A stretch of 64,000 bases of DNA from positions 58,029 through 122,028 of the forward strand of contig JAEPMI010000011.1 in the NCBI GenBank assembly GCA_017644045.1, read 5' to 3'. The notes beneath the pieces are model-generated. The model saw nothing but the letters and a program-made list of their open reading frames with translations, was not told the DNA's origin and did no database searches. The translations under genes were made by a program, and so were the position numbers. Origin of the DNA: Deltaproteobacteria bacterium (GTDB taxonomy: Bacteria > Myxococcota_A > Polyangia > Polyangiales > Houyiibacteriaceae). Below are positions 1 to 64,000 of the stretch, one piece after another; positions within the stretch are counted from its first letter, which is position 1; every line of letters starts with the position of its first letter.

Positions 1-1460
1 AGGCTCGCCAGGCCGCCGCCGAGGGGCTCGACACCGGCCAGGACTACCAGATCGAGATCGCCCTCAACGCCCTGTGCGCGATCGAGTTCGAGGCCGGCGA
101 CGACGACGCCAGCTACGCCGCGTGTCGGCGCGCGCTCCAGCACGCGAAGAACTCGCCTGGCGGTGCCAACGCCGTCGATCTCACGAACTTCGCGGAGGCC
201 GCGCGGGCGGCGTTCCGGCTCGACGAAGCCGAGCGCACGCTGCTGGAGGCCACGGAGGCCAGCGCGGCCTGGTACGGCAACCCGTGGCTCGAGCTCGGCG
301 AGCTCTACACTCGGGGCGGTCGCTTCGCGGAGGCGCTCCAGGCGCTGCAGAAGGTGCAGCCCTATCGCGCTGCGCGGCCGCCCCACGTGCAGGACTCCGA
401 TCGCAACGAGAGCCGGCGCGCCCTCGCGTCGTTCTATCTGGCCATCGGTCGCTTCGGTGACGCCCGCGGCATCACCGAGAAGGCCCTCGTGATGCCGGAC
501 CGCCGTTCGCACAACAGCCGCGACCCCTTCCAGGACCGCGCGGTGGTCGCCCTGGTCGACCGCTCGGCGCAGCGCGGCATGGCGTCGCAGGCCGACGAGG
601 GCGCCGCGGCGCTCGGACTCTGGGAGCGCACGAAGGCGTTCGGCAACGGGCTGACCTTGCGCTTCGGCGGGTGGATGAGCGGGCGCCAGGCGGTTCAGCT
701 CCTCGCGGACGAGGACCGGCTGGTGGGCACCTTCCAGATCGGTACGTCGAAGGCGGCGATCGTCCCGCCGTGGATCGTGGGCGAGCTGGTCGAGGTGGCC
801 GGGGCGGCGGTGGTCGACGAAGCGGCTGCCCGCGCTCGGGCCGGCGACGCGCGCGCGGCCTCGGGCGCCTACTACGATGCCTTCCAGGCCGAGGCGGCGT
901 GGCGTCAGGGCGACGAGGAGAGGGCGCTCGAGCTCGCCGAGCGCGCGAGCGGCGCGCTCGGCGATGGCGAGGCGCTCCTCCGCGCGCGAGTCGACGCCAT
1001 TCGCGCCGCTGCGCTTCGCGCTCGGGACGGTCGCGAGGCGTCGACGGCGGCGTTCGAGCGGGTGCTCCAGCACGACCCCGGTGTCCTTCGCCGGCTGGAC
1101 ATCCCCTTGCCGGTACGAATCGAGGCCGCCGGCGATTCGCTGAGCGAAGCGGTCGCCGATGGTGTCGGGCGATCGCCCCGCTTCGACGTGGGAGAGGGCG
1201 GACTGCTGGTGTCGATCGAGCCGAGTGGTGCGGGGGTGCGTGCCTGCCTGCTCTCGACATCGAGGGCCGTCCTCGGATGCGGTGACCCGGGTACGGTAGA
1301 TCCAACGGCGTCCGAGGAGGCCCGCGCGCAGACGACCCTCGACAGGCTCCACCAGGCGGCATTCGCTCCCAGAGTCGACCTCAGCCAGGCAGACATCGGC
1401 TCCCTGGATGGGAGTCTTCGGACCGTCCGAGATCCGATGGACACCCTTTTGGGGAGGTAA
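1..1460 (+). CDS. TPR-like helical repeat protein, C-terminal part (5' end lies outside the window; codon phase starts at nt 3)
   Basis: The frame is open from the window edge to TAA at 1458-1460, with high GC at third codon positions. It has Ala/Leu/Arg-rich helical repeats (GRFAEALQALQKV, IGRFGDARGITEKAL). No catalytic motif was seen. Confidence 0.6.
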   Translation, partial: ARQAAAEGLDTGQDYQIEIALNALCAIEFEAGDDDASYAACRRALQHAKNSPGGANAVDLTNFAEAARAAFRLDEAERTLLEATEASAAWYGNPWLELGELYTRGGRFAEALQALQKVQPYRAARPPHVQDSDRNESRRALASFYLAIGRFGDARGITEKALVMPDRRSHNSRDPFQDRAVVALVDRSAQRGMASQADEGAAALGLWERTKAFGNGLTLRFGGWMSGRQAVQLLADEDRLVGTFQIGTSKAAIVPPWIVGELVEVAGAAVVDEAAARARAGDARAASGAYYDAFQAEAAWRQGDEERALELAERASGALGDGEALLRARVDAIRAAALRARDGREASTAAFERVLQHDPGVLRRLDIPLPVRIEAAGDSLSEAVADGVGRSPRFDVGEGGLLVSIEPSGAGVRACLLSTSRAVLGCGDPGTVDPTASEEARAQTTLDRLHQAAFAPRVDLSQADIGSLDGSLRTVRDPMDTLLGR

Positions 1461-1520
1461 AAGGCCTCCCTCGATTGAGGTATTTTACTTTTTCGATCTG
1501 TCCGTCATCCTTTGGGGGCC

Positions 1521-2291
1521 ATGGCGTCGAAGTCTGACCCTCTATTGCCCGCCCTTCCTTCCACCGACCGGATGGAGCAGTCCTCGGGGGTCCACACCCG
1601 AGCACGTACTGGCAGGGCGAGCGAGTGGCGGGACGCGATCGCCGAGGCCGACGGCTCGGTCACGCCGATGGTCGACTCGTTGCTCTCCGCCTACGAAGCG
1701 CTCGAGCTCCGCTCGCGCTTTTTTGCCGAGCAGGTCCTCGCGGCCCGCGCCGTCCTCGACCGGCTGACCCTCTCGGTCCACGTCGTGTCGCGGACGGGCG
1801 TGGTCTTCGCCAACTCGGCGGGTCGACGCCTCGAGCGTGACGGCGTCCTGATCGACAGCGACGGGCGGCTCGAGTGCGCGGCCTACGAGGCCAAGGAACA
1901 GTTCGCCGAGGCGTATGCCGCCGCCGAGCGCGCCCTGGATGGCTGCCACCCCTTCGTGCTCGTGCGCGACAGCGGGCCCCGGCTCCTCGGCCTCGCCGTG
2001 TCGGCCGGTCGCTCGCTCCCGGGCGCGGTGATCGTGGTCGTTCGCGACCCCGAGGCAGAAGAGTCGGTCGATGCCGAGGTCTTCGCTCAGCACTTCGGGC
2101 TCACTCCGGCCGAGGCCCGGGTCGCGGTGTGTCTCGCTGCCGGCGAGACCGCCCGCCAGGCCGCCGACTCGCTCGGCATCGGCGTCGAGACCGTGCGGAC
2201 GCACGTGAAGAGCATCCTCCGGAAGATGGGCACCAACCGTCAGGTGGACGCGGTGCGCATGCTCGTGACCGGTCCGCTGCTCGTCAGCTGA
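1521..2291 (+). CDS. LuxR/GerE-family helix-turn-helix transcriptional regulator
   Basis: The C-terminus carries a LuxR-type HTH (LTPAEARVAVCLAAGETARQAADSLGIGVETVRTHVKSILRKMG). An unusually AT-rich island at 1461-1510 lies upstream. The start is ambiguous between TTG 1512 and ATG 1521. Confidence 0.8.
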   Translation: MASKSDPLLPALPSTDRMEQSSGVHTRARTGRASEWRDAIAEADGSVTPMVDSLLSAYEALELRSRFFAEQVLAARAVLDRLTLSVHVVSRTGVVFANSAGRRLERDGVLIDSDGRLECAAYEAKEQFAEAYAAAERALDGCHPFVLVRDSGPRLLGLAVSAGRSLPGAVIVVVRDPEAEESVDAEVFAQHFGLTPAEARVAVCLAAGETARQAADSLGIGVETVRTHVKSILRKMGTNRQVDAVRMLVTGPLLVS

Positions 2292-3660
2292 GCAGCGGAA
2301 CCAGCCAGAGCACGTAGCCGACCGCCAGCAGGATCTGCAGGAGCGCGAACAGCGCCGCGCTCTTCACGAACTGCCCGAAGGTCATCGGCAGCCCGTACTT
2401 GTGCATCAGGGTGACCGCGACGACCGTCGACGCGGAGCCGATCGGCGTGAGGTTGCCGCCCAGGTTCGCGCCGAAGACGACGGCCCACCACAGCCGGGGA
2501 TCCTCCAGTGGCGCCATCCCGCTCAGGATCTTCGCGAGCATCGCCGCGAGCGGGATGTTGTCGGTCACGGCGCTGAACCCGGCGCTGCTGACCAACGTCG
2601 CGGCCGTGCCTGCGCCATCCATCTGCTCGTTGAGCCCGATCACCTGGGCGAGCCCGTCGCCGATCAACCCCAGGACCTGCGCGTGCTCCATCACGTCGAT
2701 GACGATGAAGAGGAACGCGAAGAAGAGGAGCAGGTCCCAGTCGACGTCCCGATAGAAGCGGTCGGCGGTGCCCTTGAAGCGGAGCAGCGTGATGATGCCG
2801 AAGGCCATCGCCACGAAGCCCATCCCGAGCGGGTACTCGAGCACCGAGGCCGCCGCGATGGAGCCGATGAAGAGGAGGAGCATCACCGACGCGAACCGGA
2901 AGAAGCCCACCGACTCGATGCCGTCGGCCTCGTCGAACGACGCGACCTTGGCCGCCGCGTCGGTGCGCTCGACCTGGGTCTTGAGCCGGCGGATGCCGAA
3001 GACGCGCGCGCCGAGCAGCAGTGTCGCGACCGTCGCGATGAGTACGTAGGGCGCCGCCACGATGAAGAAGCGCACGAACGAGATGCCGGCCGCGGTGCCG
3101 ACGATGATGTTGGGCACCGAGGAGATGAGGGTGAGCAACCCGCCGATGTTGGTCAGCAGGCCTTCGATGAGCAGGAAGCCGAGGAGCTGGCCCCGGCGCT
3201 CGAGCTTCTCGAGCGAGACCGCGGTGAGCGAACCGACGATGATCATCGCCGTCACGTTGTTCAGCAACGCCGAGAACCCGACGGTGAGCCCGCCATACGC
3301 GAGCAGGAGCAGGAGCGGGTCGCCCTTCGACGCCTTGGTGAGCTTGATGGCGATCCAGGTGAAGAGCCCGGACTTGCTCGTCACGTCGACGAAGAGGCTC
3401 GAGCCGAGGATGATCGCGATCACCGGCCAGTCGATGCCGAGCACGTAGACGGGGAGCTCGTGGGTGTCTCCCATCGTGTCGCGGAGCGCCCCGAAGGGAA
3501 GCACGTCGAGCACGTGGCCGAGGGCGAGGGCGAGCACGGCGAAGACGCCGGTGATCACCGACTTCTTGGCGTGCAGTCGCTCTTCGAGCGCGAGGGAGAG
3601 GATCATCCCCACCAGTACGGCGACGAAGATCAGCGTCGTTGCGAGGGTCGGTTCGTGCAC
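2284..3660 (-). CDS. ArsB/NhaD-type (citrate-transporter-like) ion permease
   Basis: 458 aa and almost entirely hydrophobic helices, with the motif GANLGGNLTPIGSASTVV. The GTG start at 3660 lies 4 nt after the stop of the upstream USP gene. The family assignment is by resemblance only. Confidence 0.65.
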   Translation of the reverse strand: MHEPTLATTLIFVAVLVGMILSLALEERLHAKKSVITGVFAVLALALGHVLDVLPFGALRDTMGDTHELPVYVLGIDWPVIAIILGSSLFVDVTSKSGLFTWIAIKLTKASKGDPLLLLLAYGGLTVGFSALLNNVTAMIIVGSLTAVSLEKLERRGQLLGFLLIEGLLTNIGGLLTLISSVPNIIVGTAAGISFVRFFIVAAPYVLIATVATLLLGARVFGIRRLKTQVERTDAAAKVASFDEADGIESVGFFRFASVMLLLFIGSIAAASVLEYPLGMGFVAMAFGIITLLRFKGTADRFYRDVDWDLLLFFAFLFIVIDVMEHAQVLGLIGDGLAQVIGLNEQMDGAGTAATLVSSAGFSAVTDNIPLAAMLAKILSGMAPLEDPRLWWAVVFGANLGGNLTPIGSASTVVAVTLMHKYGLPMTFGQFVKSAALFALLQILLAVGYVLWLVPLLS

Positions 3661-3664
3661 GGAC

Positions 3665-4531
3665 TCAGACCATCAGCAGCGGGGTCTGCACCAGCTCGAC
3701 GGCGAGCGAGTACGCGACTCCGTGGAGGGCGATTCGGTCTTCTTCGAGCGTCGGGAAGACCACCAGGTCCACCTCGTGCGCCTCGATGATCGCGCGGTAG
3801 TCGGCGACCCGATGTCCGCGCAGCACGTGCTCGACCACCGTCAGGTCCTCGCCCGCTTCGGCGAGGGCGGCGCTGGCCGTCGCGATCCATTCCTTCGGCT
3901 CGCGCAGCAGCTGCTGCAGTAGCGTCTCGCGCGCGGTCTCCGTGTCGATCTCGGGGATCTTCGAGATCGCGGTCATGTAGCGCTCGAAGATCTCGTCGTG
4001 CTCCATGTGGGTCAGGTGGAGCTTGCCGCCTTCGCGGGTGGCTCGCGCGGCCCAGCTCACCAGGAGGTCGTCGCCGACGAGGCTGTCGTTGATCGCCATC
4101 ACGCTGTCGGTGCGGTTGTGGCGCCACTCCATCGACGGGTAGGCCCGAGGGTTCGGAGTGACGAAGACCGGCAACTGCGTGCCGCGCGTGAGCGCGTTCA
4201 GGTAGATGCCCAGGCTGTAGGCCCATTGCCAAGCGTCGCTGTTCAGGTTTCGGTAGGTGACCACCGCGTCGTGGTCGCCCTCCTCGACGAGGCGGAGCAC
4301 GCCCTCGACCCCCGACCAGCTTCCCGCGCCCCTCACGTCCCACGTCGGCGGCTCGCTCGCAGCGACGGTGATGGGCTCCAGCAGTGCCTTGGACGCTCGC
4401 ACGTAGTCGGCGAGCGCCTCGCCCTCCAGGTCGGCGATCACCAGCACCTGGCCGACGTCGGGCGGCGCGAAGGCGAACTGCTTCTTGTCCGCCGCCCGAA
4501 ACACGGACTCGAATTCGTCCACGTTCAACAT
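3665..4531 (-). CDS. Universal stress protein (UspA)-like protein, probably tandem domains
   Basis: I chose ATG 4531 (MLNVDEFESVF...). The longer 388-aa ORF extension is Arg/Gly-rich and runs into the divergent gene. The C-terminus ...HEVDLVVFPT...GVAYSLAVELVQTPLLMV looks USP-like. Confidence 0.5.
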   Translation of the reverse strand: MLNVDEFESVFRAADKKQFAFAPPDVGQVLVIADLEGEALADYVRASKALLEPITVAASEPPTWDVRGAGSWSGVEGVLRLVEEGDHDAVVTYRNLNSDAWQWAYSLGIYLNALTRGTQLPVFVTPNPRAYPSMEWRHNRTDSVMAINDSLVGDDLLVSWAARATREGGKLHLTHMEHDEIFERYMTAISKIPEIDTETARETLLQQLLREPKEWIATASAALAEAGEDLTVVEHVLRGHRVADYRAIIEAHEVDLVVFPTLEEDRIALHGVAYSLAVELVQTPLLMV

Positions 4532-4591
4532 ACGGGCGAGAGCATAGACCACACGGTCGCCGCGTCGACGCCGACGGCCCCGCGGCGTAGG

Positions 4592-5203
4592 GTGCGCCGG
4601 GTGACCGAGGCCGCCGAGAACGACCACCATGAGGACGCCCCCGAGGGCGGTCCGTCCCGGCTTCGGCTGGCGCTGCTCGTGGTCTTCCTGGTCGGCCTCT
4701 TCGTCCTGGGCGCGGCCACCGGCTGGACCGACCGCTTCACGCTCGAGGGCATCCGCGAGACGATCGCGGGCGCGGGCCTCTGGGGCTTCGCCATCTTCAT
4801 CGGCGCCTTCGCGGTCGGCGAGCTCCTGCACGTACCTGGCTTCCTCTTCGTCGCGGCCGCGGTCCTCGCCTATGGGCGTCTCGCCGGCGGGGCGGCGGCC
4901 TACGTCGGCGCCGTCGTGAGCGTGGTCGTCAGCTTCGCCGTCGTCCGTGCCGTCGGCGGTCGAGCGCTCGGCGGGCTGAAGAACGCGCGGGTGCGCAAGA
5001 TCCTCGACCGGCTCGAGGAGCGACCGGTGCGGGTGGTCGCGATCCTGCGACTGCTGCTGTGGATGGCTCCGCCGCTGAACTACGCGCTCGCGCTCTCGCC
5101 GGTGCGCTTTCGCGACTACCTGATCGGCAGCGCCGTTGGTCTCGTGGTGCCGATCGCCCTGGCGTCGGCGTTCCTGGACTGGTTCATCCAGTACCTGCTC
5201 TGA
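4592..5203 (+). CDS. DedA / TVP38-TMEM64 (SNARE-associated) family membrane protein
   Basis: In-frame GTG codons occur at 4592 and 4601. The protein has several TM helices (LRLALLVVFLVGLFVLGAATGW; GLWGFAIFIGAFAVGELLHVPGFLFVAAAVLAYG). It is divergent from the USP gene. Confidence 0.6.
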   Translation: MRRVTEAAENDHHEDAPEGGPSRLRLALLVVFLVGLFVLGAATGWTDRFTLEGIRETIAGAGLWGFAIFIGAFAVGELLHVPGFLFVAAAVLAYGRLAGGAAAYVGAVVSVVVSFAVVRAVGGRALGGLKNARVRKILDRLEERPVRVVAILRLLLWMAPPLNYALALSPVRFRDYLIGSAVGLVVPIALASAFLDWFIQYLL

Positions 5204-5327
5204 GCGCTCGGCTGTCGGCGTTCGGCGTTCGGCCCTCGGCGTCCGACTCCGACTACCGACTACCGACTACCGACGACCGACGACCGACGACCGAGCTCCG
5301 ACTCCGAGAGCCGACTCCGAGAGCCGC
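5204..5327. repeat. Dyad-symmetric array of heptad repeats: 5 x TCGG-NNN followed by about 12 x CCGA-N(2-3)
   Basis: TCGG occurs at 5208, 5215, 5222, 5229 and 5236, exactly 7 nt apart. From 5243 the units are CCGACT, CCGACTA x3, CCGACGA x3, CCGAGCT, then CCGACTCCGAGAG x2. The array fills the convergent intergenic gap between the stops at 5203 and 5331. Confidence 0.9.
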
Positions 5328-5330
5328 GTC

Positions 5331-6455
5331 CTACTCGACCGGCGACTGCGAGGCGTTCCCCGCACGCCGCTCCTTCAGCACGACCTCGCCGCCCTCGAGC
5401 GCGAAGACCAGGTCGAAGCTCCACGACTCGGGCGGAGGCAACCCCTCGGTCGCGGCCTCGAAGCACGCCATCACCGCGGCGTGATCCAGCTGGTGCTCCT
5501 GCTCGCACTCGAAGTAGTGGCCCGCCTCGTCTTCGTGCTCGTCGAAGCCACCGGCGACGGAGACCACGAGGTCCCCCTCTTCGAAGCGCACGCCGGTCAC
5601 CGTTTCGGAGGCCTCGAGCGCGCCGTAGACGTCGCGCGCGTCCGACGAGCAGACCCGGGCCGCTTCCCACCAGCCCGAGTCGTCCTTCAGCACCAACCCG
5701 GTGGCCAGCATGGGCTCGTCCGGGAGCTCGCGGCTGATGAACGCGAGCTCCGGCCAGCCGTCGGGGCGAGCCGGGATCTCCACCTCGTCCCGTTGGCACT
5801 CGCTCTCGGGGCAGAGCGCTTCGAGGGTCGGTGAACGCTCCTCCTCGGCGTCCACCGCGCCCGCGTCGTCCGCGTCGTCCGCGCTCGATTCGGCGACCTC
5901 CGCCGCGGCCTCCAGGGCGTCCAGCTTGCGGCGAACGGTCCCGTTCGGTCGCAGCGAGAGCGACTCTCGCAGCGAGGCGATCGCTGCGTCGATGTCCTGT
6001 TCCGCCTCGTCGACGAGGGCGAGGTCGTAGAGGCACGCGGCTCGCCGACGCGGCTGGACCGCGACCGAGAGACCGGCGTCGAGGTGTCGTCGCGCCAGCG
6101 CCCATTGACCGAGCTGGATCGCTTGGTAGCCCGCCTCGCAGTGGAGGGTCGCGTCCGGTCCGCCGTCGCCGAGCGCGTCCTCGAACGAGCGGAGGGCCTG
6201 TGCGTGGCCACCTGCGCGGCCATGGCGTCGGCCGTCCGCGAGCAGCGTCGCTCGCCGGGAGGCCGCCTCCCGCTCCTCCGGCAACGCGCGCATGTGTGCG
6301 GCCGCGCGTCCCGCTGGAGTCGACGCTTGCACCTCCGGCGTGAGCGTTGGCGTGCTGGTGCTCCGTCCGCCGAGATCGGGGGACGACTCCTGCGTGCCGC
6401 AGCTGTCGCAGGCCGCCAGGAGCAGGGCGACGCAGGCGGCCGCCCGCGCCGTCAT
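5331..6455 (-). CDS. Lipoprotein with TPR-like segment and acidic C-terminal domain (hypothetical)
   Basis: ATG 6455 gives MTARAAACVALLLAACDSCG, a signal peptide with lipobox LLAAC. The start overlaps the kinase stop by 4 nt (ATGA, 6452-6455). The longer 625-aa ORF is an out-of-frame read-through across the kinase gene. Confidence 0.7.
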   Translation of the reverse strand: MTARAAACVALLLAACDSCGTQESSPDLGGRSTSTPTLTPEVQASTPAGRAAAHMRALPEEREAASRRATLLADGRRHGRAGGHAQALRSFEDALGDGGPDATLHCEAGYQAIQLGQWALARRHLDAGLSVAVQPRRRAACLYDLALVDEAEQDIDAAIASLRESLSLRPNGTVRRKLDALEAAAEVAESSADDADDAGAVDAEEERSPTLEALCPESECQRDEVEIPARPDGWPELAFISRELPDEPMLATGLVLKDDSGWWEAARVCSSDARDVYGALEASETVTGVRFEEGDLVVSVAGGFDEHEDEAGHYFECEQEHQLDHAAVMACFEAATEGLPPPESWSFDLVFALEGGEVVLKERRAGNASQSPVE

Positions 6456-7531
6456 CGCCGCGCGCCCGCCGCTTCGCGGGGCGCCGCGTCGACCGTTCGG
6501 AGCCGCTCGATGTCGAGGTGCTCGGTGACCGCGTTGTCGTCGATGACGGCCTGCCGCAGGCGATCGCGCGCCTGCGCGATGCTGCGCGCGATCACGTCGT
6601 TGCTGGTCGACTCCGGCGTCATCCGCAGGATGTTCGCCAGCGCCCGCACCATCGAGCGCGCGGAGGAGTAGCGGCGCTCCGGCTCCTTCTGGAGCGCTCG
6701 GTGGAGCGCGTCGCAGAGGCTCTGCGGCAGGTCGGGCCGCGACTCCGCGAGCGGCGGCACCTGGGCGTCGCGCACCTTCTGGAGCACGTCGAGCGGCGTG
6801 TCGCCCTTGAAGAGCTTCCGTCCGGCGAGCGCCTCCCAGAGCACGATGCCCACGCCGAAGATGTCGGTCTGCACGGAAGGGTCTGCCCCTCGGGTCATCT
6901 CGGGGGCGATGTACCCGAGCTTGCCCTTCACCATCTCCGGCTGGGTGGTGCGCGCGCGGTCCATCGCGCGCGCGAGGCCGAAGTCCGCCAGCCGCACGAC
7001 TCCGTTGGTGCCCATCAGGATGTTCTGGGGCGTCACGTCGCGGTGAAAGACCGGTGAGAGCTTTCCGTCCTCGTTCCGGTGGGTGTGCGCCGAGTTGAGC
7101 GCCTTGAGGATCTCGATGCCGATGGCGGCCGCCAGGTGCCACGGCGCGGGCTCTTCGACCGCGCGATGGGCCATCCGCCACTCGTGGAGGTTCAGGCCGT
7201 CGACCCACTCCATCACCAGGAAGTAGGCGCCGTCCTCGTCCCGGTCGAAGTCGTGGATCTGGACGATGTTCGGGTGCTGGAGGGCGGCCGTCACGCGCGC
7301 CTCCTCGACGAACATCGCGACGAACTTCGGGTCCTCGCTGAGCTCGTCGATGATCCGTTTCACGGCGACCGGCCGCCGGAAGCCCGCCACGCCGTGGGTG
7401 GTCGCACGGAAGACCTCGGCCATCCCACCGCGACCGGCGAGGGCGAGAAGCTCGTATTTTCCGCCCAGAAGGCGGCCGATGGCGGGGTGTTTCGACAAGG
7501 CGGAGTTGCGGCTGGAGTGCAACGTTACCAT
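6452..7531 (-). CDS. Eukaryotic-like Ser/Thr protein kinase
   Basis: Kinase motifs are present: GRGGMAEVF (Gly loop), PVAVKRI (Lys), HRDVTPQNIL (catalytic loop), ADFGLA (DFG) and GKLGYIAPE. ATG 7531 is preceded by GGAGGG. Confidence 0.9.
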   Translation of the reverse strand: MVTLHSSRNSALSKHPAIGRLLGGKYELLALAGRGGMAEVFRATTHGVAGFRRPVAVKRIIDELSEDPKFVAMFVEEARVTAALQHPNIVQIHDFDRDEDGAYFLVMEWVDGLNLHEWRMAHRAVEEPAPWHLAAAIGIEILKALNSAHTHRNEDGKLSPVFHRDVTPQNILMGTNGVVRLADFGLARAMDRARTTQPEMVKGKLGYIAPEMTRGADPSVQTDIFGVGIVLWEALAGRKLFKGDTPLDVLQKVRDAQVPPLAESRPDLPQSLCDALHRALQKEPERRYSSARSMVRALANILRMTPESTSNDVIARSIAQARDRLRQAVIDDNAVTEHLDIERLRTVDAAPREAAGARR

Positions 7532-7617
7532 CCCCTGGCCCTCCAGGTCAGGCGACGTTCGACCCGCCGTCCCGTCGAAAATTTGACCTCGCGCGCGCGA
7601 GCCTCGAATGGTCGGGC

Positions 7618-8910
7618 ATGTCCCGTCGAATCCTCTTGGTGGCCCTCGCGTCCGCGGTCCTCGTGCTCGGGGGCGTCGGCCTCTGGAGCCACCACCAGGA
7701 CGGCGAGCGGGACGCTCACCTCGAGCGGGGCCGAGCGCTCCTGGCGACTTCGTTCGCCGAGGCTCCCGAGCTGCACGATCTGCCAGCGGGCGACGCCCTC
7801 GCGGCCTTCGAAGCCGCCGAGGCCCTCGGAGCCGCCATACCGGCCGAGCGCGCCTCCGCCGAGGCGCTCGCGTTCCTCCAGGCGGGCGACCTGGTCTCCT
7901 CCGCCGGCGCACTCCGCGAAGCCAAGCGGCCGGGCTGGACCGCCCGGCTCCGCCTCGTCGCGGCGGCCATCGCCGCGAGCCGGGGGCACGAGGCGGACGC
8001 TCGCGAGCACGTGAACGAGGCGCTCATCCTCTCGGCGGACGGGGACGACCCCGCGGACCACCGACGCGCGCTCCTCTTCGCGGGAGACCTCGCGCTCGAC
8101 GCCTCCGAGTCGCGCTCGGCGCGCGATGCCTTCGCCGAGCTCGCCGAGCTCGAGCCCGAGGTCGCGGCCGTCCACAACCGGCTCGGTTTGGCGCTCGAGG
8201 GCCTCGGCGAGTGGGAGCCCGCTCGTGACGCGGTGCGACGGGCGGTGAGCCTCGACCCGGAGCTGACCGACGGGTGGATCAACCGCGGTCGCCAGGCGCG
8301 AGCGCTCGGCGAGCTCGACGAGGCCGCCGAAGCGTTCGAACACGCGACCGAGCTGGCCCCCGCGCGGTCCGACGCCTGGCTCGGCTTCGGCCTCAGCGCG
8401 CTCGACCGAGGCGACCCCGCCGCGGCGCGCCCGGCGCTCGAGCGAGCGTCGGAGCTGGCGCCGGAGAGCGTGGATGCGTCGCTCGCGCTCGCCGACCTCC
8501 TCGCGGCCGAGGGCCGCCTCGACGAGGCCGCCGACGCGTACCGCCTCACGCTCCGCGACAACCTCCACCACGCCGCGGGTTGGGTGAAGCTCGGCAACGT
8601 GCTCTTCGCCCTCGGCGAGAAAGCCGATGCGGCCTTCGCGCACCGCCGCGCGCTCGAGCGGGACCCCTCGCTGGCGGCCGCCCACAACGGCCTGGGCGCC
8701 GCGCTCATCGGCATCGACGACGACGCCGCTCAGGCGGCGCTCCGCACCGCCGCCGAGCTCGACGCTGCCGACCCCCACCCGCTCATGAACCTCGCGCTCC
8801 TGGCCGAGCGCCGCGGCGACCGCGACGCCGCGCGCGACGCCTGGCAGCGCGCCGCCGAGCGCGACCCGGACAGCCTCGTGGTGGCCGAGCGCCTCGCCGC
8901 GCTGCGCTGA
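7618..8910 (+). CDS. TPR repeat protein with N-terminal membrane anchor
   Basis: The N-terminus is MSRRILLVALASAVLVLGGVGLW. Many TPR-like units follow (AWLGFGLSALDRGDPAAARPALERASELAP; GWVKLGNVLFALGEKADAAFAHRRALERDP). Confidence 0.8.
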   Translation: MSRRILLVALASAVLVLGGVGLWSHHQDGERDAHLERGRALLATSFAEAPELHDLPAGDALAAFEAAEALGAAIPAERASAEALAFLQAGDLVSSAGALREAKRPGWTARLRLVAAAIAASRGHEADAREHVNEALILSADGDDPADHRRALLFAGDLALDASESRSARDAFAELAELEPEVAAVHNRLGLALEGLGEWEPARDAVRRAVSLDPELTDGWINRGRQARALGELDEAAEAFEHATELAPARSDAWLGFGLSALDRGDPAAARPALERASELAPESVDASLALADLLAAEGRLDEAADAYRLTLRDNLHHAAGWVKLGNVLFALGEKADAAFAHRRALERDPSLAAAHNGLGAALIGIDDDAAQAALRTAAELDAADPHPLMNLALLAERRGDRDAARDAWQRAAERDPDSLVVAERLAALR

Positions 8911-8914
8911 CGCC

Positions 8915-9841
8915 TCAGACGTCGGCGCCGAGGCCGGTCAGCTCGACCGAGAGATCCCAGAGCCGCGCCGCGGCGGCCGAATCCGTCGCGTGCCGTGCCG
9001 GCGTCTCCCGCGTGGGCGTCCCGCGAATGCCGAGCATGCCATCGGGGCCGAAGAAGTCGCCGCCCTGCACACCGGGCGCCGTCGCCGCGTAGAGCGTCGG
9101 GAGCGCGCCCGCGTCTGCCTCCTGCGCGACGTACTGGTTGTTCAGCTTCATCAGCCAGGCCTGGAGCTTCGAGCCTTCGAGCTTCGGGCCCACGAACTGG
9201 AGGTTCGTGTCCGCGAAGCCCGGGTGGCAGGCCACGGCGATGGCCTTCGCGCCGCGCTTCTCCAGCCGCTTCTGCAGCTCGAGGGTGAAGAGCACGTTCG
9301 CCAGCTTCGACTGCCCATACGCGAGCCACTTCTGGTAGCCGCGCTGCCAGTTGGGGTCCTTCCAGCGCATGCGACCGAAGCGGTGGGCCATGCTGCTGAC
9401 CGTCACGATCCGCGCGTCGTCGGCCTCGAGGAGCTTGCCCAGCAGCCGCACGGTGAGCGCGAAGTGGCCCAGGTGGTTCGTGCCGAGCTGCATCTCGAAG
9501 CCGTCGGCCGTGCGACGCAGTGGCAGCGCCATGACCCCCGCGTTGTTGATGAGCCGGTCGAGGGTGGGGTGGTCCCGCTTCACGCCCTCGGCGAAGGCCT
9601 CCACCGACGAGAGGTCGGCGAGATCGAGCTGGCGGAGCTCGACGGTGGCCTTCGGGTGCGCGGCTTCGATCGCCTGGAGCGCCTTCCGCCCTCGCTCCTC
9701 GCTCCGGCACGCGAGGATGACGTTCGCGCCCTTGCCCGCGAGCACCTTGGCGGCCTCGAAGCCGATGCCGCTGTTGGCGCCGGTGACCACCACTCGGGCG
9801 CCCTTCATCGTGGGGACGTCGTCGATGCTCCAACCGCTCAT
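8915..9841 (-). CDS. Short-chain dehydrogenase/reductase (SDR)
   Basis: VVVTGANSGIGFEAA matches the TGxxxGxG motif, NNAG is present, and YGQSKLAN matches YxxxK. ATG 9841 was chosen (MSGWSIDD...). Confidence 0.85.
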   Translation of the reverse strand: MSGWSIDDVPTMKGARVVVTGANSGIGFEAAKVLAGKGANVILACRSEERGRKALQAIEAAHPKATVELRQLDLADLSSVEAFAEGVKRDHPTLDRLINNAGVMALPLRRTADGFEMQLGTNHLGHFALTVRLLGKLLEADDARIVTVSSMAHRFGRMRWKDPNWQRGYQKWLAYGQSKLANVLFTLELQKRLEKRGAKAIAVACHPGFADTNLQFVGPKLEGSKLQAWLMKLNNQYVAQEADAGALPTLYAATAPGVQGGDFFGPDGMLGIRGTPTRETPARHATDSAAAARLWDLSVELTGLGADV

Positions 9842-9894
9842 GAGCGGGGCATAGCACGCAGCCGCAGGTGGGCGATCCCCGCGCCGACCCTGCG

Positions 9895-9910
9895 AAAGGC
9901 GATCGCCTTT
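9895..9910. promoter_or_regulatory. Perfect 16-nt palindrome AAAGGCGATCGCCTTT in a divergent promoter region
   Basis: Read directly from the sequence. It lies 54 nt upstream of the SDR start and about 165 nt upstream of the stator-like operon. It may be an operator; no binding protein is known. Confidence 0.3.
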
Positions 9911-9987
9911 TGGCGCCGCCGATCGCGTCCCCGCTGTGATTCTCCAGCCTGGGGACAAGTGATCCAAGGCTCCGGAAACACGAGCAA

Positions 9988-10004
9988 ATCGCGAAATTCG
10001 CGAT
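9988..10004. promoter_or_regulatory. Perfect inverted repeat ATCGCGAA-A-TTCGCGAT (candidate operator)
   Basis: Read directly from the sequence. The 8-nt arms are separated by 1 nt. It lies about 70 nt upstream of ATG 10074. Confidence 0.3.
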
Positions 10005-10073
10005 CGAGAGGCTCAGTTCCGGTCGGTGCGATCTTGCTTGAACGCCCCGCACCCGCTCGCTAACCGCGAGCCG

Positions 10074-10982
10074 ATGTTGGGCTCCAAAGTGGTGCGTTCG
10101 CCCGCGCGCGCAGGGCGGACCCTGCGACGCAGCGCACCCGCTCGGGACACCCTCGAGCTGGCCGCGCGCCTCGATCGGCTGCGCGGCGTCGAGCCCCACC
10201 CCGGGCCGCGATCCCCCGTCGAGGTGCTCGCCACCCGGAGCGACCTTGCTGGCAGCGTCGCGGTGGCCGAGGTCCTGTCGAACGACGAGTGGCCGCCGGC
10301 CGAGCCAAGGGTCGACGACGGTCGTTGGCTCGCGAACCACGTCCGGGTCCGCCTCGAGAGCAGCGGCCGCTGGCTCGAGAAGACCCTCGCCGACCCCACC
10401 CGCGGTCGCAGCCCGCTCCCGGGCGCCGCGCGCGTCCACCGCGCGGTCACCGAGGAGTCGGCCCGGCCCGGCCGCCCCGACGACTGGCTCGTGGCCATCG
10501 CCGACAACCTCGGCCGGGTCTGGGCCCATCGTTGCCTGGCAGTGGTGCGCACGCTCCGCCGTGAAGCCGCCCGGCTCCGGAAGGAGTCCGCGGCCGACCT
10601 CTTCGCGCTCGGGCCGCAGGCCGCTCGCCTCGAGCGGCTCGACGCCGCCCTGCGCCGAAGCCTGGCGGCCGCCCGTGGTGACGCGGACCAGGCGCTGGCC
10701 GACCGCTTCGGCGGGGCGTTCGCCGCGCTCCTCGTGAGCTTCGTCGAAGCCCACGAGGACCCGTCCACGCTGGAGCTCGGTGCCGTCGAGCACTTCCTCC
10801 GCGCCGGACCCGCCGCCGAGCTGCGCTCGGACCTGGACGGAGCCCTTCGCGCCGCCTTCCGCGAAGAGCGGGCCCTCCTCGAGTCTCTCGTGCGCGCCTG
10901 CATCGACCGCGCATCCACGGCGTCCGAAGAGGCGCACCCCGAACCCGAAGCGGCTCCCGCCGCCGAAAGCCAACCGTCATGA
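10074..10982 (+). CDS. Hypothetical helical protein, first gene of the stator-like cassette (possibly DUF3348-like)
   Basis: High GC at third codon positions. The stop overlaps the next start (ATGA, 10979-10982). The protein is Arg/Ala/Leu/Glu-rich with no TM helix and no catalytic motif. The start is ambiguous (GTG 10026, ATG 10074, GTG 10090). The DUF name comes from remembered cassette annotation and is not verified. Confidence 0.6.
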   Translation: MLGSKVVRSPARAGRTLRRSAPARDTLELAARLDRLRGVEPHPGPRSPVEVLATRSDLAGSVAVAEVLSNDEWPPAEPRVDDGRWLANHVRVRLESSGRWLEKTLADPTRGRSPLPGAARVHRAVTEESARPGRPDDWLVAIADNLGRVWAHRCLAVVRTLRREAARLRKESAADLFALGPQAARLERLDAALRRSLAAARGDADQALADRFGGAFAALLVSFVEAHEDPSTLELGAVEHFLRAGPAAELRSDLDGALRAAFREERALLESLVRACIDRASTASEEAHPEPEAAPAAESQPS

Positions 10983-13363
10983 CGCGACTCGTTCTTCTCC
11001 TCGCCGGCAGCGCCGGTTTCGTGGTCGTCGCGCGCGCCGCTGCGTTCTACGCGGGCGTCGACACCTTCGCCTTCGGCCTGACCATCGTCATGGCGGGCGT
11101 CTTCGCCGTCGGACTGGCGGAGCTGGTGCTCCGGGAGCGTCGCGCCGCCGGACTGCGCAAGGCGCTCGACACACTCACCAGCAAGAAGGGCGGACCGGAT
11201 CTCGACGAGGCTCCGTCCGGTCTTCGCGCGCGCCTTCGCGCACACCTCGAGCGCGATCCGATGCCGGCCGACGTGCCGGTGATCGCGCCCTTCCTCGTGG
11301 GCCTGCTCGTGATGCTCGGCCTCCTCGGGACGTTCCTCGGTCTCTTCGAGACGCTCCGCGGCGCGCGCACCGCGCTCGAGGCGAGCGCCGACGTCGACTC
11401 CCTCCGCGCTGGTCTCGCCAGCCCGATGGGCGGCCTGATGCGCAGCTTCGGCACCTCCGCCGCGGGCGTGGCCTCCTCGGCGATGCTCGGGCTCGCGATG
11501 GTCTTCGTCCGTCGTTCGGGCCGCCGGCTGCAGGAGGCCATTCACGCCGCCTGCGCCGGTCCCCTCGCGCACCTCAGCGCGTCGCGCCGCCAGCTCTCGG
11601 CGCTCGAGGAGCTCGCGGAGCAGGGCCGCGCCATGCCGGCCGCCGCCGAGGCGCTCCAGGACGCGGTCCAGGTGCTGCGCACCATCGGCGAGGACGAGCG
11701 CGCCCGGGGCGCTCAGGTCGCCGACCGCATCGACGAGCTCCGCGGCGCCTGGCTCGAGGCGCACCGCGAGGCGGTGGGCGAGCTCCGCACGTCGCTCGAG
11801 GGCGCGGCCGCCAAGGCCGCCGACGCCGCGGGCGCGGCCCTCGCGCCGGCCACGGCGGAGCTCGTCGGCGCGGTCCGCCAGAGCGCGGCGGAACAGCTCG
11901 AGACCACCCAGCAAGTCAGTGCGGCGCAGCTCGCCGCGATCCGCGAGTCGGCCGAAGCACAGCTCGCGGCGCTCCAGAGCTCGATGCTCGAACAGCTCGA
12001 GGCGCTCGGAGGCGCTCAGGCGCAGCACGTGGCCGCCCTGCAGGAGACCCTCGCGGAGGAGCGCGCTGCGCGTCGCGAGGAGGACACCGCCGTGGCGGAG
12101 CGCCTCCAGGCCGCGGCCATGGCCGTGGCGGCCGATCTCGAAGCCGCCGCGAAGGGCCGGCGCGCCGACCAGGCCGCGCTCGGCGAGCGCTTCACCAAGC
12201 ACCTCGAGGCGCTTGGCGCGACCGAGGCGGCGCTCGGCGAGCGCTTCGCCGAGCAGCTCGCGGAGCTCCGCGGTGCCGAGGAGGCGCACGCGGCTCGGGT
12301 CGGCGACCGACTCGAGGCGCTCGGCGAGCGGTTGACCGAGCAGCTCGGCGCCGTGGTCGCCCGAGAGGACGAGCGCGCGGCGGAGGCCGGCGCGCAGATG
12401 GGCGCGATCGTCGATCGCTGGCGTGAGGCGCTCGAGAGCGCGCGCGCCACGGAGCGCGATCACGGCGAGCGGGTCGCGTCGGCGCTCCAGGCCGCCGAGG
12501 CCGCCATCCGCACCGGCGCCGAGCGCGTCGGGGCGCTCACCGAGGAGACCGCGCGTCGCGAGTCGGAGCGCGACGAGCGCGCCGAGGGCGTGCTCGCGAC
12601 CCTCGAGTCGATGGCCGTCGAGCTCGTCGCTGCCCGCGCCGCGCAGACGGAGCAGCTCGGCGAGGTCGAGGCTCGACTGGCGGATCGCCAGGCCGCTCGG
12701 GCACGCGACATCGCGGGCGCGCTCGAAGGGCAGGCCGAGCGCCTCGTCGCGCTGCAGGAAGCGCTCGAAGCCAAGCAGGCCGAGAGCGTCGCGACGATCA
12801 GCGGCTCGCTGGCCGGTCACGCCGAGAAGCTCGCGGCACTGCAGACGGCGCTCGAGGCGCAGCAGGTCGAGCGGCTGGAAGCCGTCACCGGTGCGCTCTC
12901 CGGTCACGCCGAGAAGCTCGCGGGGCTGCAGGAAGCGCTCGAGGCGCGGCACGCCGCGCACGCCGCCGAGCTCGCGGGCGCGCTGGTCGCCGAAGCGGAG
13001 CGCCTCGGCAAGGGCCTCGAGGAGACGTCGGCGCTCGTGCGCGACGCCGCCGGTGCGACCGCGGCGGGCGGCGCCGAGCTCGCTGCGGCCGCAGAGCTCT
13101 TCACGGCTGCGGTCGAGCGCCACGGCGAGGCGGCGCAGCGCTGGCTCGAGGGCCTCGGTCACGTGGAGCGGGCGGTGGAGGAAGCGGGCGAGGGCGCCGC
13201 GGTCGACGTGCTCGGCCAGTACCTCGCGCGCACCCACGAGCTCTTCGACCAGCAGCTCGGGTTCCAGCAGGCCCTCGTGGCTCAGATCGAGAACCAGGGG
13301 CCGCTCTTCGGCGCCGCGGTCGGGGCTTCCGTCCCGACCGAGGAAGTCCGCTCCGATGCTTGA
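10979..13363 (+). CDS. MotA/TolQ/ExbB-like membrane channel protein with a roughly 600-aa repetitive helical tail (DUF802-like; ZorA-like architecture)
   Basis: The N-terminal 190 aa hold 3-4 TM helices. Channel-family-like motifs are VGLLVMLGLLGTFLGLFETL and SFGTSAAGVASSAMLGLAMVFV. Residues from about 200 to 794 are Ala/Glu/Leu/Arg-rich with internal repeats (ALGERF... x2 and 29-aa units x3-4). Confidence 0.7.
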   Translation: MTRLVLLLAGSAGFVVVARAAAFYAGVDTFAFGLTIVMAGVFAVGLAELVLRERRAAGLRKALDTLTSKKGGPDLDEAPSGLRARLRAHLERDPMPADVPVIAPFLVGLLVMLGLLGTFLGLFETLRGARTALEASADVDSLRAGLASPMGGLMRSFGTSAAGVASSAMLGLAMVFVRRSGRRLQEAIHAACAGPLAHLSASRRQLSALEELAEQGRAMPAAAEALQDAVQVLRTIGEDERARGAQVADRIDELRGAWLEAHREAVGELRTSLEGAAAKAADAAGAALAPATAELVGAVRQSAAEQLETTQQVSAAQLAAIRESAEAQLAALQSSMLEQLEALGGAQAQHVAALQETLAEERAARREEDTAVAERLQAAAMAVAADLEAAAKGRRADQAALGERFTKHLEALGATEAALGERFAEQLAELRGAEEAHAARVGDRLEALGERLTEQLGAVVAREDERAAEAGAQMGAIVDRWREALESARATERDHGERVASALQAAEAAIRTGAERVGALTEETARRESERDERAEGVLATLESMAVELVAARAAQTEQLGEVEARLADRQAARARDIAGALEGQAERLVALQEALEAKQAESVATISGSLAGHAEKLAALQTALEAQQVERLEAVTGALSGHAEKLAGLQEALEARHAAHAAELAGALVAEAERLGKGLEETSALVRDAAGATAAGGAELAAAAELFTAAVERHGEAAQRWLEGLGHVERAVEEAGEGAAVDVLGQYLARTHELFDQQLGFQQALVAQIENQGPLFGAAVGASVPTEEVRSDA
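12716..13020 (+). repeat. In-frame 87-nt (29-aa) tandem repeat, about 3.5 copies, inside the tail of the MotA-like gene
   Basis: GGTCACGCCGAGAAGCTCGCGG occurs at 12815 and 12902, a spacing of 87 nt. CTGCAGGAAGCGCTCGA(A/G)G occurs at about 12752 and 12926, a spacing of 174 nt. The peptide units are GALEGQAERLVALQEALEAKQAESVATIS, GSLAGHAEKLAALQTALEAQQVERLEAVT and GALSGHAEKLAGLQEALEARHAAHAAELA. Confidence 0.9.
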
Positions 13364-14021
13364 AGACGACGACCAGGGCGACGGCGGCGTGTTCTACGCC
13401 GCCTTCGGCGACCTGATGGCGTGCCTCTTCGGCATCTTCGTCCTCTTCTTCGCCTGGATGGTCCTCTTCGAGGCCGACTTGAGCCAGGACCTGGCCGAGG
13501 TGCGGGCCGAGCACCAGGCCGCGGAGGCGCGGCTCGACGAGCTCGAGAGCGCCCTCGCCGGTCCGCTCGCCAGTGGCCTGATCACGCTCACGAATGGGCG
13601 CATCGGCATTCGCGGCTCGGTCCTCTTCGACTCGAGCTCGGCGGAGCTCCGCCCGGAAGGCCAGGACCTGCTGCGTCAGCTCGCGGGGCCGCTCCAGGCC
13701 TACCTCCAGCACAGCGGCGAGACCGCGATGGTCAGCGGCTTCACCGACGACCTCCAGCTTCGCCGCAACGGCTCCTTCGCCGACAACTGGGAGCTCAGCG
13801 CGGAGCGCGCGCTCACGGTGGTGCGCACGCTGACCGACGCGGGGCTGCCCGCGGGCCACGTGTTCGCCGCCGGCTTCGGCGCGCAGCACCCGATCGCGTC
13901 CAACGACGACGAGGACGGCCGCGCGCTCAACCGGCGAGTGGAGATCGCCCCGGTTCCGGCGCCGCTCCTCGAGCGACTCACCTCGGGCGCCGAGCCCGGC
14001 CAGGCGGACGGCAAGCAGTGA
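13356..14021 (+). CDS. MotB/OmpA-family protein: single TM helix with conserved Asp plus a peptidoglycan-binding OmpA-C-like domain
   Basis: ATG 13356 overlaps the upstream stop by 8 nt. The TM segment VFYAAFGDLMACLFGIFVLFFAWMVL has Asp19 (codon 13410-13412) in the position of the MotB channel Asp (AYADFMTAMMAFF). The OmpA-like motifs are FADNWELSAERALTVV and GRALNRRVEI. Confidence 0.85.
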   Translation: MLEDDDQGDGGVFYAAFGDLMACLFGIFVLFFAWMVLFEADLSQDLAEVRAEHQAAEARLDELESALAGPLASGLITLTNGRIGIRGSVLFDSSSAELRPEGQDLLRQLAGPLQAYLQHSGETAMVSGFTDDLQLRRNGSFADNWELSAERALTVVRTLTDAGLPAGHVFAAGFGAQHPIASNDDEDGRALNRRVEIAPVPAPLLERLTSGAEPGQADGKQ

Positions 14022-14674
14022 GCGATCCGCTCGAGGCGCTCCGAGAGCGGCTCGTTCGCGGAGCCGACCAGGGGCTCGCGGACTTCGACCGTCCGCGCGT
14101 CCGCTTCGTCGAGCGTCTGCTCGAGCGGGCGGAGGCGGGCCCCGAGGCCGCCACCCGTCGGCTCCTGGCGCGCGCCGAGGAGCGGCTGGCGGCTCTCGAG
14201 GAGGACTTCGAGCGGCACCGCACCGAGGCCGAGAACGAGCTCGAGCGGCTCGAATCCGTGGGCGCGGACCCGGCGGGCCTCGCCCGGGCGGCGTTCGAGC
14301 GCCACGCCTTCCGCGAGGTCCGGCGCCGGGCGCGGCGCCATCCGCAGCGTGCCCCACGGACCGCGCGTTCGCTCGGCGACGCCCACGCCCGGCGGCTCCA
14401 CCAGCAGCTCAGCGAGCGCGCTCCCATCGAAGCCGCGCATGCCGCGGCCGAGGGGGAGCTGCTCGAGGTCGCCCAGGCCCTCTACCGCGAGCGCTCCGCC
14501 GACGCGGTGGCCCAGCGGACCCTGGCCGACGCCCGCCGCGCGTTGCCCGCCGAGGCCGGCCCGTACCACGCGCTGACGGTGGCGGCGCGGGCCCTCGGGG
14601 CCCTCGAGCAGGCCGATCGCTCGCTCCTGCGCGCCTGGATCCACCGCCTCCGCGACATCGAGCTGGCAGGGTAG
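14018..14674 (+). CDS. Hypothetical helical protein, last gene of the stator-like cassette (possibly DUF2894-like)
   Basis: GTG 14018 overlaps the MotB-like stop (GTGA, 14018-14021). The 218-aa protein is Arg/Ala/Glu/Leu-rich with no TM helix. The DUF name comes from remembered cassette annotation and is not verified. Confidence 0.6.
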   Translation: MSDPLEALRERLVRGADQGLADFDRPRVRFVERLLERAEAGPEAATRRLLARAEERLAALEEDFERHRTEAENELERLESVGADPAGLARAAFERHAFREVRRRARRHPQRAPRTARSLGDAHARRLHQQLSERAPIEAAHAAAEGELLEVAQALYRERSADAVAQRTLADARRALPAEAGPYHALTVAARALGALEQADRSLLRAWIHRLRDIELAG

Positions 14675-14675
14675 G

Positions 14676-14693
14676 GCGCTCGGCCACGAGCGC
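14676..14693 (+). terminator. GC-rich hairpin directly after the cassette (GCGCTCG-GCCA-CGAGCGC), no U-tract
   Basis: A 7-bp perfect stem with a 4-nt loop begins 2 nt after the TAG at 14672-14674. The lack of a T-run makes an intrinsic-terminator function uncertain. Confidence 0.35.
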
Positions 14694-14747
14694 GTTCTCA
14701 TCGCCTTGGCTTGCAGGGGGCCCGCAAACCCCCCACTTTTGGCCCCG

Positions 14748-16007
14748 ATGATGCGCTACGGCCCCCTGGCTCTGGCGGTGCTGCTCTTCACCAGCCTCTT
14801 CGCGAGCAGCGACGCCCACGCCGACCGCACCTACGTGGTCCGCAACGGAGACACCCTCTCCGGCATCGCCCGGCGCTTCCACGTCACCATCAGCACCCTT
14901 CGCCGCGCGAACCGGCTGCGCAGCAGCGACTCGATCCGAGCCGGTGCCCGGCTGACGATCCCTGGGCGCCAGGCGTCCAACCGGGCGGCTCGGCGGGCCG
15001 GCTATCACGTGGTCCGGCGCGGCGACACGCTGAGCGGCATCGCGGCCCGCTACCGCGTCCCGATCCGGGCGCTGAAGCGCGCCAACCGGATCCGCGGCGA
15101 GAACATCCGCATCGGCGCTCGGCTCCGGATCCCGGGCCGGCGCAGCGAGAACCACCTCCCGCGGGTCGCCGAGCGCGAGCTCCGCCCCGACCAGGAGGAG
15201 GCGAAGGCCCGCGCCGAGCGTCTCGGCCTCGGCAGCGTTCGCGTCGCTCACACGCTCCTCGGTGGTCCCGGCCCCGAAGACCGATGGGTCGCCGCCGCTC
15301 GGCAGGCACCCTCGCGCATCCCGGCCTACGCCTTCGGCGTCGGCACCCCGATCGTCCCCCGTGAGGACGACGAGGAAGAGGACGCCGAGGAGACGCCCGA
15401 CGAGGTCGCGCTCGAGGACGACGGGCACGAGGGCGTCGAGGAGACCCCGCCCGAGACCTCGTCGGCGAACGACACCCCGGAGCCCGTCGCCGGCCCCGGC
15501 ACGCTCCGCTCGCCGCTCGACGAAGCCGTCTACCTACGCGGCTGGGGCTCGGGTGCCGGTGGCTACCACCTCGCCGTGGATCTCTACGCGCCGCCCGGCA
15601 CGCCGGTGAAGGCCTCCGCGCGCGGCATCGTGGCGTACGAGGGTCACGGCCTCCGCGGCTACGGCCGGATGGTCGTCATCCTCCACCCGAGCGGGCGGGT
15701 GACCGCGTACGCGCACAACCGTGAGACCCTCGTCGTCGAGGGCGAGCTGGTGGCCCGCGGGCAGATCATCGCGTTGGTCGGCAACACCGGCATCAGCCGC
15801 GGCCCGCACGTGCACTTCATGCTCGTCGACGGCGGCGAGCACTGCGACGCGATGCCGCTCTTCCGCCCCCGCATCCGCTGGCGCAACGGCAACATCGTCG
15901 AGACCAATCCGGTCGCCTGGACCGGCGAGCGCCCCGAAGAGGTGCGCTGCCTCCCGAAGTCGTCGCGCCCCCACCCGGGCACCCGCCGCCGTCGCCGTCG
16001 GCGCTGA
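14748..16007 (+). CDS. Secreted LysM (x2) plus M23-family peptidoglycan metallo-endopeptidase
   Basis: The signal peptide is MMRYGPLALAVLLFTSLFASSDAHA. Two LysM units are present (YVVRNGDTLSGIARRF; HVVRRGDTLSGIAARY). The M23 motifs are YHLAVDL and GNTGISRGPHVHF. The tail is poly-Arg (RRRRRRR). Confidence 0.9.
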   Translation: MMRYGPLALAVLLFTSLFASSDAHADRTYVVRNGDTLSGIARRFHVTISTLRRANRLRSSDSIRAGARLTIPGRQASNRAARRAGYHVVRRGDTLSGIAARYRVPIRALKRANRIRGENIRIGARLRIPGRRSENHLPRVAERELRPDQEEAKARAERLGLGSVRVAHTLLGGPGPEDRWVAAARQAPSRIPAYAFGVGTPIVPREDDEEEDAEETPDEVALEDDGHEGVEETPPETSSANDTPEPVAGPGTLRSPLDEAVYLRGWGSGAGGYHLAVDLYAPPGTPVKASARGIVAYEGHGLRGYGRMVVILHPSGRVTAYAHNRETLVVEGELVARGQIIALVGNTGISRGPHVHFMLVDGGEHCDAMPLFRPRIRWRNGNIVETNPVAWTGERPEEVRCLPKSSRPHPGTRRRRRRR

Positions 16008-16035
16008 CCTCTCCCTGGCGCACGAGTCCCCCCGC

Positions 16036-17655
16036 GTGCCATACCGGCCGCCCGTGGACGATGGCTTCCGAGGGCGCGCTCCGGGCGCGCGGCTGGCGAC
16101 GGTGGTCGTGCTGGCCTTCGTCGCGTTCGCCGCGATCCAGGCGTTCCAGATCCGGATCCGCTTCTACGACACCTACGACTACCTGAACGACGCCCGCGCG
16201 ATCCTCGGCGACGACGGGCCGGGCGCGGCCTACTACCGAGTCCACGCGCCGGTGATGCCGTTGGTCGCCACCCTCGGCGCGCTCGCACACGATCCGAGCG
16301 ACCCGGCGAACCGGTGGACCTGGCTGGTGCCGCACGCGCTCGCGTTTCTCTGGGTGCTGCTCACCCTCGCGGCGCTGGCCGCGTACCTCGGTCGCCGCCA
16401 CGGGCGCGGTCCGCCGTGGAACGGTTTCTGGATCTGGGGGCTCGCGCTCTTCGTCGCGACGCCCCTCTTCGTTCGCTACTCGCCGCACCTCCTGGTCGAC
16501 ATCCCGACCGCCGGCGCGGTCGCGGCGAGCCTCTGGCTCTGGGACCGCGTGCGCGTCGATCGCCAGTGGCGCTGGCCGATCCTGCTCGGTATCGCCTGGG
16601 GCGTCGCGATGGGGCTCAAGTACTCGCTGCTCCTCTTCCCAGGCGTCTTCGCGGTGGCCGCGGTCCTCGAGACCATCGTCGACCGGAAGCTCTTCACCGG
16701 GCGCAACGCTCGGGTCGCGCTCGCCGGCGCGACGGGCCTGGCGACCTTCTTCGGTCTCGTCTCGTTCGTCTATTCGCACGGCACCCCGGAGGGCTTCTCC
16801 TTCGAGCAGTGGGTGGCCGACCTCCGCGAAGCGTCCTCGATGGTCCGGCCGATGGAAGGCGATGGCCCCTGGGACAACGTCGTGATGCTCGGCCAGGTGC
16901 TCTCGCCGGTCGCGCTCGTGCTCGCGGCGATCGGGCTACCCGCGGCGCTGCACCGCTGGCGTCGCGACCTGCCTGCGGTGCTCTGGCTCGCGTTCTTCGT
17001 CGCCATGCTCTCGCTCGGCGTCGGTCACAGCGAGGCCCGCTACCTCTATCCGGTCTTCCCGGTGGTCATGCACCTCGCGGTGCTCGGGCTCCGCACGCTC
17101 TGGGGATGGCGCCGAGCGACGCCAGAGCGACGCGCGAAGGCCCAGCGGGCGCTGCGGGTGGTGCTCCCGGTCTCTCTCCTCGCGGCCAGCGTTCCCGGGG
17201 TGGCTCAAATGGTCACCGACCGCGACCCCTTCTTCCGTCGACCGACCCACCAGCGCGTCGCACGGCTCATCGTCGACGCGCTCCCCGACGACGGGAAGGT
17301 CCACTACTCGGGCCACTTCGTCGTGCTCACGCCGCCGAACAAGGTCACCTACGAGCGGGACGAGTTCTTCGACTTCTTCCACTTCGGTCACCCGGCGATC
17401 CACTTCCTCACGCGCCGGCAGGTCCTCGGCAGTCGCGTCGGTCGACCGGAGCTGGCCCTTCGCCGCGAGCGATCGGCAGCGGCGTTCATCGTCGGGCCCT
17501 CGCGCTTCCACCACGCGACGGACTACCTGGCCGGGCACGAGCTCCCGACGACCTTCGAGGTCTGGATTCGAACCGCCGACGGGACCATCGAATCGCACGG
17601 CTTCCCCAGCGCCGACCCCGGTCCACCGATGCCTGCCGAAGTGAGCGACCCGTAG
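16036..17655 (+). CDS. Polytopic membrane protein, GT-C-fold (ArnT/PMT-like) glycosyltransferase candidate
   Basis: About 10 or more TM helices are followed by a soluble C-terminal domain of roughly 120 aa. An acidic first loop (RFYDTYDYLNDAR) is present. The start is ambiguous (GTG 16036 or 16054). The family call rests on architecture only. Confidence 0.45.
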   Translation: MPYRPPVDDGFRGRAPGARLATVVVLAFVAFAAIQAFQIRIRFYDTYDYLNDARAILGDDGPGAAYYRVHAPVMPLVATLGALAHDPSDPANRWTWLVPHALAFLWVLLTLAALAAYLGRRHGRGPPWNGFWIWGLALFVATPLFVRYSPHLLVDIPTAGAVAASLWLWDRVRVDRQWRWPILLGIAWGVAMGLKYSLLLFPGVFAVAAVLETIVDRKLFTGRNARVALAGATGLATFFGLVSFVYSHGTPEGFSFEQWVADLREASSMVRPMEGDGPWDNVVMLGQVLSPVALVLAAIGLPAALHRWRRDLPAVLWLAFFVAMLSLGVGHSEARYLYPVFPVVMHLAVLGLRTLWGWRRATPERRAKAQRALRVVLPVSLLAASVPGVAQMVTDRDPFFRRPTHQRVARLIVDALPDDGKVHYSGHFVVLTPPNKVTYERDEFFDFFHFGHPAIHFLTRRQVLGSRVGRPELALRRERSAAAFIVGPSRFHHATDYLAGHELPTTFEVWIRTADGTIESHGFPSADPGPPMPAEVSDP

Positions 17656-17662
17656 GCAGCGC

Positions 17663-19153
17663 TCAGCGGCGGCGCCGCAGTCCGAGCACGACGAGCCCGA
17701 GCAGCACGAGGCTGGCGGGCGCCGACCCCGAGCCCGGGGTTCGGCAGCCGCAGCCGTCACCCTCGTCCGAGCCCCCGTCGTCGCTCGAGCCACCATCGCG
17801 CCCGGGCTCGCTGCCGCCGTCGCGGGCCGTCGACCCGCCATCCGTCGTGCTCGGACCGCCGTCGGGCAGTGGCATCGCCTCGCCCATCGGCTTGAAGCCT
17901 TCCGCGATCGTCCAACCGTCACCGCCGAGCAGGTACGCCCCGATGTCGGCCACGCCCATTCGGTCGGCCCCGTCGAAGTCGATCGCGGTCACGTGGGACG
18001 CGTCGCCCGCACCACCGAGCACACCGCCCCCGGTCGGTCGCACGTCCTGGGGCAGCGCGCCGCTGAAGCTCGCGCCCACGAAGTCCGCCCCGATGTCGCC
18101 GCCGATCAGCGTCCCCACCGAAGACGACCCTTGGCCGGCGTTGCCGCTGGCGGTGATGCGGCCACTGTCGCCGTTCGCGAAGAACGCGCGTCCCATCGAG
18201 TAGAGCGCGTTGTTGGCCACGGTCACCGGGCCGCTCGGGTTCCGCACCGCGAGCGCGTCGCCGTCGTTGATCAACGTGTTGTGCACGATCGTCAGCTCGT
18301 CGGGCCCGTTCTCCTGGTGCGGCTGACTCGCGAGCGCGGCTCCGCCCGCGCCGAGGACGATGTTGTTGCGGATGGTCGCGTTGGCCTCCCACTGGATGCC
18401 GTTGTCTCCGCAGTTCCAGGCGACGTTGCCTTCGACGACGTTCTCGGCTCCGTTGCCGGCCGTGCTGTAGCCGAGAATGCATGGGTAGTTCGTGTCGTGA
18501 ATGACGTTGTCGCGGATGACGGTCGCGTAGCTGCCGTCCTTGAGCTCGATGCCGTCGCCCTGGCTCACGTCGCCGGCGTTCGTGTGGTGCACGTAGTTGC
18601 CCTCGATGAGGCTCTCGCCGAGGCGGCAGCCGTCGTCGTTGCATCCGAGGTACATGCCTTCGCCGGTGCCGTGGGTGTCGTGGATATGGTTCCGCAGGAT
18701 GGAGATCCGAAGGTAGTCCTGCCCACCATCGTTCATCCGCAGGGCGACGTCGGCGGTCTCGAAGATCTCGCACCCCTCGATGGTCACGTCACTGGCCGAC
18801 TCGAAGCGCAGACCGGCCGAGCCGCCACTGAAGGTGAGCCCGCGGATGATCACGTGCTCGACGCTCAGGTCCCAGATGTTCTGGCTCGCGTCTGGCCGGT
18901 GGAAGTGCGGTGTCGCCCCGTCGGCGGCGCGGATCACGATCGGTTCGTCGGCAGTCCCGCTGATCGCGAGGCCGAAGCGCCCGGACAAGGTGTACATCCC
19001 GTCCGCCAGAATGGCCTCGTCACCGGGCCCGAGCGCGTTCAGCGCCGCTTCGACGTCATCGCTCGGGCCCAACTCCACCTGCGCCAGGGCGCCGCTCGAG
19101 CCGAGCATCAGGACCGTCGTGAGGAGCCAGGGAGCGAATCGTCGATTCCACAT
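17663..19153 (-). CDS. Secreted right-handed parallel beta-helix repeat protein with a MYXO-CTERM-like sorting tail
   Basis: The signal peptide is MWNRRFAPWLLTTVLMLGSSGALA. Repeated beta-helix turns are visible (IRGLTFSGG, IEGCEIF, ILRNHIHDT, IEGNYVHHT, IRDNVIHDT, VEGNVAWNCG, IRNNIVLG). The C-terminus is GCGCRTPGSGSAPASLVLLGLVVLGLRRRR. Confidence 0.8.
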   Translation of the reverse strand: MWNRRFAPWLLTTVLMLGSSGALAQVELGPSDDVEAALNALGPGDEAILADGMYTLSGRFGLAISGTADEPIVIRAADGATPHFHRPDASQNIWDLSVEHVIIRGLTFSGGSAGLRFESASDVTIEGCEIFETADVALRMNDGGQDYLRISILRNHIHDTHGTGEGMYLGCNDDGCRLGESLIEGNYVHHTNAGDVSQGDGIELKDGSYATVIRDNVIHDTNYPCILGYSTAGNGAENVVEGNVAWNCGDNGIQWEANATIRNNIVLGAGGAALASQPHQENGPDELTIVHNTLINDGDALAVRNPSGPVTVANNALYSMGRAFFANGDSGRITASGNAGQGSSSVGTLIGGDIGADFVGASFSGALPQDVRPTGGGVLGGAGDASHVTAIDFDGADRMGVADIGAYLLGGDGWTIAEGFKPMGEAMPLPDGGPSTTDGGSTARDGGSEPGRDGGSSDDGGSDEGDGCGCRTPGSGSAPASLVLLGLVVLGLRRRR

Positions 19154-19304
19154 GGCCGACAGGCTTCCATTCTCGGGCGGCCGACGAAAGACTGAACCCG
19201 GGGGCGGCGCGCCAGACGCGCCAGAAGAAAGTCGGTCACGCTGGGCCAGCTCGTTCGTTGTGCCCACGAAGCGTCGGCGAGGGCCGACAGAAGGAGCGAG
19301 GACG

Positions 19305-19670
19305 ATGGTCGAGTTCTTCCAGGCAGGTGGTTTCGTGATGTTCTTCGTGCTGGGCTTCGGTGCCCTGGCGATCGCGGCGGCGGTGTACTTCGCGCGCTCG
19401 CCCGACGACCGGCGGCTCGGCATGGTCCGCGCGCTCTCACGGACCACGCTCTTCTCGATGCTCGCCGGCATCGCGACCGACTTCGCCGCCGTCTTCCACA
19501 ACGTGCCCAACCACCCGGAGTGGCTGGAGGGCACCTCGCTGCCGATGGTGGTCATGACCGGCTTCGCCGAGGCGCTCGCGCCGGCCATTCTCGGCTTCAC
19601 TCTCCTGGCACTCGCATCCCTGGTGACCGCGGTCGGGATGCGACGCCTGCCGGACCCGCAGGGAGCGTGA
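19305..19670 (+). CDS. Small integral membrane protein (3 TM helices), first gene of the ECF sigma operon
   Basis: ATG 19305 is preceded by AAGGAG at 19291-19296. The N-terminus is MVEFFQAGGFVMFFVLGFGALAIAAAVYF. The stop overlaps the sigma-factor GTG (GTGA). Confidence 0.65.
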   Translation: MVEFFQAGGFVMFFVLGFGALAIAAAVYFARSPDDRRLGMVRALSRTTLFSMLAGIATDFAAVFHNVPNHPEWLEGTSLPMVVMTGFAEALAPAILGFTLLALASLVTAVGMRRLPDPQGA

Positions 19671-20221
19671 GTGCGGACGACAGCGATGACGCTGAGCTCG
19701 TCCTGGCCCTCGGCCGGGGCGAGCGCGCCGCGTTCGATGCGATCTACGATCGCCATCGAGCGCGGGTGTTCTCGTTCCTCCTCCGCATGGGTGGCGACCA
19801 CGCCCTCGCGGAGGATCTGATGCAGGAGACCTTCGTGCGACTGGCCACCAAGTCCCGCTCCCTCGCGCCGGACACGCGGCTCCGCCCGTGGCTCTTCACC
19901 GTGGCTCGCAACCTCTTCTTCGACCGCCGACGTCGCTCGGCGCTCGGTCGCGCGCGCCTGAAGACCCTCGGCGCCGAGCCGCCGTCCAGGTCCACCACAC
20001 CCCTCGAGGCGATGGAGACCAGCGAGCGCGCGAAGGCCGTGACCCGCGCGCTCCAGACCCTGAAGGCCGACCAACGCGAGGCCATCCTCCTCTGCACGGT
20101 CGAAGGCTTCTCCCCCGCCGAGGCCGCCGGCCTCGTCGGCGTCGCGCCGGCCGCCATGCGCCAGCGTCTCGCCCGCGCTCGCCGTACCCTCCGTGAACTG
20201 CTCGAGAGAACGACCGCATGA
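19667..20221 (+). CDS. ECF-type RNA polymerase sigma-70 factor
   Basis: Region 2 is DLMQETFVRLA...RPWLFTVARNLFFDRRR. Region 4 is REAILLCTVEGFSPAEAAGLVGVAPAAMRQRLARAR. Confidence 0.9.
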   Translation: MSADDSDDAELVLALGRGERAAFDAIYDRHRARVFSFLLRMGGDHALAEDLMQETFVRLATKSRSLAPDTRLRPWLFTVARNLFFDRRRRSALGRARLKTLGAEPPSRSTTPLEAMETSERAKAVTRALQTLKADQREAILLCTVEGFSPAEAAGLVGVAPAAMRQRLARARRTLRELLERTTA

Positions 20222-20442
20222 CCGATCCCACCGACCCGCTCGACGAGGCCCTCGCCGAGCTCGACACCCACGACGTCGATCACTGGCGGCGCGAGCACGT
20301 GCGGCTTCGCGCGCACGCCGCCCTCGAGGCGAAGCCCCCGGGCCTCTACACGCGGTGGCTCGAGCCGCTGCTCACCTTCGGCATCTGCGCCGCCCACCTC
20401 GCGTGGGCCATCATCCGCGCCGCCGGGATCCTCGTGCCCTGA
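20218..20442 (+). CDS. Putative anti-sigma factor (small, single TM helix)
   Basis: ATGA overlap with the sigma-factor stop. The 74-aa protein has a C-terminal TM segment LEPLLTFGICAAHLAWAIIRAAGILV. The call rests on position. Confidence 0.55.
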   Translation: MTDPTDPLDEALAELDTHDVDHWRREHVRLRAHAALEAKPPGLYTRWLEPLLTFGICAAHLAWAIIRAAGILVP

Positions 20443-20447
20443 AAGGC

Positions 20448-20771
<324 letters not shown>

Positions 20772-20772
20772 G

Positions 20773-21018
20773 TCAGCTCTCCTGCTCGGCGGGGGTGAAG
20801 GTCTTGAAGGTCAGGGCGTGAATGGGACCCTGCATCAGCTCACCGAGGGCCGCGAAGACCATCCGCTGGCGTGCCACGCGGTTCTTCCCCTCGAAGGCCG
20901 GTGAGACGATGACCGCCTCGTAGTGGTCCTTGGTGCCGGTCAGGTCGGTGACTTCGACGTGCGTGACGCCTTCCACCCCTTCTCGGATTCGCTGCTCGAC
21001 GACGCTGGGCTCGACCAT
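20773..21018 (-). CDS. bolA: BolA-family protein
   Basis: 81 aa from ATG 21018. The sequence [34 protein letters not shown]...[11 protein letters not shown] is typical of BolA. It lies directly upstream of grxD, which is the conserved pairing. An alternative TTG start exists at 21054. Confidence 0.75.
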
Positions 21019-21088
21019 GTCGAATGGATTGCGCTTCCGGCCGCCCCACGTCAAGTCCCAGAGGCATCTCCCCTGGGGTCGTTGGCTC

Positions 21089-22210
21089 TCACGGGACGAG
21101 GAGCGCCGGGTCTTCCACTGCGGCTGCCGTGCACTCGGCCGGTGCGCTCACCGGGTTGCAGCGGCTGGGGCTCCCACCCGGCATCGCGACGTGTAGCGCC
21201 ACGTCGTCCCGTGGCTCGGGGACGTCCGTGCTGATGATGTGTGCGCCGGTCGCGAGGACCGAGTCGAGCTCCGACTGGAGCTCGCCTTCGCTCTGCTCGA
21301 GCGCGTTCGGCATGCTCACCGCCCGCGAGCGCACGATGAAGCCGGCCTCCACCGCTTCCCGAGCGCTGCTGCCGCCGCCGTTGATGATGCGGAAGGCCGC
21401 CCAAGGGTCGTCGGCACGAGCGTCCGCGAAGATCACCCGGCCGGCCAGACCGGCGCCCTCGTTGGCGTAGCGTACGCAGTGGTCTCGGCTGCAGTTGAAG
21501 AAGAAGAGCGTCTTGCCGCGCACCTCGCCGAGCGTCGGCCAGCCCGTGGTGGTCACCGCTTCTCGCAGGGTCGCCGCTCTGCCCTGGACCTCGTCCGGGA
21601 GCACGAGCAGCTCGTCGTCGAAGACCATGCGAATCTCGGCGTCCAGCTGATCGAAGCGCCAGTCGCCCTCGGCGCCTTCCGGGAACGCGTTCCCCTTGGG
21701 CTCGATCTGCACGAAGATGGGGTGGTGTCCCGGATGGGCGTCGGACCACGCGCGAATCGTCGACAGGCAATCGAGGAGGAGGTCGCAGGTGGTCTCCTCG
21801 TCGATCGTCGGGATGTGCAGGACCTCCCAGCGAAGCCGCCGCTCGTCCCAGTAGGTGTCGAGCTCGAAGGCGCGGACGCCCTGCGACTCGAGCTGCTCGT
21901 CGAGAGGCTCGTTGTCGTAGTCCCAATCGGGGATCACCGGGTCCGGCTCGCGGTGGTAGCTGTTGTGCGTCCCCTCCATCTGGATGTGGTTCAGCCGAAG
22001 CGTGTCGTCCTGCGAGTGCGCGGGTGGGTCACCGGCCCGCATGAACGACGCATCGAAGGGATCGGGCTGCGCGTCGACCGGCGCTGGCGGTCCGCCGTCG
22101 CTCGGTCCTCCGTCCGCCATCGCTGCGTCGGGCGGGGACCCATCGTCGTCCCCACACCCGGCCGCCAGAACCGTCATCCCCAAGCCACCCAAGAGACACA
22201 AACGCCACAC
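21089..22210 (-). CDS. Lipoprotein with a Ca-dependent PI-PLC-like (phospholipase C X-domain-like) fold
   Basis: The signal and lipobox are MWRLCLLGGLGMTVLAAGC (GTG start at 22210). The motif LNHIQMEGTHNSYH is present. The family call is by resemblance. Confidence 0.55.
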   Translation of the reverse strand: MWRLCLLGGLGMTVLAAGCGDDDGSPPDAAMADGGPSDGGPPAPVDAQPDPFDASFMRAGDPPAHSQDDTLRLNHIQMEGTHNSYHREPDPVIPDWDYDNEPLDEQLESQGVRAFELDTYWDERRLRWEVLHIPTIDEETTCDLLLDCLSTIRAWSDAHPGHHPIFVQIEPKGNAFPEGAEGDWRFDQLDAEIRMVFDDELLVLPDEVQGRAATLREAVTTTGWPTLGEVRGKTLFFFNCSRDHCVRYANEGAGLAGRVIFADARADDPWAAFRIINGGGSSAREAVEAGFIVRSRAVSMPNALEQSEGELQSELDSVLATGAHIISTDVPEPRDDVALHVAMPGGSPSRCNPVSAPAECTAAAVEDPALLVP

Positions 22211-22341
22211 GAGGCCAGCATACCGGCTGTGGTCCGCCCCGTCCCACCTTCGTGGCTCCGGCGGGCGGGAAGGCGTCTGGTAGGGTCACGCCGCGGAGTC
22301 GGGGGCCGCACGTCGTGGCTCCACCGCAGCGAAGGGAAGCG

Positions 22342-22602
22342 ATGAGCTACTACAAGGAAATCGACGGCAAGAAGTACGACGCGGGTCTGCTCGAGGCAGC
22401 CGAGAAGGCCATCGAGGGTCGCGGCGACGGACGCATCGGCCTCGAGGACGCCAAGGCTCTCCTCGTGAAGGTGAAGGATGGCGGGTCGTACACGGACGTG
22501 GAGAAGGACACCGTCGCCTACATCCGCGAGAAGATGACGTGGACCGACGACGCAGACGAGTGGTTCCGCACCGAGATCCGGAAGTGGGCCGCCGAGAAGT
22601 GA
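22342..22602 (+). CDS. Small soluble hypothetical protein (86 aa)
   Basis: ATG 22342 is preceded by GAAGGGA. High GC at third codon positions. The stop lies 7 nt before the ceramidase-like gene start. Confidence 0.6.
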   Translation: MSYYKEIDGKKYDAGLLEAAEKAIEGRGDGRIGLEDAKALLVKVKDGGSYTDVEKDTVAYIREKMTWTDDADEWFRTEIRKWAAEK

Positions 22603-22609
22603 CGGGCTG

Positions 22610-24367
22610 ATGCGCGCCGGCTTCGCCACGCAGCCCCTTCCGTTGCCGCCGGGTCGGCGGTCGATGGCGGGCTACGGCCCGATGGCACGCCGCGGCGAAG
22701 TCGGCGACGACGTCCTGCGGGCGCGAGCGCTCGTGCTCGTCGACGACGCGAACGACACCCGCGTCGCGCTGGTCGCGCTCGATCTGCTCTCCGGTAGCGC
22801 CGCGCTCCACGCCCGCGTTGCAGAGCGACTCGAGCGATTCGCGCTCGACCAGATCGTGCTCGCCGGAACGCACACCCACAGCGCGCCCGGCCGCTTCTTC
22901 GGCAACCCCTTCTACGACTTTTTCACGATCGAGCCGGCGATTCTCCCGCGGCGATGGCGCTTCGATGGCGCTTGGGCCGCCGGGCTGTGCCAGACCATCG
23001 CGGAGACGATTCGCGCCGCCGAGTCCGCCGCGACCGACGCGGTCGTCGGCATCGGCGTCCACGAGCTGTGGGGTGTGGCCGCGAATCGAAGCGAGCCTGC
23101 GTTCGACGCGAACCCTGAAGCCGAGGAGTGGCCCGAGGTGCTCGGCCTGGGGCCGGCTCCGGACCTGCCGCCGCGGCAGCAGAAGGTCGACCCTCGAGTG
23201 GTCGTGGTCGGCGCCTTCCCGCGTGACGCCGCGAAACCGTCGGAGGCCCTCGCCCTCTTCGCGACCTTCGGTTGCCACGCCACCGCGCTCGGCGTGGCGC
23301 AGGAGACATATGCCCGCGACTGGCCCGGGGTCGCAGTGGACAGGGTGGCCGCGGCGCTCGGCGCGGACCGTCTCGCACTCGGCCTCGGCGGCGCCGGCGA
23401 CGTGTCTCCGCTGCCGCCCGACCTGCTCGACGCGAGCGACGATCCGACCACCGTGCAGGGGCCGGAGCTCGCGACTCGACGAGGCGCCGCCGTGGCGGAC
23501 GCCATCGTCGCGGCCGTCCACGAGGCAGCGAGCAATGCCGGCGACGCCGTGCTCCAGACGATCATGACGACCTGGGCGCCTCCGACCGACGTCGCCCAAG
23601 GTGGTCTTCCGCTCATCGCCGGCGCCGAGGACGCCCGCTCGAGCCTCCACCCGCGAGTCCACGAAGGCATGACCCGTCGGCGCCCGCGCGCACCGCAGGG
23701 CAGCAAGTGGCCGCTTCCGCTCCCGCGCTTCTTCAACCGTCTCTGCCACGCGGCGCCTGTGCATCGTCTCCATCGGATCCACATCGGCGACCACTGCTTC
23801 TTCACGGTGCCGGGTGAGCCCACCGCTGCTGCGGGCGCGCGCATCGGCGCTGCCATGTGCGAGTTGCACGGAGTGGAGAGCGCCAGCCCCATCGGCTACG
23901 CCAACGACTACGCCGGCTACTTCACGACCCCCGAGGAGTACGCGCTCCAGCACTACGAGGGCGCGAGCACCATGTACGGCACCGAGACCCTCCCGACGCT
24001 CATCCGCGATCTGATGCGCGACGGGGACGAGCGCGCGACCGAGCCTACGTCGTTCGTCGTCGACGAAGACGCGCTCGACCAGGCGCTCGCCGAGCTCTCG
24101 GCCGTGCTCGACGCGGGCGAGGCCCTACGCCTCGATGACGGAGAAGAAGGGGCGGTCCAGCTCCTCTACGCCGACGACGGGCTCGCGGCCCCGACCCTCA
24201 CGGTCGATGGCGCCGCGGTCGAGGGGGACTCGATCGTGCTCGAGGGCCCGAGAGGCGAGACCGTTCGTTGGGCGATCTTTCTTCACGATCGGCTGCGCGA
24301 AGACTCCGAGGTCCAACTCGAAGTGAGCGAAGAGAGAGTCGCCATCGTCTGCGCCAATTCGCGCTGA
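22610..24367 (+). CDS. Neutral/alkaline non-lysosomal ceramidase family protein with no N-terminal signal peptide
   Basis: The N-terminus MAGYGPMARRGEVGDDVLRARALVLVD and the motif AGTHTHSAPG resemble the ceramidase N-terminal domain. The conserved region starts at about residue 5. Confidence 0.65.
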   Translation: MRAGFATQPLPLPPGRRSMAGYGPMARRGEVGDDVLRARALVLVDDANDTRVALVALDLLSGSAALHARVAERLERFALDQIVLAGTHTHSAPGRFFGNPFYDFFTIEPAILPRRWRFDGAWAAGLCQTIAETIRAAESAATDAVVGIGVHELWGVAANRSEPAFDANPEAEEWPEVLGLGPAPDLPPRQQKVDPRVVVVGAFPRDAAKPSEALALFATFGCHATALGVAQETYARDWPGVAVDRVAAALGADRLALGLGGAGDVSPLPPDLLDASDDPTTVQGPELATRRGAAVADAIVAAVHEAASNAGDAVLQTIMTTWAPPTDVAQGGLPLIAGAEDARSSLHPRVHEGMTRRRPRAPQGSKWPLPLPRFFNRLCHAAPVHRLHRIHIGDHCFFTVPGEPTAAAGARIGAAMCELHGVESASPIGYANDYAGYFTTPEEYALQHYEGASTMYGTETLPTLIRDLMRDGDERATEPTSFVVDEDALDQALAELSAVLDAGEALRLDDGEEGAVQLLYADDGLAAPTLTVDGAAVEGDSIVLEGPRGETVRWAIFLHDRLREDSEVQLEVSEERVAIVCANSR

Positions 24368-24423
24368 CTTCCCTCGGTCGTGCGATGGCACGATCATGGG
24401 TTGTCGGGTAGAGCGTCGACGTC

Positions 24424-25467
24424 ATGCTTCGTTTGGACCGAGTTGGCAGTCTTGCTCTCACGATCCTCGCTCTATCGCTGTGCGCATCGCGGTCGAGCGC
24501 TCAGTCCAGCCCGCACGCCGCCGAGAACGCCGCCGCTCGCACCGACGAAGCAGAGAGCGTCACCTTGCCGCTCCGGCTCACCGAGCGCCCGTTGACCCTT
24601 CCCAGAGGGAAGGTGGTGCTCACCTCGGGGGTCGGCCTCGAGCACTACCGGGTCGAGAGCGTCGGCGACGGCTGTATCCTCACCGTCTCCGGGATGGTCT
24701 GCTTGGACGCACCCGACAAGAACGGCGAGATCGTGAGCTCGTCGGTCGGGGTGGCCGTTGGCGCCATCGATGCTCTCGAGGTGGGTCTGGTTCCCATTCG
24801 CCTCCGGTCGGGGATGGCATGGGATGGGGGGAGAGAATCGCTCCTTCGCGACCCGCTCCTCTACGTCGAAGCCGCAGCGCTTCGACTCGAGCGGTTCCAG
24901 CTGGGCTTCGGATATCAAGTCTTGCTCCCGCTGAGGTCGGACACGGTGTGGCTGACCCAGTTGGTCTCGCTGGACCTCCTGGCGCGGAGCCGATTCGTCC
25001 GTGGTGAAGCTTCGACGTTCGTTCGCTTCGATTCGCCGATCCGGGAGGATTCCGTGGTGAGAGTGGGAGGACGAGTCATCACCCCAGGTGTCTCCGCTCG
25101 AGTCACCACACAGGTCGCAGACCCCTTCGCGGTCTTCTTTGGCTTTCAGAGCCTCTTCTTCGACTCGAGCATCGAAGGTCACGTGACGAACATCAGCACT
25201 GGGTTCGTCGGTACCTTTCGTCGTTCCACCGGGGAGCCGGTGGCGGACATCCGTTTCACGTTCGGGGGGCTCGACGTACAGCGCTACGATGAGGGCGGAG
25301 TCGTCACGCGCGGTGATACGCGAGGCGGTGACGAGCTTCCCTGCGAGCTGGCGGTTCGCCCCGACGGCCCCTCGGGGGATTGTGGCGTCGTCCCTGGGAC
25401 GTCCACGCCCGTGCGGCGCTTCACCTTCGAGCTCAGCGCCACGTTCTACTTCCACGACGCGTGGTAG
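24424..25467 (+). CDS. Secreted protein, predicted outer-membrane beta-barrel (hypothetical)
   Basis: The signal peptide is LALTILALSLCASRSSAQS. Alternating hydrophobic beta-strand patterns run through the protein. The C-terminus is aromatic (...FELSATFYFHDAW). Confidence 0.55.
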   Translation: MLRLDRVGSLALTILALSLCASRSSAQSSPHAAENAAARTDEAESVTLPLRLTERPLTLPRGKVVLTSGVGLEHYRVESVGDGCILTVSGMVCLDAPDKNGEIVSSSVGVAVGAIDALEVGLVPIRLRSGMAWDGGRESLLRDPLLYVEAAALRLERFQLGFGYQVLLPLRSDTVWLTQLVSLDLLARSRFVRGEASTFVRFDSPIREDSVVRVGGRVITPGVSARVTTQVADPFAVFFGFQSLFFDSSIEGHVTNISTGFVGTFRRSTGEPVADIRFTFGGLDVQRYDEGGVVTRGDTRGGDELPCELAVRPDGPSGDCGVVPGTSTPVRRFTFELSATFYFHDAW

Positions 25468-25496
25468 CGAAGCGACCCTGACCCGCTGGTGATACG

Positions 25497-26495
25497 ATGA
25501 GGAACGTGCCTCGCCCCCCGTTCTCTCCGCGACATCCAGAGACTCTCCCCCGCCGGCTCGCCTGGCTCGCGCTCGCCGCGCTACTCGTCCAGGCCTGCAG
25601 CTGTGACGCTGGCTCGGGCGACGCCGACGACGGAGACGGTCGCGATGCCGCGACCCTCGACGGCGCCACCGGACCGGACGCGAGCACCAACGAGGACGCC
25701 GACATTGCCCGCCCCGATGTCCCGCCGACCCCGCCGCCGGACGTGCACGTACTGCTCACCGCGGACAACGCGTATGGATTCGGCTACGGCAGCGCCGACG
25801 CGATGACCGACTACTTCATGGGCATCGAGGACGGCGCCGACGACATCTTCGTCTGTAGCGCCGCGTGCGACGACGACACCCCCTGCGCCGACGGCGGAGA
25901 GTGCGATCTCTTCGGGACCTGCAACGGCGATCGAAACGGCCCGGAGACCTACATCGTGCCGGGCGAGATGGCCGATCAGGAGGGCTACCTCTACGTCATC
26001 ACCTGGTCGGACGAGGCGGTGACCCAGGGGTTGATCGGCCAGTTCTCGGCGGCCGACGGGGCCAGCTCGCCCGTCTATACGGGGTCGGAGGCTTGGGAGG
26101 TCTGTGCGACCGGCGTGGATATCGATCCCGTGGACGAAGACCCGACGGTCGGCGACATCAACGCGCAGATCGCCAACTGCAACATGGGCGACGAGGGCCC
26201 GACCTTCAGCGGTGGGTGGATCGGCAACGAGCTCGGCAACAACCCGAAGGGCGTGATGGAGCTGACCGTGCTGACCGACCCCTCCACCGAGCCACCGCAG
26301 TTCAATCCGCTCTGTCAGGCCGAGGACGACGCCGACCCGACGCGCACCGGCGACTCGCTCGACGCCGCCGCGCGCTGGATGTGGTTCGACGACGACAACT
26401 CCGCGGCACCGACGGCCTTCCAGTCGAACGGCGACCCGCGCGGCGACTTCCTGATCTTCCGGCTGCCGATCTCGGAGGTCGTGATCTTGATCTGA
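25497..26495 (+). CDS. Acidic, Cys-containing lipoprotein (hypothetical)
   Basis: The lipobox is LALAALLVQAC. An Asp/Gly-rich linker follows. No recognised catalytic motif. Confidence 0.6.
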   Translation: MRNVPRPPFSPRHPETLPRRLAWLALAALLVQACSCDAGSGDADDGDGRDAATLDGATGPDASTNEDADIARPDVPPTPPPDVHVLLTADNAYGFGYGSADAMTDYFMGIEDGADDIFVCSAACDDDTPCADGGECDLFGTCNGDRNGPETYIVPGEMADQEGYLYVITWSDEAVTQGLIGQFSAADGASSPVYTGSEAWEVCATGVDIDPVDEDPTVGDINAQIANCNMGDEGPTFSGGWIGNELGNNPKGVMELTVLTDPSTEPPQFNPLCQAEDDADPTRTGDSLDAAARWMWFDDDNSAAPTAFQSNGDPRGDFLIFRLPISEVVILI

Positions 26496-26549
26496 GGTCG
26501 CTGCCCCTCCGAACGAAGGGGCGAGGGTCAGGGTGAGGGGCGCGCCGCG

Positions 26550-27776
26550 CTACCCCATCCGAATGGCTTTGAGCCGCGTGTTCACGTCGCGGGCCAGGGT
26601 CAGCTCCTGATCGCGGGGGAGGGCGGTCGTGGCGCTGAAGAGCGCGAAGGCGGCGAGCTCGTGCAGTGCCTGGTGGAGCGCCTCGAGCGGGTGGTCGCTC
26701 TCCACGTCTTGGAGAGCGGTCACCACGCGCTCCGGATCGATGGCGCCGAACTCGTCGACGCCTTCGCCGAAGTACGGTCCGTAACCCGAGCCCTGGATCC
26801 AGGCGTCGAGCGTCATCCGGGTCTGGTCGAGACCACCGTAGGTCGCGACGGCCATGAAGATGTCCTGCAGCACGTCGTTGAACTGCACGACCAGTGCGCG
26901 CGTCGCGTCCGGGTCGACGTTCGAGGGCGTCCGCAGGTCCACCTGCTTCTGCTGAATCAGATGGTAGACGGCCTTGGTCGTCGCGAACTCGCCGTAGCCG
27001 GTCTCGCGCGCGATGTCGTCGATGGTGCGGCGACCGTCGCAGAGCTCGAGCACCCGCGTGGCGGTGGTGTCGAGCTTCTTCGGGTCCGGCGCGTCCGGCC
27101 GCTTCTGCGGGCAGAGATCGGCGTGCGGGATCTTGTCCCGGAAGAGCGCCATCTCGTCGATGCGCTGCACGCCCTCCATCAGCAGGCTCTGCACGGGCAG
27201 ATGGACCGTGGTGCCCTCGTCGTCGGTCTCCACGTCGCCCATCACGAAGACGTAGGAGCCCTCGTCCACGATGAGCGCGTTGAAGAAGACGTCCGTCGCC
27301 TGCTTCTGCAGGTACTTGTAGAGCTCGCCGGCGTCGACGTAGCCGCCCTTCACGCAGAGCTCGCCGAAGCGAGAGTCGGGGCCGACCTGCTCGGCGATCT
27401 CGCGCACCTGGGCTCGAGACAGAACGCCCGCGCGGAAGAGGACCTCGCCCAGCCGGTCGTCCGGTGAGTTGCTCCGCGCGCCTCGGAGCGCGCCCTGGTC
27501 GAAACGCATCGCCCGGTGGTGCTCGCCGATGACGTGCAGCTCACCCCGCCAGGCGGCGGAGGCGATCATGTTGCCGATCTCCATGATCGTCATGCGGGTG
27601 AGGATCTCGCCGGCCATCGCGACCTTCGGCCCCTCCTTCTCGAGGAGGAACACCAGGCCGGGCAGGACGGCCGCGAGCTCGAAGTCTCCGGCCCGCCGCC
27701 CGAGGCGCAGACGCGCGTCCTCGTCGGCGAGCAGGTTCCCTTCTCGGTCGATGACGATGCGCGGGCGGGAGCTCAC
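26550..27776 (-). CDS. DUF4388 (PATAN-like) domain protein
   Basis: GEILTRMTIMEIGNMIASAAWRGELHV...RFDQGALRGARS...LGEVLFRAGVLSRAQV matches the DUF4388 pattern as I remember it. The GTG 27776 start is supported by high third-position GC in the N-terminal extension. An alternative ATG exists at 27617. Confidence 0.6.
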   Translation of the reverse strand: MSSRPRIVIDREGNLLADEDARLRLGRRAGDFELAAVLPGLVFLLEKEGPKVAMAGEILTRMTIMEIGNMIASAAWRGELHVIGEHHRAMRFDQGALRGARSNSPDDRLGEVLFRAGVLSRAQVREIAEQVGPDSRFGELCVKGGYVDAGELYKYLQKQATDVFFNALIVDEGSYVFVMGDVETDDEGTTVHLPVQSLLMEGVQRIDEMALFRDKIPHADLCPQKRPDAPDPKKLDTTATRVLELCDGRRTIDDIARETGYGEFATTKAVYHLIQQKQVDLRTPSNVDPDATRALVVQFNDVLQDIFMAVATYGGLDQTRMTLDAWIQGSGYGPYFGEGVDEFGAIDPERVVTALQDVESDHPLEALHQALHELAAFALFSATTALPRDQELTLARDVNTRLKAIRMG

Positions 27777-27881
27777 GGGCGGAAGAGTATGGCATCCCGA
27801 GATGGGGTGCGGAAAGATCTCGTGCCGAACCCCACCCCCGACCGCTTTTCTTCGCGCCCGCGAAGCGATACAAGCCGGCCC

Positions 27882-28811
27882 ATGGCCAAGGTTGCATTCG
27901 TCTTCCCCGGACAGGGGAGCCAGAAAGTCGGCATGGGGCGTGAGGTCTTCGAGGGGACCGACGCGGGGCGCGAGGCCTTCGAGCAGGTCGACGCCGCCCT
28001 CGAGATGAGCCTCTCGGGGCTCTGCTTCGAGGGGCCCGAGGAGGACCTCAAGCTCACCTCGAACACCCAGCCCGCCATCCTCACGACCTCGATCGCCCTC
28101 TATCGAGCGCTCGGCGAGACGCCCGACGTGGCCGCCGGCCATTCGCTCGGCGAGTACAGCGCCCACGTGGCCGCCGGGACCTTCTCCCTGGCCGACGCCG
28201 CCCGGACCTGCCGCCAGCGCGGCCTCTTCATGCAGGAGGCGGTACCCGTCGGCGAAGGCGCCATGGCGGCCGTGATGAAGGCCGAGCCGGAGCTCGTGGA
28301 CCGGATCTGCAAGGAAACCGATGGGATCGTGGAGCCTGCGAACTACAACTCGCCGGGCCAGATCGTCATCGCCGGGGCCAAGGCCTCGGTGGACGCCGCC
28401 GCCGCCGCGCTGAAGGAGGCGGGGGCCCGCGCCGTGCCATTGGCCGTGTCCGCGCCCTTCCACTCGTCGCTGATGAAGCCGGCCCAGGATCGGCTCGAGC
28501 CCGTCCTCGGAGCGCTGGACCTCTCCGATCCGGCGTTCCCGGTCTACGCGAACGTGGACGCCGCCCCGGTCGCCACCGGCGACGCCGCCCGGGACGCGCT
28601 GGTTCGCCAGGTGAGCGGAGCGGTCCGCTGGGACGAGAGCGTTCGGGCCATGATCGCGGACGGCGTCGGGCTCTTCGTGGAGATCGGGGCAGGGAACGTC
28701 CTGACCAACCTCCTCAAGCGGATCGACAAGGACGTCGCTCGCTGCACGGTCCAGACCCCCGCGGACTTCGAGGCCGCCCGAGAGGCCATCGCGACCGCCC
28801 GCGGCGCCTGA
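27882..28811 (+). CDS. fabD: Malonyl-CoA:ACP transacylase
   Basis: FVFPGQGSQKVGMG, the active-site motif GHSLGEYSA, and SAPFHSSLM are all present. Confidence 0.93.
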   Translation: MAKVAFVFPGQGSQKVGMGREVFEGTDAGREAFEQVDAALEMSLSGLCFEGPEEDLKLTSNTQPAILTTSIALYRALGETPDVAAGHSLGEYSAHVAAGTFSLADAARTCRQRGLFMQEAVPVGEGAMAAVMKAEPELVDRICKETDGIVEPANYNSPGQIVIAGAKASVDAAAAALKEAGARAVPLAVSAPFHSSLMKPAQDRLEPVLGALDLSDPAFPVYANVDAAPVATGDAARDALVRQVSGAVRWDESVRAMIADGVGLFVEIGAGNVLTNLLKRIDKDVARCTVQTPADFEAAREAIATARGA

Positions 28812-28903
28812 GCGCCGTCACTGAGCAAGAACCGGACAGGTCTTGGAATTCGTTCGGTTTTCACCGGTCCATCGCGGCTGGTGCGCCAATCGCACCGACT
28901 CGA

Positions 28904-28931
28904 TTGACGGACGGTGGATATCGGCTACATA
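28904..28931 (+). promoter_or_regulatory. Sigma-70-like promoter candidate TTGACG-N16-TACATA upstream of hppA
   Basis: Read directly from the sequence. It is unusually close to consensus for this GC-rich DNA and lies about 67 nt upstream of ATG 28998. Confidence 0.35.
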
Positions 28932-28997
28932 CGCGCCGCCCCGTGGCGTCCGATCCCGGTCGCCCCTCCATTTTCGTACGGGAAGAGAGAACTTTCG

Positions 28998-31142
<2,145 letters not shown>

Positions 31143-31164
31143 GCGCGGCTCGCTTCCACCGCTG

Positions 31165-31190
31165 AAAGGCGCCCCTCGGGGCGCCTTTTT
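31165..31190 (+). terminator. Rho-independent terminator after hppA
   Basis: The stem-loop AAAGGCGCCC-CTCG-GGGCGCCTTT is followed by a T-run. It starts 23 nt after the stop. Confidence 0.8.
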
Positions 31191-31200
31191 GCGTTCCGGG

Positions 31201-31254
31201 CACCGACACACCGACGACCGAGAACCGACCACGACCGCCGACTCCGAGAACCGC
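31201..31254. repeat. Second copy of the CCGA-NNN heptad repeat family
   Basis: CCGA occurs at 31203, 31211, 31218, 31225, 31238 and 31245. It shares CCGACGACCGA and CCGACTCCGAGA(A/G) with the 5243-5325 array. It again abuts the stop of a minus-strand gene (31255) in a convergent gap. Confidence 0.85.
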
Positions 31255-32694
31255 TCAGCGCCCCCGCGCGATCAACCGCGCCTGCACCGGCAGGGCCTCG
31301 AGCGCGAAGTTGCTCCAGATCGCCCGACCCTCCTCGGACGCCCGGAGCTCGTCGATCCGCTGCACCGCCGCTGCGCTTCCGTGAACGGCGATCCGGTCCA
31401 GCGCGCGCAGCGCCGCGAGCCGGACCTGGATCTCACGGTGACCGAGCTGCGCGACCAGGGCGCTGATCGCGCGCGGATCCAGGCGCCCGAGCTGCCCGAT
31501 CTGCATGGCGGCCTTTTCGGCGAGCGCCGGGTCGACCGGACCCTGCGTGTGCGTCTGGAACGCCTGGACCCAGCAGGCCAGCTCCGAGCAATGCTCGCCC
31601 TCCGCGAGGAGCGGCACGAGCTCGGCGAAGTGTCCGCCGAGCTCCCGGTCTCGGGTGAGCCGACCGAACGCGCGGTCCGCCGTGGACGCCAAGAGCGCGT
31701 AGCCGTGGGCGGCCGCGAGTCGCAGGCTCGGATCCAGGTCCGACTGCTGCGCGACGCCGAGCAAGAAGGGCGCGAGCTCGGGGTCGCCGAGCCGCCGGGC
31801 CGACGCCAGCAGGTGTGCCTGCTGCTGCACCTCCGTCGCGGCCTCGTAGACCCGCAGGAGCGCTTCTCGAATCGGCTCACCATCCTCGAGCGACGGCCGC
31901 AGTGAGACCAGCGCCATCACCGCGCCCAGCCGGAGCGTCGCGTCCTCGTGCCGGCTCACCTCGAGCAGCGGCCGGAGCGTGCTCCGGTGCCCGAGGAGCC
32001 CCAGCCCGTAGAGCGCCTCCGCCACTCGAACCTGCTCGGCCGTCGGCCCGCCGCTGGCGCCCAAGCGGGCTTCCACCAGGTCGACGTAGCGCTCCACGAG
32101 CTCCGCGACCCCGGGCCGTGTGCCCGCGAGCACTTCGAGCAGCGGCTCCACGGCAGCCTCACCGAGTCGAGCGAGGCCGTTGGCCGCGATGTCGTTCATC
32201 CGCATCGCCGGGTTGGCCGCGTCGCTCAGGAAGAGGCCCTCGATCAACACGGGGACGTTCGCTTCCTCGCGTCGCTCCGCCAGGAGCTCGAGCGCCATCC
32301 GATTGATGAGGAAGCTCTGGTCGGCGCGCTGCCGTCGCGCGATCACGGTCAGGGGCGCGCGCGCTGCTTCGGCCGCGCTTTCGCCCAGTCCACGGAGCAG
32401 CGTGATGCGCAGCCGGTTGTCCGCGCCCGCCGTGCCCTCGATCGTCAACAAGGCGCGGCCCATCGCGCTCGCGATGGCCTCGCGCCGCTCGTCGCTCGCC
32501 TCGGCCAGCGACCCACGGACCTCCTCCGCCAGGCTCAGCGCTTCGGTGCGCTCCGCAGCGTCGCCCGCGAGATCGACCAGCGCTTCGACCGTCTCGGCGC
32601 CGCTCGTGCCGTCGTCGGCGTCCGCTGGCGGGCCGCCCTGGTCGGGCGACCCACAAGCCAGCAACACGGAGAGGGCGAACGCGCGTCGGTCCAT
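31255..32694 (-). CDS. HEAT/armadillo-like repeat lipoprotein (hypothetical)
   Basis: ATG 32694 gives [18 protein letters not shown] (lipobox LLAC). Repeated helical units resemble PBS-lyase HEAT repeats ([30 protein letters not shown]). Confidence 0.65.
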
Positions 32695-32714
32695 GGACCG
32701 ACGATACCGCGGCG

Positions 32715-33725
32715 TCAGCGTCGGCGGCGGAACGCGAAGAGCGCCAGCGCCAGGAAGCCGAACGTGGGTGCCCCATCGCCAGCGGTACGGCACTCGCAAC
32801 CGCCGTCTCCACGGAACGTGATCCCCGGGTTGGTCTCGCCGCCGCCGTCGGAGTCGTTCGGCCCGGGCCCGAGGTCGTCGCGCGAAGCGGTGCCCAGATC
32901 GGCCTCCGGCTCGATCCCTGCGTCGAGGTCCTCCACGCCCGCGTCGGGCACGCAGCCGGCGAGGCGCGTGAGAGGCACGCCCGGCTCATCGCCCTTGTTG
33001 CAGATCACGCACGCCGCCGGAGCGTCGCCATCCGCGTAGCAGATTCCGTCTTCGTCGACGCAGTCGCAGATCTCACGGAAGCAACACAGCACGCCGCCGC
33101 CCTCCGGATGCGCCTTGGTCACGTTGTCCACCGGCGCACCGCCGCCCTCCGGGAAACACGACCAGCCCGAGTCGATGCTCAGTCCGTCCGCGCAGCCGGT
33201 CCGGTTGAAGGTCGCGCACGGGTCCTCGGCTGGCTCGTACGACTGCCGGTTGAAGATCGAGCAGACCGTGCTGGCGAAATCGGTGGGGCAGCCCACCGTA
33301 CCGCAGCCGACCACCTGAGCGCCTCCGTCGCTCGCGCACATGGCCGTGGCCGCGATGTACACCGCGTTTTCGCTCATGAGCGTCGTGTCCGTGCACCTCA
33401 CGTCGTCGACGACGTCATCGTCGCCGCAGAGCGACCAACCGAGGCCGCAGAGATCGGCCGCGGTGCACCGCGCGCCCGAGTCCTCCATCTCTTCGATCGA
33501 GCTCAGCTCACCGTCGTTCCCCGCGCGCAAGTTGCACGCCGGGTCCACTGGGGTACCGTCGGCTGCGACGATCCCCGGGTCGTTCCAGGCACCTGCGCAG
33601 CCCACCACTCGGCCTGCGATCAGCGTCTCTTCGACCGATCCATCCGCGCATTGCGCCGAGGCGCTCGCGCTCATCCAGAGCGCGCCAGAGGCGCACCCCA
33701 CCACCAACCCACGAATCCAATCCAT
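32715..33725 (-). CDS. Cys-rich secreted protein with a MYXO-CTERM-like tail
   Basis: It has a signal peptide (…WMSASASAQC), about 30 Cys residues, and the C-terminus GGCECRTAGDGAPTFGFLALALFAFRRRR. Confidence 0.7.
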   Translation of the reverse strand: MDWIRGLVVGCASGALWMSASASAQCADGSVEETLIAGRVVGCAGAWNDPGIVAADGTPVDPACNLRAGNDGELSSIEEMEDSGARCTAADLCGLGWSLCGDDDVVDDVRCTDTTLMSENAVYIAATAMCASDGGAQVVGCGTVGCPTDFASTVCSIFNRQSYEPAEDPCATFNRTGCADGLSIDSGWSCFPEGGGAPVDNVTKAHPEGGGVLCCFREICDCVDEDGICYADGDAPAACVICNKGDEPGVPLTRLAGCVPDAGVEDLDAGIEPEADLGTASRDDLGPGPNDSDGGGETNPGITFRGDGGCECRTAGDGAPTFGFLALALFAFRRRR

Positions 33726-33797
33726 GGATTCAAGGTATCAGCGCAGCGGCGCCCTCGCCCCTTTGCCTCTCGGAGACCCCGACGGGGGTGGCGATCG

Positions 33798-34295
33798 TCA
33801 GTCGGTCCGGCAGTCGCCGCACAGGCCGTAGAGCTCGTGCACGTGCCGCTTCAGGACGAACCCGTGCTTCGCGGCGAGGTCGTCCTGGAGCTGCTCGATC
33901 TCGTCGTTCTCGAACTCGACGATCTTGCCGCAGCTCATGCAGATCAGGTGGTCGTGGTGCTCGTCTTCGAGGGCGACCTCGTAGCGCGAGACTCCGTCGC
34001 CGAAGTGGCGCTCGTAGGCCAGCCCGCAGTCCTTGAGGAGCTTCAGCGTGCGGTAGACCGTCGCATACCCGATCTTCGAGTCCTCCTCGCGGACCGTCGC
34101 GAGCAGATCCTCGATCGACAGGTGACCCGTGGAGCGGAAGAACGCTTCGCTCACGAGCCGGCGTTGGCTCGTCGACCGAAGGCCGTTCTTCTCCATGTAC
34201 TTCTCGAGGCGCTCGTGGAGCTCGGCGACGGTCGCGTCGTCCAGCTCACGGCCATCGGCCTCGTGTAGTTCTCCGTCTACGATCTCTTCGCGCAT
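33798..34295 (-). CDS. Fur-family metalloregulator (Fur/Zur/PerR type not resolved)
   Basis: The winged helix is STSQRRLVSEAFF...IGYATVYRTLKLL. The metal sites are HHDHLICMSCG and CGDC. An acidic N-terminal extension of about 25 aa is present. Confidence 0.88.
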   Translation of the reverse strand: MREEIVDGELHEADGRELDDATVAELHERLEKYMEKNGLRSTSQRRLVSEAFFRSTGHLSIEDLLATVREEDSKIGYATVYRTLKLLKDCGLAYERHFGDGVSRYEVALEDEHHDHLICMSCGKIVEFENDEIEQLQDDLAAKHGFVLKRHVHELYGLCGDCRTD

Positions 34296-34344
34296 GATTC
34301 GGGCCCCCCGTCGCCTGCGGAGGAGGCGACAGGGATAAGCTACC

Positions 34345-35922
34345 ATGTGGTGCTTGTCTACGGACCCGACCGAAAGCGATGACGGAGCATCGGCGCCCGA
34401 GCGTCGCGATCGGCTCGTGATGGTCGCGATTCCGGTCGCGGTCGGGCTCATCCTGATCGCCGCGGGCTTCGCTGAGCGGGGGCCGGCGTCCCGCGATCTG
34501 CAGCTCGTAGCGCCCCGCTCGGCCCACGCTGGGCAGACGATTCCGGTGCGTGCGTACTTCTTGGATCTCGCCGAGGCAGCGCCAGAGGCGATCGAAGGGG
34601 CGACCGTGAGCGTGGTTCTCCGCGGGGTCGAGGGCGAGGATCAGACGACGTCGCTCGCCCAGGCGGAGCTTCGATCGTCCGAGACCCTCGGATACGTGGG
34701 GGAGATCGTGCTGCCGCCCGAGGTGCGCGGGACGCGCCAGCTCTTCGCCGTGGCGCATGCACCGAGCGAAGACGCGGACGACCTGGACGAGGCACGGCGC
34801 CGGATCACCATCGGATCGGCCGCGGAGCCCCCCGTGCGAAGGGGCCGACTGCAGACGGAGCTCCAACGCTACGAGCTCGGTGCGCGCTCGGGCAGCGCAC
34901 CGCCAGACGATCTGGAAGCGCGGGTGCTCGGCGGGGACTGCACCAACCACGCGCCCTGTCGGCTGCTCGTCTGGGTCGGCGAGCCGGCCGCCTCCGTTCG
35001 CCTCGAAGCCCTCGGAGGAGCGCGCCAACCGCGGTGCGAGGCCGGAGCGACCACCGGTTTCGTGGCCTGCGAGGTCTCGGTCCGTGGCAACGAGGCGAGC
35101 GTCGCGGTCGTCGCGATCCGTGACGGCAGCGAGGTGGGGCGTCGCCACTTGCAGCTCCCGATGGGCAGCCCGGCCCCCGCCGTCCAGCGGGAGCGGGCGC
35201 TCGTGCCGGTGGGCCATCGCCCGCAGTTGACGGTCGAGGGGCTGGACGAGCGCTACGTCGTGGATCTCTTCCACGAGGGGTTCTGGGTGCGCTCGAGCAC
35301 TCTGGCCTCCGGTGACGGAGCGCTCGAGCTGCCGTGGGCGCTCGACGCGCCGGGGCTCTGGCGTGCGCAGGTGCGGCGCGATGTGTTCGGCTCCAACAGC
35401 GCCGCGGTGGCGGCGTGGTGGGTCAGCGCACCGGACGAGACCCACGAAGCGGCGCTCCGCGCCATCGCGAGCCACCCCCTGCAGAACGAATGGATGGACC
35501 CCCTCGCGACGGAGATCCGTGACGGCGAGCTGGCGTGTGCACCTGCTGGACCGAGCTGCGACTCGGACCGGATCGCCGCGTTCATGCTCGCCGCGGGCGA
35601 GCTCGAGGTCATCACCTATCCCCGCTCGAGCAGTGGCGCCGAGCAGGCGAGCGTGGGTCTGCGGACCGTCCAGTGGGGCCGGCGGGGGGTCGCCGCCGGC
35701 CTGATCTTCCTCGCCGGGCTCTTGATGGCGTTCGTGGTCCATCGCCGCGCCAGCAGCGCGGCTGCCCAGGCGGCACAGATCCTCGAGGCCGGCCGGGAGC
35801 CGGACGACGAAGCCGTCACACCCCGAAAGGACCCCGTTCCGGCCGCATCTGCCGCGTTTTTCGTACTGATCTTCGCCGTGGTGGCCGCGATCGTCCTGGC
35901 GCGGGGCTGCATCCTCGGCTGA
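34345..35922 (+). CDS. Membrane-anchored hypothetical protein (N- and C-terminal TM helices, large extracytoplasmic domain)
   Basis: TM segments are VMVAIPVAVGLILIAAGF near the N-terminus and GLIFLAGLLMAFVV plus AAFFVLIFAVVAAIVLA at the C-terminus. High GC at third codon positions. An alternative ATG exists at 34420. Confidence 0.6.
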   Translation: MWCLSTDPTESDDGASAPERRDRLVMVAIPVAVGLILIAAGFAERGPASRDLQLVAPRSAHAGQTIPVRAYFLDLAEAAPEAIEGATVSVVLRGVEGEDQTTSLAQAELRSSETLGYVGEIVLPPEVRGTRQLFAVAHAPSEDADDLDEARRRITIGSAAEPPVRRGRLQTELQRYELGARSGSAPPDDLEARVLGGDCTNHAPCRLLVWVGEPAASVRLEALGGARQPRCEAGATTGFVACEVSVRGNEASVAVVAIRDGSEVGRRHLQLPMGSPAPAVQRERALVPVGHRPQLTVEGLDERYVVDLFHEGFWVRSSTLASGDGALELPWALDAPGLWRAQVRRDVFGSNSAAVAAWWVSAPDETHEAALRAIASHPLQNEWMDPLATEIRDGELACAPAGPSCDSDRIAAFMLAAGELEVITYPRSSSGAEQASVGLRTVQWGRRGVAAGLIFLAGLLMAFVVHRRASSAAAQAAQILEAGREPDDEAVTPRKDPVPAASAAFFVLIFAVVAAIVLARGCILG

Positions 35923-36095
35923 CCGGCCCTCGGCGACTCCCACGGAATCCCTCGTGAAGGCGCGGCGTTGCGCCGGTACGAACCCCGGTTTAGGTTCCCA
36001 CCTCGCCGCGCTCCGGATCGGAGTGGGCCGCTTTTTCAGGGCGGTGAGGCCAGTCACGGGCCCCGGCAAGACGAAGGAAACGGAAGCGAACGCGC

Positions 36096-39257
<3,162 letters not shown>

Positions 39258-39260
39258 GGC

Positions 39261-40454
39261 TCACCCCTTCGAGCGAATCACTTCGAGCGGCTCCGCGTGG
39301 ACGTAGCCCGCGAATCGGCCCCAATAGCGAGCCGTCGAGCGCACGAGATCGTCCGCGAGGTACGGTCGCTCCGCCTGACTCTCGTGACACCGGATGAGGT
39401 CCATCTTGGCTTCCACCAGGTCGCCGATGTCGACGAAGTGTGACGGGTTGAAGTCGGTGGTGGTCGACGGCGCCTGATAGCAGAAGACGTTGGGGACCCC
39501 CCGAGCCGCGACGAGAGTCGCTCGATGCACCGCGCGGTGGTCTTGATGCATGTCGTGCAGGCTGTGGGTGTAGACGGTGGTCGCCTTCGAATCGCGGATC
39601 GCCTTCTCGATCAACGCGATGGTCTCGTGACCATCACTGACCGCGGTGTCGGGGAGCTCGCCCATTTGGAGCACGGCCCGGAGTCGGCGCGCCGCGGCCT
39701 GAGCCTCGTCGGCTCGACGGAGCGCCGTCCCTCCAGAGCCACCCCCGGTGCACGTCAGGATCGTGATTTGGTGGCCGGCCCGGCGGTGGCGTTCGAGAAT
39801 GCCGCCGATCCCGATCTCGACGTCGTCCGGGTGCGCTCCGATGGCGAGAATGGACTCGGTCTCCACCGGCTTCAGGAGGTCGTCGAGCCGTGAGAGCAGC
39901 TTCCTCTGAGTCAGTGGCTTGGGGAGGAACTCGTCGACCTTGGAGCGAAGCGCTTCCACGGCGAGCCCGAGGTCGCCCTTCGCGGTGACGATGATGCAGG
40001 GACGGCGCGGCCACTGACTCTTGCTGCGCTTGGCGACGTCGAGTCCCGAACCGTCCGGTAGCTCGAGGTCGCAGAGGACCGCGTCGTAGTCGGGAGAGCC
40101 GACCTGCTCGAGGGCGGCGTGTCGGGAGGAGACGAGCGTGACCGACTTGCCGGAGCGCTCGAGCCAGCGCGTGACGATGGCCGCCTGATCCATGTCGTCC
40201 TCGACGAGGAGGACGCGGTGGCCCGAGGGGTACACCGACGGCAAGCCGAGCTTCACCGGAAACTGACTCTCCGAGAGGATCAGCGTCGGGTGGTCGTCCG
40301 CAGGTGAGCCGCTGCCACTCCCCTGCATCGGTCGCGCAGGAGGACGGGAGGTGGGCGTCTCGTCACTCTTCGGTCGAGAGGCGACGGGAGATGCAGGGAG
40401 CGGCTTGGCGACACCGCGCGCGATCTGATAGCGGCCGGGGCTTCCGTCGGGCAT
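39261..40454 (-). CDS. Response-regulator receiver fused to a PIG-L/LmbE-family N-acetylglucosaminyl deacetylase domain
   Basis: REC domain: RVLLVEDDMDQAAIV...AVLCDLELPDGSG...FLPKP. PIG-L domain: ILAIGAHPDDVEIGIGG...HQDH. A Pro/Ser-rich leader lies at the N-terminus. ATG 40454 was chosen. Confidence 0.75.
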   Translation of the reverse strand: MPDGSPGRYQIARGVAKPLPASPVASRPKSDETPTSRPPARPMQGSGSGSPADDHPTLILSESQFPVKLGLPSVYPSGHRVLLVEDDMDQAAIVTRWLERSGKSVTLVSSRHAALEQVGSPDYDAVLCDLELPDGSGLDVAKRSKSQWPRRPCIIVTAKGDLGLAVEALRSKVDEFLPKPLTQRKLLSRLDDLLKPVETESILAIGAHPDDVEIGIGGILERHRRAGHQITILTCTGGGSGGTALRRADEAQAAARRLRAVLQMGELPDTAVSDGHETIALIEKAIRDSKATTVYTHSLHDMHQDHRAVHRATLVAARGVPNVFCYQAPSTTTDFNPSHFVDIGDLVEAKMDLIRCHESQAERPYLADDLVRSTARYWGRFAGYVHAEPLEVIRSKG

Positions 40455-40528
40455 GGCTGGGGATAGAGCAAGAGCCGTGCCCACCCAAGTGCGTGAGGGG
40501 TCGGGTGAGCAGCCCCAGAACGGAACGC

Positions 40529-42730
40529 TCAGGGTCCCGATTCGGGAACCACGAAGTCGCACTGGGACAGCACCCGCCCGTCCGAAAGGCGGACGCGCAC
40601 CGTCGAGAGGTATTCCTCGAGGGCGGCGATGGCATGGGTCGTTGCGTCGGGATCGCTGGCACGAGCAGCGTCTCCGATGTGAGTCGCGAGCTCCGTGAGC
40701 TGCATGAAGCCGTAGGCTCCACCCGAGCCCCGTACCCGGTGGGCGATGGACCGAATCAACTCGTAGTCGCTGGTCTTCTGTGCACCGCGCAGGAGCTGGA
40801 TCTCAGCGAGTCGACGGCCGAGGAACTCAGGGATCAAGTCTTCGACCTCGGGGGGCGCATCCACGAGCTCACCCGCCTCGGCGTCCCGGGCATCGGGCGG
40901 CTCTTCGGGTGTCAACATCTCCGCCACGACCTCGACGAGCGCGGCTCGCTTGAAGGGCTTGGTCAGCAGCCGATCGTACCCGTTGGCGACGCACCGATCC
41001 TCCACCTGGGCTCTGGCGTGCCCGGTCACGGCGATCAGAGCGACATCCGGATCGGCGCTCCGGATCCGTCGCGCCAGAGCGTAGCCGTCCATCCCTGGCA
41101 TTTCGAGATCGCTCAGCACCAGATCGACGCGTCGACTGCCAAAGAGTGCTTCGGCCTCGAGACCGGAGCCGGCTTCCACGATTCGGTGGCCGTCGCGTTC
41201 CAGCAGCCGCTTCGTCAGCGCGCGCGATGACGCGTCGTCGTCCACGACCATCACCACGGCGCGCTTGTCCATGATGCCGTGCAGCGACTGGAGGAACGTG
41301 TCCGGTCGGAGCGGCTTGCTGACGAAGTCGTCCGCTCCCGCCTCGAGCGCTTCCTGACGCACGAAGGGCAGCGCGTAGGCGGTCAGGACGATGATGGGTG
41401 TCCGGTCACGCCCGTTCTCTCGCTCCAGGGTGCGGATGGCCCGGGTCAGCTCGATGCCCGAGAGCCCCGGCATCTCGACGTCGGTCACCACGGCGTCGTA
41501 CTCGCGCTGGCGCATGCGCTCGAGCGCCGTGGGGCCGTCCGACGCGACGTCGGTCATGAACCCTGCGCGCTGCAGCGTTCGCGAGATCACCGCACGATTG
41601 TCCGGGTCGTCCTCCGCGATCAGCACTCGGAGGAGGGTCAGCTCGGAGTACGAGCTCTTCCGCTCGGGTTCGGACCGTCCGAGACAGACCTCGATCGCGG
41701 AAAAGAGCTCGCTCCGTCGCAGCGGCGCTCGAACGACGGCCTTGGCTCCGACTTCGTCGCCAATCTGGCGAAGGCTGGAAGATGCGCCCACGAGGATCGT
41801 CGGCACCGCGGCATCGATGCCCCCGGCGAGCAGGGCATCTTCTGCCACCACCCGAACGTCTGCGTCCGAGGCGTCGGCGAGATCGGCGATGACGCTCACG
41901 TCGGCCCCAGCCGTGTGGAGCAGTCGCGTGAGGGCTTCCCGTCGCTCACTCAGCGGATCGCAGAGCTGAACCCGCGGTTTGGTCTCGAGCGCGGGGGGAA
42001 GGGCTTCGCCTGTATCGAGTGGCAGCTGAACTCGCGCGACCGTTCCGCCGCCTGGCCGGTCGAAGAGGGTCACCTCGCCGTGCATCGCGGTGACGAGGCC
42101 GCGCACGATGGGAAGACCGAGTCCGGTGCCGGCCACCGAGTCGTCGCCGCGGACGAAGCGGTCGAACGCACGCTGGTGCATCTCCCGGCTCATTCCCACC
42201 CCGGTGTCCTCGATCGTCAAGCCGACACCACGGATGGGGCCCCCCGCTTCGACCCGCACGACGACCGACCCCGTCCTCGTGAACTTCACCGCGTTGTCCG
42301 CGAGAGCGCTCACCACTCGCGTGAAGCGCTGGAGGTCGCCCAGGACCGGCTTCACCACTCCACCGACGTCGACGATCAGGGTGATGCCTCGTTCACGCGC
42401 TCGCTCCGCCAAGCTCTCGGCGACCTCCTCGACGACGTCGGCCGGGTCGAACGGCTGCTTCCGCAGCGCGATCTGTCCTGCATCGATGCGGCTGATGTCC
42501 AGGAGGTCCTCCACCAGCGAGAGGAGGTGCTCGCCGGCGCGGTGGACACGCTTGATCATCCCTCGCTGTTCGGCGGAGAGCGAGCTCTCGAGGACGAGCT
42601 CGGTCATTCCCAGAATGGCGTTCAACGGAGTCCGCATCTCGTGGCTCATCGCCACGAGGAACTCGGTGTCTTCGCTGAGCTCGTCGCCGCCGGGAGGGCC
42701 GGTCATTCCCATCGAGGATAGCGTGTTCAC
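40529..42730 (-). CDS. Sensor-less hybrid histidine kinase: HisKA-HATPase, receiver(-like) domains, C-terminal Hpt
   Basis: The H-box FLVAMSHEMRTPLNAI begins at about residue 24. The ATPase motif is GTGLGLPIV. Two clear REC domains are present (RVLIAEDDPDNR...TDVEMPGLSG; VVMVVDDDASSR...SDLEMPGMDG). The Hpt motif is IAHRVRGSGGAYGF. The GTG start at 42730 lies 12 nt after the glmS stop. Confidence 0.85.
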   Translation of the reverse strand: MNTLSSMGMTGPPGGDELSEDTEFLVAMSHEMRTPLNAILGMTELVLESSLSAEQRGMIKRVHRAGEHLLSLVEDLLDISRIDAGQIALRKQPFDPADVVEEVAESLAERARERGITLIVDVGGVVKPVLGDLQRFTRVVSALADNAVKFTRTGSVVVRVEAGGPIRGVGLTIEDTGVGMSREMHQRAFDRFVRGDDSVAGTGLGLPIVRGLVTAMHGEVTLFDRPGGGTVARVQLPLDTGEALPPALETKPRVQLCDPLSERREALTRLLHTAGADVSVIADLADASDADVRVVAEDALLAGGIDAAVPTILVGASSSLRQIGDEVGAKAVVRAPLRRSELFSAIEVCLGRSEPERKSSYSELTLLRVLIAEDDPDNRAVISRTLQRAGFMTDVASDGPTALERMRQREYDAVVTDVEMPGLSGIELTRAIRTLERENGRDRTPIIVLTAYALPFVRQEALEAGADDFVSKPLRPDTFLQSLHGIMDKRAVVMVVDDDASSRALTKRLLERDGHRIVEAGSGLEAEALFGSRRVDLVLSDLEMPGMDGYALARRIRSADPDVALIAVTGHARAQVEDRCVANGYDRLLTKPFKRAALVEVVAEMLTPEEPPDARDAEAGELVDAPPEVEDLIPEFLGRRLAEIQLLRGAQKTSDYELIRSIAHRVRGSGGAYGFMQLTELATHIGDAARASDPDATTHAIAALEEYLSTVRVRLSDGRVLSQCDFVVPESGP

Positions 42731-42742
42731 GCGGTCGCGTCC

Positions 42743-44560
<1,818 letters not shown>

Positions 44561-44743
44561 AGCTGCACCTCTCGAGTTGGAGCGGCCCCAACGACCGCCG
44601 ATGGCTGAAGTAGCAACTCGTGGGCCAGGGGGCGGCGAGCCTTGCGGCGTAGGGAGTCCGGCGACGCGGCCCACATCGGAACGCAGCCGTCCCGATACGG
44701 AAATACTCGGCCCTTCGGCGGCCCGAGCGGCGGCAACGAGGGT

Positions 44744-44758
44744 TGGTACGGGACGTGC
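44744..44758 (+). promoter_or_regulatory. Sigma-54-like -24/-12 element TGGTAC-N5-GTGC
   Basis: GG at 44745-44746 and GC at 44757-44758 have consensus spacing (TGGCAC-N5-TTGC). The ATG at 44773 lies 15 nt after the GC. Confidence 0.4.
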
Positions 44759-44772
44759 TCAGGTCCTTTGCC

Positions 44773-45519
44773 ATGCGGGAAGACATGCACGTTCACTCCA
44801 CGTTCTCCGATGGTCGGCACACGGTCGAACAGAACGCCGAGACGGCGGCCTCCCGTGGTCTCACGCGGCTCGGCTGCGTCGACCACGTGCGCCGGGACAC
44901 CACCTGGCTGCCGGACTTCGTTCGTCACGTCCGCAAGGTCGACGCGACGTCGCCCGTACGCCTGGAGGTCGGTGTGGAGGCGAAGCTCCTCGATGCCCGG
45001 GGGACGCTCGACGTCCCGCGCGACCTTCGCGGCGTCGACTGGATCTACGCGGCCGACCACCAGGTCCCCTGGAAGACCGGCGTTCTCCGGCCTCAGGACG
45101 TGCGACGGCTGCTCCAGCTGGGGCGACTCGATTCCGCCGACGTCTTCGAGCTCCTCTGTCTGGCGACCCGCGACTCGATGCGTCGGTACACGAAGGTCGT
45201 CGTCGCTCACCTCTTCAGCGTTCTTCCCAAGGTGGGTCTCAGCGAAGACCAGGTGCCGCTCGACCTCGTCGACGAGCTCGCGGCGACGGCGGCGGCGCGC
45301 GGCGCCGAGATCGAGGTCGACGAGCGCTGGCGTTGCCCATCGCCTCGGGTGGTCGAGCGTTTCGTTCGCCACGGCGTGCCTGTCCGCGCGAGCTCCGACA
45401 GTCACCGTCGGGAGACGATCGGCAAGTACCGATACGTGAACCAGGTCTTCTTCGAGCTCGGCCAACTTCGTCAGGAGTCGGGCGCCTACGCGCCTGCGGA
45501 GAAGGCCCGTGCTGCGTGA
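44773..45519 (+). CDS. PHP-domain metal-dependent phosphoesterase
   Basis: MREDMHVHSTFSDGRHT...LGCVDHV is the typical PHP N-terminal His cluster. The 3' end overlaps the next gene by 11 nt. Confidence 0.7.
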   Translation: MREDMHVHSTFSDGRHTVEQNAETAASRGLTRLGCVDHVRRDTTWLPDFVRHVRKVDATSPVRLEVGVEAKLLDARGTLDVPRDLRGVDWIYAADHQVPWKTGVLRPQDVRRLLQLGRLDSADVFELLCLATRDSMRRYTKVVVAHLFSVLPKVGLSEDQVPLDLVDELAATAAARGAEIEVDERWRCPSPRVVERFVRHGVPVRASSDSHRRETIGKYRYVNQVFFELGQLRQESGAYAPAEKARAA

Positions 45520-46780
45520 GCACGCCGTCGCCGGACTCTTCGCCGTTCTGGCGGCTTCGAGCGCGAACGCCCAGGAGGTGGACCCGCGAGGGGTCCGCTT
45601 CGAGCGGGCGGCGCACTTGATGGCCGAAGGGCAGCGAGAGCAGGCCTATCCGGAGTTGGTCGCCCTCACCGAGGATGGTGCGCCGTTTCCGGAGGCCTAC
45701 CTCTTTCGAGGGAGCATCGAGCGTGAGCGAGGCGATCTCGCCCAGGCGCAGCGCGCGTTCGAGGCTGGCCTGGCGGTGGCCCCGAGCCATCGCTCCCTCC
45801 GCCTCGAGCTCGCGGTCACCCTCTCCTGGAAGGGAGAGACCGAGAAGGCCCTCGCTTCCTACGAGGCCGTCCTCGCCGCCGACCCCGACGACACGGTTGC
45901 CGCCGTGGGCCGAGGTCGGATGCTCTTCTGGCTCGGCCGCCACGAAGCCGCGGTCGAGGCCTTCGAGGCGGTGCTCGCGCAGGAACCCGAGAACCTCGAG
46001 GCGATGGTGGGCCTGGCCGACGTGCACCGGGCGCGCCTGCGGAGGCGGGACGCGCGTGAGCTCTACGATCGGGCGCTGACCATCGATCCTGCGTTCCAGC
46101 CGGCGGTCGAGGGCAAGGCGAAGCTGTCGGAGGCGACCCGCGCGGAGCTTCGTCTCGACCTCGGCCTCTCCCATGGCGACGCCGGCCTGAGCGGGCGCGG
46201 GGGGCTGGGCGCGACCGTGTTTCTCACGCCCGAGCTCAGCCTGGTCGCCGGCTTTCGGCAGGACGTGCAACGCAACGAGCTCGAGATGGCTCGCATCGGG
46301 ACCGTGTCCCTGGTCGCGAGAGTCGGCGAACGACTGGCCATCGAGGCCGGCTACCAGCTCCTGCGTGCCGAAGGAGACCGAATCCACCGCATCCCGCTCG
46401 GGCTCTCGTTCCGGGCGACCGACAAGTGGACCTTGCTCCTTTCGACCCGGCCCGGTGTCCGCGAGGATGGGCGATTCGAGCACCTGACCATGCTCGGCTC
46501 GCAGCATCAGGTGGGACCCTTTCGCTGGATGTTGCAGGTCTTCCGAGGTGACCACCGCACCCAGCACGAGACGGTGTTCGCGCTCTCGGGCGAGCTCGAT
46601 TTCGGCGTGTTCGGTGTTCGGGTCGGGGTCGCGGGGGCCGTCGCCGAACAGCACTACGGCACCGTGGGCGCGCAGCTGCGGCTCACTCTCGGCCGTCGCC
46701 ACGACCTGCTCCTCGGCTACGACCACCTGACCCTCGGTGGTCGCCATGTATCCACCCTCGGCTATCGGGTGCGGCTGTGA
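45509..46780 (+). CDS. Secreted TPR plus beta-barrel protein (BcsC/PgaA-like exopolysaccharide export porin candidate)
   Basis: The signal peptide is AGLFAVLAASSANAQ. TPR units run from about residue 30 to 190. The C-terminal half has alternating beta-strand patterns (AELRLDLGLS, LGATVFLT, LSLVAGFR, TLGYRVRL). The GTG start is preceded by GAGAAGG. Confidence 0.55.
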   Translation: MLREHAVAGLFAVLAASSANAQEVDPRGVRFERAAHLMAEGQREQAYPELVALTEDGAPFPEAYLFRGSIERERGDLAQAQRAFEAGLAVAPSHRSLRLELAVTLSWKGETEKALASYEAVLAADPDDTVAAVGRGRMLFWLGRHEAAVEAFEAVLAQEPENLEAMVGLADVHRARLRRRDARELYDRALTIDPAFQPAVEGKAKLSEATRAELRLDLGLSHGDAGLSGRGGLGATVFLTPELSLVAGFRQDVQRNELEMARIGTVSLVARVGERLAIEAGYQLLRAEGDRIHRIPLGLSFRATDKWTLLLSTRPGVREDGRFEHLTMLGSQHQVGPFRWMLQVFRGDHRTQHETVFALSGELDFGVFGVRVGVAGAVAEQHYGTVGAQLRLTLGRRHDLLLGYDHLTLGGRHVSTLGYRVRL

Positions 46781-48612
46781 ATCGTCTCGCCATCCTCGTG
46801 CTGACGCTCCTCCAGGCGTCGAGCGCTCTCGCCGCCGACGCGCTGCTCGAACGCCCGGAGACCCTCCGCGGTGCCCACGCCTCCTGGGAGGTGACCTTCG
46901 AGGGCAGCGGCAGTCCCCGCGTCGACCTCCGCTACGAAGCGTCCGACTTGCTCTCGCGCCGCTCGCTCCTGACCGTCGAGGTCGATGGCGTGCCGCGGGT
47001 GACCCGGCCATTGCGTGCGAGCGGCCGGCTCGTGGCGGCACTCGGTGAGCTCGGCGAGGGCTTTCACCGTCTGACCGTTCGCGCGCGACTGCGCGTCGAC
47101 GAGGATCCCTGCCTCGATCAGAGCGCCGACGACGCCTGGGTTCGGATCGATTCGGCCGACCTGCATGGCGTCTCCGCCAGCGCGGGCGGGGAGACGCTGC
47201 TCGAGTGGCTCGGCGAGCAGAGCGAAGAGTCGATCCGGCTGGAGGTCCCGGACGAGGTGCGCGAGTCGCTGGAGCCCGACTGGGCGAGCGCCGTCCTCGA
47301 CGCCCACGCGCTCCTGTGGAGTCGCGGCCTGAAGCCCGCCCCGCGGGCGGACCGGGCGCTGCACCTTCGCGTCGGAGCGGTCGACGAGGGCGTCGCCTTC
47401 GCAGCGGTCGACGGGGACGACCTGGTGGTGACCGCCGCTGGCCCCGGCGCGCTCGCCGTCGGTCTCCGCGCCCTCGGTGACGAGGGGGTGCTCCAACGCT
47501 GCGTCACCGAGGGATGCGAGCTCTCCGAGCTGCGCGAGAGCGCGGAGGTACGGAGCGATCGGACCACCGAGGTCGTGCGCCTCGACGACCTCGGGTTCGC
47601 TCGCGGCTGGCGCGCCGCTGGGGAAGGCCGGCATGTCCTCCGCTTCGGCTGGGACCGACCCGCCGACTGGCGGCCGACCGAGTGGCCGCGGGTCGAGATG
47701 GCGGTGCGGGTTCCAGCGACGGGGATCGACGTCGAGCGAAGCCGCGCGACGCTCTCGGTCAACGACATCCCCCTCGCGACCTGGGCGCTCGAAGCGGGTG
47801 AAGCTCGTTGGCGGGGTCGCGTGCCCGAGGCGGTGTGGACCGAGGGCCGCTGGGAGGTCGAGCTCGCGGTGACCCTGCGCACCCACGAGGACGAGGGCTG
47901 CCACGACGAAGACGACGACCTGTGGGTCCACGTGGACGGGTCCAGCTCCCTGACGGTCCCCCGCGAGGAGCTCGCCTTCGCTGGGCTCGCCTCCGCGGTG
48001 GATCATTTTCGCGGGGCCCCGCTGGTCTGGAACGAGCGCCTCGGCGTCGACGCGCTCGGTGCCGTTGGCGCCGTGCTCGCCCCGCTGCAGGGAAGCGAGC
48101 CCTGGCGCTGGTTGCCGCCCGGTCGGGAGTGTCGAGGGGCCTGCATCCGCATCGCCAGTGGTCGCTGGTGGGAGGACGAGTCCCGGTTGACCCTCGTCGG
48201 CGACGTCGGGCGCCGTCGCTGGCGAGACGACTCCGGCGAGCTCGGCATGCCCTTGCTCCCCGCGGAGGACACCCTCCTGCTCGAGCGCCGCGGTCGCGAC
48301 GAGCTCCTCGTGGTGGCCTTGGGTGCGCCCGAGGAGCTGGCGCCCCCCAGTTGGGTGGGGCTCCTGGGTGAGATCGCGCTCTTCCACGACGGTGCCTGGG
48401 ACATTCTCGCGGTCGACGACGAGCCCACCGTGGCGAGAGTCGTGGAGGCGCCAGAACCCGAACAGGCGGCTCAGATGTCGGTCGAGGAGGCGCAGGTCCG
48501 CTGGGTCGACGTCGGCTTCACCGTCTTGGCCGGCCTCGTGCTCGCCTCGGTCGCGTTCACCTCCTTCCGCCGTCGGCGCCGGAAGGACACCCCTTCAGGA
48601 GTCTCGACATGA
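46777..48612 (+). CDS. Periplasmic BcsB-like (cellulose-synthase regulatory-subunit-like) protein with a C-terminal TM anchor
   Basis: It has a signal peptide. Two repeats follow the BcsB-like pattern (RVDLRYEASDLLSRRSLLTVEVDGVPRVTRPL and a second unit ...RSRATLSVNDIPLATWAL). The C-terminal TM segment is VGFTVLAGLVLASVAFTSFRRRRR. The start overlaps the upstream stop (GTGA). The family call is by pattern only. Confidence 0.45.
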   Translation: MNRLAILVLTLLQASSALAADALLERPETLRGAHASWEVTFEGSGSPRVDLRYEASDLLSRRSLLTVEVDGVPRVTRPLRASGRLVAALGELGEGFHRLTVRARLRVDEDPCLDQSADDAWVRIDSADLHGVSASAGGETLLEWLGEQSEESIRLEVPDEVRESLEPDWASAVLDAHALLWSRGLKPAPRADRALHLRVGAVDEGVAFAAVDGDDLVVTAAGPGALAVGLRALGDEGVLQRCVTEGCELSELRESAEVRSDRTTEVVRLDDLGFARGWRAAGEGRHVLRFGWDRPADWRPTEWPRVEMAVRVPATGIDVERSRATLSVNDIPLATWALEAGEARWRGRVPEAVWTEGRWEVELAVTLRTHEDEGCHDEDDDLWVHVDGSSSLTVPREELAFAGLASAVDHFRGAPLVWNERLGVDALGAVGAVLAPLQGSEPWRWLPPGRECRGACIRIASGRWWEDESRLTLVGDVGRRRWRDDSGELGMPLLPAEDTLLLERRGRDELLVVALGAPEELAPPSWVGLLGEIALFHDGAWDILAVDDEPTVARVVEAPEPEQAAQMSVEEAQVRWVDVGFTVLAGLVLASVAFTSFRRRRRKDTPSGVST

Positions 48613-48749
48613 ACCGTCTCGAACACTTGAGGCTCCAAAAACGGCGGGTGCGTGCCATTCGCCGATGGACGCTCCTGCTCCTGGGGCTGGATCTCCTGCT
48701 CGCCGCCTCCCTGCTCGGCCACTACGCCCTCTCCCGCTTCGCCGCCTGA
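48609..48749 (+). CDS. 46-aa single-TM micro-protein (too short for the supplied ORF track)
   Basis: ATG 48609 overlaps the BcsB-like stop (ATGA). The sequence is MNRLEHLRLQKRRVRAIRRWTLLLLGLDLLLAASLLGHYALSRFAA: a basic N-terminus followed by one TM helix. Third codon positions are mostly GC. Confidence 0.5.
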   Translation: MNRLEHLRLQKRRVRAIRRWTLLLLGLDLLLAASLLGHYALSRFAA

Positions 48750-48756
48750 ACCCCCC

Positions 48757-49338
48757 GTGACCAACCACTTGCAGCTCGTATCCAGCGAACCGCCGGACCA
48801 GGTCTACGAACGGCTTCGTCCCCACCTCACCCAGGGGCTCTTGCCCGCGGACCCGGCCTTGCTCGCCATCATCGTTCCTGGCCTGCCCGAACCGGGGGCG
48901 TTGCGCGTGGCGCTCGACCGGCTCGTCGCCAGCGGCCGGCTACGGCGCGTCCTCATCGGCGCCGAAGCGCACCTCCTCGACGGTGCGGGGCCGATGCCCG
49001 CGCCGGTTCAGCACGCCCCCGTGCCCATGCCCTCGCAGATGCACGTCCCGCAGATGCAGGTCCCGCAGGTGATTCCACACACCGCTCCCGTCCAGTATCA
49101 GGGGCACCCCATGGTCGCACCTCCCGCGACGATGGTGGCGCCGGTGGCACCTTCGCTCGATCCGCAGCCGAAGCCCTCCGAGACCGTGGCTGGCGGAGAC
49201 ATGGACTTCGAGCTGGAGGTCGCCATCGACGTGGAGACCGAGCGCGCCGTCCTCTGGCGGGTGGCGTTGGTGGTGGCGGCCCTCGGCTTGCTGGCCCTCT
49301 TGCGCCAGTGGATGCTCATCGGCATCGGAAGCGGCTGA
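48757..49338 (+). CDS. Hypothetical protein with a Pro/Gln/Met-rich linker and C-terminal TM helix
   Basis: The GTG 48757 start lies 7 nt after the micro-ORF stop. High GC at third codon positions. The linker reads HAPVPMPSQMHVPQMQVPQVIPHTAPVQYQ. The TM segment is LWRVALVVAALGLLALL. Confidence 0.55.
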   Translation: MTNHLQLVSSEPPDQVYERLRPHLTQGLLPADPALLAIIVPGLPEPGALRVALDRLVASGRLRRVLIGAEAHLLDGAGPMPAPVQHAPVPMPSQMHVPQMQVPQVIPHTAPVQYQGHPMVAPPATMVAPVAPSLDPQPKPSETVAGGDMDFELEVAIDVETERAVLWRVALVVAALGLLALLRQWMLIGIGSG

Positions 49339-49350
49339 GGAGGACACCCC

Positions 49351-49692
49351 ATGGAGATGAGTCTCGGGTACATGGTGGAGACGGTCGAAGCGCTGGCCAC
49401 CAAGGGATACGTGGTCGAACGGGCCGAAGAGCCCTACGCGGACGACGGCTCGGTCGTCGGACACCTCTTCACCCTCACCAAGCCGGAGGTCGAGCTCCGC
49501 TTGGAGACCGTCGTTCATGCCGAGGACGGCGAGCGCTACTTTCTCGAGATCAAGTCGTACCACGGTCTCTGGTCCCACTCCTTCGAGCTGGACAGCTGGA
49601 AGCATCGGCCCGATCGGATCGAGTTCAAGTACCAGCCGAGGCCCGATGGGACCGGTGGGCTCGCGTTCACCCTCGTCTTCGACGAAGCCTGA
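49351..49692 (+). CDS. Small soluble hypothetical protein (113 aa)
   Basis: ATG 49351 is preceded by GAGGAGGA. Codon bias is strongly coding. No recognisable motif. Confidence 0.65.
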   Translation: MEMSLGYMVETVEALATKGYVVERAEEPYADDGSVVGHLFTLTKPEVELRLETVVHAEDGERYFLEIKSYHGLWSHSFELDSWKHRPDRIEFKYQPRPDGTGGLAFTLVFDEA

Positions 49693-49705
49693 TAGGCTGC
49701 CGCGC

Positions 49706-51040
49706 ATGGGAGGAACCATCGTCGTCGTCGAGGACGACATCGACCAGCGCACGCTCGTGTCCCGGTGGCTGGAACAAGAGGGCCACGACGTGGAGCCCGT
49801 CGAGACGGCGGAGCAACTGGTGGAGATCCTGGCGACCTCGGTACCGGACTGCGTCTGCCTGGACCTCGAGCTTCCCGGCATGACGGGGATGGAGGCGCTC
49901 TCTCGACTGCGAGCGACCCATCCCCAGCTCCCGGTGATCATCGTCACCGCCGAGCGGGAGGTCGATGTCGTGGTCGACGCGATGCAGTCCGGGGCCTACG
50001 ACTTCCTCCCGAAGCCGCTCGACAAGCTCAAGCTCCTCACGATCGTGAATCGGGCGCTCGAGAAGGTCCGCATGAGTCGGCGCATTCAGGAGCTCGAGCG
50101 CGGTAGCGCCGACGAGTACGCCGGCATGATCGGTCGACACGCGACGATGCGGGCGCTCTTTCGCGAGGTCGAGCGCGTCGCCGCCACCGATGTCACCGTG
50201 CTCGTTCACGGCGAGTCCGGAACCGGAAAGGAGCTCGTCGCTCGCGCACTCCATTCACAGGGCGCTCGCGCGACGAAGCCCTTCGTGGCCATCAACTGCG
50301 CGGCGATTCCCGAGTCGCTCCAGGAGAGCGAGCTCTTCGGCCACGAGCGGGGGGCTTTCACCGGCGCGACCGACCGCCGTCAGGGACGCTTCGAGGAAGC
50401 CGACGGTGGCACGCTCTTTCTCGACGAGATCGCCGAGCTGAGCCTGCCGGCACAAGCCAAGCTCCTCCGAGTCCTGCAAGAGCGGACCTTCCGCCGAGTG
50501 GGTGGTGATCGCGACCTCCGCAGTGACTTTCGCTTGGTGGCGGCCAGCCACCAGAACCTGCTGGAGCGTGTCGCGGAGCGGACGTTTCGCGAGGACCTCT
50601 TCTTTCGGGTCGCCGTCTTCGAGCTCGACGTCCCGCCGCTTCGGGAGCGCGGGAAAGACGTGGAGCTCCTCTCTCGCTTCTTTCTGCGACACCACGACCT
50701 CGAGCTGCAGGAGGACGCGCGCTCTCTGCTCACGGCGTACGATTGGCCGGGCAACGTCCGTGAGCTCGAGAACGCCATCCGACGCGCGGTCGTGGTGGCA
50801 CGTGAGGGTGTGATCGCGGCCGCCGACTTTCCCAAGCGGATTCGCGCGGCCCTCAGCGGGAACCCGAGACCGAATGCGCCCGTCAGCGACGGCGACGGCG
50901 GAACGATGGAAGACCTCGAGCGAGCGGCGCTGGCCGACGCCCTCCAACGGCACGGTGGAAACGTCGCTGAGGTGGTGAGGGAGCTCGGCATCGGCCGAAC
51001 GACCGTCTACCGCAAGCTCAAGAAGTACGGCCTGCGCTGA
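49706..51040 (+). CDS. NtrC-family sigma-54-dependent response regulator (REC-AAA+-HTH)
   Basis: REC domain: IVVVEDDIDQRT...CLDLELPGMTG...FLPKP. AAA+ domain: GESGTGKE, GAFTGA and the Walker B motif TLFLDEI. The C-terminal HTH is VAEVVRELGIGRTTVYRKLKKYGL. Confidence 0.93.
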   Translation: MGGTIVVVEDDIDQRTLVSRWLEQEGHDVEPVETAEQLVEILATSVPDCVCLDLELPGMTGMEALSRLRATHPQLPVIIVTAEREVDVVVDAMQSGAYDFLPKPLDKLKLLTIVNRALEKVRMSRRIQELERGSADEYAGMIGRHATMRALFREVERVAATDVTVLVHGESGTGKELVARALHSQGARATKPFVAINCAAIPESLQESELFGHERGAFTGATDRRQGRFEEADGGTLFLDEIAELSLPAQAKLLRVLQERTFRRVGGDRDLRSDFRLVAASHQNLLERVAERTFREDLFFRVAVFELDVPPLRERGKDVELLSRFFLRHHDLELQEDARSLLTAYDWPGNVRELENAIRRAVVVAREGVIAAADFPKRIRAALSGNPRPNAPVSDGDGGTMEDLERAALADALQRHGGNVAEVVRELGIGRTTVYRKLKKYGLR

Positions 51041-51127
51041 GCGTCCCACGGCGGTCCGATCCGGGCCGCACGAGTCCCGGAACGGGACAGCCCCCACGAA
51101 GTCGGCCGTTTCGAGCGGCCGATTCGT

Positions 51128-51142
51128 CGGCACGGACCTTGA
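51128..51142 (+). promoter_or_regulatory. Weak sigma-54-like element cGGCAC-N5-TTGa
   Basis: GG at 51129-51130 and TTG at 51139-51141 have consensus spacing. The -12 C is replaced by A. The ATG at 51156 lies 14 nt downstream. Confidence 0.25.
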
Positions 51143-51155
51143 AAGGGTCCTCGGC

Positions 51156-52145
51156 ATGCTCAGCAACGACAAGCCGCGAGTACTCATCACGGGCGCCGGT
51201 GGCGCGGCCGCCTGCGTTCTCCTCTCCCACCTCTCCCCGCATGCTCGGCTGCACGCCGCCGACATCGACCCGCTCGCGGCGGGTCTCTACCTGGCACAGG
51301 AGGGGCGCCGGCATCTGATCCCCCGAGGCGACGATGCTCGCCTGGTGCCGGTGCTCCTCCGCCTTTGCAAAGAGCACCGCATCGACGTGCTGGTGCCGAC
51401 GGTCGACTTCGAGCTGCTCGCGGTGTCCCAGGCGCGGGCCGAGTTCGAGGCGATCGGGACCCAGCTGATGGTCGCATCGCCCGAAACCCTCGAGGTGTGT
51501 CTGGACAAGCTCGCGCTGTGTCGACGGCTGGAGCTCATCGCACCACGAAGCGTGCCGCTCGACGGAGACTTCGACCCCACCGATTGGATGTACCCCATCC
51601 TGGTGAAGCCGCGTACGGGTGCGGGAGGGCGCGGCATCCGCGTCGTCGAGTCGGCAAAGGACATGCGCGAGCTCATCGGCGCGCCGGGCGACATGGTGCA
51701 GGAGTACCTCCCAGGCGAGGAGTACTCGGTCGACGTCCTTCGCCTCGGTCGGGAAGTCCTGGCCACCGTTCCCCGAGCTCGTCTCAAGGTCGACTCGGGC
51801 GTCGCGGTCGCTGCTCGCACCGTTCACGACCTGGTGGTGGAAGCGGCGGCGCGCTACGCCGCCGAGGCCATCGACCTCGAGGGCGTCGCCAACGTTCAGC
51901 TTCGCCGCTCGCGGGGCGGCACCCCCAAGTTGATGGAGATCAACGCGCGCTTCCCCGGGACCATGTCCATCACGATCGCCGCGGGAGCAGACCTGCCCAT
52001 GGCGTGGCTCGAATACACGCTCTCCGGTCGTCTTCCCGCTCCCATCGCCTTTCGCGACGTCGCCATGGTGCGCACCTGGCAGGACCACGTCATCGACGCG
52101 TTCGTCCGCGAGGCGGACCCCGGCGCAGAAGCCGACGCGGCCTGA
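51156..52145 (+). CDS. ATP-grasp fold ligase (CarB-like ATP-binding domain)
   Basis: The motifs are RVLITGAGG, ILVKPRTGAGGRGIRVVES, MVQEYLPGEEYSVDVL and LMEINARFPGT. Confidence 0.8.
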   Translation: MLSNDKPRVLITGAGGAAACVLLSHLSPHARLHAADIDPLAAGLYLAQEGRRHLIPRGDDARLVPVLLRLCKEHRIDVLVPTVDFELLAVSQARAEFEAIGTQLMVASPETLEVCLDKLALCRRLELIAPRSVPLDGDFDPTDWMYPILVKPRTGAGGRGIRVVESAKDMRELIGAPGDMVQEYLPGEEYSVDVLRLGREVLATVPRARLKVDSGVAVAARTVHDLVVEAAARYAAEAIDLEGVANVQLRRSRGGTPKLMEINARFPGTMSITIAAGADLPMAWLEYTLSGRLPAPIAFRDVAMVRTWQDHVIDAFVREADPGAEADAA

Positions 52146-52146
52146 C

Positions 52147-53601
52147 GTGCAGCTCGTCGGGGCACTGCTGACCCTCTTGGTCGTGCTCGGGACCCTTCCC
52201 GTGCTCGCCGGGGCCTACCAGTTCCTCGTCCTCGCGCTCTCCGTGTTCGCGACGCACCTCGAGAAGACCCGCATCCACCTGCCACGGGTCGCCATCCTCA
52301 TCCCTGCATGGAACGAGGGAATGGTCATCGGTGCCACCATCGACCGCTTGATGCAGCTCGAGTATCCCCCCGACCGGCTTCGCATCTACGTCATCGACGA
52401 TGCCTCCACGGACGAGACGCCGGAAGAGACCATTCGCCGCAACAAGAAGTGGCCGAAGAACGTCTTCCACGTGCGGCGCGTAGCGGGCGGTGAGGGCAAG
52501 GCCCACACCCTGAACTACGGCCTGGCCCAGCTCTGGCAGAACGACTGGACGGAGGCGGTCCTCATCATGGACGCCGACGTGATCTACACCGCGTCGAGCC
52601 TGCGGCGCATGGCGCGACACTTGGTCGACCCCGAGATCGGCGCCGTCACGGCCTACATCAAGGAGGGAAGCCGGTCGCCCAGTCTGGTGCAGCGCTTCAT
52701 CACCTTCGAGTACATCACGGCGACGGGGGCCTCGCGACGTGCCCAGAACGTCATGGGTTTCCTCGCCTGCCTCTCCGGCGGTGCCCAGCTCCACTCGCGG
52801 GAGAACCTGCTCGCCATCGGTGGGGCGATCTTCGACGACACCCTCGCCGAGGACACCTTCACGACGTTCAACACCCAGCTCGAGGGACGCAAGGCCATCT
52901 TCGAGCCGAACGCGTTGGTGTATGCCGAGGAACCCGACACGCTCCGCATGCTCTGGAAGCAGCGGCTCCGGTGGGCTCGCGGCAACGTCCAGATCACTCA
53001 GGTCTTCGCCAACCTCTGGTTCAACGGGGTCAAGCACGAGTCGCTCGGGAGCACGGCGATGGCCGTGCTCTGGTTCAGCATCTTTCTCATGCCGGTCTTC
53101 CAGATCGGCACGGCGATCGGGCTGCTCGGGCTCTACGCGATCGACCCCGCGTGGGCGTGGGAGCTCTTTCGCGCGTACTGGATCGTCGCGAGCCTGGTCT
53201 ACCTCTTGGTGACCTTCGCCTCCTACGTCATCGACTGGGAGTCGGCGCGCAAGAGCTGGTTCGAGGGGGTGATGTTCCCCGGCGTCATCTCGCTGATCGT
53301 GATCGTGTACGCGCTCGTGCCGCCGCTCTTCGACAGCTGGCTCGTGTTCGTGCCGGCCCCGAGCTGGGCCAAGGCGACGCTCGTGCTCTTCCTCTATCTG
53401 TGGACCGCGCTCGCCATGCCGGTGAGCTACCTGGCGATGCTCGCCGAGGACCACGGGCACATGAGGCTCTCCAAGGCTCTCCTCTACCTCGCGGGCTACG
53501 GCCCGTTCCTGTGCGCGGTCACCTTCGGTGCCTACGTGAAGGAATGGCAGGGGGCGGACAAGACCTGGGACAAGACGGTGAAGACAGGAAAGGTAGGCTG
53601 A
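52147..53601 (+). CDS. Membrane-integrated processive family-2 glycosyltransferase (polysaccharide synthase, QxxRW type), no PilZ domain
   Basis: VAILIPAWNEG, YVIDDASTDET, GKAHTLNYG, IMDADV, LAEDTFTT and QRLRWARGN are present. One N-terminal TM helix and at least 5 C-terminal TM helices are predicted. The protein ends 25 aa after the last TM helix. Confidence 0.85.
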   Translation: MQLVGALLTLLVVLGTLPVLAGAYQFLVLALSVFATHLEKTRIHLPRVAILIPAWNEGMVIGATIDRLMQLEYPPDRLRIYVIDDASTDETPEETIRRNKKWPKNVFHVRRVAGGEGKAHTLNYGLAQLWQNDWTEAVLIMDADVIYTASSLRRMARHLVDPEIGAVTAYIKEGSRSPSLVQRFITFEYITATGASRRAQNVMGFLACLSGGAQLHSRENLLAIGGAIFDDTLAEDTFTTFNTQLEGRKAIFEPNALVYAEEPDTLRMLWKQRLRWARGNVQITQVFANLWFNGVKHESLGSTAMAVLWFSIFLMPVFQIGTAIGLLGLYAIDPAWAWELFRAYWIVASLVYLLVTFASYVIDWESARKSWFEGVMFPGVISLIVIVYALVPPLFDSWLVFVPAPSWAKATLVLFLYLWTALAMPVSYLAMLAEDHGHMRLSKALLYLAGYGPFLCAVTFGAYVKEWQGADKTWDKTVKTGKVG

Positions 53602-53603
53602 CG

Positions 53604-55601
53604 ATGCGGCAGGGACTCTCGTACACACTGGTGGCGCTGGCCGTGTTGTCCACGAACGGCGCGCATGCACAGTGGCCCTCGTCGGGAGCAGGCGAATCGA
53701 CGGCGCAGGCCGTGCGACGGCTGGACATGGAGCTCCGCGGCGGTCCCTCTGCGACACAGCGCCGGAACCGGCGCAGGCGCACCTCGAGCGCGACCCCCAC
53801 GACCAGTCTCACGAGCACCTCGAGCCCCAGCCTTCGAGCGATGGAAGGGCAGACCATGGCGCTCGGGGCGACGTGTGACGGACACCCCACCGGCATCGCG
53901 ATGACCACGCCCAACGGCCCCCTCGCGCAGGACGACGTCGCGATCCTCGAGGCCGAGGGATGCTTCGAGCCGGCCACCACCTTCCAATGGCTCGTCCCGT
54001 CGAGCGCGACCATCGTCGGAGCCGGACCCCGGGTGAACTTGCTCACCGGTATGGAGACCTCGATGACCGTCGAGGTCTGCGCCGTGGCCAGCGAGACCCA
54101 CTGCCACAAGCTCGATGTCTCCCTCGGGGCGCAGCGCCCCCGCGTCGAGCTCCACACCATGGTCGAGCTCGCCGACTATGGCTATGGCAAGGTCTGGCGA
54201 CTCGAGGGGACGACCCACGCCATGCCCGCCGGGGCCACGCTGAAGCTCTTCAAGCACAGCGACGTGCATTACCTCGAGAACGCCGTTCCCGTCTTTGGCC
54301 CAGGCGGGTCCTTCGCGTTCGAGGCCTTCGCGCTCAGCTCGGTGGACCGCTTCGTCGTCGAGATGATGGACGACGTCGCCATCAACTCCTACCCCGGATG
54401 CGCGTCCAAGTGGTGCCGCGGCTCACTGCACGACGAGTCGGGTCACCACGTACCCATCCCCCCGGACGGGGCGAGCATCTACGCCTTCGCGACGGCATAC
54501 GTCGATCAGCCGGGAGACCACCCCAATCCCTCCATCGACGCTGCCATCGACCTGCTCGGGGACGCGCTGCCCGGAAACGGTGGCCGGCTGTTGCACACCA
54601 GCTGGGAGAGCGACCTCTGCTTCCTCTATGAACAGGCCGTGGCGGTCATCGCCTTCGGCGCCGCGGGCGCACGCACCGAGGCCGAGGGCATCCTGGATGC
54701 GCTCGCGGGCCTCCAGCTCGCCGATGGCTCCTGGTACTTCGCGTACTACGACGACGGGACCAGCCCTTTTCCGCAGTCCGGTGATGTCCGCTATTCGGGA
54801 GCGGTCGCCTGGGCGGCGCTGGCCTTCGCCTCTCACCGTCACCTTTTTGGTACTACACAATACGACAGTGTCCTGAATTCGGTCATCGCCTATTTGAACG
54901 GCACTCGCGCGACGTTTGGTGGAAGCACGGGCCTGCTCTTCAATCCGACCGACTTGTCGAACACGTCCTGGGACGAAACTCAGGTCATGGCTCTCGAGCA
55001 CAACGCGGACGCGCTCGCGGCGGTCCAGGTGTTGGGGGATCCGGCGAACGACGCTCTCCGGGCCGACCTCGAGCAGACGGTGCTGGCGCGGTGGAACGGG
55101 CAGTACTTCCGGCCCGGGGTCCATGAGGTCTACGGTGAGAACTACGTCGAGCTCTACCTCGACCCGCAGACCTGGGGTCTGCTGGCACTCGACGGGACCC
55201 AGGCGCTCGCGCACCTCGGGGCGCTCGACTTCGCCTGCGAGCGTTTCACGGAGCCGGCCGGGATGAGCGGCCGGGAGGCAGGAATCTTCGGCATGTTCGA
55301 CTTCGATCTCACGAACCAGCCGCTCCCGCATGGGCGCTTCGTTTGGACGGAGGGCACCCATGGCGCCGCCCTGGCGCTCGAGCGCGCGCGGGCGTTGACG
55401 GGCCAACCCATCCAGTGTGCGGGCCAGACCCCCACGACCATGCGAGCAGAGCTGGGCCGGCTCGCGGCGTTCGGGCTGGCGGGCGTCCCCGACGAGTCCA
55501 CCCAGGCGCCCGACTCGCCCTACCGGCCGGTTCCGACGGCGGCGTCGGTGCTCTGGCACTACCTGTCCCTCGAGGGGGTAAACCCATTTGAGCGACCGTG
55601 A
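53604..55601 (+). CDS. Secreted protein, possible (alpha/alpha)-toroid glycoside-hydrolase-like domain (hypothetical)
   Basis: The signal peptide is [15 protein letters not shown] low-complexity Ser/Thr/Arg linker follows. The C-terminal roughly 400 aa is helical with Trp/Tyr-rich motifs ([26 protein letters not shown]). Its position after the synthase parallels BcsZ-type hydrolases. The fold is not verified. Confidence 0.4.
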
Positions 55602-55674
55602 GTTTCGTCTTTGGTTCTGATCTCGTTGTGCTCTTCACAGTGACGCTGGTCGAGGCTAGAGTTCGGCCTGGGGA

Positions 55675-58185
55675 ATGGAGAACAGACCACAGGACGCGAG
55701 GCCCCGCTTTGCCGTGATCCGCTGGGACGCGCAGGGCGCCGTCGTGGCGGTCGGTCCGACCCCGAGCTGTTGGCTCGGGTGGTCACCTCACCACACCACG
55801 TTGATCCCACCCTCACTGCGCTCGGAAGAGAAGGCCAAGCGTGACCGATTGCTCGCCGGGGAGATCGTGGCGCCCTATCCGAGCGTCCGCCTCGACTCGG
55901 AGGAACGCCCCGTCGACGTGATGGTCGCCCTGTCCCTCTGGCTCTCGCCGGATGACGACGCCGTCCTCGGCGTGCAAGAGGTCGTTCGTGCCCGGCCGGC
56001 GCCTCCCACGGTGCCGCCGAGCCGGGAGCTCGACGAAGCGGTCACTCAACGGGTGCGCGCACTCCGCGCGGCGCCATCCGACCACGCCTTCATCGTCGAC
56101 GCCGGGAGCGGACGATTGACGTTCGTCGAGTCGGAGATCGCGGACCGGCTCGGCGTGCCAGGTGGGGAGCTGGTCGGCGAGTCCTTCGCACGACTCTTCA
56201 CGCCCGAGTGCTCGGTGGATGCCATCGCCGTCGTGGAGGCAACGCTCGCACGCCGCCGGCTGCAGAACGTCACGCTCCGGCTCCGGGACGGGGCGATGGT
56301 CACCCTGGCCATGCGAGCGGAGGGCGAAGGTGAGGACGCGACCATTCGCGGATGGCTCCGGGACGTCGGCGAGACGGCTCAGCGCCTCCAGGTGCTGGAC
56401 CCACTGATGGAGGCACTCCCCTGTGGCGCCGTGCTCACGAGTGGTGACGGCGAGGTCCTGGGGATGAACGCCATCGCTCGCAGCATTCTCATCAGGGGCG
56501 ACGTGCCGCGCTCCCTGGACGAGCTCCTCCCGGGAGTGAGCGAGATCGGCGCCGGCCAGACCGTGGAGGTGAAGCTCCCGCACGACAGTGTCACTCTCCA
56601 CGTCAGCCGTGCGCACTTCGAGCTGAGCAGCGGCGTCCGCAACCTCTACACGCTCGTGGACGTCTCTGCGTTGGTCGACGCCGAGCGCGCGCTCTTCGAG
56701 AGCAGCGAGCAGTTCCGAGTGGCCCTGGAGACCGGTGACCTCGGGACGTGGACCTACGACCCCGAGGCTCGACGGGTCAGCTGGCGACCGCCGCCTTCGT
56801 GGCCGCGCGGCATGGTTCCCCGAGAGGACGACCTGCTCGAACGGCTCGAGAAAGAGGAGCGCCTCGCTCTGTTGGCTTCGCTCGACGAGGGGCTCCGGGA
56901 GCAAGTCACGGTCGAGCGTGAGGTCCAGTTGTCTCGGGACATGGAGATGCGCTGGGTCGCTCTGCGCGGCGGCTGTGCCGAGGGCCGCACGGCGCTCGGG
57001 GGCGTCTTGAGCGACGTCACCGCGCGGAAGGAGCAGGAACACCAGCGGCTGCAGTCGCAGAAGCTCGAAGCGCTCGGCTCGCTGGCGAGTGGCGTAGCAC
57101 ACGACTTCAACAATCTCCTCTTCGCGATCAGCGGCAACGCCGCCCTCGCTCGGGATGACGTCGCGCCCGGGTCGGGGCTCAGCGAGCTGATGGGCGAGAT
57201 CGAACAGGCCGCCGACCGGGCATCGGAGCTCGTGCGCCGAATCCTCGCGTTCAGCCGACCGAAGGACGAGGAGCTCCAGGCCACGGCTCTCGCGCCCCTC
57301 CTGATGGAGGTGGTGAAGCTGACGCGACCGACGGTGCCGAAGCTGATCGAGCTCGATCTGCGGATCGGCTCGGATGTCGCTCCCGTCGACGCCTATCCGG
57401 GCCAGCTCCATCAGGTGTTGGTCAATCTGATCACCAACGCGGCCCACGCGATCGGCGAACGATCGGGCCGCATTCGCATCGGCCTGTCCGACGCGCGGCG
57501 CGGGTCGGTTCCGGCCTCGGTCGAGTCGAAGGCTGCTCGCTTCGTCCGGTTGACGGTGGAGGACGACGGCTGCGGCATGCCGCGCTCCGTGCTGGACAAG
57601 GTCTTCGACCCCTACTTCACGACCAAGAAGCCGGGCGAGGGGACCGGGCTCGGCTTGGCGGTCGTCGCGGGAATCGTCGAAACCCACGGCGGCGTGCTGG
57701 ACGTCCACAGCGAAGAGGGGGTGGGCACGTTCTTCGAGATCATCCTTCCAGCGGTCCTCACACCGACGACCGGTCGAACGGAGTCGACGAGAGACGTCCC
57801 GAAGGGAGCGGGCCAGCACGTGCTCTTCGTCGACGACGAGGTCGCGATCGCCACCGTGGTCGAGCGGGTGCTCGAGCGGCTCGGCTATCGCGTGCGCGCC
57901 TTCACGGACCCGAGAGAAGCGCTGCTCGCGTTCGAGCAGGCACCGGAGGCTTTCGACGTCCTGATCACCGACATCGACATGCCTCGCATGAGCGGACTGA
58001 CTCTCGTCGCGCGGGTGCGCGGCGTTCGGCCGGACCTGCCCGTCGTGATCGCCACGGGGCATCTACCGGACGAGGAGGGCTTCCTGCGAGGGTTGCCTCG
58101 GCTCCAGATCGTGGAGAAGGCGAACATGCGCGCGCAGCTCGGAGCCGCCCTGGAACGAACCTTTGGGGGTGACGGTGCACGGTGA
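55675..58185 (+). CDS. PAS-domain hybrid histidine kinase (PAS x about 3, HisKA, HATPase, REC)
   Basis: The H-box is GSLASGVAHDFNNLLFAI. The ATPase motifs are NLITNAAHA and GEGTGLGLAVV. The REC domain is VLFVDDEVAIA...ITDIDMPRMSG...VIATGH. Confidence 0.9.
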   Translation: MENRPQDARPRFAVIRWDAQGAVVAVGPTPSCWLGWSPHHTTLIPPSLRSEEKAKRDRLLAGEIVAPYPSVRLDSEERPVDVMVALSLWLSPDDDAVLGVQEVVRARPAPPTVPPSRELDEAVTQRVRALRAAPSDHAFIVDAGSGRLTFVESEIADRLGVPGGELVGESFARLFTPECSVDAIAVVEATLARRRLQNVTLRLRDGAMVTLAMRAEGEGEDATIRGWLRDVGETAQRLQVLDPLMEALPCGAVLTSGDGEVLGMNAIARSILIRGDVPRSLDELLPGVSEIGAGQTVEVKLPHDSVTLHVSRAHFELSSGVRNLYTLVDVSALVDAERALFESSEQFRVALETGDLGTWTYDPEARRVSWRPPPSWPRGMVPREDDLLERLEKEERLALLASLDEGLREQVTVEREVQLSRDMEMRWVALRGGCAEGRTALGGVLSDVTARKEQEHQRLQSQKLEALGSLASGVAHDFNNLLFAISGNAALARDDVAPGSGLSELMGEIEQAADRASELVRRILAFSRPKDEELQATALAPLLMEVVKLTRPTVPKLIELDLRIGSDVAPVDAYPGQLHQVLVNLITNAAHAIGERSGRIRIGLSDARRGSVPASVESKAARFVRLTVEDDGCGMPRSVLDKVFDPYFTTKKPGEGTGLGLAVVAGIVETHGGVLDVHSEEGVGTFFEIILPAVLTPTTGRTESTRDVPKGAGQHVLFVDDEVAIATVVERVLERLGYRVRAFTDPREALLAFEQAPEAFDVLITDIDMPRMSGLTLVARVRGVRPDLPVVIATGHLPDEEGFLRGLPRLQIVEKANMRAQLGAALERTFGGDGAR

Positions 58186-61147
58186 ACGCCCAGACGAGGG
58201 CCGCCACTACCTGGAACGCGAGCTGTACGAGCGTCTCCAGAGCGACCCGGCGATCTTCGAGTTCCTCCAGGCGGGTTCACTCGACGGCCTCTGGTACTGG
58301 GACCTCGTGGACCAGGAGCACGAGTGGCTCAGCCCTCGTTTCAAGGAGGTCTTCGGCTACTCCGTCGACGAGGTCCCGCACACCTCGGACTGGTGGCAGG
58401 CGAACATCTTCGAGGAGGACCTCGCGAAGGCCGCCGAACGCTTTCAGCAGCACATCGACGACCCGAGCGTCCCGTACGACCTGATCGTTCGCTACCGCCA
58501 CAAGAACGGTTCGACCGTCTGGATTCGCTGCCGCGGCATCGCCATCCGCGATGAAGACGGCACGCCCACTCGGATGCTCGGCGCGCACACCGATCTCACG
58601 CCGCTGATGATCTCCCGGCAGCGGCTCAGCAGTCTCTTCGAAGGCAGCGCCGATCACGTCGTGACCTTGGACAGCGACCGTCGCTCGATCGTCGACGTGT
58701 CCACGCTCTTCGCCGAGTGGGCCTGGGGAGAGCGTCGGCCGCCGATGCCCCTCCCCCTCGAAGAGGTCTTCAGCGCCTCCTCGGTCGAGGCGCTGAGCTC
58801 GGCCGAGGACCCAGAGTATCTCGTGTGGCGGGAGCTCACCCACGTCAGCAGCTCGCGGGGTGTCCTCGTGGTGGAACAGGCGAAACGGGAGGACTCCCGG
58901 CTCGTCGTGCGAGCGTTCGACGCGAGTCACCTCGAGCGCCTCCAGAACGTCGCGCACCTCTTGCAGCGCCTGCCCACGCCCGCGCTCATCGCCCGCCCGG
59001 ACGGGACGGTCGTGGCCACCAACCCGGCGCTGCGTTCGCTCAGTCCCGCGTGCGCGGTCAATTGCCCGACGCTGGACCAGGTCGGTGTCGAAGGCCTCGC
59101 CGAGTGGTTCGCCGAACCGGACGCTCTGCCAACGGTGTTGACCACGACCGGTACGCCTGCTCGGAGCCTGGCGGTGACACGCTCGGTGGTCGAGGTCGGC
59201 CAAGAGCCAGCGATGATCCTCGGCTTCGTGGACATCACCGAGCGAGAGTCGATGGCGAGGCGGCTCCAGGCGACCGAGTCGGAGCTTCGCCGCACCCTCG
59301 AGCTCTCACCCGGGGCCTACTTCGCCTTGACGTGGGACGGGGCCGGGAGCGTCTCGATGGCGTCGCGAGGACCGCGGCTCGTCAACACGCTCGGCGAGGT
59401 TCCCGCCACCGACCCGTGGCGACACGTCGTCGCTGACCATCGCGATGAGCTGATGCTCAGTCTCGAGGCGGCCGCGCGCGACGGGGAGGTCTGGCACCAG
59501 ATTTTCCTGGTCGCCCACCCCCAGCGCGGGCAGCGCTGGATCGAAGGCCAAGCGACCCCGGTGCGGGACGGAGCGGCGACCACCTTCTATGGCTTCCTGC
59601 TCGACGTGACCGAGCGCGAGACCGCGGGGATCGCGCTGCGTTCTTCGCGCGAGAAGCTGCACACGGCTCTCGAGGCCGGCGGGATGAGCGCGTTCAGTGT
59701 CGAGTTCGGCACGGGAGAGGTCGGCTGGGATCACAATGCCAGCGCGGTGCTCGGCCACCCCACCGAGCGCTTGCCTGCCACGATCGACGAGCTTCTGGCC
59801 CTGTTCATGCCGGAGAGTGAGCGTGCTGCGCGCGCCAAGCTCGCGCACGTGCTCGAGCATGGGGGAGCGACCTCGTCGGAGCGGGGCATCCGAGATGCCG
59901 ACGGCAACGAACGCTGGATCGCACTCACGGGTCGTGCGCGGCCGGACGTCAGCGGCTTCGAGGGCGTCGTCTGGGACGTGACCGACCGGCGAAAGGAGGA
60001 GGCGAGCCGGGTGCGCTCACAGAACCTCGAGTCGCTCGGCACGCTCGCGGGCGGTATCGCTCACGACTTCAACAACATCCTCTTCGCGATGACCGGCAAC
60101 CTCGCCATGGCCACCGCCGAGCTGGCCACCGGCCACCCCGCTCAGGAGTATCTGCACGAGCTCAAGCGCGGTGCCGCGCGGGCGAGCGCACTCGTGAAGC
60201 GCATCCTGGCGTTCAGTCGGCCCGCAGAGGACCAGAACCACGCCATCCGTTGCCGGCCGATCGTCGTCGAGGCCGTCGAGCTCCTGCGGGCGTCGCTCCC
60301 GCGCAAGGTACGTCTGACGCTCTCGGACGGTCCCGTGCTGCCCCTCGTCAACTTCGAGGGGACGGAAGTGCACCAGATCGTCGTGAACCTGGTGACCAAC
60401 GCGAGCCAGGCGATCGGCGAGGAACGGGGCGAGATCGCGTTGTCCCTGGATCGGGTGCGCGTGCGGCCAGCCCAAGCCGAGCTCCTGGATGGGCTCGACC
60501 CGGGCACCTACGTACGCCTCACGGTCCGCGACGACGGTCCCGGGATGCCGCCCTCCGTTCAGAAGCGGATCTTCGATCCCTTCTTCACCACGAAGGGCGA
60601 AGGGTCCGGCACGGGCCTCGGCCTCTCCGTGGTCCACGGCCTGGTCCAGTCACGCGGCGGCGCGATCTCGGTCTACTCGGCAGTCGACAAGGGCACCGTC
60701 TTCCACGTCTACCTTCCCCTGGCCGAAGCCGACCCCGTTCGTTCCGATGACCCTCCGGTCGGAGCCTCGGCCCGTCGCCTCGTCTACATCGACGACGAGC
60801 TGGCGATCGTCCGCGTCGCCCAGCGGGTGCTCGAGCGGCAGGGCTATCAGGTGGATGTGTTCACGGACCCCCTCGCAGCGCTGGCCTCCATCGAGAAGGC
60901 CGCACCTGACGCGCTCGTGACGGATCTCTCGATGCCCGAGCTCTCCGGCATCGAGCTGATTCGCGAGGTGCGCAAGGTCCACCCCGATCTGCCGATCGTC
61001 CTCACGACCGGGCACTTGCCGCCCTCGTTGGAAGTCCAGGCACGCTCGCTCGGCGTCGAGCACGTGGTGCTGAAGTCCGACATGGTCGAGCAACTCGGGG
61101 GGGTCCTGCGGCTCCTCTTCCCCGAGGGCGCTCAGTCCATCCCATGA
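58163..61147 (+). CDS. PAS-domain hybrid histidine kinase, tandem paralogue of the upstream kinase
   Basis: PAS signature: GLWYWDL...EWLSPRFKEVFGY...YRHKNGSTVWIRCRG. H-box: GTLAGGIAHDFNNILFAM. ATPase: GSGTGLGLSVV. REC: LVYIDDELAIV...VTDLSMPELSG...VLTTGH. The start is ambiguous (TTG 58163, GTG 58169 or 58175) and overlaps the upstream stop. Confidence 0.88.
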   Translation: MGVTVHGERPDEGRHYLERELYERLQSDPAIFEFLQAGSLDGLWYWDLVDQEHEWLSPRFKEVFGYSVDEVPHTSDWWQANIFEEDLAKAAERFQQHIDDPSVPYDLIVRYRHKNGSTVWIRCRGIAIRDEDGTPTRMLGAHTDLTPLMISRQRLSSLFEGSADHVVTLDSDRRSIVDVSTLFAEWAWGERRPPMPLPLEEVFSASSVEALSSAEDPEYLVWRELTHVSSSRGVLVVEQAKREDSRLVVRAFDASHLERLQNVAHLLQRLPTPALIARPDGTVVATNPALRSLSPACAVNCPTLDQVGVEGLAEWFAEPDALPTVLTTTGTPARSLAVTRSVVEVGQEPAMILGFVDITERESMARRLQATESELRRTLELSPGAYFALTWDGAGSVSMASRGPRLVNTLGEVPATDPWRHVVADHRDELMLSLEAAARDGEVWHQIFLVAHPQRGQRWIEGQATPVRDGAATTFYGFLLDVTERETAGIALRSSREKLHTALEAGGMSAFSVEFGTGEVGWDHNASAVLGHPTERLPATIDELLALFMPESERAARAKLAHVLEHGGATSSERGIRDADGNERWIALTGRARPDVSGFEGVVWDVTDRRKEEASRVRSQNLESLGTLAGGIAHDFNNILFAMTGNLAMATAELATGHPAQEYLHELKRGAARASALVKRILAFSRPAEDQNHAIRCRPIVVEAVELLRASLPRKVRLTLSDGPVLPLVNFEGTEVHQIVVNLVTNASQAIGEERGEIALSLDRVRVRPAQAELLDGLDPGTYVRLTVRDDGPGMPPSVQKRIFDPFFTTKGEGSGTGLGLSVVHGLVQSRGGAISVYSAVDKGTVFHVYLPLAEADPVRSDDPPVGASARRLVYIDDELAIVRVAQRVLERQGYQVDVFTDPLAALASIEKAAPDALVTDLSMPELSGIELIREVRKVHPDLPIVLTTGHLPPSLEVQARSLGVEHVVLKSDMVEQLGGVLRLLFPEGAQSIP

Positions 61148-61213
61148 TGGCCCGCCGGGTCCCACCCGTCCCGAAATGGGCCGAAGTGGGATGGTTGGAG
61201 CCGAAGAACCGTG

Positions 61214-61228
61214 TGGCACGCGTCCTGC
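61214..61228 (+). promoter_or_regulatory. Sigma-54-type promoter candidate TGGCAC-GCGTC-CTGC
   Basis: This is the best match in the window to TGGCAC-N5-TTGC. The -24 hexamer is perfect and the -12 GC is in register. The ATG at 61242 lies 14 nt after the GC. Confidence 0.5.
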
Positions 61229-61241
61229 TTCGTGTCGGGGC

Positions 61242-62456
61242 ATGCGAGACCTCCTGCCCCCCACTCCCGCCTACGGGATTCGGCGCTCCTGGCTTCCGGA
61301 TGCTGTCCGGTCGCCGTGTGTCCTGATCGTCGACGACGACCCCGACGCTGCCCTGCTCCTCTCCCGCTCCCTCCAGCGTCACCACATCCGGACAGAAGTC
61401 GCAGGCTCCTATCTCGAGGCGAAGCGCGCGATGGCCCGCTACCCGATCGAGGTCGTGGTGTGCGACGTCTGGATGCCCGACGGAGAGACCCACTCCAGGG
61501 CGGGGATCGCCTTGCTTCGGGAGCTGCGGGAGCAGGGCTCGAACACCGCCGTCGTGCTCGTCACCGGAACCCCCGAGCTGACCGTCGCCTCGGTGGCGCT
61601 CGAGCTCGAGGCCACGGCCTACCTCCCGAAGCCGGTCGAGCCCGACGCGCTCGTGGGGGCCGTCCGGAGGGGGCAGCGGAGGGTCCGGGAGCGGGCGGAC
61701 GGGAACACCATCGCCCAGCGCTTTCTCGCGGAGAAGGAGCTCGCGAGTCGCTGTCGCCACAACGCTGCTCTCGATGGCGCGTTGGGGAGCCTCTGGATGG
61801 CCTATCAGCCCATCGTGGACTCCCGCACCGGCGACGTCGCCGGGCATGAGGCGCTGGTGCGGAGCCACAGCCGAGATCTCCCTCATCCCGGGGCCCTGTT
61901 CGACTGCGCCGAGCGGACGGAGCGACGCACGGAGCTCAACCGGGCGATCCTCGGGCAGGTGTGCCGAGACCTGCCATCGCTCGTGGGCGATGTCTTCATC
62001 AATCTCCACCCCGACGATCTCCTCTCGCCCGAGCTGACCAGTCCGACCTTCGGCCTGGTGCACCAGGCGACTCGATGCGTCCTCGAGGTGACCGAGATGT
62101 CTCGTCTCGACGCGCCGGGCGGAGCGCAGCAGCACCTGCGCAACCTCCGTTCGCTCGGCTACCGAATCGCCATCGACGACCTCGGGGCAGGGTTCTCCGC
62201 CCTCTCGCGCCTCGCGGCTCTCGAGCCTGACGTCGTGAAAATCGACATGTCCTTGATCCGCAACATCAACGCCCTTCCGCGACTGCAGCGAGTGGTCGGC
62301 GCCATCGTCTCCCTCTGCGAACCGGAAGGCGTCGCCCTCGTCGCCGAGGGCATCGAGACGGAAGCGGAGCTGGAGTGTGTCGCAGATCTGGGTTGCAGCC
62401 ACGCGCAAGGGTTTTTCCTGGGTCGCCCGGCGCCCCTCGCGGAGGTGTCGGCATGA
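61242..62456 (+). CDS. Response regulator with EAL domain (c-di-GMP phosphodiesterase, catalytic motifs intact)
   Basis: REC domain: VLIVDDDPDAALL...VCDVWMPDG...YLPKP. EAL motifs: YQPIV...GHEALVRS, DDLGAGFS, KIDMSLIR, VAEGIETEAE and QGFFLGRP. Alternative upstream ATGs exist at 61176 and 61191. Confidence 0.85.
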   Translation: MRDLLPPTPAYGIRRSWLPDAVRSPCVLIVDDDPDAALLLSRSLQRHHIRTEVAGSYLEAKRAMARYPIEVVVCDVWMPDGETHSRAGIALLRELREQGSNTAVVLVTGTPELTVASVALELEATAYLPKPVEPDALVGAVRRGQRRVRERADGNTIAQRFLAEKELASRCRHNAALDGALGSLWMAYQPIVDSRTGDVAGHEALVRSHSRDLPHPGALFDCAERTERRTELNRAILGQVCRDLPSLVGDVFINLHPDDLLSPELTSPTFGLVHQATRCVLEVTEMSRLDAPGGAQQHLRNLRSLGYRIAIDDLGAGFSALSRLAALEPDVVKIDMSLIRNINALPRLQRVVGAIVSLCEPEGVALVAEGIETEAELECVADLGCSHAQGFFLGRPAPLAEVSA

Positions 62457-62785
62457 GCGGGCGCGCCGACGGAGATGTCTTCGAGGTCACTCCCGATCCT
62501 TGGCTGTCGGACATCGTCGAGCCCTACATCGACATGGTTCGCCTTCGCGTGCTCGACGCCGCGGCGCTGCTCGTGAAGGGCGACTTCCGGTCCATCCGGC
62601 GCTTCGCGCACAACACCAAAGGCACGGGAGGAGGCTACGGCCTACCGGAGCTCACCCGTCGCGCCACCGAGCTCGAGCGGGCAGCCATTGCGGCCGACGT
62701 CGTCGCCGTCGACCGGGCCCTCGCGTCGATGGACGCCTATCTGGCGGCCGTGCGGATCGTGTCCCCCGACCAGACGGCGGCGTGA
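62453..62785 (+). CDS. Stand-alone Hpt (histidine phosphotransfer) protein
   Basis: ATGA overlap with the EAL gene stop. The Hpt motif is RFAHNTKGTGGGYGLPELTRRATELE. Confidence 0.75.
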   Translation: MSGRADGDVFEVTPDPWLSDIVEPYIDMVRLRVLDAAALLVKGDFRSIRRFAHNTKGTGGGYGLPELTRRATELERAAIAADVVAVDRALASMDAYLAAVRIVSPDQTAA

Positions 62786-62869
62786 GTCCCGCGCCCCGTA
62801 CCGTGCACGACTGCCAGCGCTGGCCTCGGCCGCCTTGACTGACGTGCCCGAGTCTGGTGCATCGAGGTC

Positions 62870-64000
62870 ATGACTCGAGATCGTGCGCTCGCTCCCGTCG
62901 CCGGCTTCCGCTTCGCCGGCATCGCCTCTGGCATCAAGAAGAAGGCAGGCGCGCTGGACCTCGGCGCCATCGTCGCCGACTCGCCCGTGCCGACCGCCGC
63001 GGTCTTCACCAAGAACCGAGTGAAGGCCGCGCCCGTGGTGCTCGCCGCCGGCCGCCTTCGCTCCTTGACGGCGCGCGCCGTGCTGGTGAACTCCGGGAAC
63101 GCGAACGCGGCGACCGGAGCGGCGGGCATGACGGCGGCCGAGAAGACGACCGCGCTCCTCGCCGAGGCCATCGGTTGCGAGCCCGACGACGTGATCCCCT
63201 GCTCCACCGGAGTCATCGGGCACGTGCTCCCGGTGGAGCCCTTCTCCCGGTCGATGGCGGACCTCGCCGGCGCGCTGCGTCCCGACGGAGGCGGTGACTT
63301 CGCGACGGCGATCCTCACCACCGACAAGGGCCCGAAGGTGGCCGAAGCCAGCTTCGAGTTCGGCGACATCACCTATCGCGTGCTCGCGATGGGGAAGGGC
63401 GCCGGCATGATCCACCCGGACATGGCCACCACCCTGGCGTTCGTCGTCACCGACGCTCCGGTCGAGGGCAACGCCCTGCGCGCCGTCCTGCAGTCGGCGA
63501 CCGACGCGACCTTCAACCGCATCACGGTCGACGGCGACACCAGCACCAACGACGCCATCATCGCCATGGCTTCCGGGCTCGCCGGCGGGAAGCCGCTGAC
63601 CGGCCCCGGCGAGCGGGCGCTGCTCGGCGCGTTCACCGAGGTGCTCGACACCATCGCTCAAGCGATCGTCGCGGACGGGGAGGGCGCCGAGCACGTCGCG
63701 CGGATCCGCACCGAGGGGCTACGCGACTCGAAGAGCGCCCTCGAGATCGCGCGCACCGTCGCGACGTCGCTGCTGGTGAAGACCGCGATGCATGGCAAGG
63801 ACCCGAACTGGGGTCGGCTGCTCGCCGCGGCTGGTCGCGCTGGCGTGGCCTTCGAGATCGAGAAGGCGCAGGTCTGGCTCGGCGACGTCTGCATCTTCCG
63901 CGACGGAGAGTCGCTCCTCAGCGACGAGACCGAGGCCGCGGCCTCGAGGGTCATGGCCCAGCCGCGCTACGAGATTCGCCTCGTGCTCGGCAGCGGGGAA
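62870..64000 (+). CDS. argJ: Bifunctional ornithine acetyltransferase / N-acetylglutamate synthase, 3' end outside the window
   Basis: ATG 62870 follows GAGG. The motifs are VNSGNANAATG, the self-cleavage region GMIHPDMATTLAFVVTD, and TVDGDTSTND. The frame stays open to the window edge. It was absent from the ORF track because there is no stop codon. Confidence 0.9.
   Translation, partial: MTRDRALAPVAGFRFAGIASGIKKKAGALDLGAIVADSPVPTAAVFTKNRVKAAPVVLAAGRLRSLTARAVLVNSGNANAATGAAGMTAAEKTTALLAEAIGCEPDDVIPCSTGVIGHVLPVEPFSRSMADLAGALRPDGGGDFATAILTTDKGPKVAEASFEFGDITYRVLAMGKGAGMIHPDMATTLAFVVTDAPVEGNALRAVLQSATDATFNRITVDGDTSTNDAIIAMASGLAGGKPLTGPGERALLGAFTEVLDTIAQAIVADGEGAEHVARIRTEGLRDSKSALEIARTVATSLLVKTAMHGKDPNWGRLLAAAGRAGVAFEIEKAQVWLGDVCIFRDGESLLSDETEAAASRVMAQPRYEIRLVLGSGE

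Follow-up and report, generated by a model that had tools for sequence, protein, structure and literature searches.

A probable divergent Zorya type III anti-phage cassette on a Sandaracinus-like Myxococcota chromosome

Four overlapping genes in the window, the whole 64,000-nucleotide stretch of DNA analysed here, join a stator-like membrane channel and a cell-wall anchor to two helical accessory proteins, and pose the question of whether they encode a new kind of machine or a divergent form of one already described. The first-pass annotation, made from the sequence, took them for an uncharacterised envelope motor. The cassette is real, but the kind of machine is already known: membrane-motor phage defence was named and tested in 2021. 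Judged from homology and gene order, the four genes probably constitute a divergent Zorya type III anti-phage system on a Sandaracinus-like Myxococcota chromosome, a verdict meant jointly with the motor and output mechanism outlined below. The type III assignment is made because DUF3348-ZorA-ZorB-DUF2894 is the defining content of Zorya type III (Payne 2021, PMC8565338); the canonical type III order, zorGABF (PMC11946911), is also that of the present cassette. As to naming, ZorG3 is DUF3348 and ZorF3 is DUF2894 in PADLOC-DB, whereas the text of Payne 2021 swaps the two ('ZorF' for DUF3348, 'ZorG' for DUF2894).

All four open reading frames are present and translated in the window (Table 1) and are chained on one strand as had been described, through stop/start overlaps at ATGA (10979-10982), ATGCTTGA (13356-13363) and GTGA (14018-14021); the GC3 of genes 1 and 2 (0.87-0.91) counts as more-than-chance support for the frames. 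Their order (DUF3348-like, ZorA3, ZorB3, DUF2894-like) matches annotated Variovorax and Burkholderia loci, which bear out the annotation's mention of a betaproteobacterial DUF3348/DUF802/OmpA/DUF2894 cassette, and it is kept in at least eight further independent metagenomic or MAG lineages (Myxococcota-type loci) and in four betaproteobacterial replicons. The accompanying statement that this cassette has no assigned function does not hold: it is Zorya type III, of which 6,401 instances are catalogued, and the type III system of Stenotrophomonas nitritireducens lowered phage plaquing efficiency in E. coli, with protection in liquid culture only at MOI < 0.1 (PMC8565338). This single test in a heterologous host, made with a distant, betaproteobacterial member, is the evidence that type III defends against phage (PMC8565338). 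The absence of ZorC and ZorD, for want of which the cassette had been called 'not Zorya proper', excludes type I only.

Table 1. Coordinates of the cassette features in the window
Feature	Position	Strand	Basis
Gene 1, 302 aa, soluble, assigned to divergent DUF3348 (ZorG3)	10074..10982	+	Profile-profile comparison, AF2 model
Gene 2, 794 aa, assigned to ZorA type III; membrane head ~aa 1-200, cytoplasmic helical tail ~aa 201-794	10979..13363	+	PADLOC ZorA3
Putative helices lining the ZorA channel (aa 105-123, aa 159-177) and the loop joining them	11291..11509	+	Conservation, 8vvn_C alignment
18-residue tandem repeat, ZorA tail, 2.4 copies	12161..12287	+	TRF: 54-nt period, 79% matches
29-residue tandem repeat, ZorA tail, ~3 copies	12704..12984	+	TRF: 87-nt period
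Conserved ZorA tail tip, aa 681-760	13019..13258	+	Comparison with 7 orthologues
Gene 3, 221 aa, assigned to ZorB type III: TM helix, helical linker, OmpA-like domain aa 90-193	13356..14021	+	PADLOC ZorB3
ZorB Asp19 codon GAC, in FGDLM, candidate proton carrier	13410..13412	+	Direct sequence reading
Gene 4, 218 aa, GTG start, soluble, assigned to DUF2894 (ZorF3)	14018..14674	+	PADLOC ZorF3, hhalign
GC-rich hairpin 3' of gene 4 stop, 7-bp stem, 4-nt loop	14676..14693	+	Sequence; doubtful significance

The bit scores of PADLOC ZorA3 for gene 2 and ZorB3 for gene 3 are 5 to 20 times above those of any other model. Gene 2 matches ZorA3 at 2e-75, against 2.3e-13 for ZorA1 and 0.03 for ZorA2, and its match to NCBIfam antiphage_ZorA_2 (1.5e-4) lies under the model cut-off; the novelty claimed for it is lost on a point that the first-pass annotation had itself put forward, membership of a known, characterised family. 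Identity to betaproteobacterial DUF802 proteins is 28-34%. The protein carries four hydrophobic segments (aa 4-22, 33-51, 105-123 and 159-177), where three or four TM helices had been proposed, and contains both motifs noted earlier, LGLLGTFLGLF and SAAGVASSAMLGLAMVFV. The claim of a MotA/ExbB-type channel stands only by an indirect route: Pfam MotA_ExbB gives no match to gene 2 at E <= 1, and the tie runs via the ZorA models. A profile of the gene 2 head aligns, across its final two TM helices, with PDB 8vvn_C (E 5.9e-6), the solved ZorA chain (a 696-aa MotA/TolQ/ExbB protein, five chains in the entry). The channel region, with a mean identity of 59-69% across Myxococcota and Betaproteobacteria, displays the conserved motifs LVGLLVxLGxLGTxLG and FGTSxAGVAxSAxLGL and aligns with GTF...LTS of 8vvn_C; its invariant residues include G117, T118, G158, T159 and S160, and the channel residues probably correspond to EcZorA Thr147 and Ser184.

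By homology, gene 2 carries the MotA/ExbB-type channel helices of the solved ZorA followed by an acidic helical tail of ~590 residues. The tail (charge -45) has one proline in aa 221-774, an A/E/L/R/Q fraction of 0.68 and a hydrophobic period of 3.62-3.66 residues (power 4.68 versus 0.94 +/- 0.20 in shuffles); periodicity analysis found no heptad signal. The internal repeats reported earlier are real, and the 29 residues of the longer unit equal eight helical turns. Sequence is well kept in the head and at the tip but varies along the shaft, with a mean identity to the seven ZorA orthologues of 0.49-0.59 at the tip versus 0.16-0.34 in the shaft (aa 241-680); conservation of the tip reaches betaproteobacterial ZorA3.

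Gene 3, described from the start as a MotB/OmpA-type anchor, encodes one TM helix with an invariant Asp and an OmpA-like peptidoglycan-binding domain, as shown by matches to PADLOC ZorB3 (4.7e-80), NCBIfam PRK09040 (4.3e-80; 268 bits, cut-off 194), Pfam OmpA (3.5e-17) and MotB/PomB peptidoglycan-binding domains in the PDB (E down to 4.5e-16), and by 52-56% identity to betaproteobacterial ZorB3. Its single hydrophobic segment spans aa 20-38, and the motifs FGDLMACLF and NWELSAERA...NRRVEI are both in place. Asp19, in the former, is invariant in all seven aligned ZorB3 sequences (Myxococcota and Betaproteobacteria); in EcZorB, Asp26 is indispensable for defence (PMC11946911).

The accessory proteins are harder to place. 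The start of gene 1 at ATG 10074 is backed by orthologues beginning MLGSK. In direct HMM searches the protein stays short of the thresholds (Pfam DUF3348 E 0.052, PADLOC ZorG3 E 0.068). A profile of its orthologues retrieved 78 proteins among 1.84e9 representatives, 39 of them matching Pfam DUF3348, and the 78-sequence alignment matched canonical DUF3348 in hhalign near full length (95.9% probability, E 6.2e-9). On these comparisons gene 1 is read as a very divergent DUF3348/ZorG3 protein; the lack of a direct ZorG3 HMM match in four of its seven orthologues counts against the type III reading. Gene 4 matches PADLOC ZorF3 at 3.6e-7, falls just short of Pfam DUF2894 (E 3.4e-5; 24.9 bits, cut-off 25), has close homologues that carry PF11445, and aligns with canonical DUF2894 in hhalign (82.5% probability, E 9.8e-6), with which it shares a P-x-x-AGP motif; G19, R27 and P177-x-x-A180-G181-P182 are invariant across 48 sequences. 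Both proteins are soluble and helical as had been said: neither has hydrophobic TM-like segments, and the AF2 models consist of helices throughout (gene 1, pLDDT 90.2, pTM 0.85; gene 4, pLDDT 79, pTM 0.52), with no structural relative found in the PDB or BFVD for gene 1 or in the PDB for gene 4. No nuclease, helicase or recognisable enzyme fold was found in either by AF2 modelling and structure comparison. The hairpin said to close the set exists, but is weak evidence of a terminator: it has no U-run, the terminator scan did not call it, the GC-rich window holds one of comparable quality roughly every 561 nt, and L001, the nearest orthologous locus, does not share it.

The ZorAB structures of types I and II suggest, by analogy, a proton-driven rotary motor in which five ZorA3 would encircle two ZorB3 (5:2). 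Perturbation of the envelope by phage would lead ZorB3 to anchor to the cell wall, proton flow through Asp19 would rotate the ring of ZorA3 subunits along with the tail, which would be a right-handed pentameric coiled coil of perhaps ~80 nm, and the products of genes 1 and 4 would bind and read the signal at the conserved tail tip. These may, at a guess, be motor regulators or a clutch, and activation may either collapse the membrane potential in an abortive manner or recruit host factors. The output step is guessed to be non-nucleolytic, with direct DNA cleavage less likely, because neither product has a nuclease, helicase or recognisable enzyme fold. Within Zorya III, the two proteins could instead be adaptors, which would either recruit or activate a nuclease or another effector whose gene lies elsewhere, or bind to phage DNA themselves, immunity then being direct and type I-like, not abortive. 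The type I ZorA tail tip recruits soluble effectors (PMC11946911 among the sources), and the tip is conserved here; moreover, canonical DUF2894 is basic (pI 10) with a Lys/Arg-rich C-terminal tail, which might allow binding to nucleic acid or to the ZorA tail, itself acidic. Gene 4, however, has a pI of 8.4 and lacks such a tail, a conserved nuclease-like gene lies beside the cassette in none of the 12 loci inspected, and published type III protection, seen at low MOI only, fits abortive or weak defence better. The adaptor role is considered rather unlikely.

The cassette sits in a core-chromosome context, next to genes for a Ser/Thr kinase, a TPR protein, an SDR, a LysM-M23 peptidase and a glycosyltransferase, in a window that also encodes SecA, GlmS and an H+-PPase; no defence island surrounds it, and defence or mobile-element genes were not found nearby. 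This setting favours the view that the Zorya III homologue here serves chiefly in housekeeping, as a motor for envelope surveillance or one linked to the cell wall, which would monitor the integrity of peptidoglycan or envelope and pass the signal on via the tail and the two partners, any anti-phage effect being secondary. Cassette and neighbours diverge in parallel (L001: TPR 70%, SDR 76%, LysM-M23 72%, genes 1-4 63-87% identity; L004: TPR 47%, gene 1 40%), and the kinase/TPR neighbourhood is retained in orthologous loci where gene 1 is only ~40% identical, which looks like long vertical inheritance, unusual for defence genes. The kinase/TPR pair lies upstream in four lineages, and the LysM-M23 peptidoglycan hydrolase adjoins or is near the cassette in three. 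Canonical Variovorax and Burkholderia copies also lie among metabolic genes, ZorB3 is present in 135 Ralstonia plasmid records, and the want of an effector-like fold in genes 1 and 4 points the same way. Yet the kinase/TPR and M23 neighbours are missing at L034, L036, L037 and L038, and a shared gene order is to be expected among members of one family, the loci having been found solely by cassette-protein queries, an ascertainment bias. Protection of E. coli against phage by a canonical type III system is on record (PMC8565338), and types I and II, with the same motor, are bona fide defence systems (PMC11946911 among the sources). A mainly housekeeping role is considered unlikely, and an anti-phage system remains the preferred reading.

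A classical motility or transport stator (MotAB/PomAB, AglRQS, ExbBD or TolQR) in place of Zorya could draw on the MotB/PomB-like domain of gene 3, with its NCBIfam MotD/MotB matches and weak MotB_plug match (E 0.036), on the four hydrophobic segments of gene 2, which suggest a MotA-like 2+2 TM layout, and on the fact that AglRQS drives gliding in myxobacteria, but is highly improbable given the failure of Pfam MotA_ExbB, NCBIfam flagellar MotB models that all fall far under their cut-offs while PRK09040 passes, the far higher ZorA3 and ZorB3 scores, a long tail and two DUF partners that are Zorya III features, and no flagellar, gliding, TonB or Tol-Pal genes near the cassette.

Zorya type III as published is found mainly in Pseudomonadota, whereas the present copy belongs to Myxococcota; besides this host, what is particular here is the strong divergence of the accessory proteins, a ZorA tail without the DUF802 repeat carried by the betaproteobacterial cassette, and the core-chromosome setting. 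Direct DNA cleavage is a property of types I and II; no nuclease fold was seen in the partners of the present motor. The hydrophobic period of the ZorA3 tail, for its part, agrees with what is reported of EcZorA, whose tail is described as a right-handed coiled coil.

The four-gene cassette is a Zorya type III locus. This type is defined by the succession DUF3348 - ZorA - ZorB - DUF2894, for which 6,401 loci were reported (Payne et al. 2021, PMC8565338), and its canonical order is given in later papers as zorGABF or zorFABG (PMC11946911). In the window, a DUF3348-like gene, zorA, zorB and a DUF2894-like gene follow one another in this order, all on the same strand; the order is also seen in the annotated locus CP063167.1. 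The first-pass annotation had correctly named a recurrent DUF3348 / DUF802 / OmpA family / DUF2894 cassette, an arrangement present in the annotated Variovorax and Burkholderia sp. RPE67 loci, but it was wrong in holding this cassette to be function-less and "not Zorya proper", as the four families in this order are precisely what defines Zorya type III (PMC8565338).

Coordinates of the cassette, its sequence features and its neighbours (positions in the window unless another locus is named; L001, L004, L034, L038 and L039 are other metagenomic or MAG loci carrying relatives of the cassette)
Feature	Position	Strand	Remarks
Gene 1 (DUF3348-like)	10074-10982	+	302 aa
Gene 2 (ZorA3)	10979-13363	+	794 aa
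Gene 3 (ZorB3)	13356-14021	+	221 aa
Gene 4 (DUF2894-like)	14018-14674	+	218 aa, GTG start
Possible upstream start of gene 1	10026		GTG
Overlap of genes 1 and 2	10979-10982		ATGA
Overlap of genes 2 and 3	13356-13363		ATGCTTGA
Overlap of genes 3 and 4	14018-14021		GTGA
18-aa tail units	12161-12287		x 2.4
29-aa tail units	12704-12984		x ~3
Asp19 codon of gene 3	13410-13412		GAC
Hairpin	14676-14693
Antisense ORF	10013-13237	-	1074 aa
Gene with CARF3 matches	1512-2291	+
Citrate-type transporter			upstream flank
Ser/Thr kinase	6452-7400	-	upstream flank
TPR protein	7618-8910	+	upstream flank, ~430 aa
SDR		-	upstream flank
LysM-LysM-M23 peptidase	14706/14748-16007	+	downstream flank
PMT/GT22-like glycosyltransferase			downstream flank
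Beta-helix protein			downstream flank
PI-PLC	21089-22210	-	downstream flank
Ceramidase	22610-24367	+	farther along
H+-pyrophosphatase (H+-PPase), SecA, GlmS-like amidotransferase, three hybrid histidine kinases	28914-31142, 36096-39257, 42743-44674 (-), 40529-42730 (-), 55675-61147		farther along
Kinase/TPR pair, L001	5286-7791
Kinase/TPR pair, L004	33-2473
Kinase/TPR pair, L039	4240-6780
M23 hydrolase, L001	14821-16098
M23 hydrolase, L034	7723-9111	-
Fourth cassette gene, L038	11089-11880	+	263 aa

The three stop/start overlaps described earlier are exact, and all the motifs quoted with them are found in the sequence. The GC3 of genes 1 and 2 is 0.87-0.91, typical for real genes in a window of ~70-75% GC, and the adopted start of gene 1 is supported by its orthologues, which start at MLGSK. 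Long antisense or overlapping ORFs at 8000-17000, reaching 1074 aa, have no homology; they are rejected as artefacts of 75% GC, homology and synteny belonging to the + strand genes. The hairpin proposed to close the set does exist, but it has no U-run, its equals are found every ~560 nt of the window and the nearest orthologous locus lacks it; its reading as an operon terminator is rejected as unsupported.

Gene 3 is recognized by the PADLOC ZorB3 model at 4.7e-80 (ZorB1 at 2.3e-19), by NCBIfam PRK09040 with 268 bits against a curated cut-off of 194 bits and by Pfam OmpA at 3.5e-17; MotB/PomB domains from the PDB match it at 1e-12 to 1e-16. As in type III ZorB proteins, an N-terminal transmembrane helix with a conserved Asp, here the single hydrophobic segment at aa 20-38, precedes an OmpA-like peptidoglycan-binding domain. 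Asp19, in FGDLM, is invariant in 7/7 aligned ZorB3 proteins from Myxococcota to Betaproteobacteria, and so are DNWELSA-RALTV and NRRVE of the peptidoglycan-binding domain. The type I protein EcZorB cannot do without the corresponding Asp26, nor without its peptidoglycan-binding residues (PMC11946911).

Gene 2 is matched by four PADLOC ZorA3 models (2e-75, 1.2e-73, 3.5e-54 and 5.1e-54), compared with 2.3e-13 for ZorA1 and 0.03 for ZorA2, and it possesses the MotA/ExbB-type membrane head and long C-terminal helical tail of a type III ZorA. In Pfam, neither MotA_ExbB (PF01618) nor DUF802 matches at E <= 1, and a phmmer search of the PDB with the full-length protein gives none at E <= 0.01. As the Pfam MotA_ExbB model is silent, the link to stators is made through the ZorA models and through a profile of eight ZorA3 heads, which retrieves one solved structure, 8vvn_C (E 5.9e-6 over the last two transmembrane helices); its entry contains five chains of this protein, which is 696 aa long and named "MotA/TolQ/ExbB proton channel domain-containing protein". 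The DUF802 repeat expected in the tail from the first-pass annotation, which is not a PADLOC criterion, is lacking in gene 2, and the orthologues from L001 and L004 have no match to it at E <= 0.01 either, in comparison with matches of 1.4e-31 and 7.9e-33 in the Variovorax and Caballeronia ZorA3. Four hydrophobic segments are found (aa 4-22, 33-51, 105-123 and 159-177); hydropathy, with two N-terminal segments followed by a Lys/Arg-rich loop, suggests a four-helix, N-in, MotA-like topology. The best-conserved parts of ZorA3 are LVGLLVxLGxLGTxLG and FGTSxAGVAxSAxLGL, with 59-69% mean identity, and in the alignment with the solved ZorA chain they fall on its GTF / LTS positions; the Thr/Ser ion filter of EcZorA would, by analogy, have its counterpart in T118 and S160.

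Beyond the head, the tail is acidic (net charge -45), consists of 68% A/E/L/R/Q and contains one Pro within aa 221-774. Hydrophobicity recurs along it with a period of 3.62-3.66 residues (power 4.68 vs 0.94 +/- 0.20 in shuffles), with no heptad signal; the internal repeats reported earlier are real, and their units of 29 residues (8 turns) and 18 residues (5 turns) agree with this period. Such periodicity is what a right-handed coiled coil comparable to the 70-nm pentameric EcZorA tail would need and, scaled from EcZorA (about 507 residues per ~700 A), the tail would extend over roughly 80 nm. ZorA length among the cassette loci ranges from 718 to 939 aa. Conservation is high in the head, falls to 0.16-0.34 in the shaft (aa 241-680) and rises again to 0.49-0.59 in the tip (aa 681-760), also across phyla, a pattern that marks the tail tip as a functional interface.

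The two accessory genes are strongly diverged. For gene 1, direct models stay below threshold (Pfam DUF3348 E 0.052, 13.7 bits for a cut-off of 25; PADLOC ZorG3 E 0.068), its 10 word-index homologues are all without annotation, and a shallow hhalign comparison of 9 orthologues with 4 canonical DUF3348 proteins reaches a probability of 3% (E 0.014). A search of 1.84 billion representative proteins with the orthologue profile, however, gathers 78 proteins of similar length, 39 of which match Pfam DUF3348, and with the resulting 78-sequence alignment hhalign reaches canonical DUF3348 at a probability of 95.9% (E 6.2e-9; 221 aligned columns, nearly full length); gene 1 is thus a distant DUF3348 protein, placed immediately upstream of zorA as in type III loci. 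Among the orthologous cassettes, PADLOC ZorG3 detects the first gene in 3/7, weakly, some at 2.4e-6 and 1.9e-5. Gene 4, immediately downstream of zorB, is a ZorF3/DUF2894 protein, with 3.6e-7 for PADLOC ZorF3, 24.9 bits for Pfam DUF2894 (cut-off 25) and 82.5% (E 9.8e-6) in hhalign against canonical DUF2894; homologues 72-90% identical to it carry PF11445. Across 48 aligned sequences from Myxococcota and Burkholderiaceae, its G19, R27 and P177-x-x-AGP182 do not vary, and 40 Burkholderiaceae-type DUF2894 proteins share these motifs. With tblastn, neither gene 1 nor gene 4 gives a match in the betaproteobacterial loci.

Both accessory proteins are devoid of hydrophobic segments. Their AlphaFold2 models are all-helical, confident for gene 1 (pLDDT 90.2, pTM 0.85) and moderately so for gene 4 (pLDDT 79, pTM 0.52). 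Foldseek finds nothing better than E 0.14 for the two models in the PDB or for gene 1 in BFVD; TM-scores are ~0.1-0.3 in the leading ranks, with a maximum of 0.34 among the matches listed, and the scattered hits to alpha-pore-forming toxins, designed bundles and ciliary proteins are dismissed as generic helical similarity. No catalytic fold is evident in either predicted model. A Lys/Arg-rich C-terminal tail (e.g. KKSGRGKxR, KRPPPKRKRSPAKRSR) is present in canonical and some Myxococcota DUF2894 proteins (A6/A7 alignments, L038, P0094); gene 4 and its closest relatives are without it, and its pI is 8.4 vs 10.0 for the Variovorax protein. In L038, the DUF2894-like fourth gene overlaps the zorB stop and matches PADLOC ZorF3 at 5.1e-9; the source gene finder missed it, calling only a 60-aa fragment. 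In terms of nomenclature, ZorF and ZorG are swapped between sources: Payne 2021 and the Mariano 2025 text use ZorF for DUF3348 and ZorG for DUF2894, PADLOC-DB does the reverse (ZorG3 = DUF3348, ZorF3 = DUF2894) and Hu 2024 writes both zorFABG and zorGABF.

The recurrence of the cassette as a unit is confirmed, four overlapping genes being found in L001/L009, L004, L034, L036, L037, L038 and L039. The closest named relatives are in the MAG Myxococcales bacterium UBA1660 (ZorB 87% identical), the one close genome retrieved when genome contigs were searched with gene 3, and in a Sandaracinus sp. MAG (gene 4 homologue); proteins less closely related to gene 1 bear the label "Myxococcota bacterium". 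Upstream of the cassette, a kinase/TPR pair is found in the window, L001/L009, L004 and L039, flank divergence being in step with that of the cassette. This pair, a Ser/Thr kinase and a TPR protein transcribed divergently, is thus kept in four lineages, including one with a gene 1 of only ~40% identity, and is absent from L034, L036, L037 and L038; a scan of metagenome contigs with the TPR protein, aimed at versions of the locus that lack the cassette, yields a single close relative, on a contig of 2 kb, the other matches being generic TPR proteins. The locus does not have the look of a defence island: near the cassette, defence models match nothing save a generic kinase similarity to PD-T4-6, and the hits of the upstream kinase (1.7e-68), rejected as a sign of such an island, are probably due to the kinase domain as such. 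No tRNA genes are found, and the H+-pyrophosphatase, SecA, GlmS-like amidotransferase and hybrid histidine kinases indicate that the window is core chromosome.

Several neighbours deserve mention in their own right. The LysM-LysM-Peptidase_M23 hydrolase lies downstream of gene 4, at a distance of about 30-75 nt in the window and of about 7-40 nt in L001, and L034 has one near its cassette, coded on the other strand; this proximity may be due to chance or reflect a functional link to the peptidoglycan-binding ZorB. The Ca2+-dependent PI-PLC-like phospholipase C (2.2e-67) adjoins the neutral/alkaline ceramidase-like protein (1.4e-36), so that two lipid-signalling enzymes of eukaryote type stand side by side in a bacterial chromosome. 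Weak PADLOC CARF3 matches (about 8e-5) at the C-terminus of another gene probably reflect HTH-level similarity, since L001 and L039 have a GerE-type HTH regulator at the syntenic position.

Homology shows a ZorAB-type motor with a wall anchor, a presumed proton-carrying Asp and a long tail. By analogy with the solved type I and II complexes, it would assemble as ZorA5:ZorB2 (5:2); perturbation of the envelope would activate the motor and ion-driven rotation would follow, the signal being read out at the tail tip by the products of genes 1 and 4. The output could, speculatively, be regulatory or abortive, for instance a proton leak or the recruitment of a host factor. A type III system from Stenotrophomonas nitritireducens DSM 12575, cloned into E. 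coli, protected at low MOI only (PMC8565338); together with the non-enzymatic partners, this makes a regulatory or abortive output likelier than a nucleolytic one. A recruited or direct DNA-targeting mechanism, which would equally stay within Zorya III, is rather unlikely. ZorC, ZorD and ZorE of types I and II have no match among the four cassette and 10 flanking proteins, the neighbours' Pfam domains being unrelated. That the cassette is a housekeeping envelope motor is unlikely. The core-chromosome, vertically inherited look of the locus, rather than that of a defence island, speaks for such a role; phage protection by type III has been shown for only one betaproteobacterial/xanthomonad-type representative, in E. 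coli (PMC8565338). The stronger proposal, which we hold to be quite improbable, makes the cassette a vertically inherited core envelope-integrity motor in Myxococcota, perhaps in type III generally, with a primary role other than phage defence; it would couple cell-wall state to cytoplasmic signalling through a ~80-nm rotating tail and two helical partners of novel fold, and the Ser/Thr kinase and TPR protein next to it, or the LysM-M23 hydrolase, would possibly take part. A classical motility or transport stator, for which the MotB-like build of gene 3 might speak, is scarcely credible, with no flagellar genes seen near the cassette, MotB_plug at 14.1 bits, below its 24-bit cut-off, and NCBIfam MotB, MotD and MotS far below theirs.

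The locus belongs to a Myxococcota clade of Zorya type III whose detection by current Pfam and PADLOC models is incomplete: as ZorA and ZorB are found, DUF3348 is usually missed and DUF2894 is borderline, automated calls tend towards an orphan ZorAB or nothing. Type III is the sole Zorya type without a recognisable effector, and the two-phylum comparison singles out the ZorB Asp, the channel helices, a tail tip carried on a variable, repeat-built shaft, and the DUF2894 P-x-x-AGP. These conserved parts are concrete targets for mutagenesis; the practical value lies in annotation, the sequences being useful for improving the models.

In comparison with ion-driven motors at large, MotAB and PomAB share with the cassette a B-subunit made of a transmembrane Asp and an OmpA-like peptidoglycan-binding domain, while gene 2 lacks a Pfam MotA_ExbB match and its ~590-aa tail is not found in MotA. 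ExbBD, TolQR and AglRQS belong to the same superfamily of 5:2 ion-driven motors, and the PADLOC description of ZorA3 reads "MotA/ExbB/TolQ"; none of their family models match, no TonB, Pal or gliding partners lie nearby, and ExbD, TolR and AglS are not known to have an OmpA-like domain. Closer at hand, type I (EcZorABCD; Hu et al. 2024, PMC11946911) and type II (ZorABE; Mariano et al. 2025, PMC11890865) have the ZorAB core in common with it, namely the ZorB transmembrane Asp, the OmpA-like peptidoglycan-binding domain, MotA/ExbB-like channel helices and a long helical cytoplasmic tail. With a period of about 3.6, the tail agrees with the right-handed coiled coil reported in EcZorA, whereas the type I models ZorA1 and ZorB1 match weakly and hydropathy predicts four transmembrane segments (two of them N-terminal) where EcZorA has three. 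With type III, the cassette shares the four families, their order, the single strand and the overlapping genes, as well as the ZorB Asp, the ZorA channel motifs and tail tip, and the DUF2894 P-x-x-AGP; the two DUF proteins have been proposed to regulate ZorAB (PMC8565338). Relative to betaproteobacterial copies (annotated in Variovorax and Burkholderia sp. RPE67, unannotated in Ralstonia and Caballeronia), ZorB is 52-56%, ZorA 28-34% and the ZorA head about 31-33% identical. The cassette differs from canonical type III in its host, a member of the Myxococcota compared with a described range of mainly Pseudomonadota, in a DUF3348 partner whose divergence puts it beyond, or almost beyond, the reach of Pfam and PADLOC models, in a ZorA tail without the DUF802 that Pfam places at aa 320-372 of canonical ZorA3, and in a gene 4 product without the basic C-terminal tail. 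The locus is therefore no new class of machine: its kind is already named, and the copy in the window is a new, divergent, cross-phylum member whose accessory genes partly escape detection.

Follow-up and report, generated by a model that had tools for sequence, protein, structure and literature searches.

A co-regulated sigma-54 gene cluster with a predicted role in making and exporting a modified hexosamine glycan

The window (the whole 64,000-nucleotide stretch of DNA analysed here) contains a real, co-regulated cluster of genes for the synthesis and export of a sugar polymer. Judging from its gene content and control sites, we lean towards reading it as a synthase system, gated by a phosphorelay and sigma-54, that would make and export a hexosamine glycan N-deacetylated and re-acylated in the cytoplasm. 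The sequence-only reading had described ten plus-strand genes between 44773 and 55601, and their order and domains were reproduced by high-GC3 reading frames, ORF coordinates and Pfam/NCBIfam matches. Neighbouring genes overlap by 4–11 nt or lie 1–13 nt apart, the exception being a 115-nt gap 5' of the ATP-grasp gene. The left boundary had to be moved, since co-regulated minus-strand genes lie further left: glmS (42743..44560), divergent from the operon that starts with a PHP gene; a hybrid histidine kinase with a HisKA-HATPase-REC-REC-HPt architecture in Pfam (40529..42730); and a receiver-fused PIG-L (REC-PIG-L) GlcNAc-glycoside deacetylase of family CE14 (39261..40454; the start codon is uncertain, 40454 being the first ATG past the promoter). 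On the right, the genes that are probably also co-regulated are a pair of PAS-HisKA-HATPase-REC hybrid kinases (55675-58185; 58163-61147) and, in the region 61168..62456, a REC-EAL phosphodiesterase with its ATG at 61243. All lie on the plus strand and were assigned by Pfam; for REC-EAL, regulon membership is only tentative. The locus therefore extends over about 39.3–62.5 kb, more than first described, and one sigma-54/two-component regulon spans about 39.3 to 55.6 kb, possibly reaching 62.5 kb. The hybrid kinases on both sides are syntenic in locus L001. The same gene order was found again in two independent metagenome contig families and parts of it recur in 83 loci; thus, the cluster is not a chance arrangement. 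A literature search found no description or study of this system.

The regulatory features encoded suggest that a phosphorelay, and not a PilZ/c-di-GMP receptor, exerts control. The sigma-54 activator noticed earlier inside the locus, an NtrC-type enhancer-binding protein (EBP; 49706..51040, plus strand), has REC, Sigma54_activat (2.5e-69) and HTH_8 domains in Pfam and a GAFTGA loop in its translation. It has matching sites: four composite sigma-54 promoters with paired palindromes precede four transcription units, glmS included, and none of 60 simulated windows had any. The REC-PIG-L promoter lies at 40482..40467 on the minus strand, with palindromes at 40512-40526 and 40534-40548. The divergent control region 44612..44759 holds the glmS promoter (44627..44612, minus strand) and the PHP operon promoter (44744-44759, plus strand), which have the paired palindromes at 44668-44703 in common. 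A single plus-strand promoter at 51128-51143 serves both the ATP-grasp and the GT2 gene, in line with the co-transcription originally proposed for them; its paired palindromes are at 51053-51067 and 51074-51088, the second holding a perfect GTCCCGGAACGGGAC. The control sites of this unit are kept in loci L001, L007 and L008, and the PHP-side promoter in L001 and L008, with a variant in L003. A weaker palindrome at 61168 and a sigma-54 promoter-like site at 61214-61229 (plus strand) lie 5' of the REC-EAL gene. No PilZ domain was detected in any product by a Pfam/NCBIfam scan of the locus proteins; the system is probably c-di-GMP-independent, and action of c-di-GMP through a non-PilZ site is possible.

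The polytopic GT2 synthase (52147..53601, plus strand; 484 aa; Pfam Glyco_tranf_2_3), which Pfam confirmed to be without PilZ, carries the DxD (DAD), AED and QRLRW motifs. Its first motif, previously given as DDxxD, reads DDASTD, i.e., DDxxxD. One hydrophobic segment is N-terminal and at least five are C-terminal; the large multi-helix C-terminal membrane domain is highly conserved, and the C-terminal tail is also kept. The best characterised match was PgaC/IcaA (2e-38 over nearly the full length; NCBIfam), followed by CelA and NodC, with HpnI also among the matches. The closest PDB chains were PcManGT, a minimal cellulose-synthase-like protein that to our knowledge is not an established polymer exporter, and then BcsA. 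The substrate, linkage and even the processivity of the GT2 are predictions. A hexosamine substrate is suggested by three independent hints, namely the PgaC-like GT2; a true GlmS, the glutamine-fructose-6-phosphate aminotransferase (NCBIfam TIGR01135, 676.9 bits versus a cut-off of 418), under the shared sigma-54 control region and linked to the cassette in 11 loci; and the membership of the deacetylase in the PIG-L family, in which GlcNAc glycosides are the substrates of the characterised enzymes.

Among the 83 loci compared, GT2 was present in 76, ATP-grasp in 67, REC-PIG-L in 61 and PHP in 54, with a low-molecular-weight phosphatase (LMW-PTP; best match Wzb) standing in for PHP in 7 loci. 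This comparison puts GT2, ATP-grasp, REC-PIG-L and the PHP phosphatase at the conserved core, and these four activities (synthase, ligase, deacetylase and phosphatase) occur together in at least six bacterial phyla. In Actinomycetota the core forms a bare four-gene operon (REC-PIG-L, ATP-grasp, PHP, GT2), and Marinicella sediminis has a compact operon of REC-PIG-L, ATP-grasp, GT2, TPR-barrel and LMW-PTP. The three cytoplasmic enzymes, co-conserved with GT2 across phyla, have intact catalytic residues. In REC-PIG-L (Response_reg and PIG-L both 6e-23 in Pfam; best NCBIfam match of the PIG-L domain BshB1, under its cut-off), the zinc/catalytic motifs AHPDD and HQDH are 100% conserved across 61 orthologues, 58 of which have the phospho-acceptor Asp. 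The ATP-grasp carboxylate-amine ligase (51156..52145, plus strand) matched ATPgrasp_Ter, ATP-grasp_3 and PylC-like_N, and its ATP- and Mg-binding residues are kept in 62–70 of 70 orthologues. Metal ligands of the PHP-family metal-dependent phosphoesterase (44773..45519, plus strand; Pfam PHP 30.1 bits versus 26.4), i.e., HxH, D, H, E, H, H and DxH, are kept in 53–54 of 54 orthologues. The sequence-only reading had not singled out this conserved heart of GT2, ATP-grasp, receiver-fused PIG-L and phosphatase.

In the mechanism we favour, sensor kinases would phosphorylate the EBP and so induce the ATP-grasp/GT2 operon, the export operon and the genes for GlmS and REC-PIG-L; the receiver of the deacetylase would probably be a second target of these kinases, which would gate the enzyme post-translationally. 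GlmS would raise the supply of UDP-GlcNAc, and the GT2 would polymerise GlcNAc and thread the chain through its membrane domain. PIG-L may take the N-acetyl group off a cytoplasm-accessible GlcNAc unit (donor, primer or non-reducing end), the ATP-grasp enzyme may put a new acyl group on the exposed amine, using a carboxylate that is plausibly an amino acid, and the phosphatase would remove phosphate from an intermediate. Passage through the periplasm and outer membrane would fall to the BcsB-like and TPR/barrel proteins in diderms; Actinomycetota would manage with the four-gene core. The ligase had been proposed to decorate the polymer, and it is indeed co-conserved, but acylation of the deacetylated sugar amine is more likely than decoration of the finished chain.

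The growing chain of known channel-forming synthases is out of reach of enzymes in the cytoplasm; a deacetylase and a ligase located there therefore suit small-glycoside tailoring (mycothiol, bacillithiol and Nod factors) no less well than polymer tailoring. It is possible, if somewhat doubtful, that the core yields a small glycoside, oligosaccharide or glycolipid and not a long polymer. The GT2 would then add GlcNAc to an acceptor that is a lipid or carries a phosphate, or would act like NodC and build a short chito-oligomer; the phosphatase would dephosphorylate the acceptor, PIG-L would deacetylate the sugar, the ATP-grasp enzyme would join an amino acid to the amine, and the envelope proteins would export or display the product. 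This logic is familiar from mycothiol (MshA, MshA2, MshB, MshC), GPI (PIG-A, PIG-L) and Nod factors (NodC, NodB, NodA). The four core enzymes, all cytoplasmic or cytoplasm-facing, match the mycothiol steps one-to-one, and GlcNAc transfer, deacetylation by PIG-L/NodB and N-acylation of the amine are likewise common to the locus, the bacillithiol pathway (BshA, BshB, BshC) and NodABC, with a dephosphorylation after the transfer step in common with mycothiol. However, GlcNAc transfer falls here to a polytopic PgaC-like GT2 and not to a soluble GT4 enzyme such as MshA or BshA; an ATP-grasp enzyme takes the place of MshC, BshC or NodA; and envelope-export components and a receiver domain set the locus apart. 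The top PIG-L match to BshB1 and the appearance of NodC and HpnI among the GT2 matches are consistent with a small product, although the NodC and HpnI models scored far under their cut-offs. QxxRW is likewise present in GT2/GT21 enzymes that are non-processive or form oligomers, and the core stands alone in Actinomycetota, whereas the large conserved membrane domain of the GT2 argues against a small product, as does the pairing of GT2 with a BcsB-fold protein in diderm loci of one subclade and with TPR/barrel proteins in diderm loci generally; for both partners, the characterised counterparts handle polymers.

The hexosamine-glycan reading leaves the role of the phosphatase unexplained, and its exchange for a Wzb-like LMW-PTP could point to a phosphoprotein substrate. 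PHP and LMW-PTP stand in for one another in these loci, and both families are used interchangeably as phosphotyrosine phosphatases in capsule/EPS control (CpsB, Wzb). This would fit an unlikely scheme in which PIG-L, ATP-grasp and phosphatase regulate the synthase instead of tailoring its product, for example by cycles of phosphorylation and dephosphorylation or by modifying the GT2 or a partner covalently, with the receiver as the link to the kinases. The receiver on the deacetylase is bona fide and some ATP-grasp-fold proteins are known kinases, but the loci compared share no BY-kinase and no other obvious phosphoprotein partner, we know of no protein substrate for PIG-L, the residue set of the ATP-grasp enzyme is of the ligase type and its N domain PylC-like, and PHP is kept even in L004, where PIG-L is without a receiver.

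The remaining plus-strand genes encode envelope and accessory proteins. The BcsB-like periplasmic protein (46777..48612; 611 aa; signal peptide and C-terminal TM anchor) scored 23.8 bits against Pfam BcsB (gathering score 21). Its AlphaFold2 model (pLDDT 90.4, pTM 0.81) has the full BcsB architecture, with two beta-sandwich/alpha-beta repeats and a C-terminal TM helix; the best 22 Foldseek matches were all BcsB chains (E 5e-26 to 1e-20), and the family profile (122 representatives at E<=1e-10) matched only BcsB in the PDB. The BcsB likeness first suspected is thus upheld, and the predicted structure indicates that this is a true BcsB-fold protein. It was found in 26 of the 83 loci, and one subclade, with GT2 at least 62% identical to that of the window, adds it together with the 113-aa orphan-fold protein (33 of 83) and two small membrane proteins; on this distribution, it is an accessory of one diderm subclade and not a defining part. 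Its detachment from the GT2 gene holds in this locus but not as a conserved trait, as in many relatives it lies about 1.8–2.6 kb from the GT2 start, just past the 113-aa gene. The secreted TPR protein with a C-terminal outer-membrane beta-barrel (45509..46780) was seen in 33 loci, in diderm lineages only and with none labelled Actinomycetota. Sub-threshold NCBIfam matches to PgaA (second-best) and BcsC were confined to its TPR part. The barrel (about 215 aa, about 14 strands by eye) gave weak C-terminal profile matches (best E 1.8e-4), all to outer-membrane or designed transmembrane beta-barrels, including EstA, TbuX, KdgM, NspA and OmpA; in this search it did not specifically resemble the PgaA, BcsC, PelB or AlgE porins, and it looks smaller than they are. 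The 46-aa single-pass membrane protein (48609..48749) has a basic RRW motif before its TM helix and equivalents in position and motif in L001, L003 and L005. An alignment (A10) of nine orthologues of the Pro-rich membrane protein (48757..49338), from Myxococcota to Lysobacterales, revealed a conserved N-terminal domain of about 70 aa, a variable Pro-rich linker and a conserved DVExER motif with the C-terminal TM anchor, with no match in Pfam or PDB. The cytoplasmic 113-aa protein (49351..49692) has an invariant DSW motif, 148 homologues, none of them named, and a confident AlphaFold2 model (pLDDT 95.1) that is not a PilZ fold and had no PDB counterpart (best E 0.1). The secreted 667-aa protein (53598..55601; signal peptide seen in translation), earlier called hydrolase-like, a label that the searches did not confirm, had no Pfam, NCBIfam or PDB match; it is lineage-specific and was restricted, among the loci compared, to L001 and L007, the two closest relatives.

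The earlier judgement that no canonical system fits was sustained, as no locus protein reached the equivalog cut-off of any Pga, Bcs or Nod model scanned in NCBIfam. An ordinary PNAG or cellulose operon beside unrelated metabolic or regulatory genes, as the bare pass in Pfam BcsB and the PgaC/IcaA and PgaA matches might suggest, is very improbable, being contradicted by the model scores (PgaC 132 vs 422, PgaA 49 vs 367, CelA 73 vs 699, BcsC 24 vs 858), by the absence of PgaB-type CE4 and GH8 (Pfam scan) and of PilZ from the locus, by the co-conservation of the supposed neighbours with GT2 over six phyla, and by the promoter architecture that they have in common with it. Compared with PNAG systems (PgaABCD of E. 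coli, IcaADBC of staphylococci), the locus has a synthase whose nearest characterised family is PgaC/IcaA, a TPR and beta-barrel outer-membrane component like PgaA, small membrane proteins by the synthase (cf. PgaD and IcaD) and a product that is probably GlcNAc-based and deacetylated. Unlike them, it has a cytoplasmic receiver-fused CE14 enzyme instead of the periplasmic or extracellular CE4 enzymes PgaB and IcaB, together with an ATP-grasp ligase, a phosphatase and a BcsB-fold protein, and neither a PgaD homologue nor a PgaC-PgaD c-di-GMP site was identified in it. BcsA-BcsB(-BcsC-BcsZ) systems share the whole BcsB architecture and TM anchor, the GT domain with QxxRW and a TPR/barrel outer-membrane protein. 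The GT2 here nevertheless differs from BcsA in its length, TM count and lack of PilZ, BcsZ (GH8) is missing, the substrate is probably GlcNAc and not glucose, and the BcsB-like protein, present in one subclade only, shares about 12% identity with BcsB of E. coli and at most 15% with that of Rhodobacter. In the predicted sfz/sfb stalk-formation cluster of iron-oxidising bacteria, PIG-L, ATP-grasp and PHP genes are absent, the accessory genes are others, and the Sfz2 GT2 has an N-terminal domain called EpsE-like (a T2SS protein domain) by its authors (PMC8250860). By prediction, that cluster too combines a BcsB-like protein with a non-BcsA GT2 carrying QxxRW (PMC8250860), providing a bioinformatic precedent for a BcsB-like partner outside cellulose systems.

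The locus is larger than the sequence-only reading had stated, and it is very probably one regulon. In the window, whose G+C content is ~70%, the real reading frames were picked by third-position GC, and all ten plus-strand genes previously proposed at 44773-55601 were recovered with their tight spacing, i.e., overlaps of 4–11 nt or gaps of 1–13 nt; the exception was 115 nt before the ATP-grasp gene. Pfam and NCBIfam scans assigned the first two products to the PHP phosphoesterase and TPR families, the second being a secreted protein, and the ATP-grasp product (51156-52145) matched ATPgrasp_Ter, ATP-grasp_3, and PylC-like_N. The 46-aa, Pro-rich, and 113-aa proteins and the secreted 667-aa protein had no match in either scan. 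To the left, on the minus strand, lie genes for GlmS (42743-44560; TIGR01135 677 bits vs. a cut-off of 418), a hybrid kinase with HisKA-HATPase-REC-REC-HPt architecture (40529-42730), and REC-PIG-L, a receiver-fused PIG-L (CE14) deacetylase (39261-40454). Two other metagenome contig families showed the same gene order and the same leftward extension of the conserved block by the divergent glmS and REC-PIG-L genes, and their BcsB-like proteins were 62 and 33% identical to that of the window; in one related locus (L001), a hybrid histidine kinase sits between glmS and REC-PIG-L. On its left side, the regulon is bounded by the housekeeping gene for SecA (36096-39257), which directly adjoins the locus.

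The GT2 (52147-53601) matched Glyco_tranf_2_3 in Pfam and contained DDASTD, DAD, AED, and QRLRW motifs; six or more hydrophobic segments make up its multi-helix membrane domain. It thus has the general features of a synthase of this class (D, DxD, (T/A)ED, and QxxRW motifs with a multi-helix membrane domain). Processive, translocation-coupled polymerisation is a predicted property of this enzyme. As proposed earlier, it lacks a PilZ domain and ends soon after its last transmembrane helix, stopping ~25 residues past the last hydrophobic segment; PilZ was absent from all products in the Pfam and NCBIfam scans. Its best characterised family in NCBIfam was PgaC/IcaA (2e-38, nearly full length).

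The 611-aa protein (46777-48612) scored 23.8 bits against Pfam BcsB (gathering score 21). A word-indexed search retrieved 4 relatives, and an exhaustive profile search retrieved 294 (122 at E ≤ 1e-10), mostly full-length matches of 600–700 aa. A 68-sequence family profile matched only BcsB chains in the PDB (E 8e-8 to 2e-5). The AlphaFold2 model (pLDDT 90.4, pTM 0.81) consisted of two successive units, each a beta-sandwich followed by an alpha/beta domain, and then a long helix at the C-terminus, and its top 22 Foldseek matches in the PDB were all BcsB (E 5e-26 to 1e-20, TM-score ~0.5 over the full length), with the next match at E 6e-8. The protein therefore has the periplasmic CBD-FD-CBD-FD architecture and C-terminal transmembrane anchor of the Bcs component, and the BcsB-like assignment, which a different fold would have overturned, was upheld by model, structure search, and profile. 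The idea that its gene is detached from the synthase held only in part: the distance is 3.5 kb in the window, but in many relatives the gene lies just past that of the 113-aa protein, ~1.8–2.6 kb from the GT2 start, so the wider separation is a local arrangement.

A TPR domain was confirmed by Pfam in the putative exporter (45509-46780), hereafter TPR/barrel. The profile of its C-terminal part gave only weak matches (best E 1.8e-4), all to generic outer-membrane or designed transmembrane beta-barrels, and the PgaA, BcsC, PelB, and AlgE porins were not among them. By eye, the putative barrel appears to have ~14 strands; known EPS porins have 16–18. Against the TPR model of Slam (surface lipoprotein assembly modulator; threshold 35.2), the TPR part scored 29.9, below threshold, and the Marinicella orthologue (L056 11523-12881) scored 49.4, above it. 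A Slam-like (type XI) translocon is therefore at most a tentative reading, as the TPR_Slam match was confined to the TPR part and no DUF560 barrel was matched.

The 113-aa protein (49351-49692) was considered as a hidden PilZ or other c-di-GMP receptor. Its model (pLDDT 95) has a single helix lying against a meander sheet of seven strands. This is not a PilZ fold, and PilZ was rejected. No significant fold match was found in the PDB, and its sequence profiles matched nothing in the PDB or Pfam. Its family has at least 148 members, all unnamed, in which a D-S-W motif is invariant (alignments A4 and A7). Among the loci, it was restricted to one subclade, that with a GT2 ≥62% identical to the window's. 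Judging from the model, the family would be an orphan fold linked to this subclade, including loci without envelope-export genes. The Pro-rich transmembrane protein had no match in the PDB. The last gene (53598-55601), considered as a glycoside hydrolase, matched nothing in Pfam, NCBIfam, or the PDB, whether searched singly or as a profile of three sequences; it was found in the two nearest relatives only and lies outside the conserved system.

The family-alignment scan, which covered one genome per GTDB species (185,579 species-representative genomes), found relatives of the GT2 in 387 stretches of DNA. The best 80 of these 387 loci, at least 52% identical, belonged to Myxococcota, Beta- and Gammaproteobacteria, Gemmatimonadota, Acidobacteriota, Bacteroidota, and many Actinomycetota. 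The closest named relatives were from Myxococcales/Sandaracinus MAGs, and more than 120 database clusters were >60% identical to the GT2. All ORFs of 83 loci were clustered and the loci counted per family; the tallies, which are lower bounds with many contigs being short, were 76 for GT2, 67 for ATP-grasp, 61 for REC-PIG-L, 54 for PHP, 41 for the histidine kinase, 33 each for TPR/barrel and the 113-aa protein, 26 for the BcsB-like protein, 20 for the NtrC-type activator (EBP), and 11 for GlmS. The BcsB-like protein was found only in diderm loci of the ≥62% subclade, and the two small membrane proteins, traceable in fewer loci, also fell within it. In Actinomycetota, the system is reduced to a four-gene operon (REC-PIG-L, ATP-grasp, PHP, and GT2), beside which lie genes for a PAS kinase and for a regulator of the OmpR type. 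Among the 83 loci, those labelled Actinomycetota all lacked TPR/barrel, mis-binned contigs being possible behind such MAG labels. In L007 (Myxococcales bacterium UBA1660), the closest genome, whose GT2 is 89% identical, the genes for ATP-grasp, GT2, and the 667-aa protein (9017-13470) adjoin a kinase and the PHP-to-EBP operon was not nearby; thus, the two operons are separable in a genome.

Seven loci without PHP had a Wzb-like low-molecular-weight (LMW) phosphatase in its place (L005/L006/L020, L033, L049, L050, L056, L058, and L059), a non-orthologous exchange with a parallel in the CpsB and Wzb of capsule systems. One of them is Marinicella sediminis F2 (L056), the sole cultured isolate among the loci, whose operon (REC-PIG-L, ATP-grasp, GT2, TPR/barrel, and LMW phosphatase) adjoins an H-NOX sensor, a kinase, and a LuxR-type regulator. 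The presence of H-NOX suggests nitric oxide as an input signal in the lineages that bear it. A haem-NO-binding (HNOB) sensor of this kind and a hybrid kinase stood beside the cassette in nine loci, including L056 (4916-13391).

Conservation of catalytic residues was judged over 54–70 orthologues per family, and the signatures were essentially invariant. The PIG-L motifs AHPDD and H-Q-D-H were present in 61 of 61 orthologues, and the domain (82 bits vs. 28 in Pfam) has the (A/P)HPDD and HxxH motifs that define CE14; its best family match was BshB1 (82.9 vs. a cut-off of 182.5). The receiver kept its phospho-acceptor Asp and Lys, PHP kept the full HxH/D/H/E/H/H/DxH metal set, and ATP-grasp kept the Lys/Glu/Asp/Arg/Asn/Glu-x-Asn set. 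Because of this invariance, PIG-L, PHP, and ATP-grasp are predicted to be working enzymes and not relics. Some Myxococcota loci contain two ATP-grasp paralogues and a receiver-less PIG-L (L004 8938-9984 and 19330-20322; L023; L027).

The EBP (49706-51040), earlier taken for an internal sigma-54 activator, is a complete NtrC-type protein: REC, Sigma54_activat, and HTH_8 were all matched in Pfam, the GAFTGA loop was read in the translation, and the sigma-54 −24/−12 promoters that such proteins target were predicted. The palindrome GTYCCG-N3-CGGRAC (0–1 mismatches) occurred three times in the 64 kb, always between genes of this locus; each copy had a second, weaker copy 21–22 bp away, and a TGGCAC-N5-TTGC-like element followed ~40–50 bp downstream of each pair. 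A scripted search found this composite of two palindromes and a promoter at four sites in the window and in 0 of 60 simulated windows. The sites serve REC-PIG-L, glmS, the PHP operon, and the ATP-grasp/GT2 operon, with one palindrome pair common to the glmS and PHP promoters. Significance rests on the composite only, the sigma-54 consensus alone giving 18 matches vs. 14.3 expected in a plain genome-wide count, which is not above chance. Since composite sites front four units and the promoters ahead of PHP and ATP-grasp are kept in orthologous loci, the EBP is very probably dedicated to regulating the entire block.

Four of the sigma-54 promoter-like sites are followed by an in-frame ATG (the first ones being at 40454, 44773, 51156, and 61243) just 12–16 nt past the −12 element (~40469, ~44757, ~51141, and ~61226, respectively), which implies leaderless or nearly leaderless transcripts, or misplaced start codons. 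The last of these precedes a gene for a REC-EAL c-di-GMP phosphodiesterase (region 61168-62456), upstream of which is a weaker fifth site made up of a degenerate version of the locus palindrome and a sigma-54 consensus with one mismatch. Through REC-EAL, the EBP may thus lower c-di-GMP at the same time as it turns the system on.

Activation by c-di-GMP, sensed by PilZ or a comparable receptor, is general among class members, and no recognisable domain for this is present here: PilZ, GIL, MshEN, and degenerate GGDEF/EAL receptor domains were found in no protein of the locus. From its domains and promoters, control is predicted to be a phosphorelay acting on transcription through the EBP and sigma-54, and probably also on enzyme activity via the receiver on the deacetylase.

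On balance, we favour by a small measure the overall picture of a phosphorelay-controlled, synthase-type system that secretes a GlcNAc-based glycan; the specific chemistry deserves much less confidence. Three independent hints point to GlcNAc: among characterised families, the GT2 comes closest to PgaC/IcaA, GlmS is linked to and co-regulated with the cassette, and PIG-L/CE14 enzymes, with BshB1 as the best match, act on GlcNAc glycosides. To our knowledge, all characterised PIG-L/CE14 enzymes deacetylate such glycosides. The BcsB-fold partner, the diderm-only TPR/barrel, the highly conserved multi-helix GT2 domain, and the apparent sufficiency of the core in monoderms argue for a secreted polymer whose synthase also translocates it. 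The cytoplasmic PIG-L/ATP-grasp pair suggests that PIG-L would remove the N-acetyl group and ATP-grasp would re-acylate the amine, at the donor, the primer, or the non-reducing end; deacetylation followed by acylation is the logic of mycothiol, bacillithiol, and Nod-factor synthesis. In full, the tentative proposal, which we hold with low confidence, is a widespread, unrecognised class of surface glycan in which a PgaC-like synthase would secrete polyglucosamine whose amines cytoplasmic PIG-L and ATP-grasp re-acylate with an amino acid or some other carboxylate. Not c-di-GMP but sigma-54 and, directly, the phosphorylation of a receiver fused to an enzyme would gate its output, with NO input through H-NOX in some lineages. 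The cytoplasmic location of the tailoring enzymes would better fit a small glycoside, oligosaccharide, or glycolipid made by mycothiol-, GPI-, or Nod-like logic, a doubtful but serious candidate that fits the BcsB and TPR/barrel components worse. Moreover, mycothiol and bacillithiol synthesis uses a soluble GT4 (MshA/BshA) and a Cys ligase (MshC/BshC), whereas the locus has a membrane GT2 and ATP-grasp. It is improbable that PIG-L, ATP-grasp, and the phosphatase regulate the synthase instead of tailoring its product; the exchange of PHP and LMW phosphatase does recall CpsB and Wzb, but no conserved kinase partner accompanies them.

The locus matched no canonical system, as the sequence-only reading had judged. 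It is predicted to work like a synthase-dependent EPS system, combining a BcsB from cellulose with a PgaC-like synthase and TPR/barrel from PNAG, and it belongs to neither. On the Bcs side, a BcsA with C-terminal PilZ (TIGR03030/PRK11498) is lacking (CelA 73 vs. 699.1; PRK11498 53.6 vs. 992), as are BcsC (NF008520 23.7 vs. 858) and BcsZ, with neither GH8 nor any other glycoside hydrolase family found in any product by Pfam. On the Pga/Ica side, the GT2 scored 132.4 bits vs. 422.3 for the PgaC/IcaA equivalog TIGR03937, although this was the best-scoring characterised family; TPR/barrel matched PgaA (TIGR03939) at 49 vs. 366.65 in its TPR part only; and no Polysacc_deac_1 domain, as in the CE4 deacetylases PgaB/IcaB, was present in the locus. 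That this is simply a PNAG or cellulose operon flanked by unrelated genes is thus very improbable, every Pga and Bcs equivalog model scanned scoring below threshold and the neighbours being co-conserved with the GT2 under shared promoters. The GT2, 113-aa, and small membrane proteins reached no NCBIfam curated cut-off, and the last three are also without a Pfam family.

The synthase-dependent EPS systems characterised so far number only a handful, those for cellulose, PNAG, alginate, and Pel among them, and nearly all are described as c-di-GMP-gated. We have not seen a response-regulator deacetylase, an ATP-grasp ligase, or an interchangeable PHP/LMW phosphatase described for PgaC-like synthase systems, and there is a real chance that both the polymer chemistry and the mode of control are new. 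Should the product prove to be an N-acylated polymer of glucosamine, biofilm glycans would gain a new matrix chemistry and a new control logic, and BcsB-fold proteins a role outside cellulose. The cultured host M. sediminis F2 and the compact four-gene operons of Actinomycetota make the question directly testable. We found no description of the cassette (ATP-grasp, PIG-L/LmbE, PHP, GT2, synthase-dependent) in the literature, where an earlier in-silico mention is possible. The sole related precedent found was a predicted BcsB-like/GT2 pair in the stalk clusters of iron oxidisers (PMC8250860); the sfz stalk cluster differs from the present locus in GT2 architecture and accessory genes (PMC8250860).
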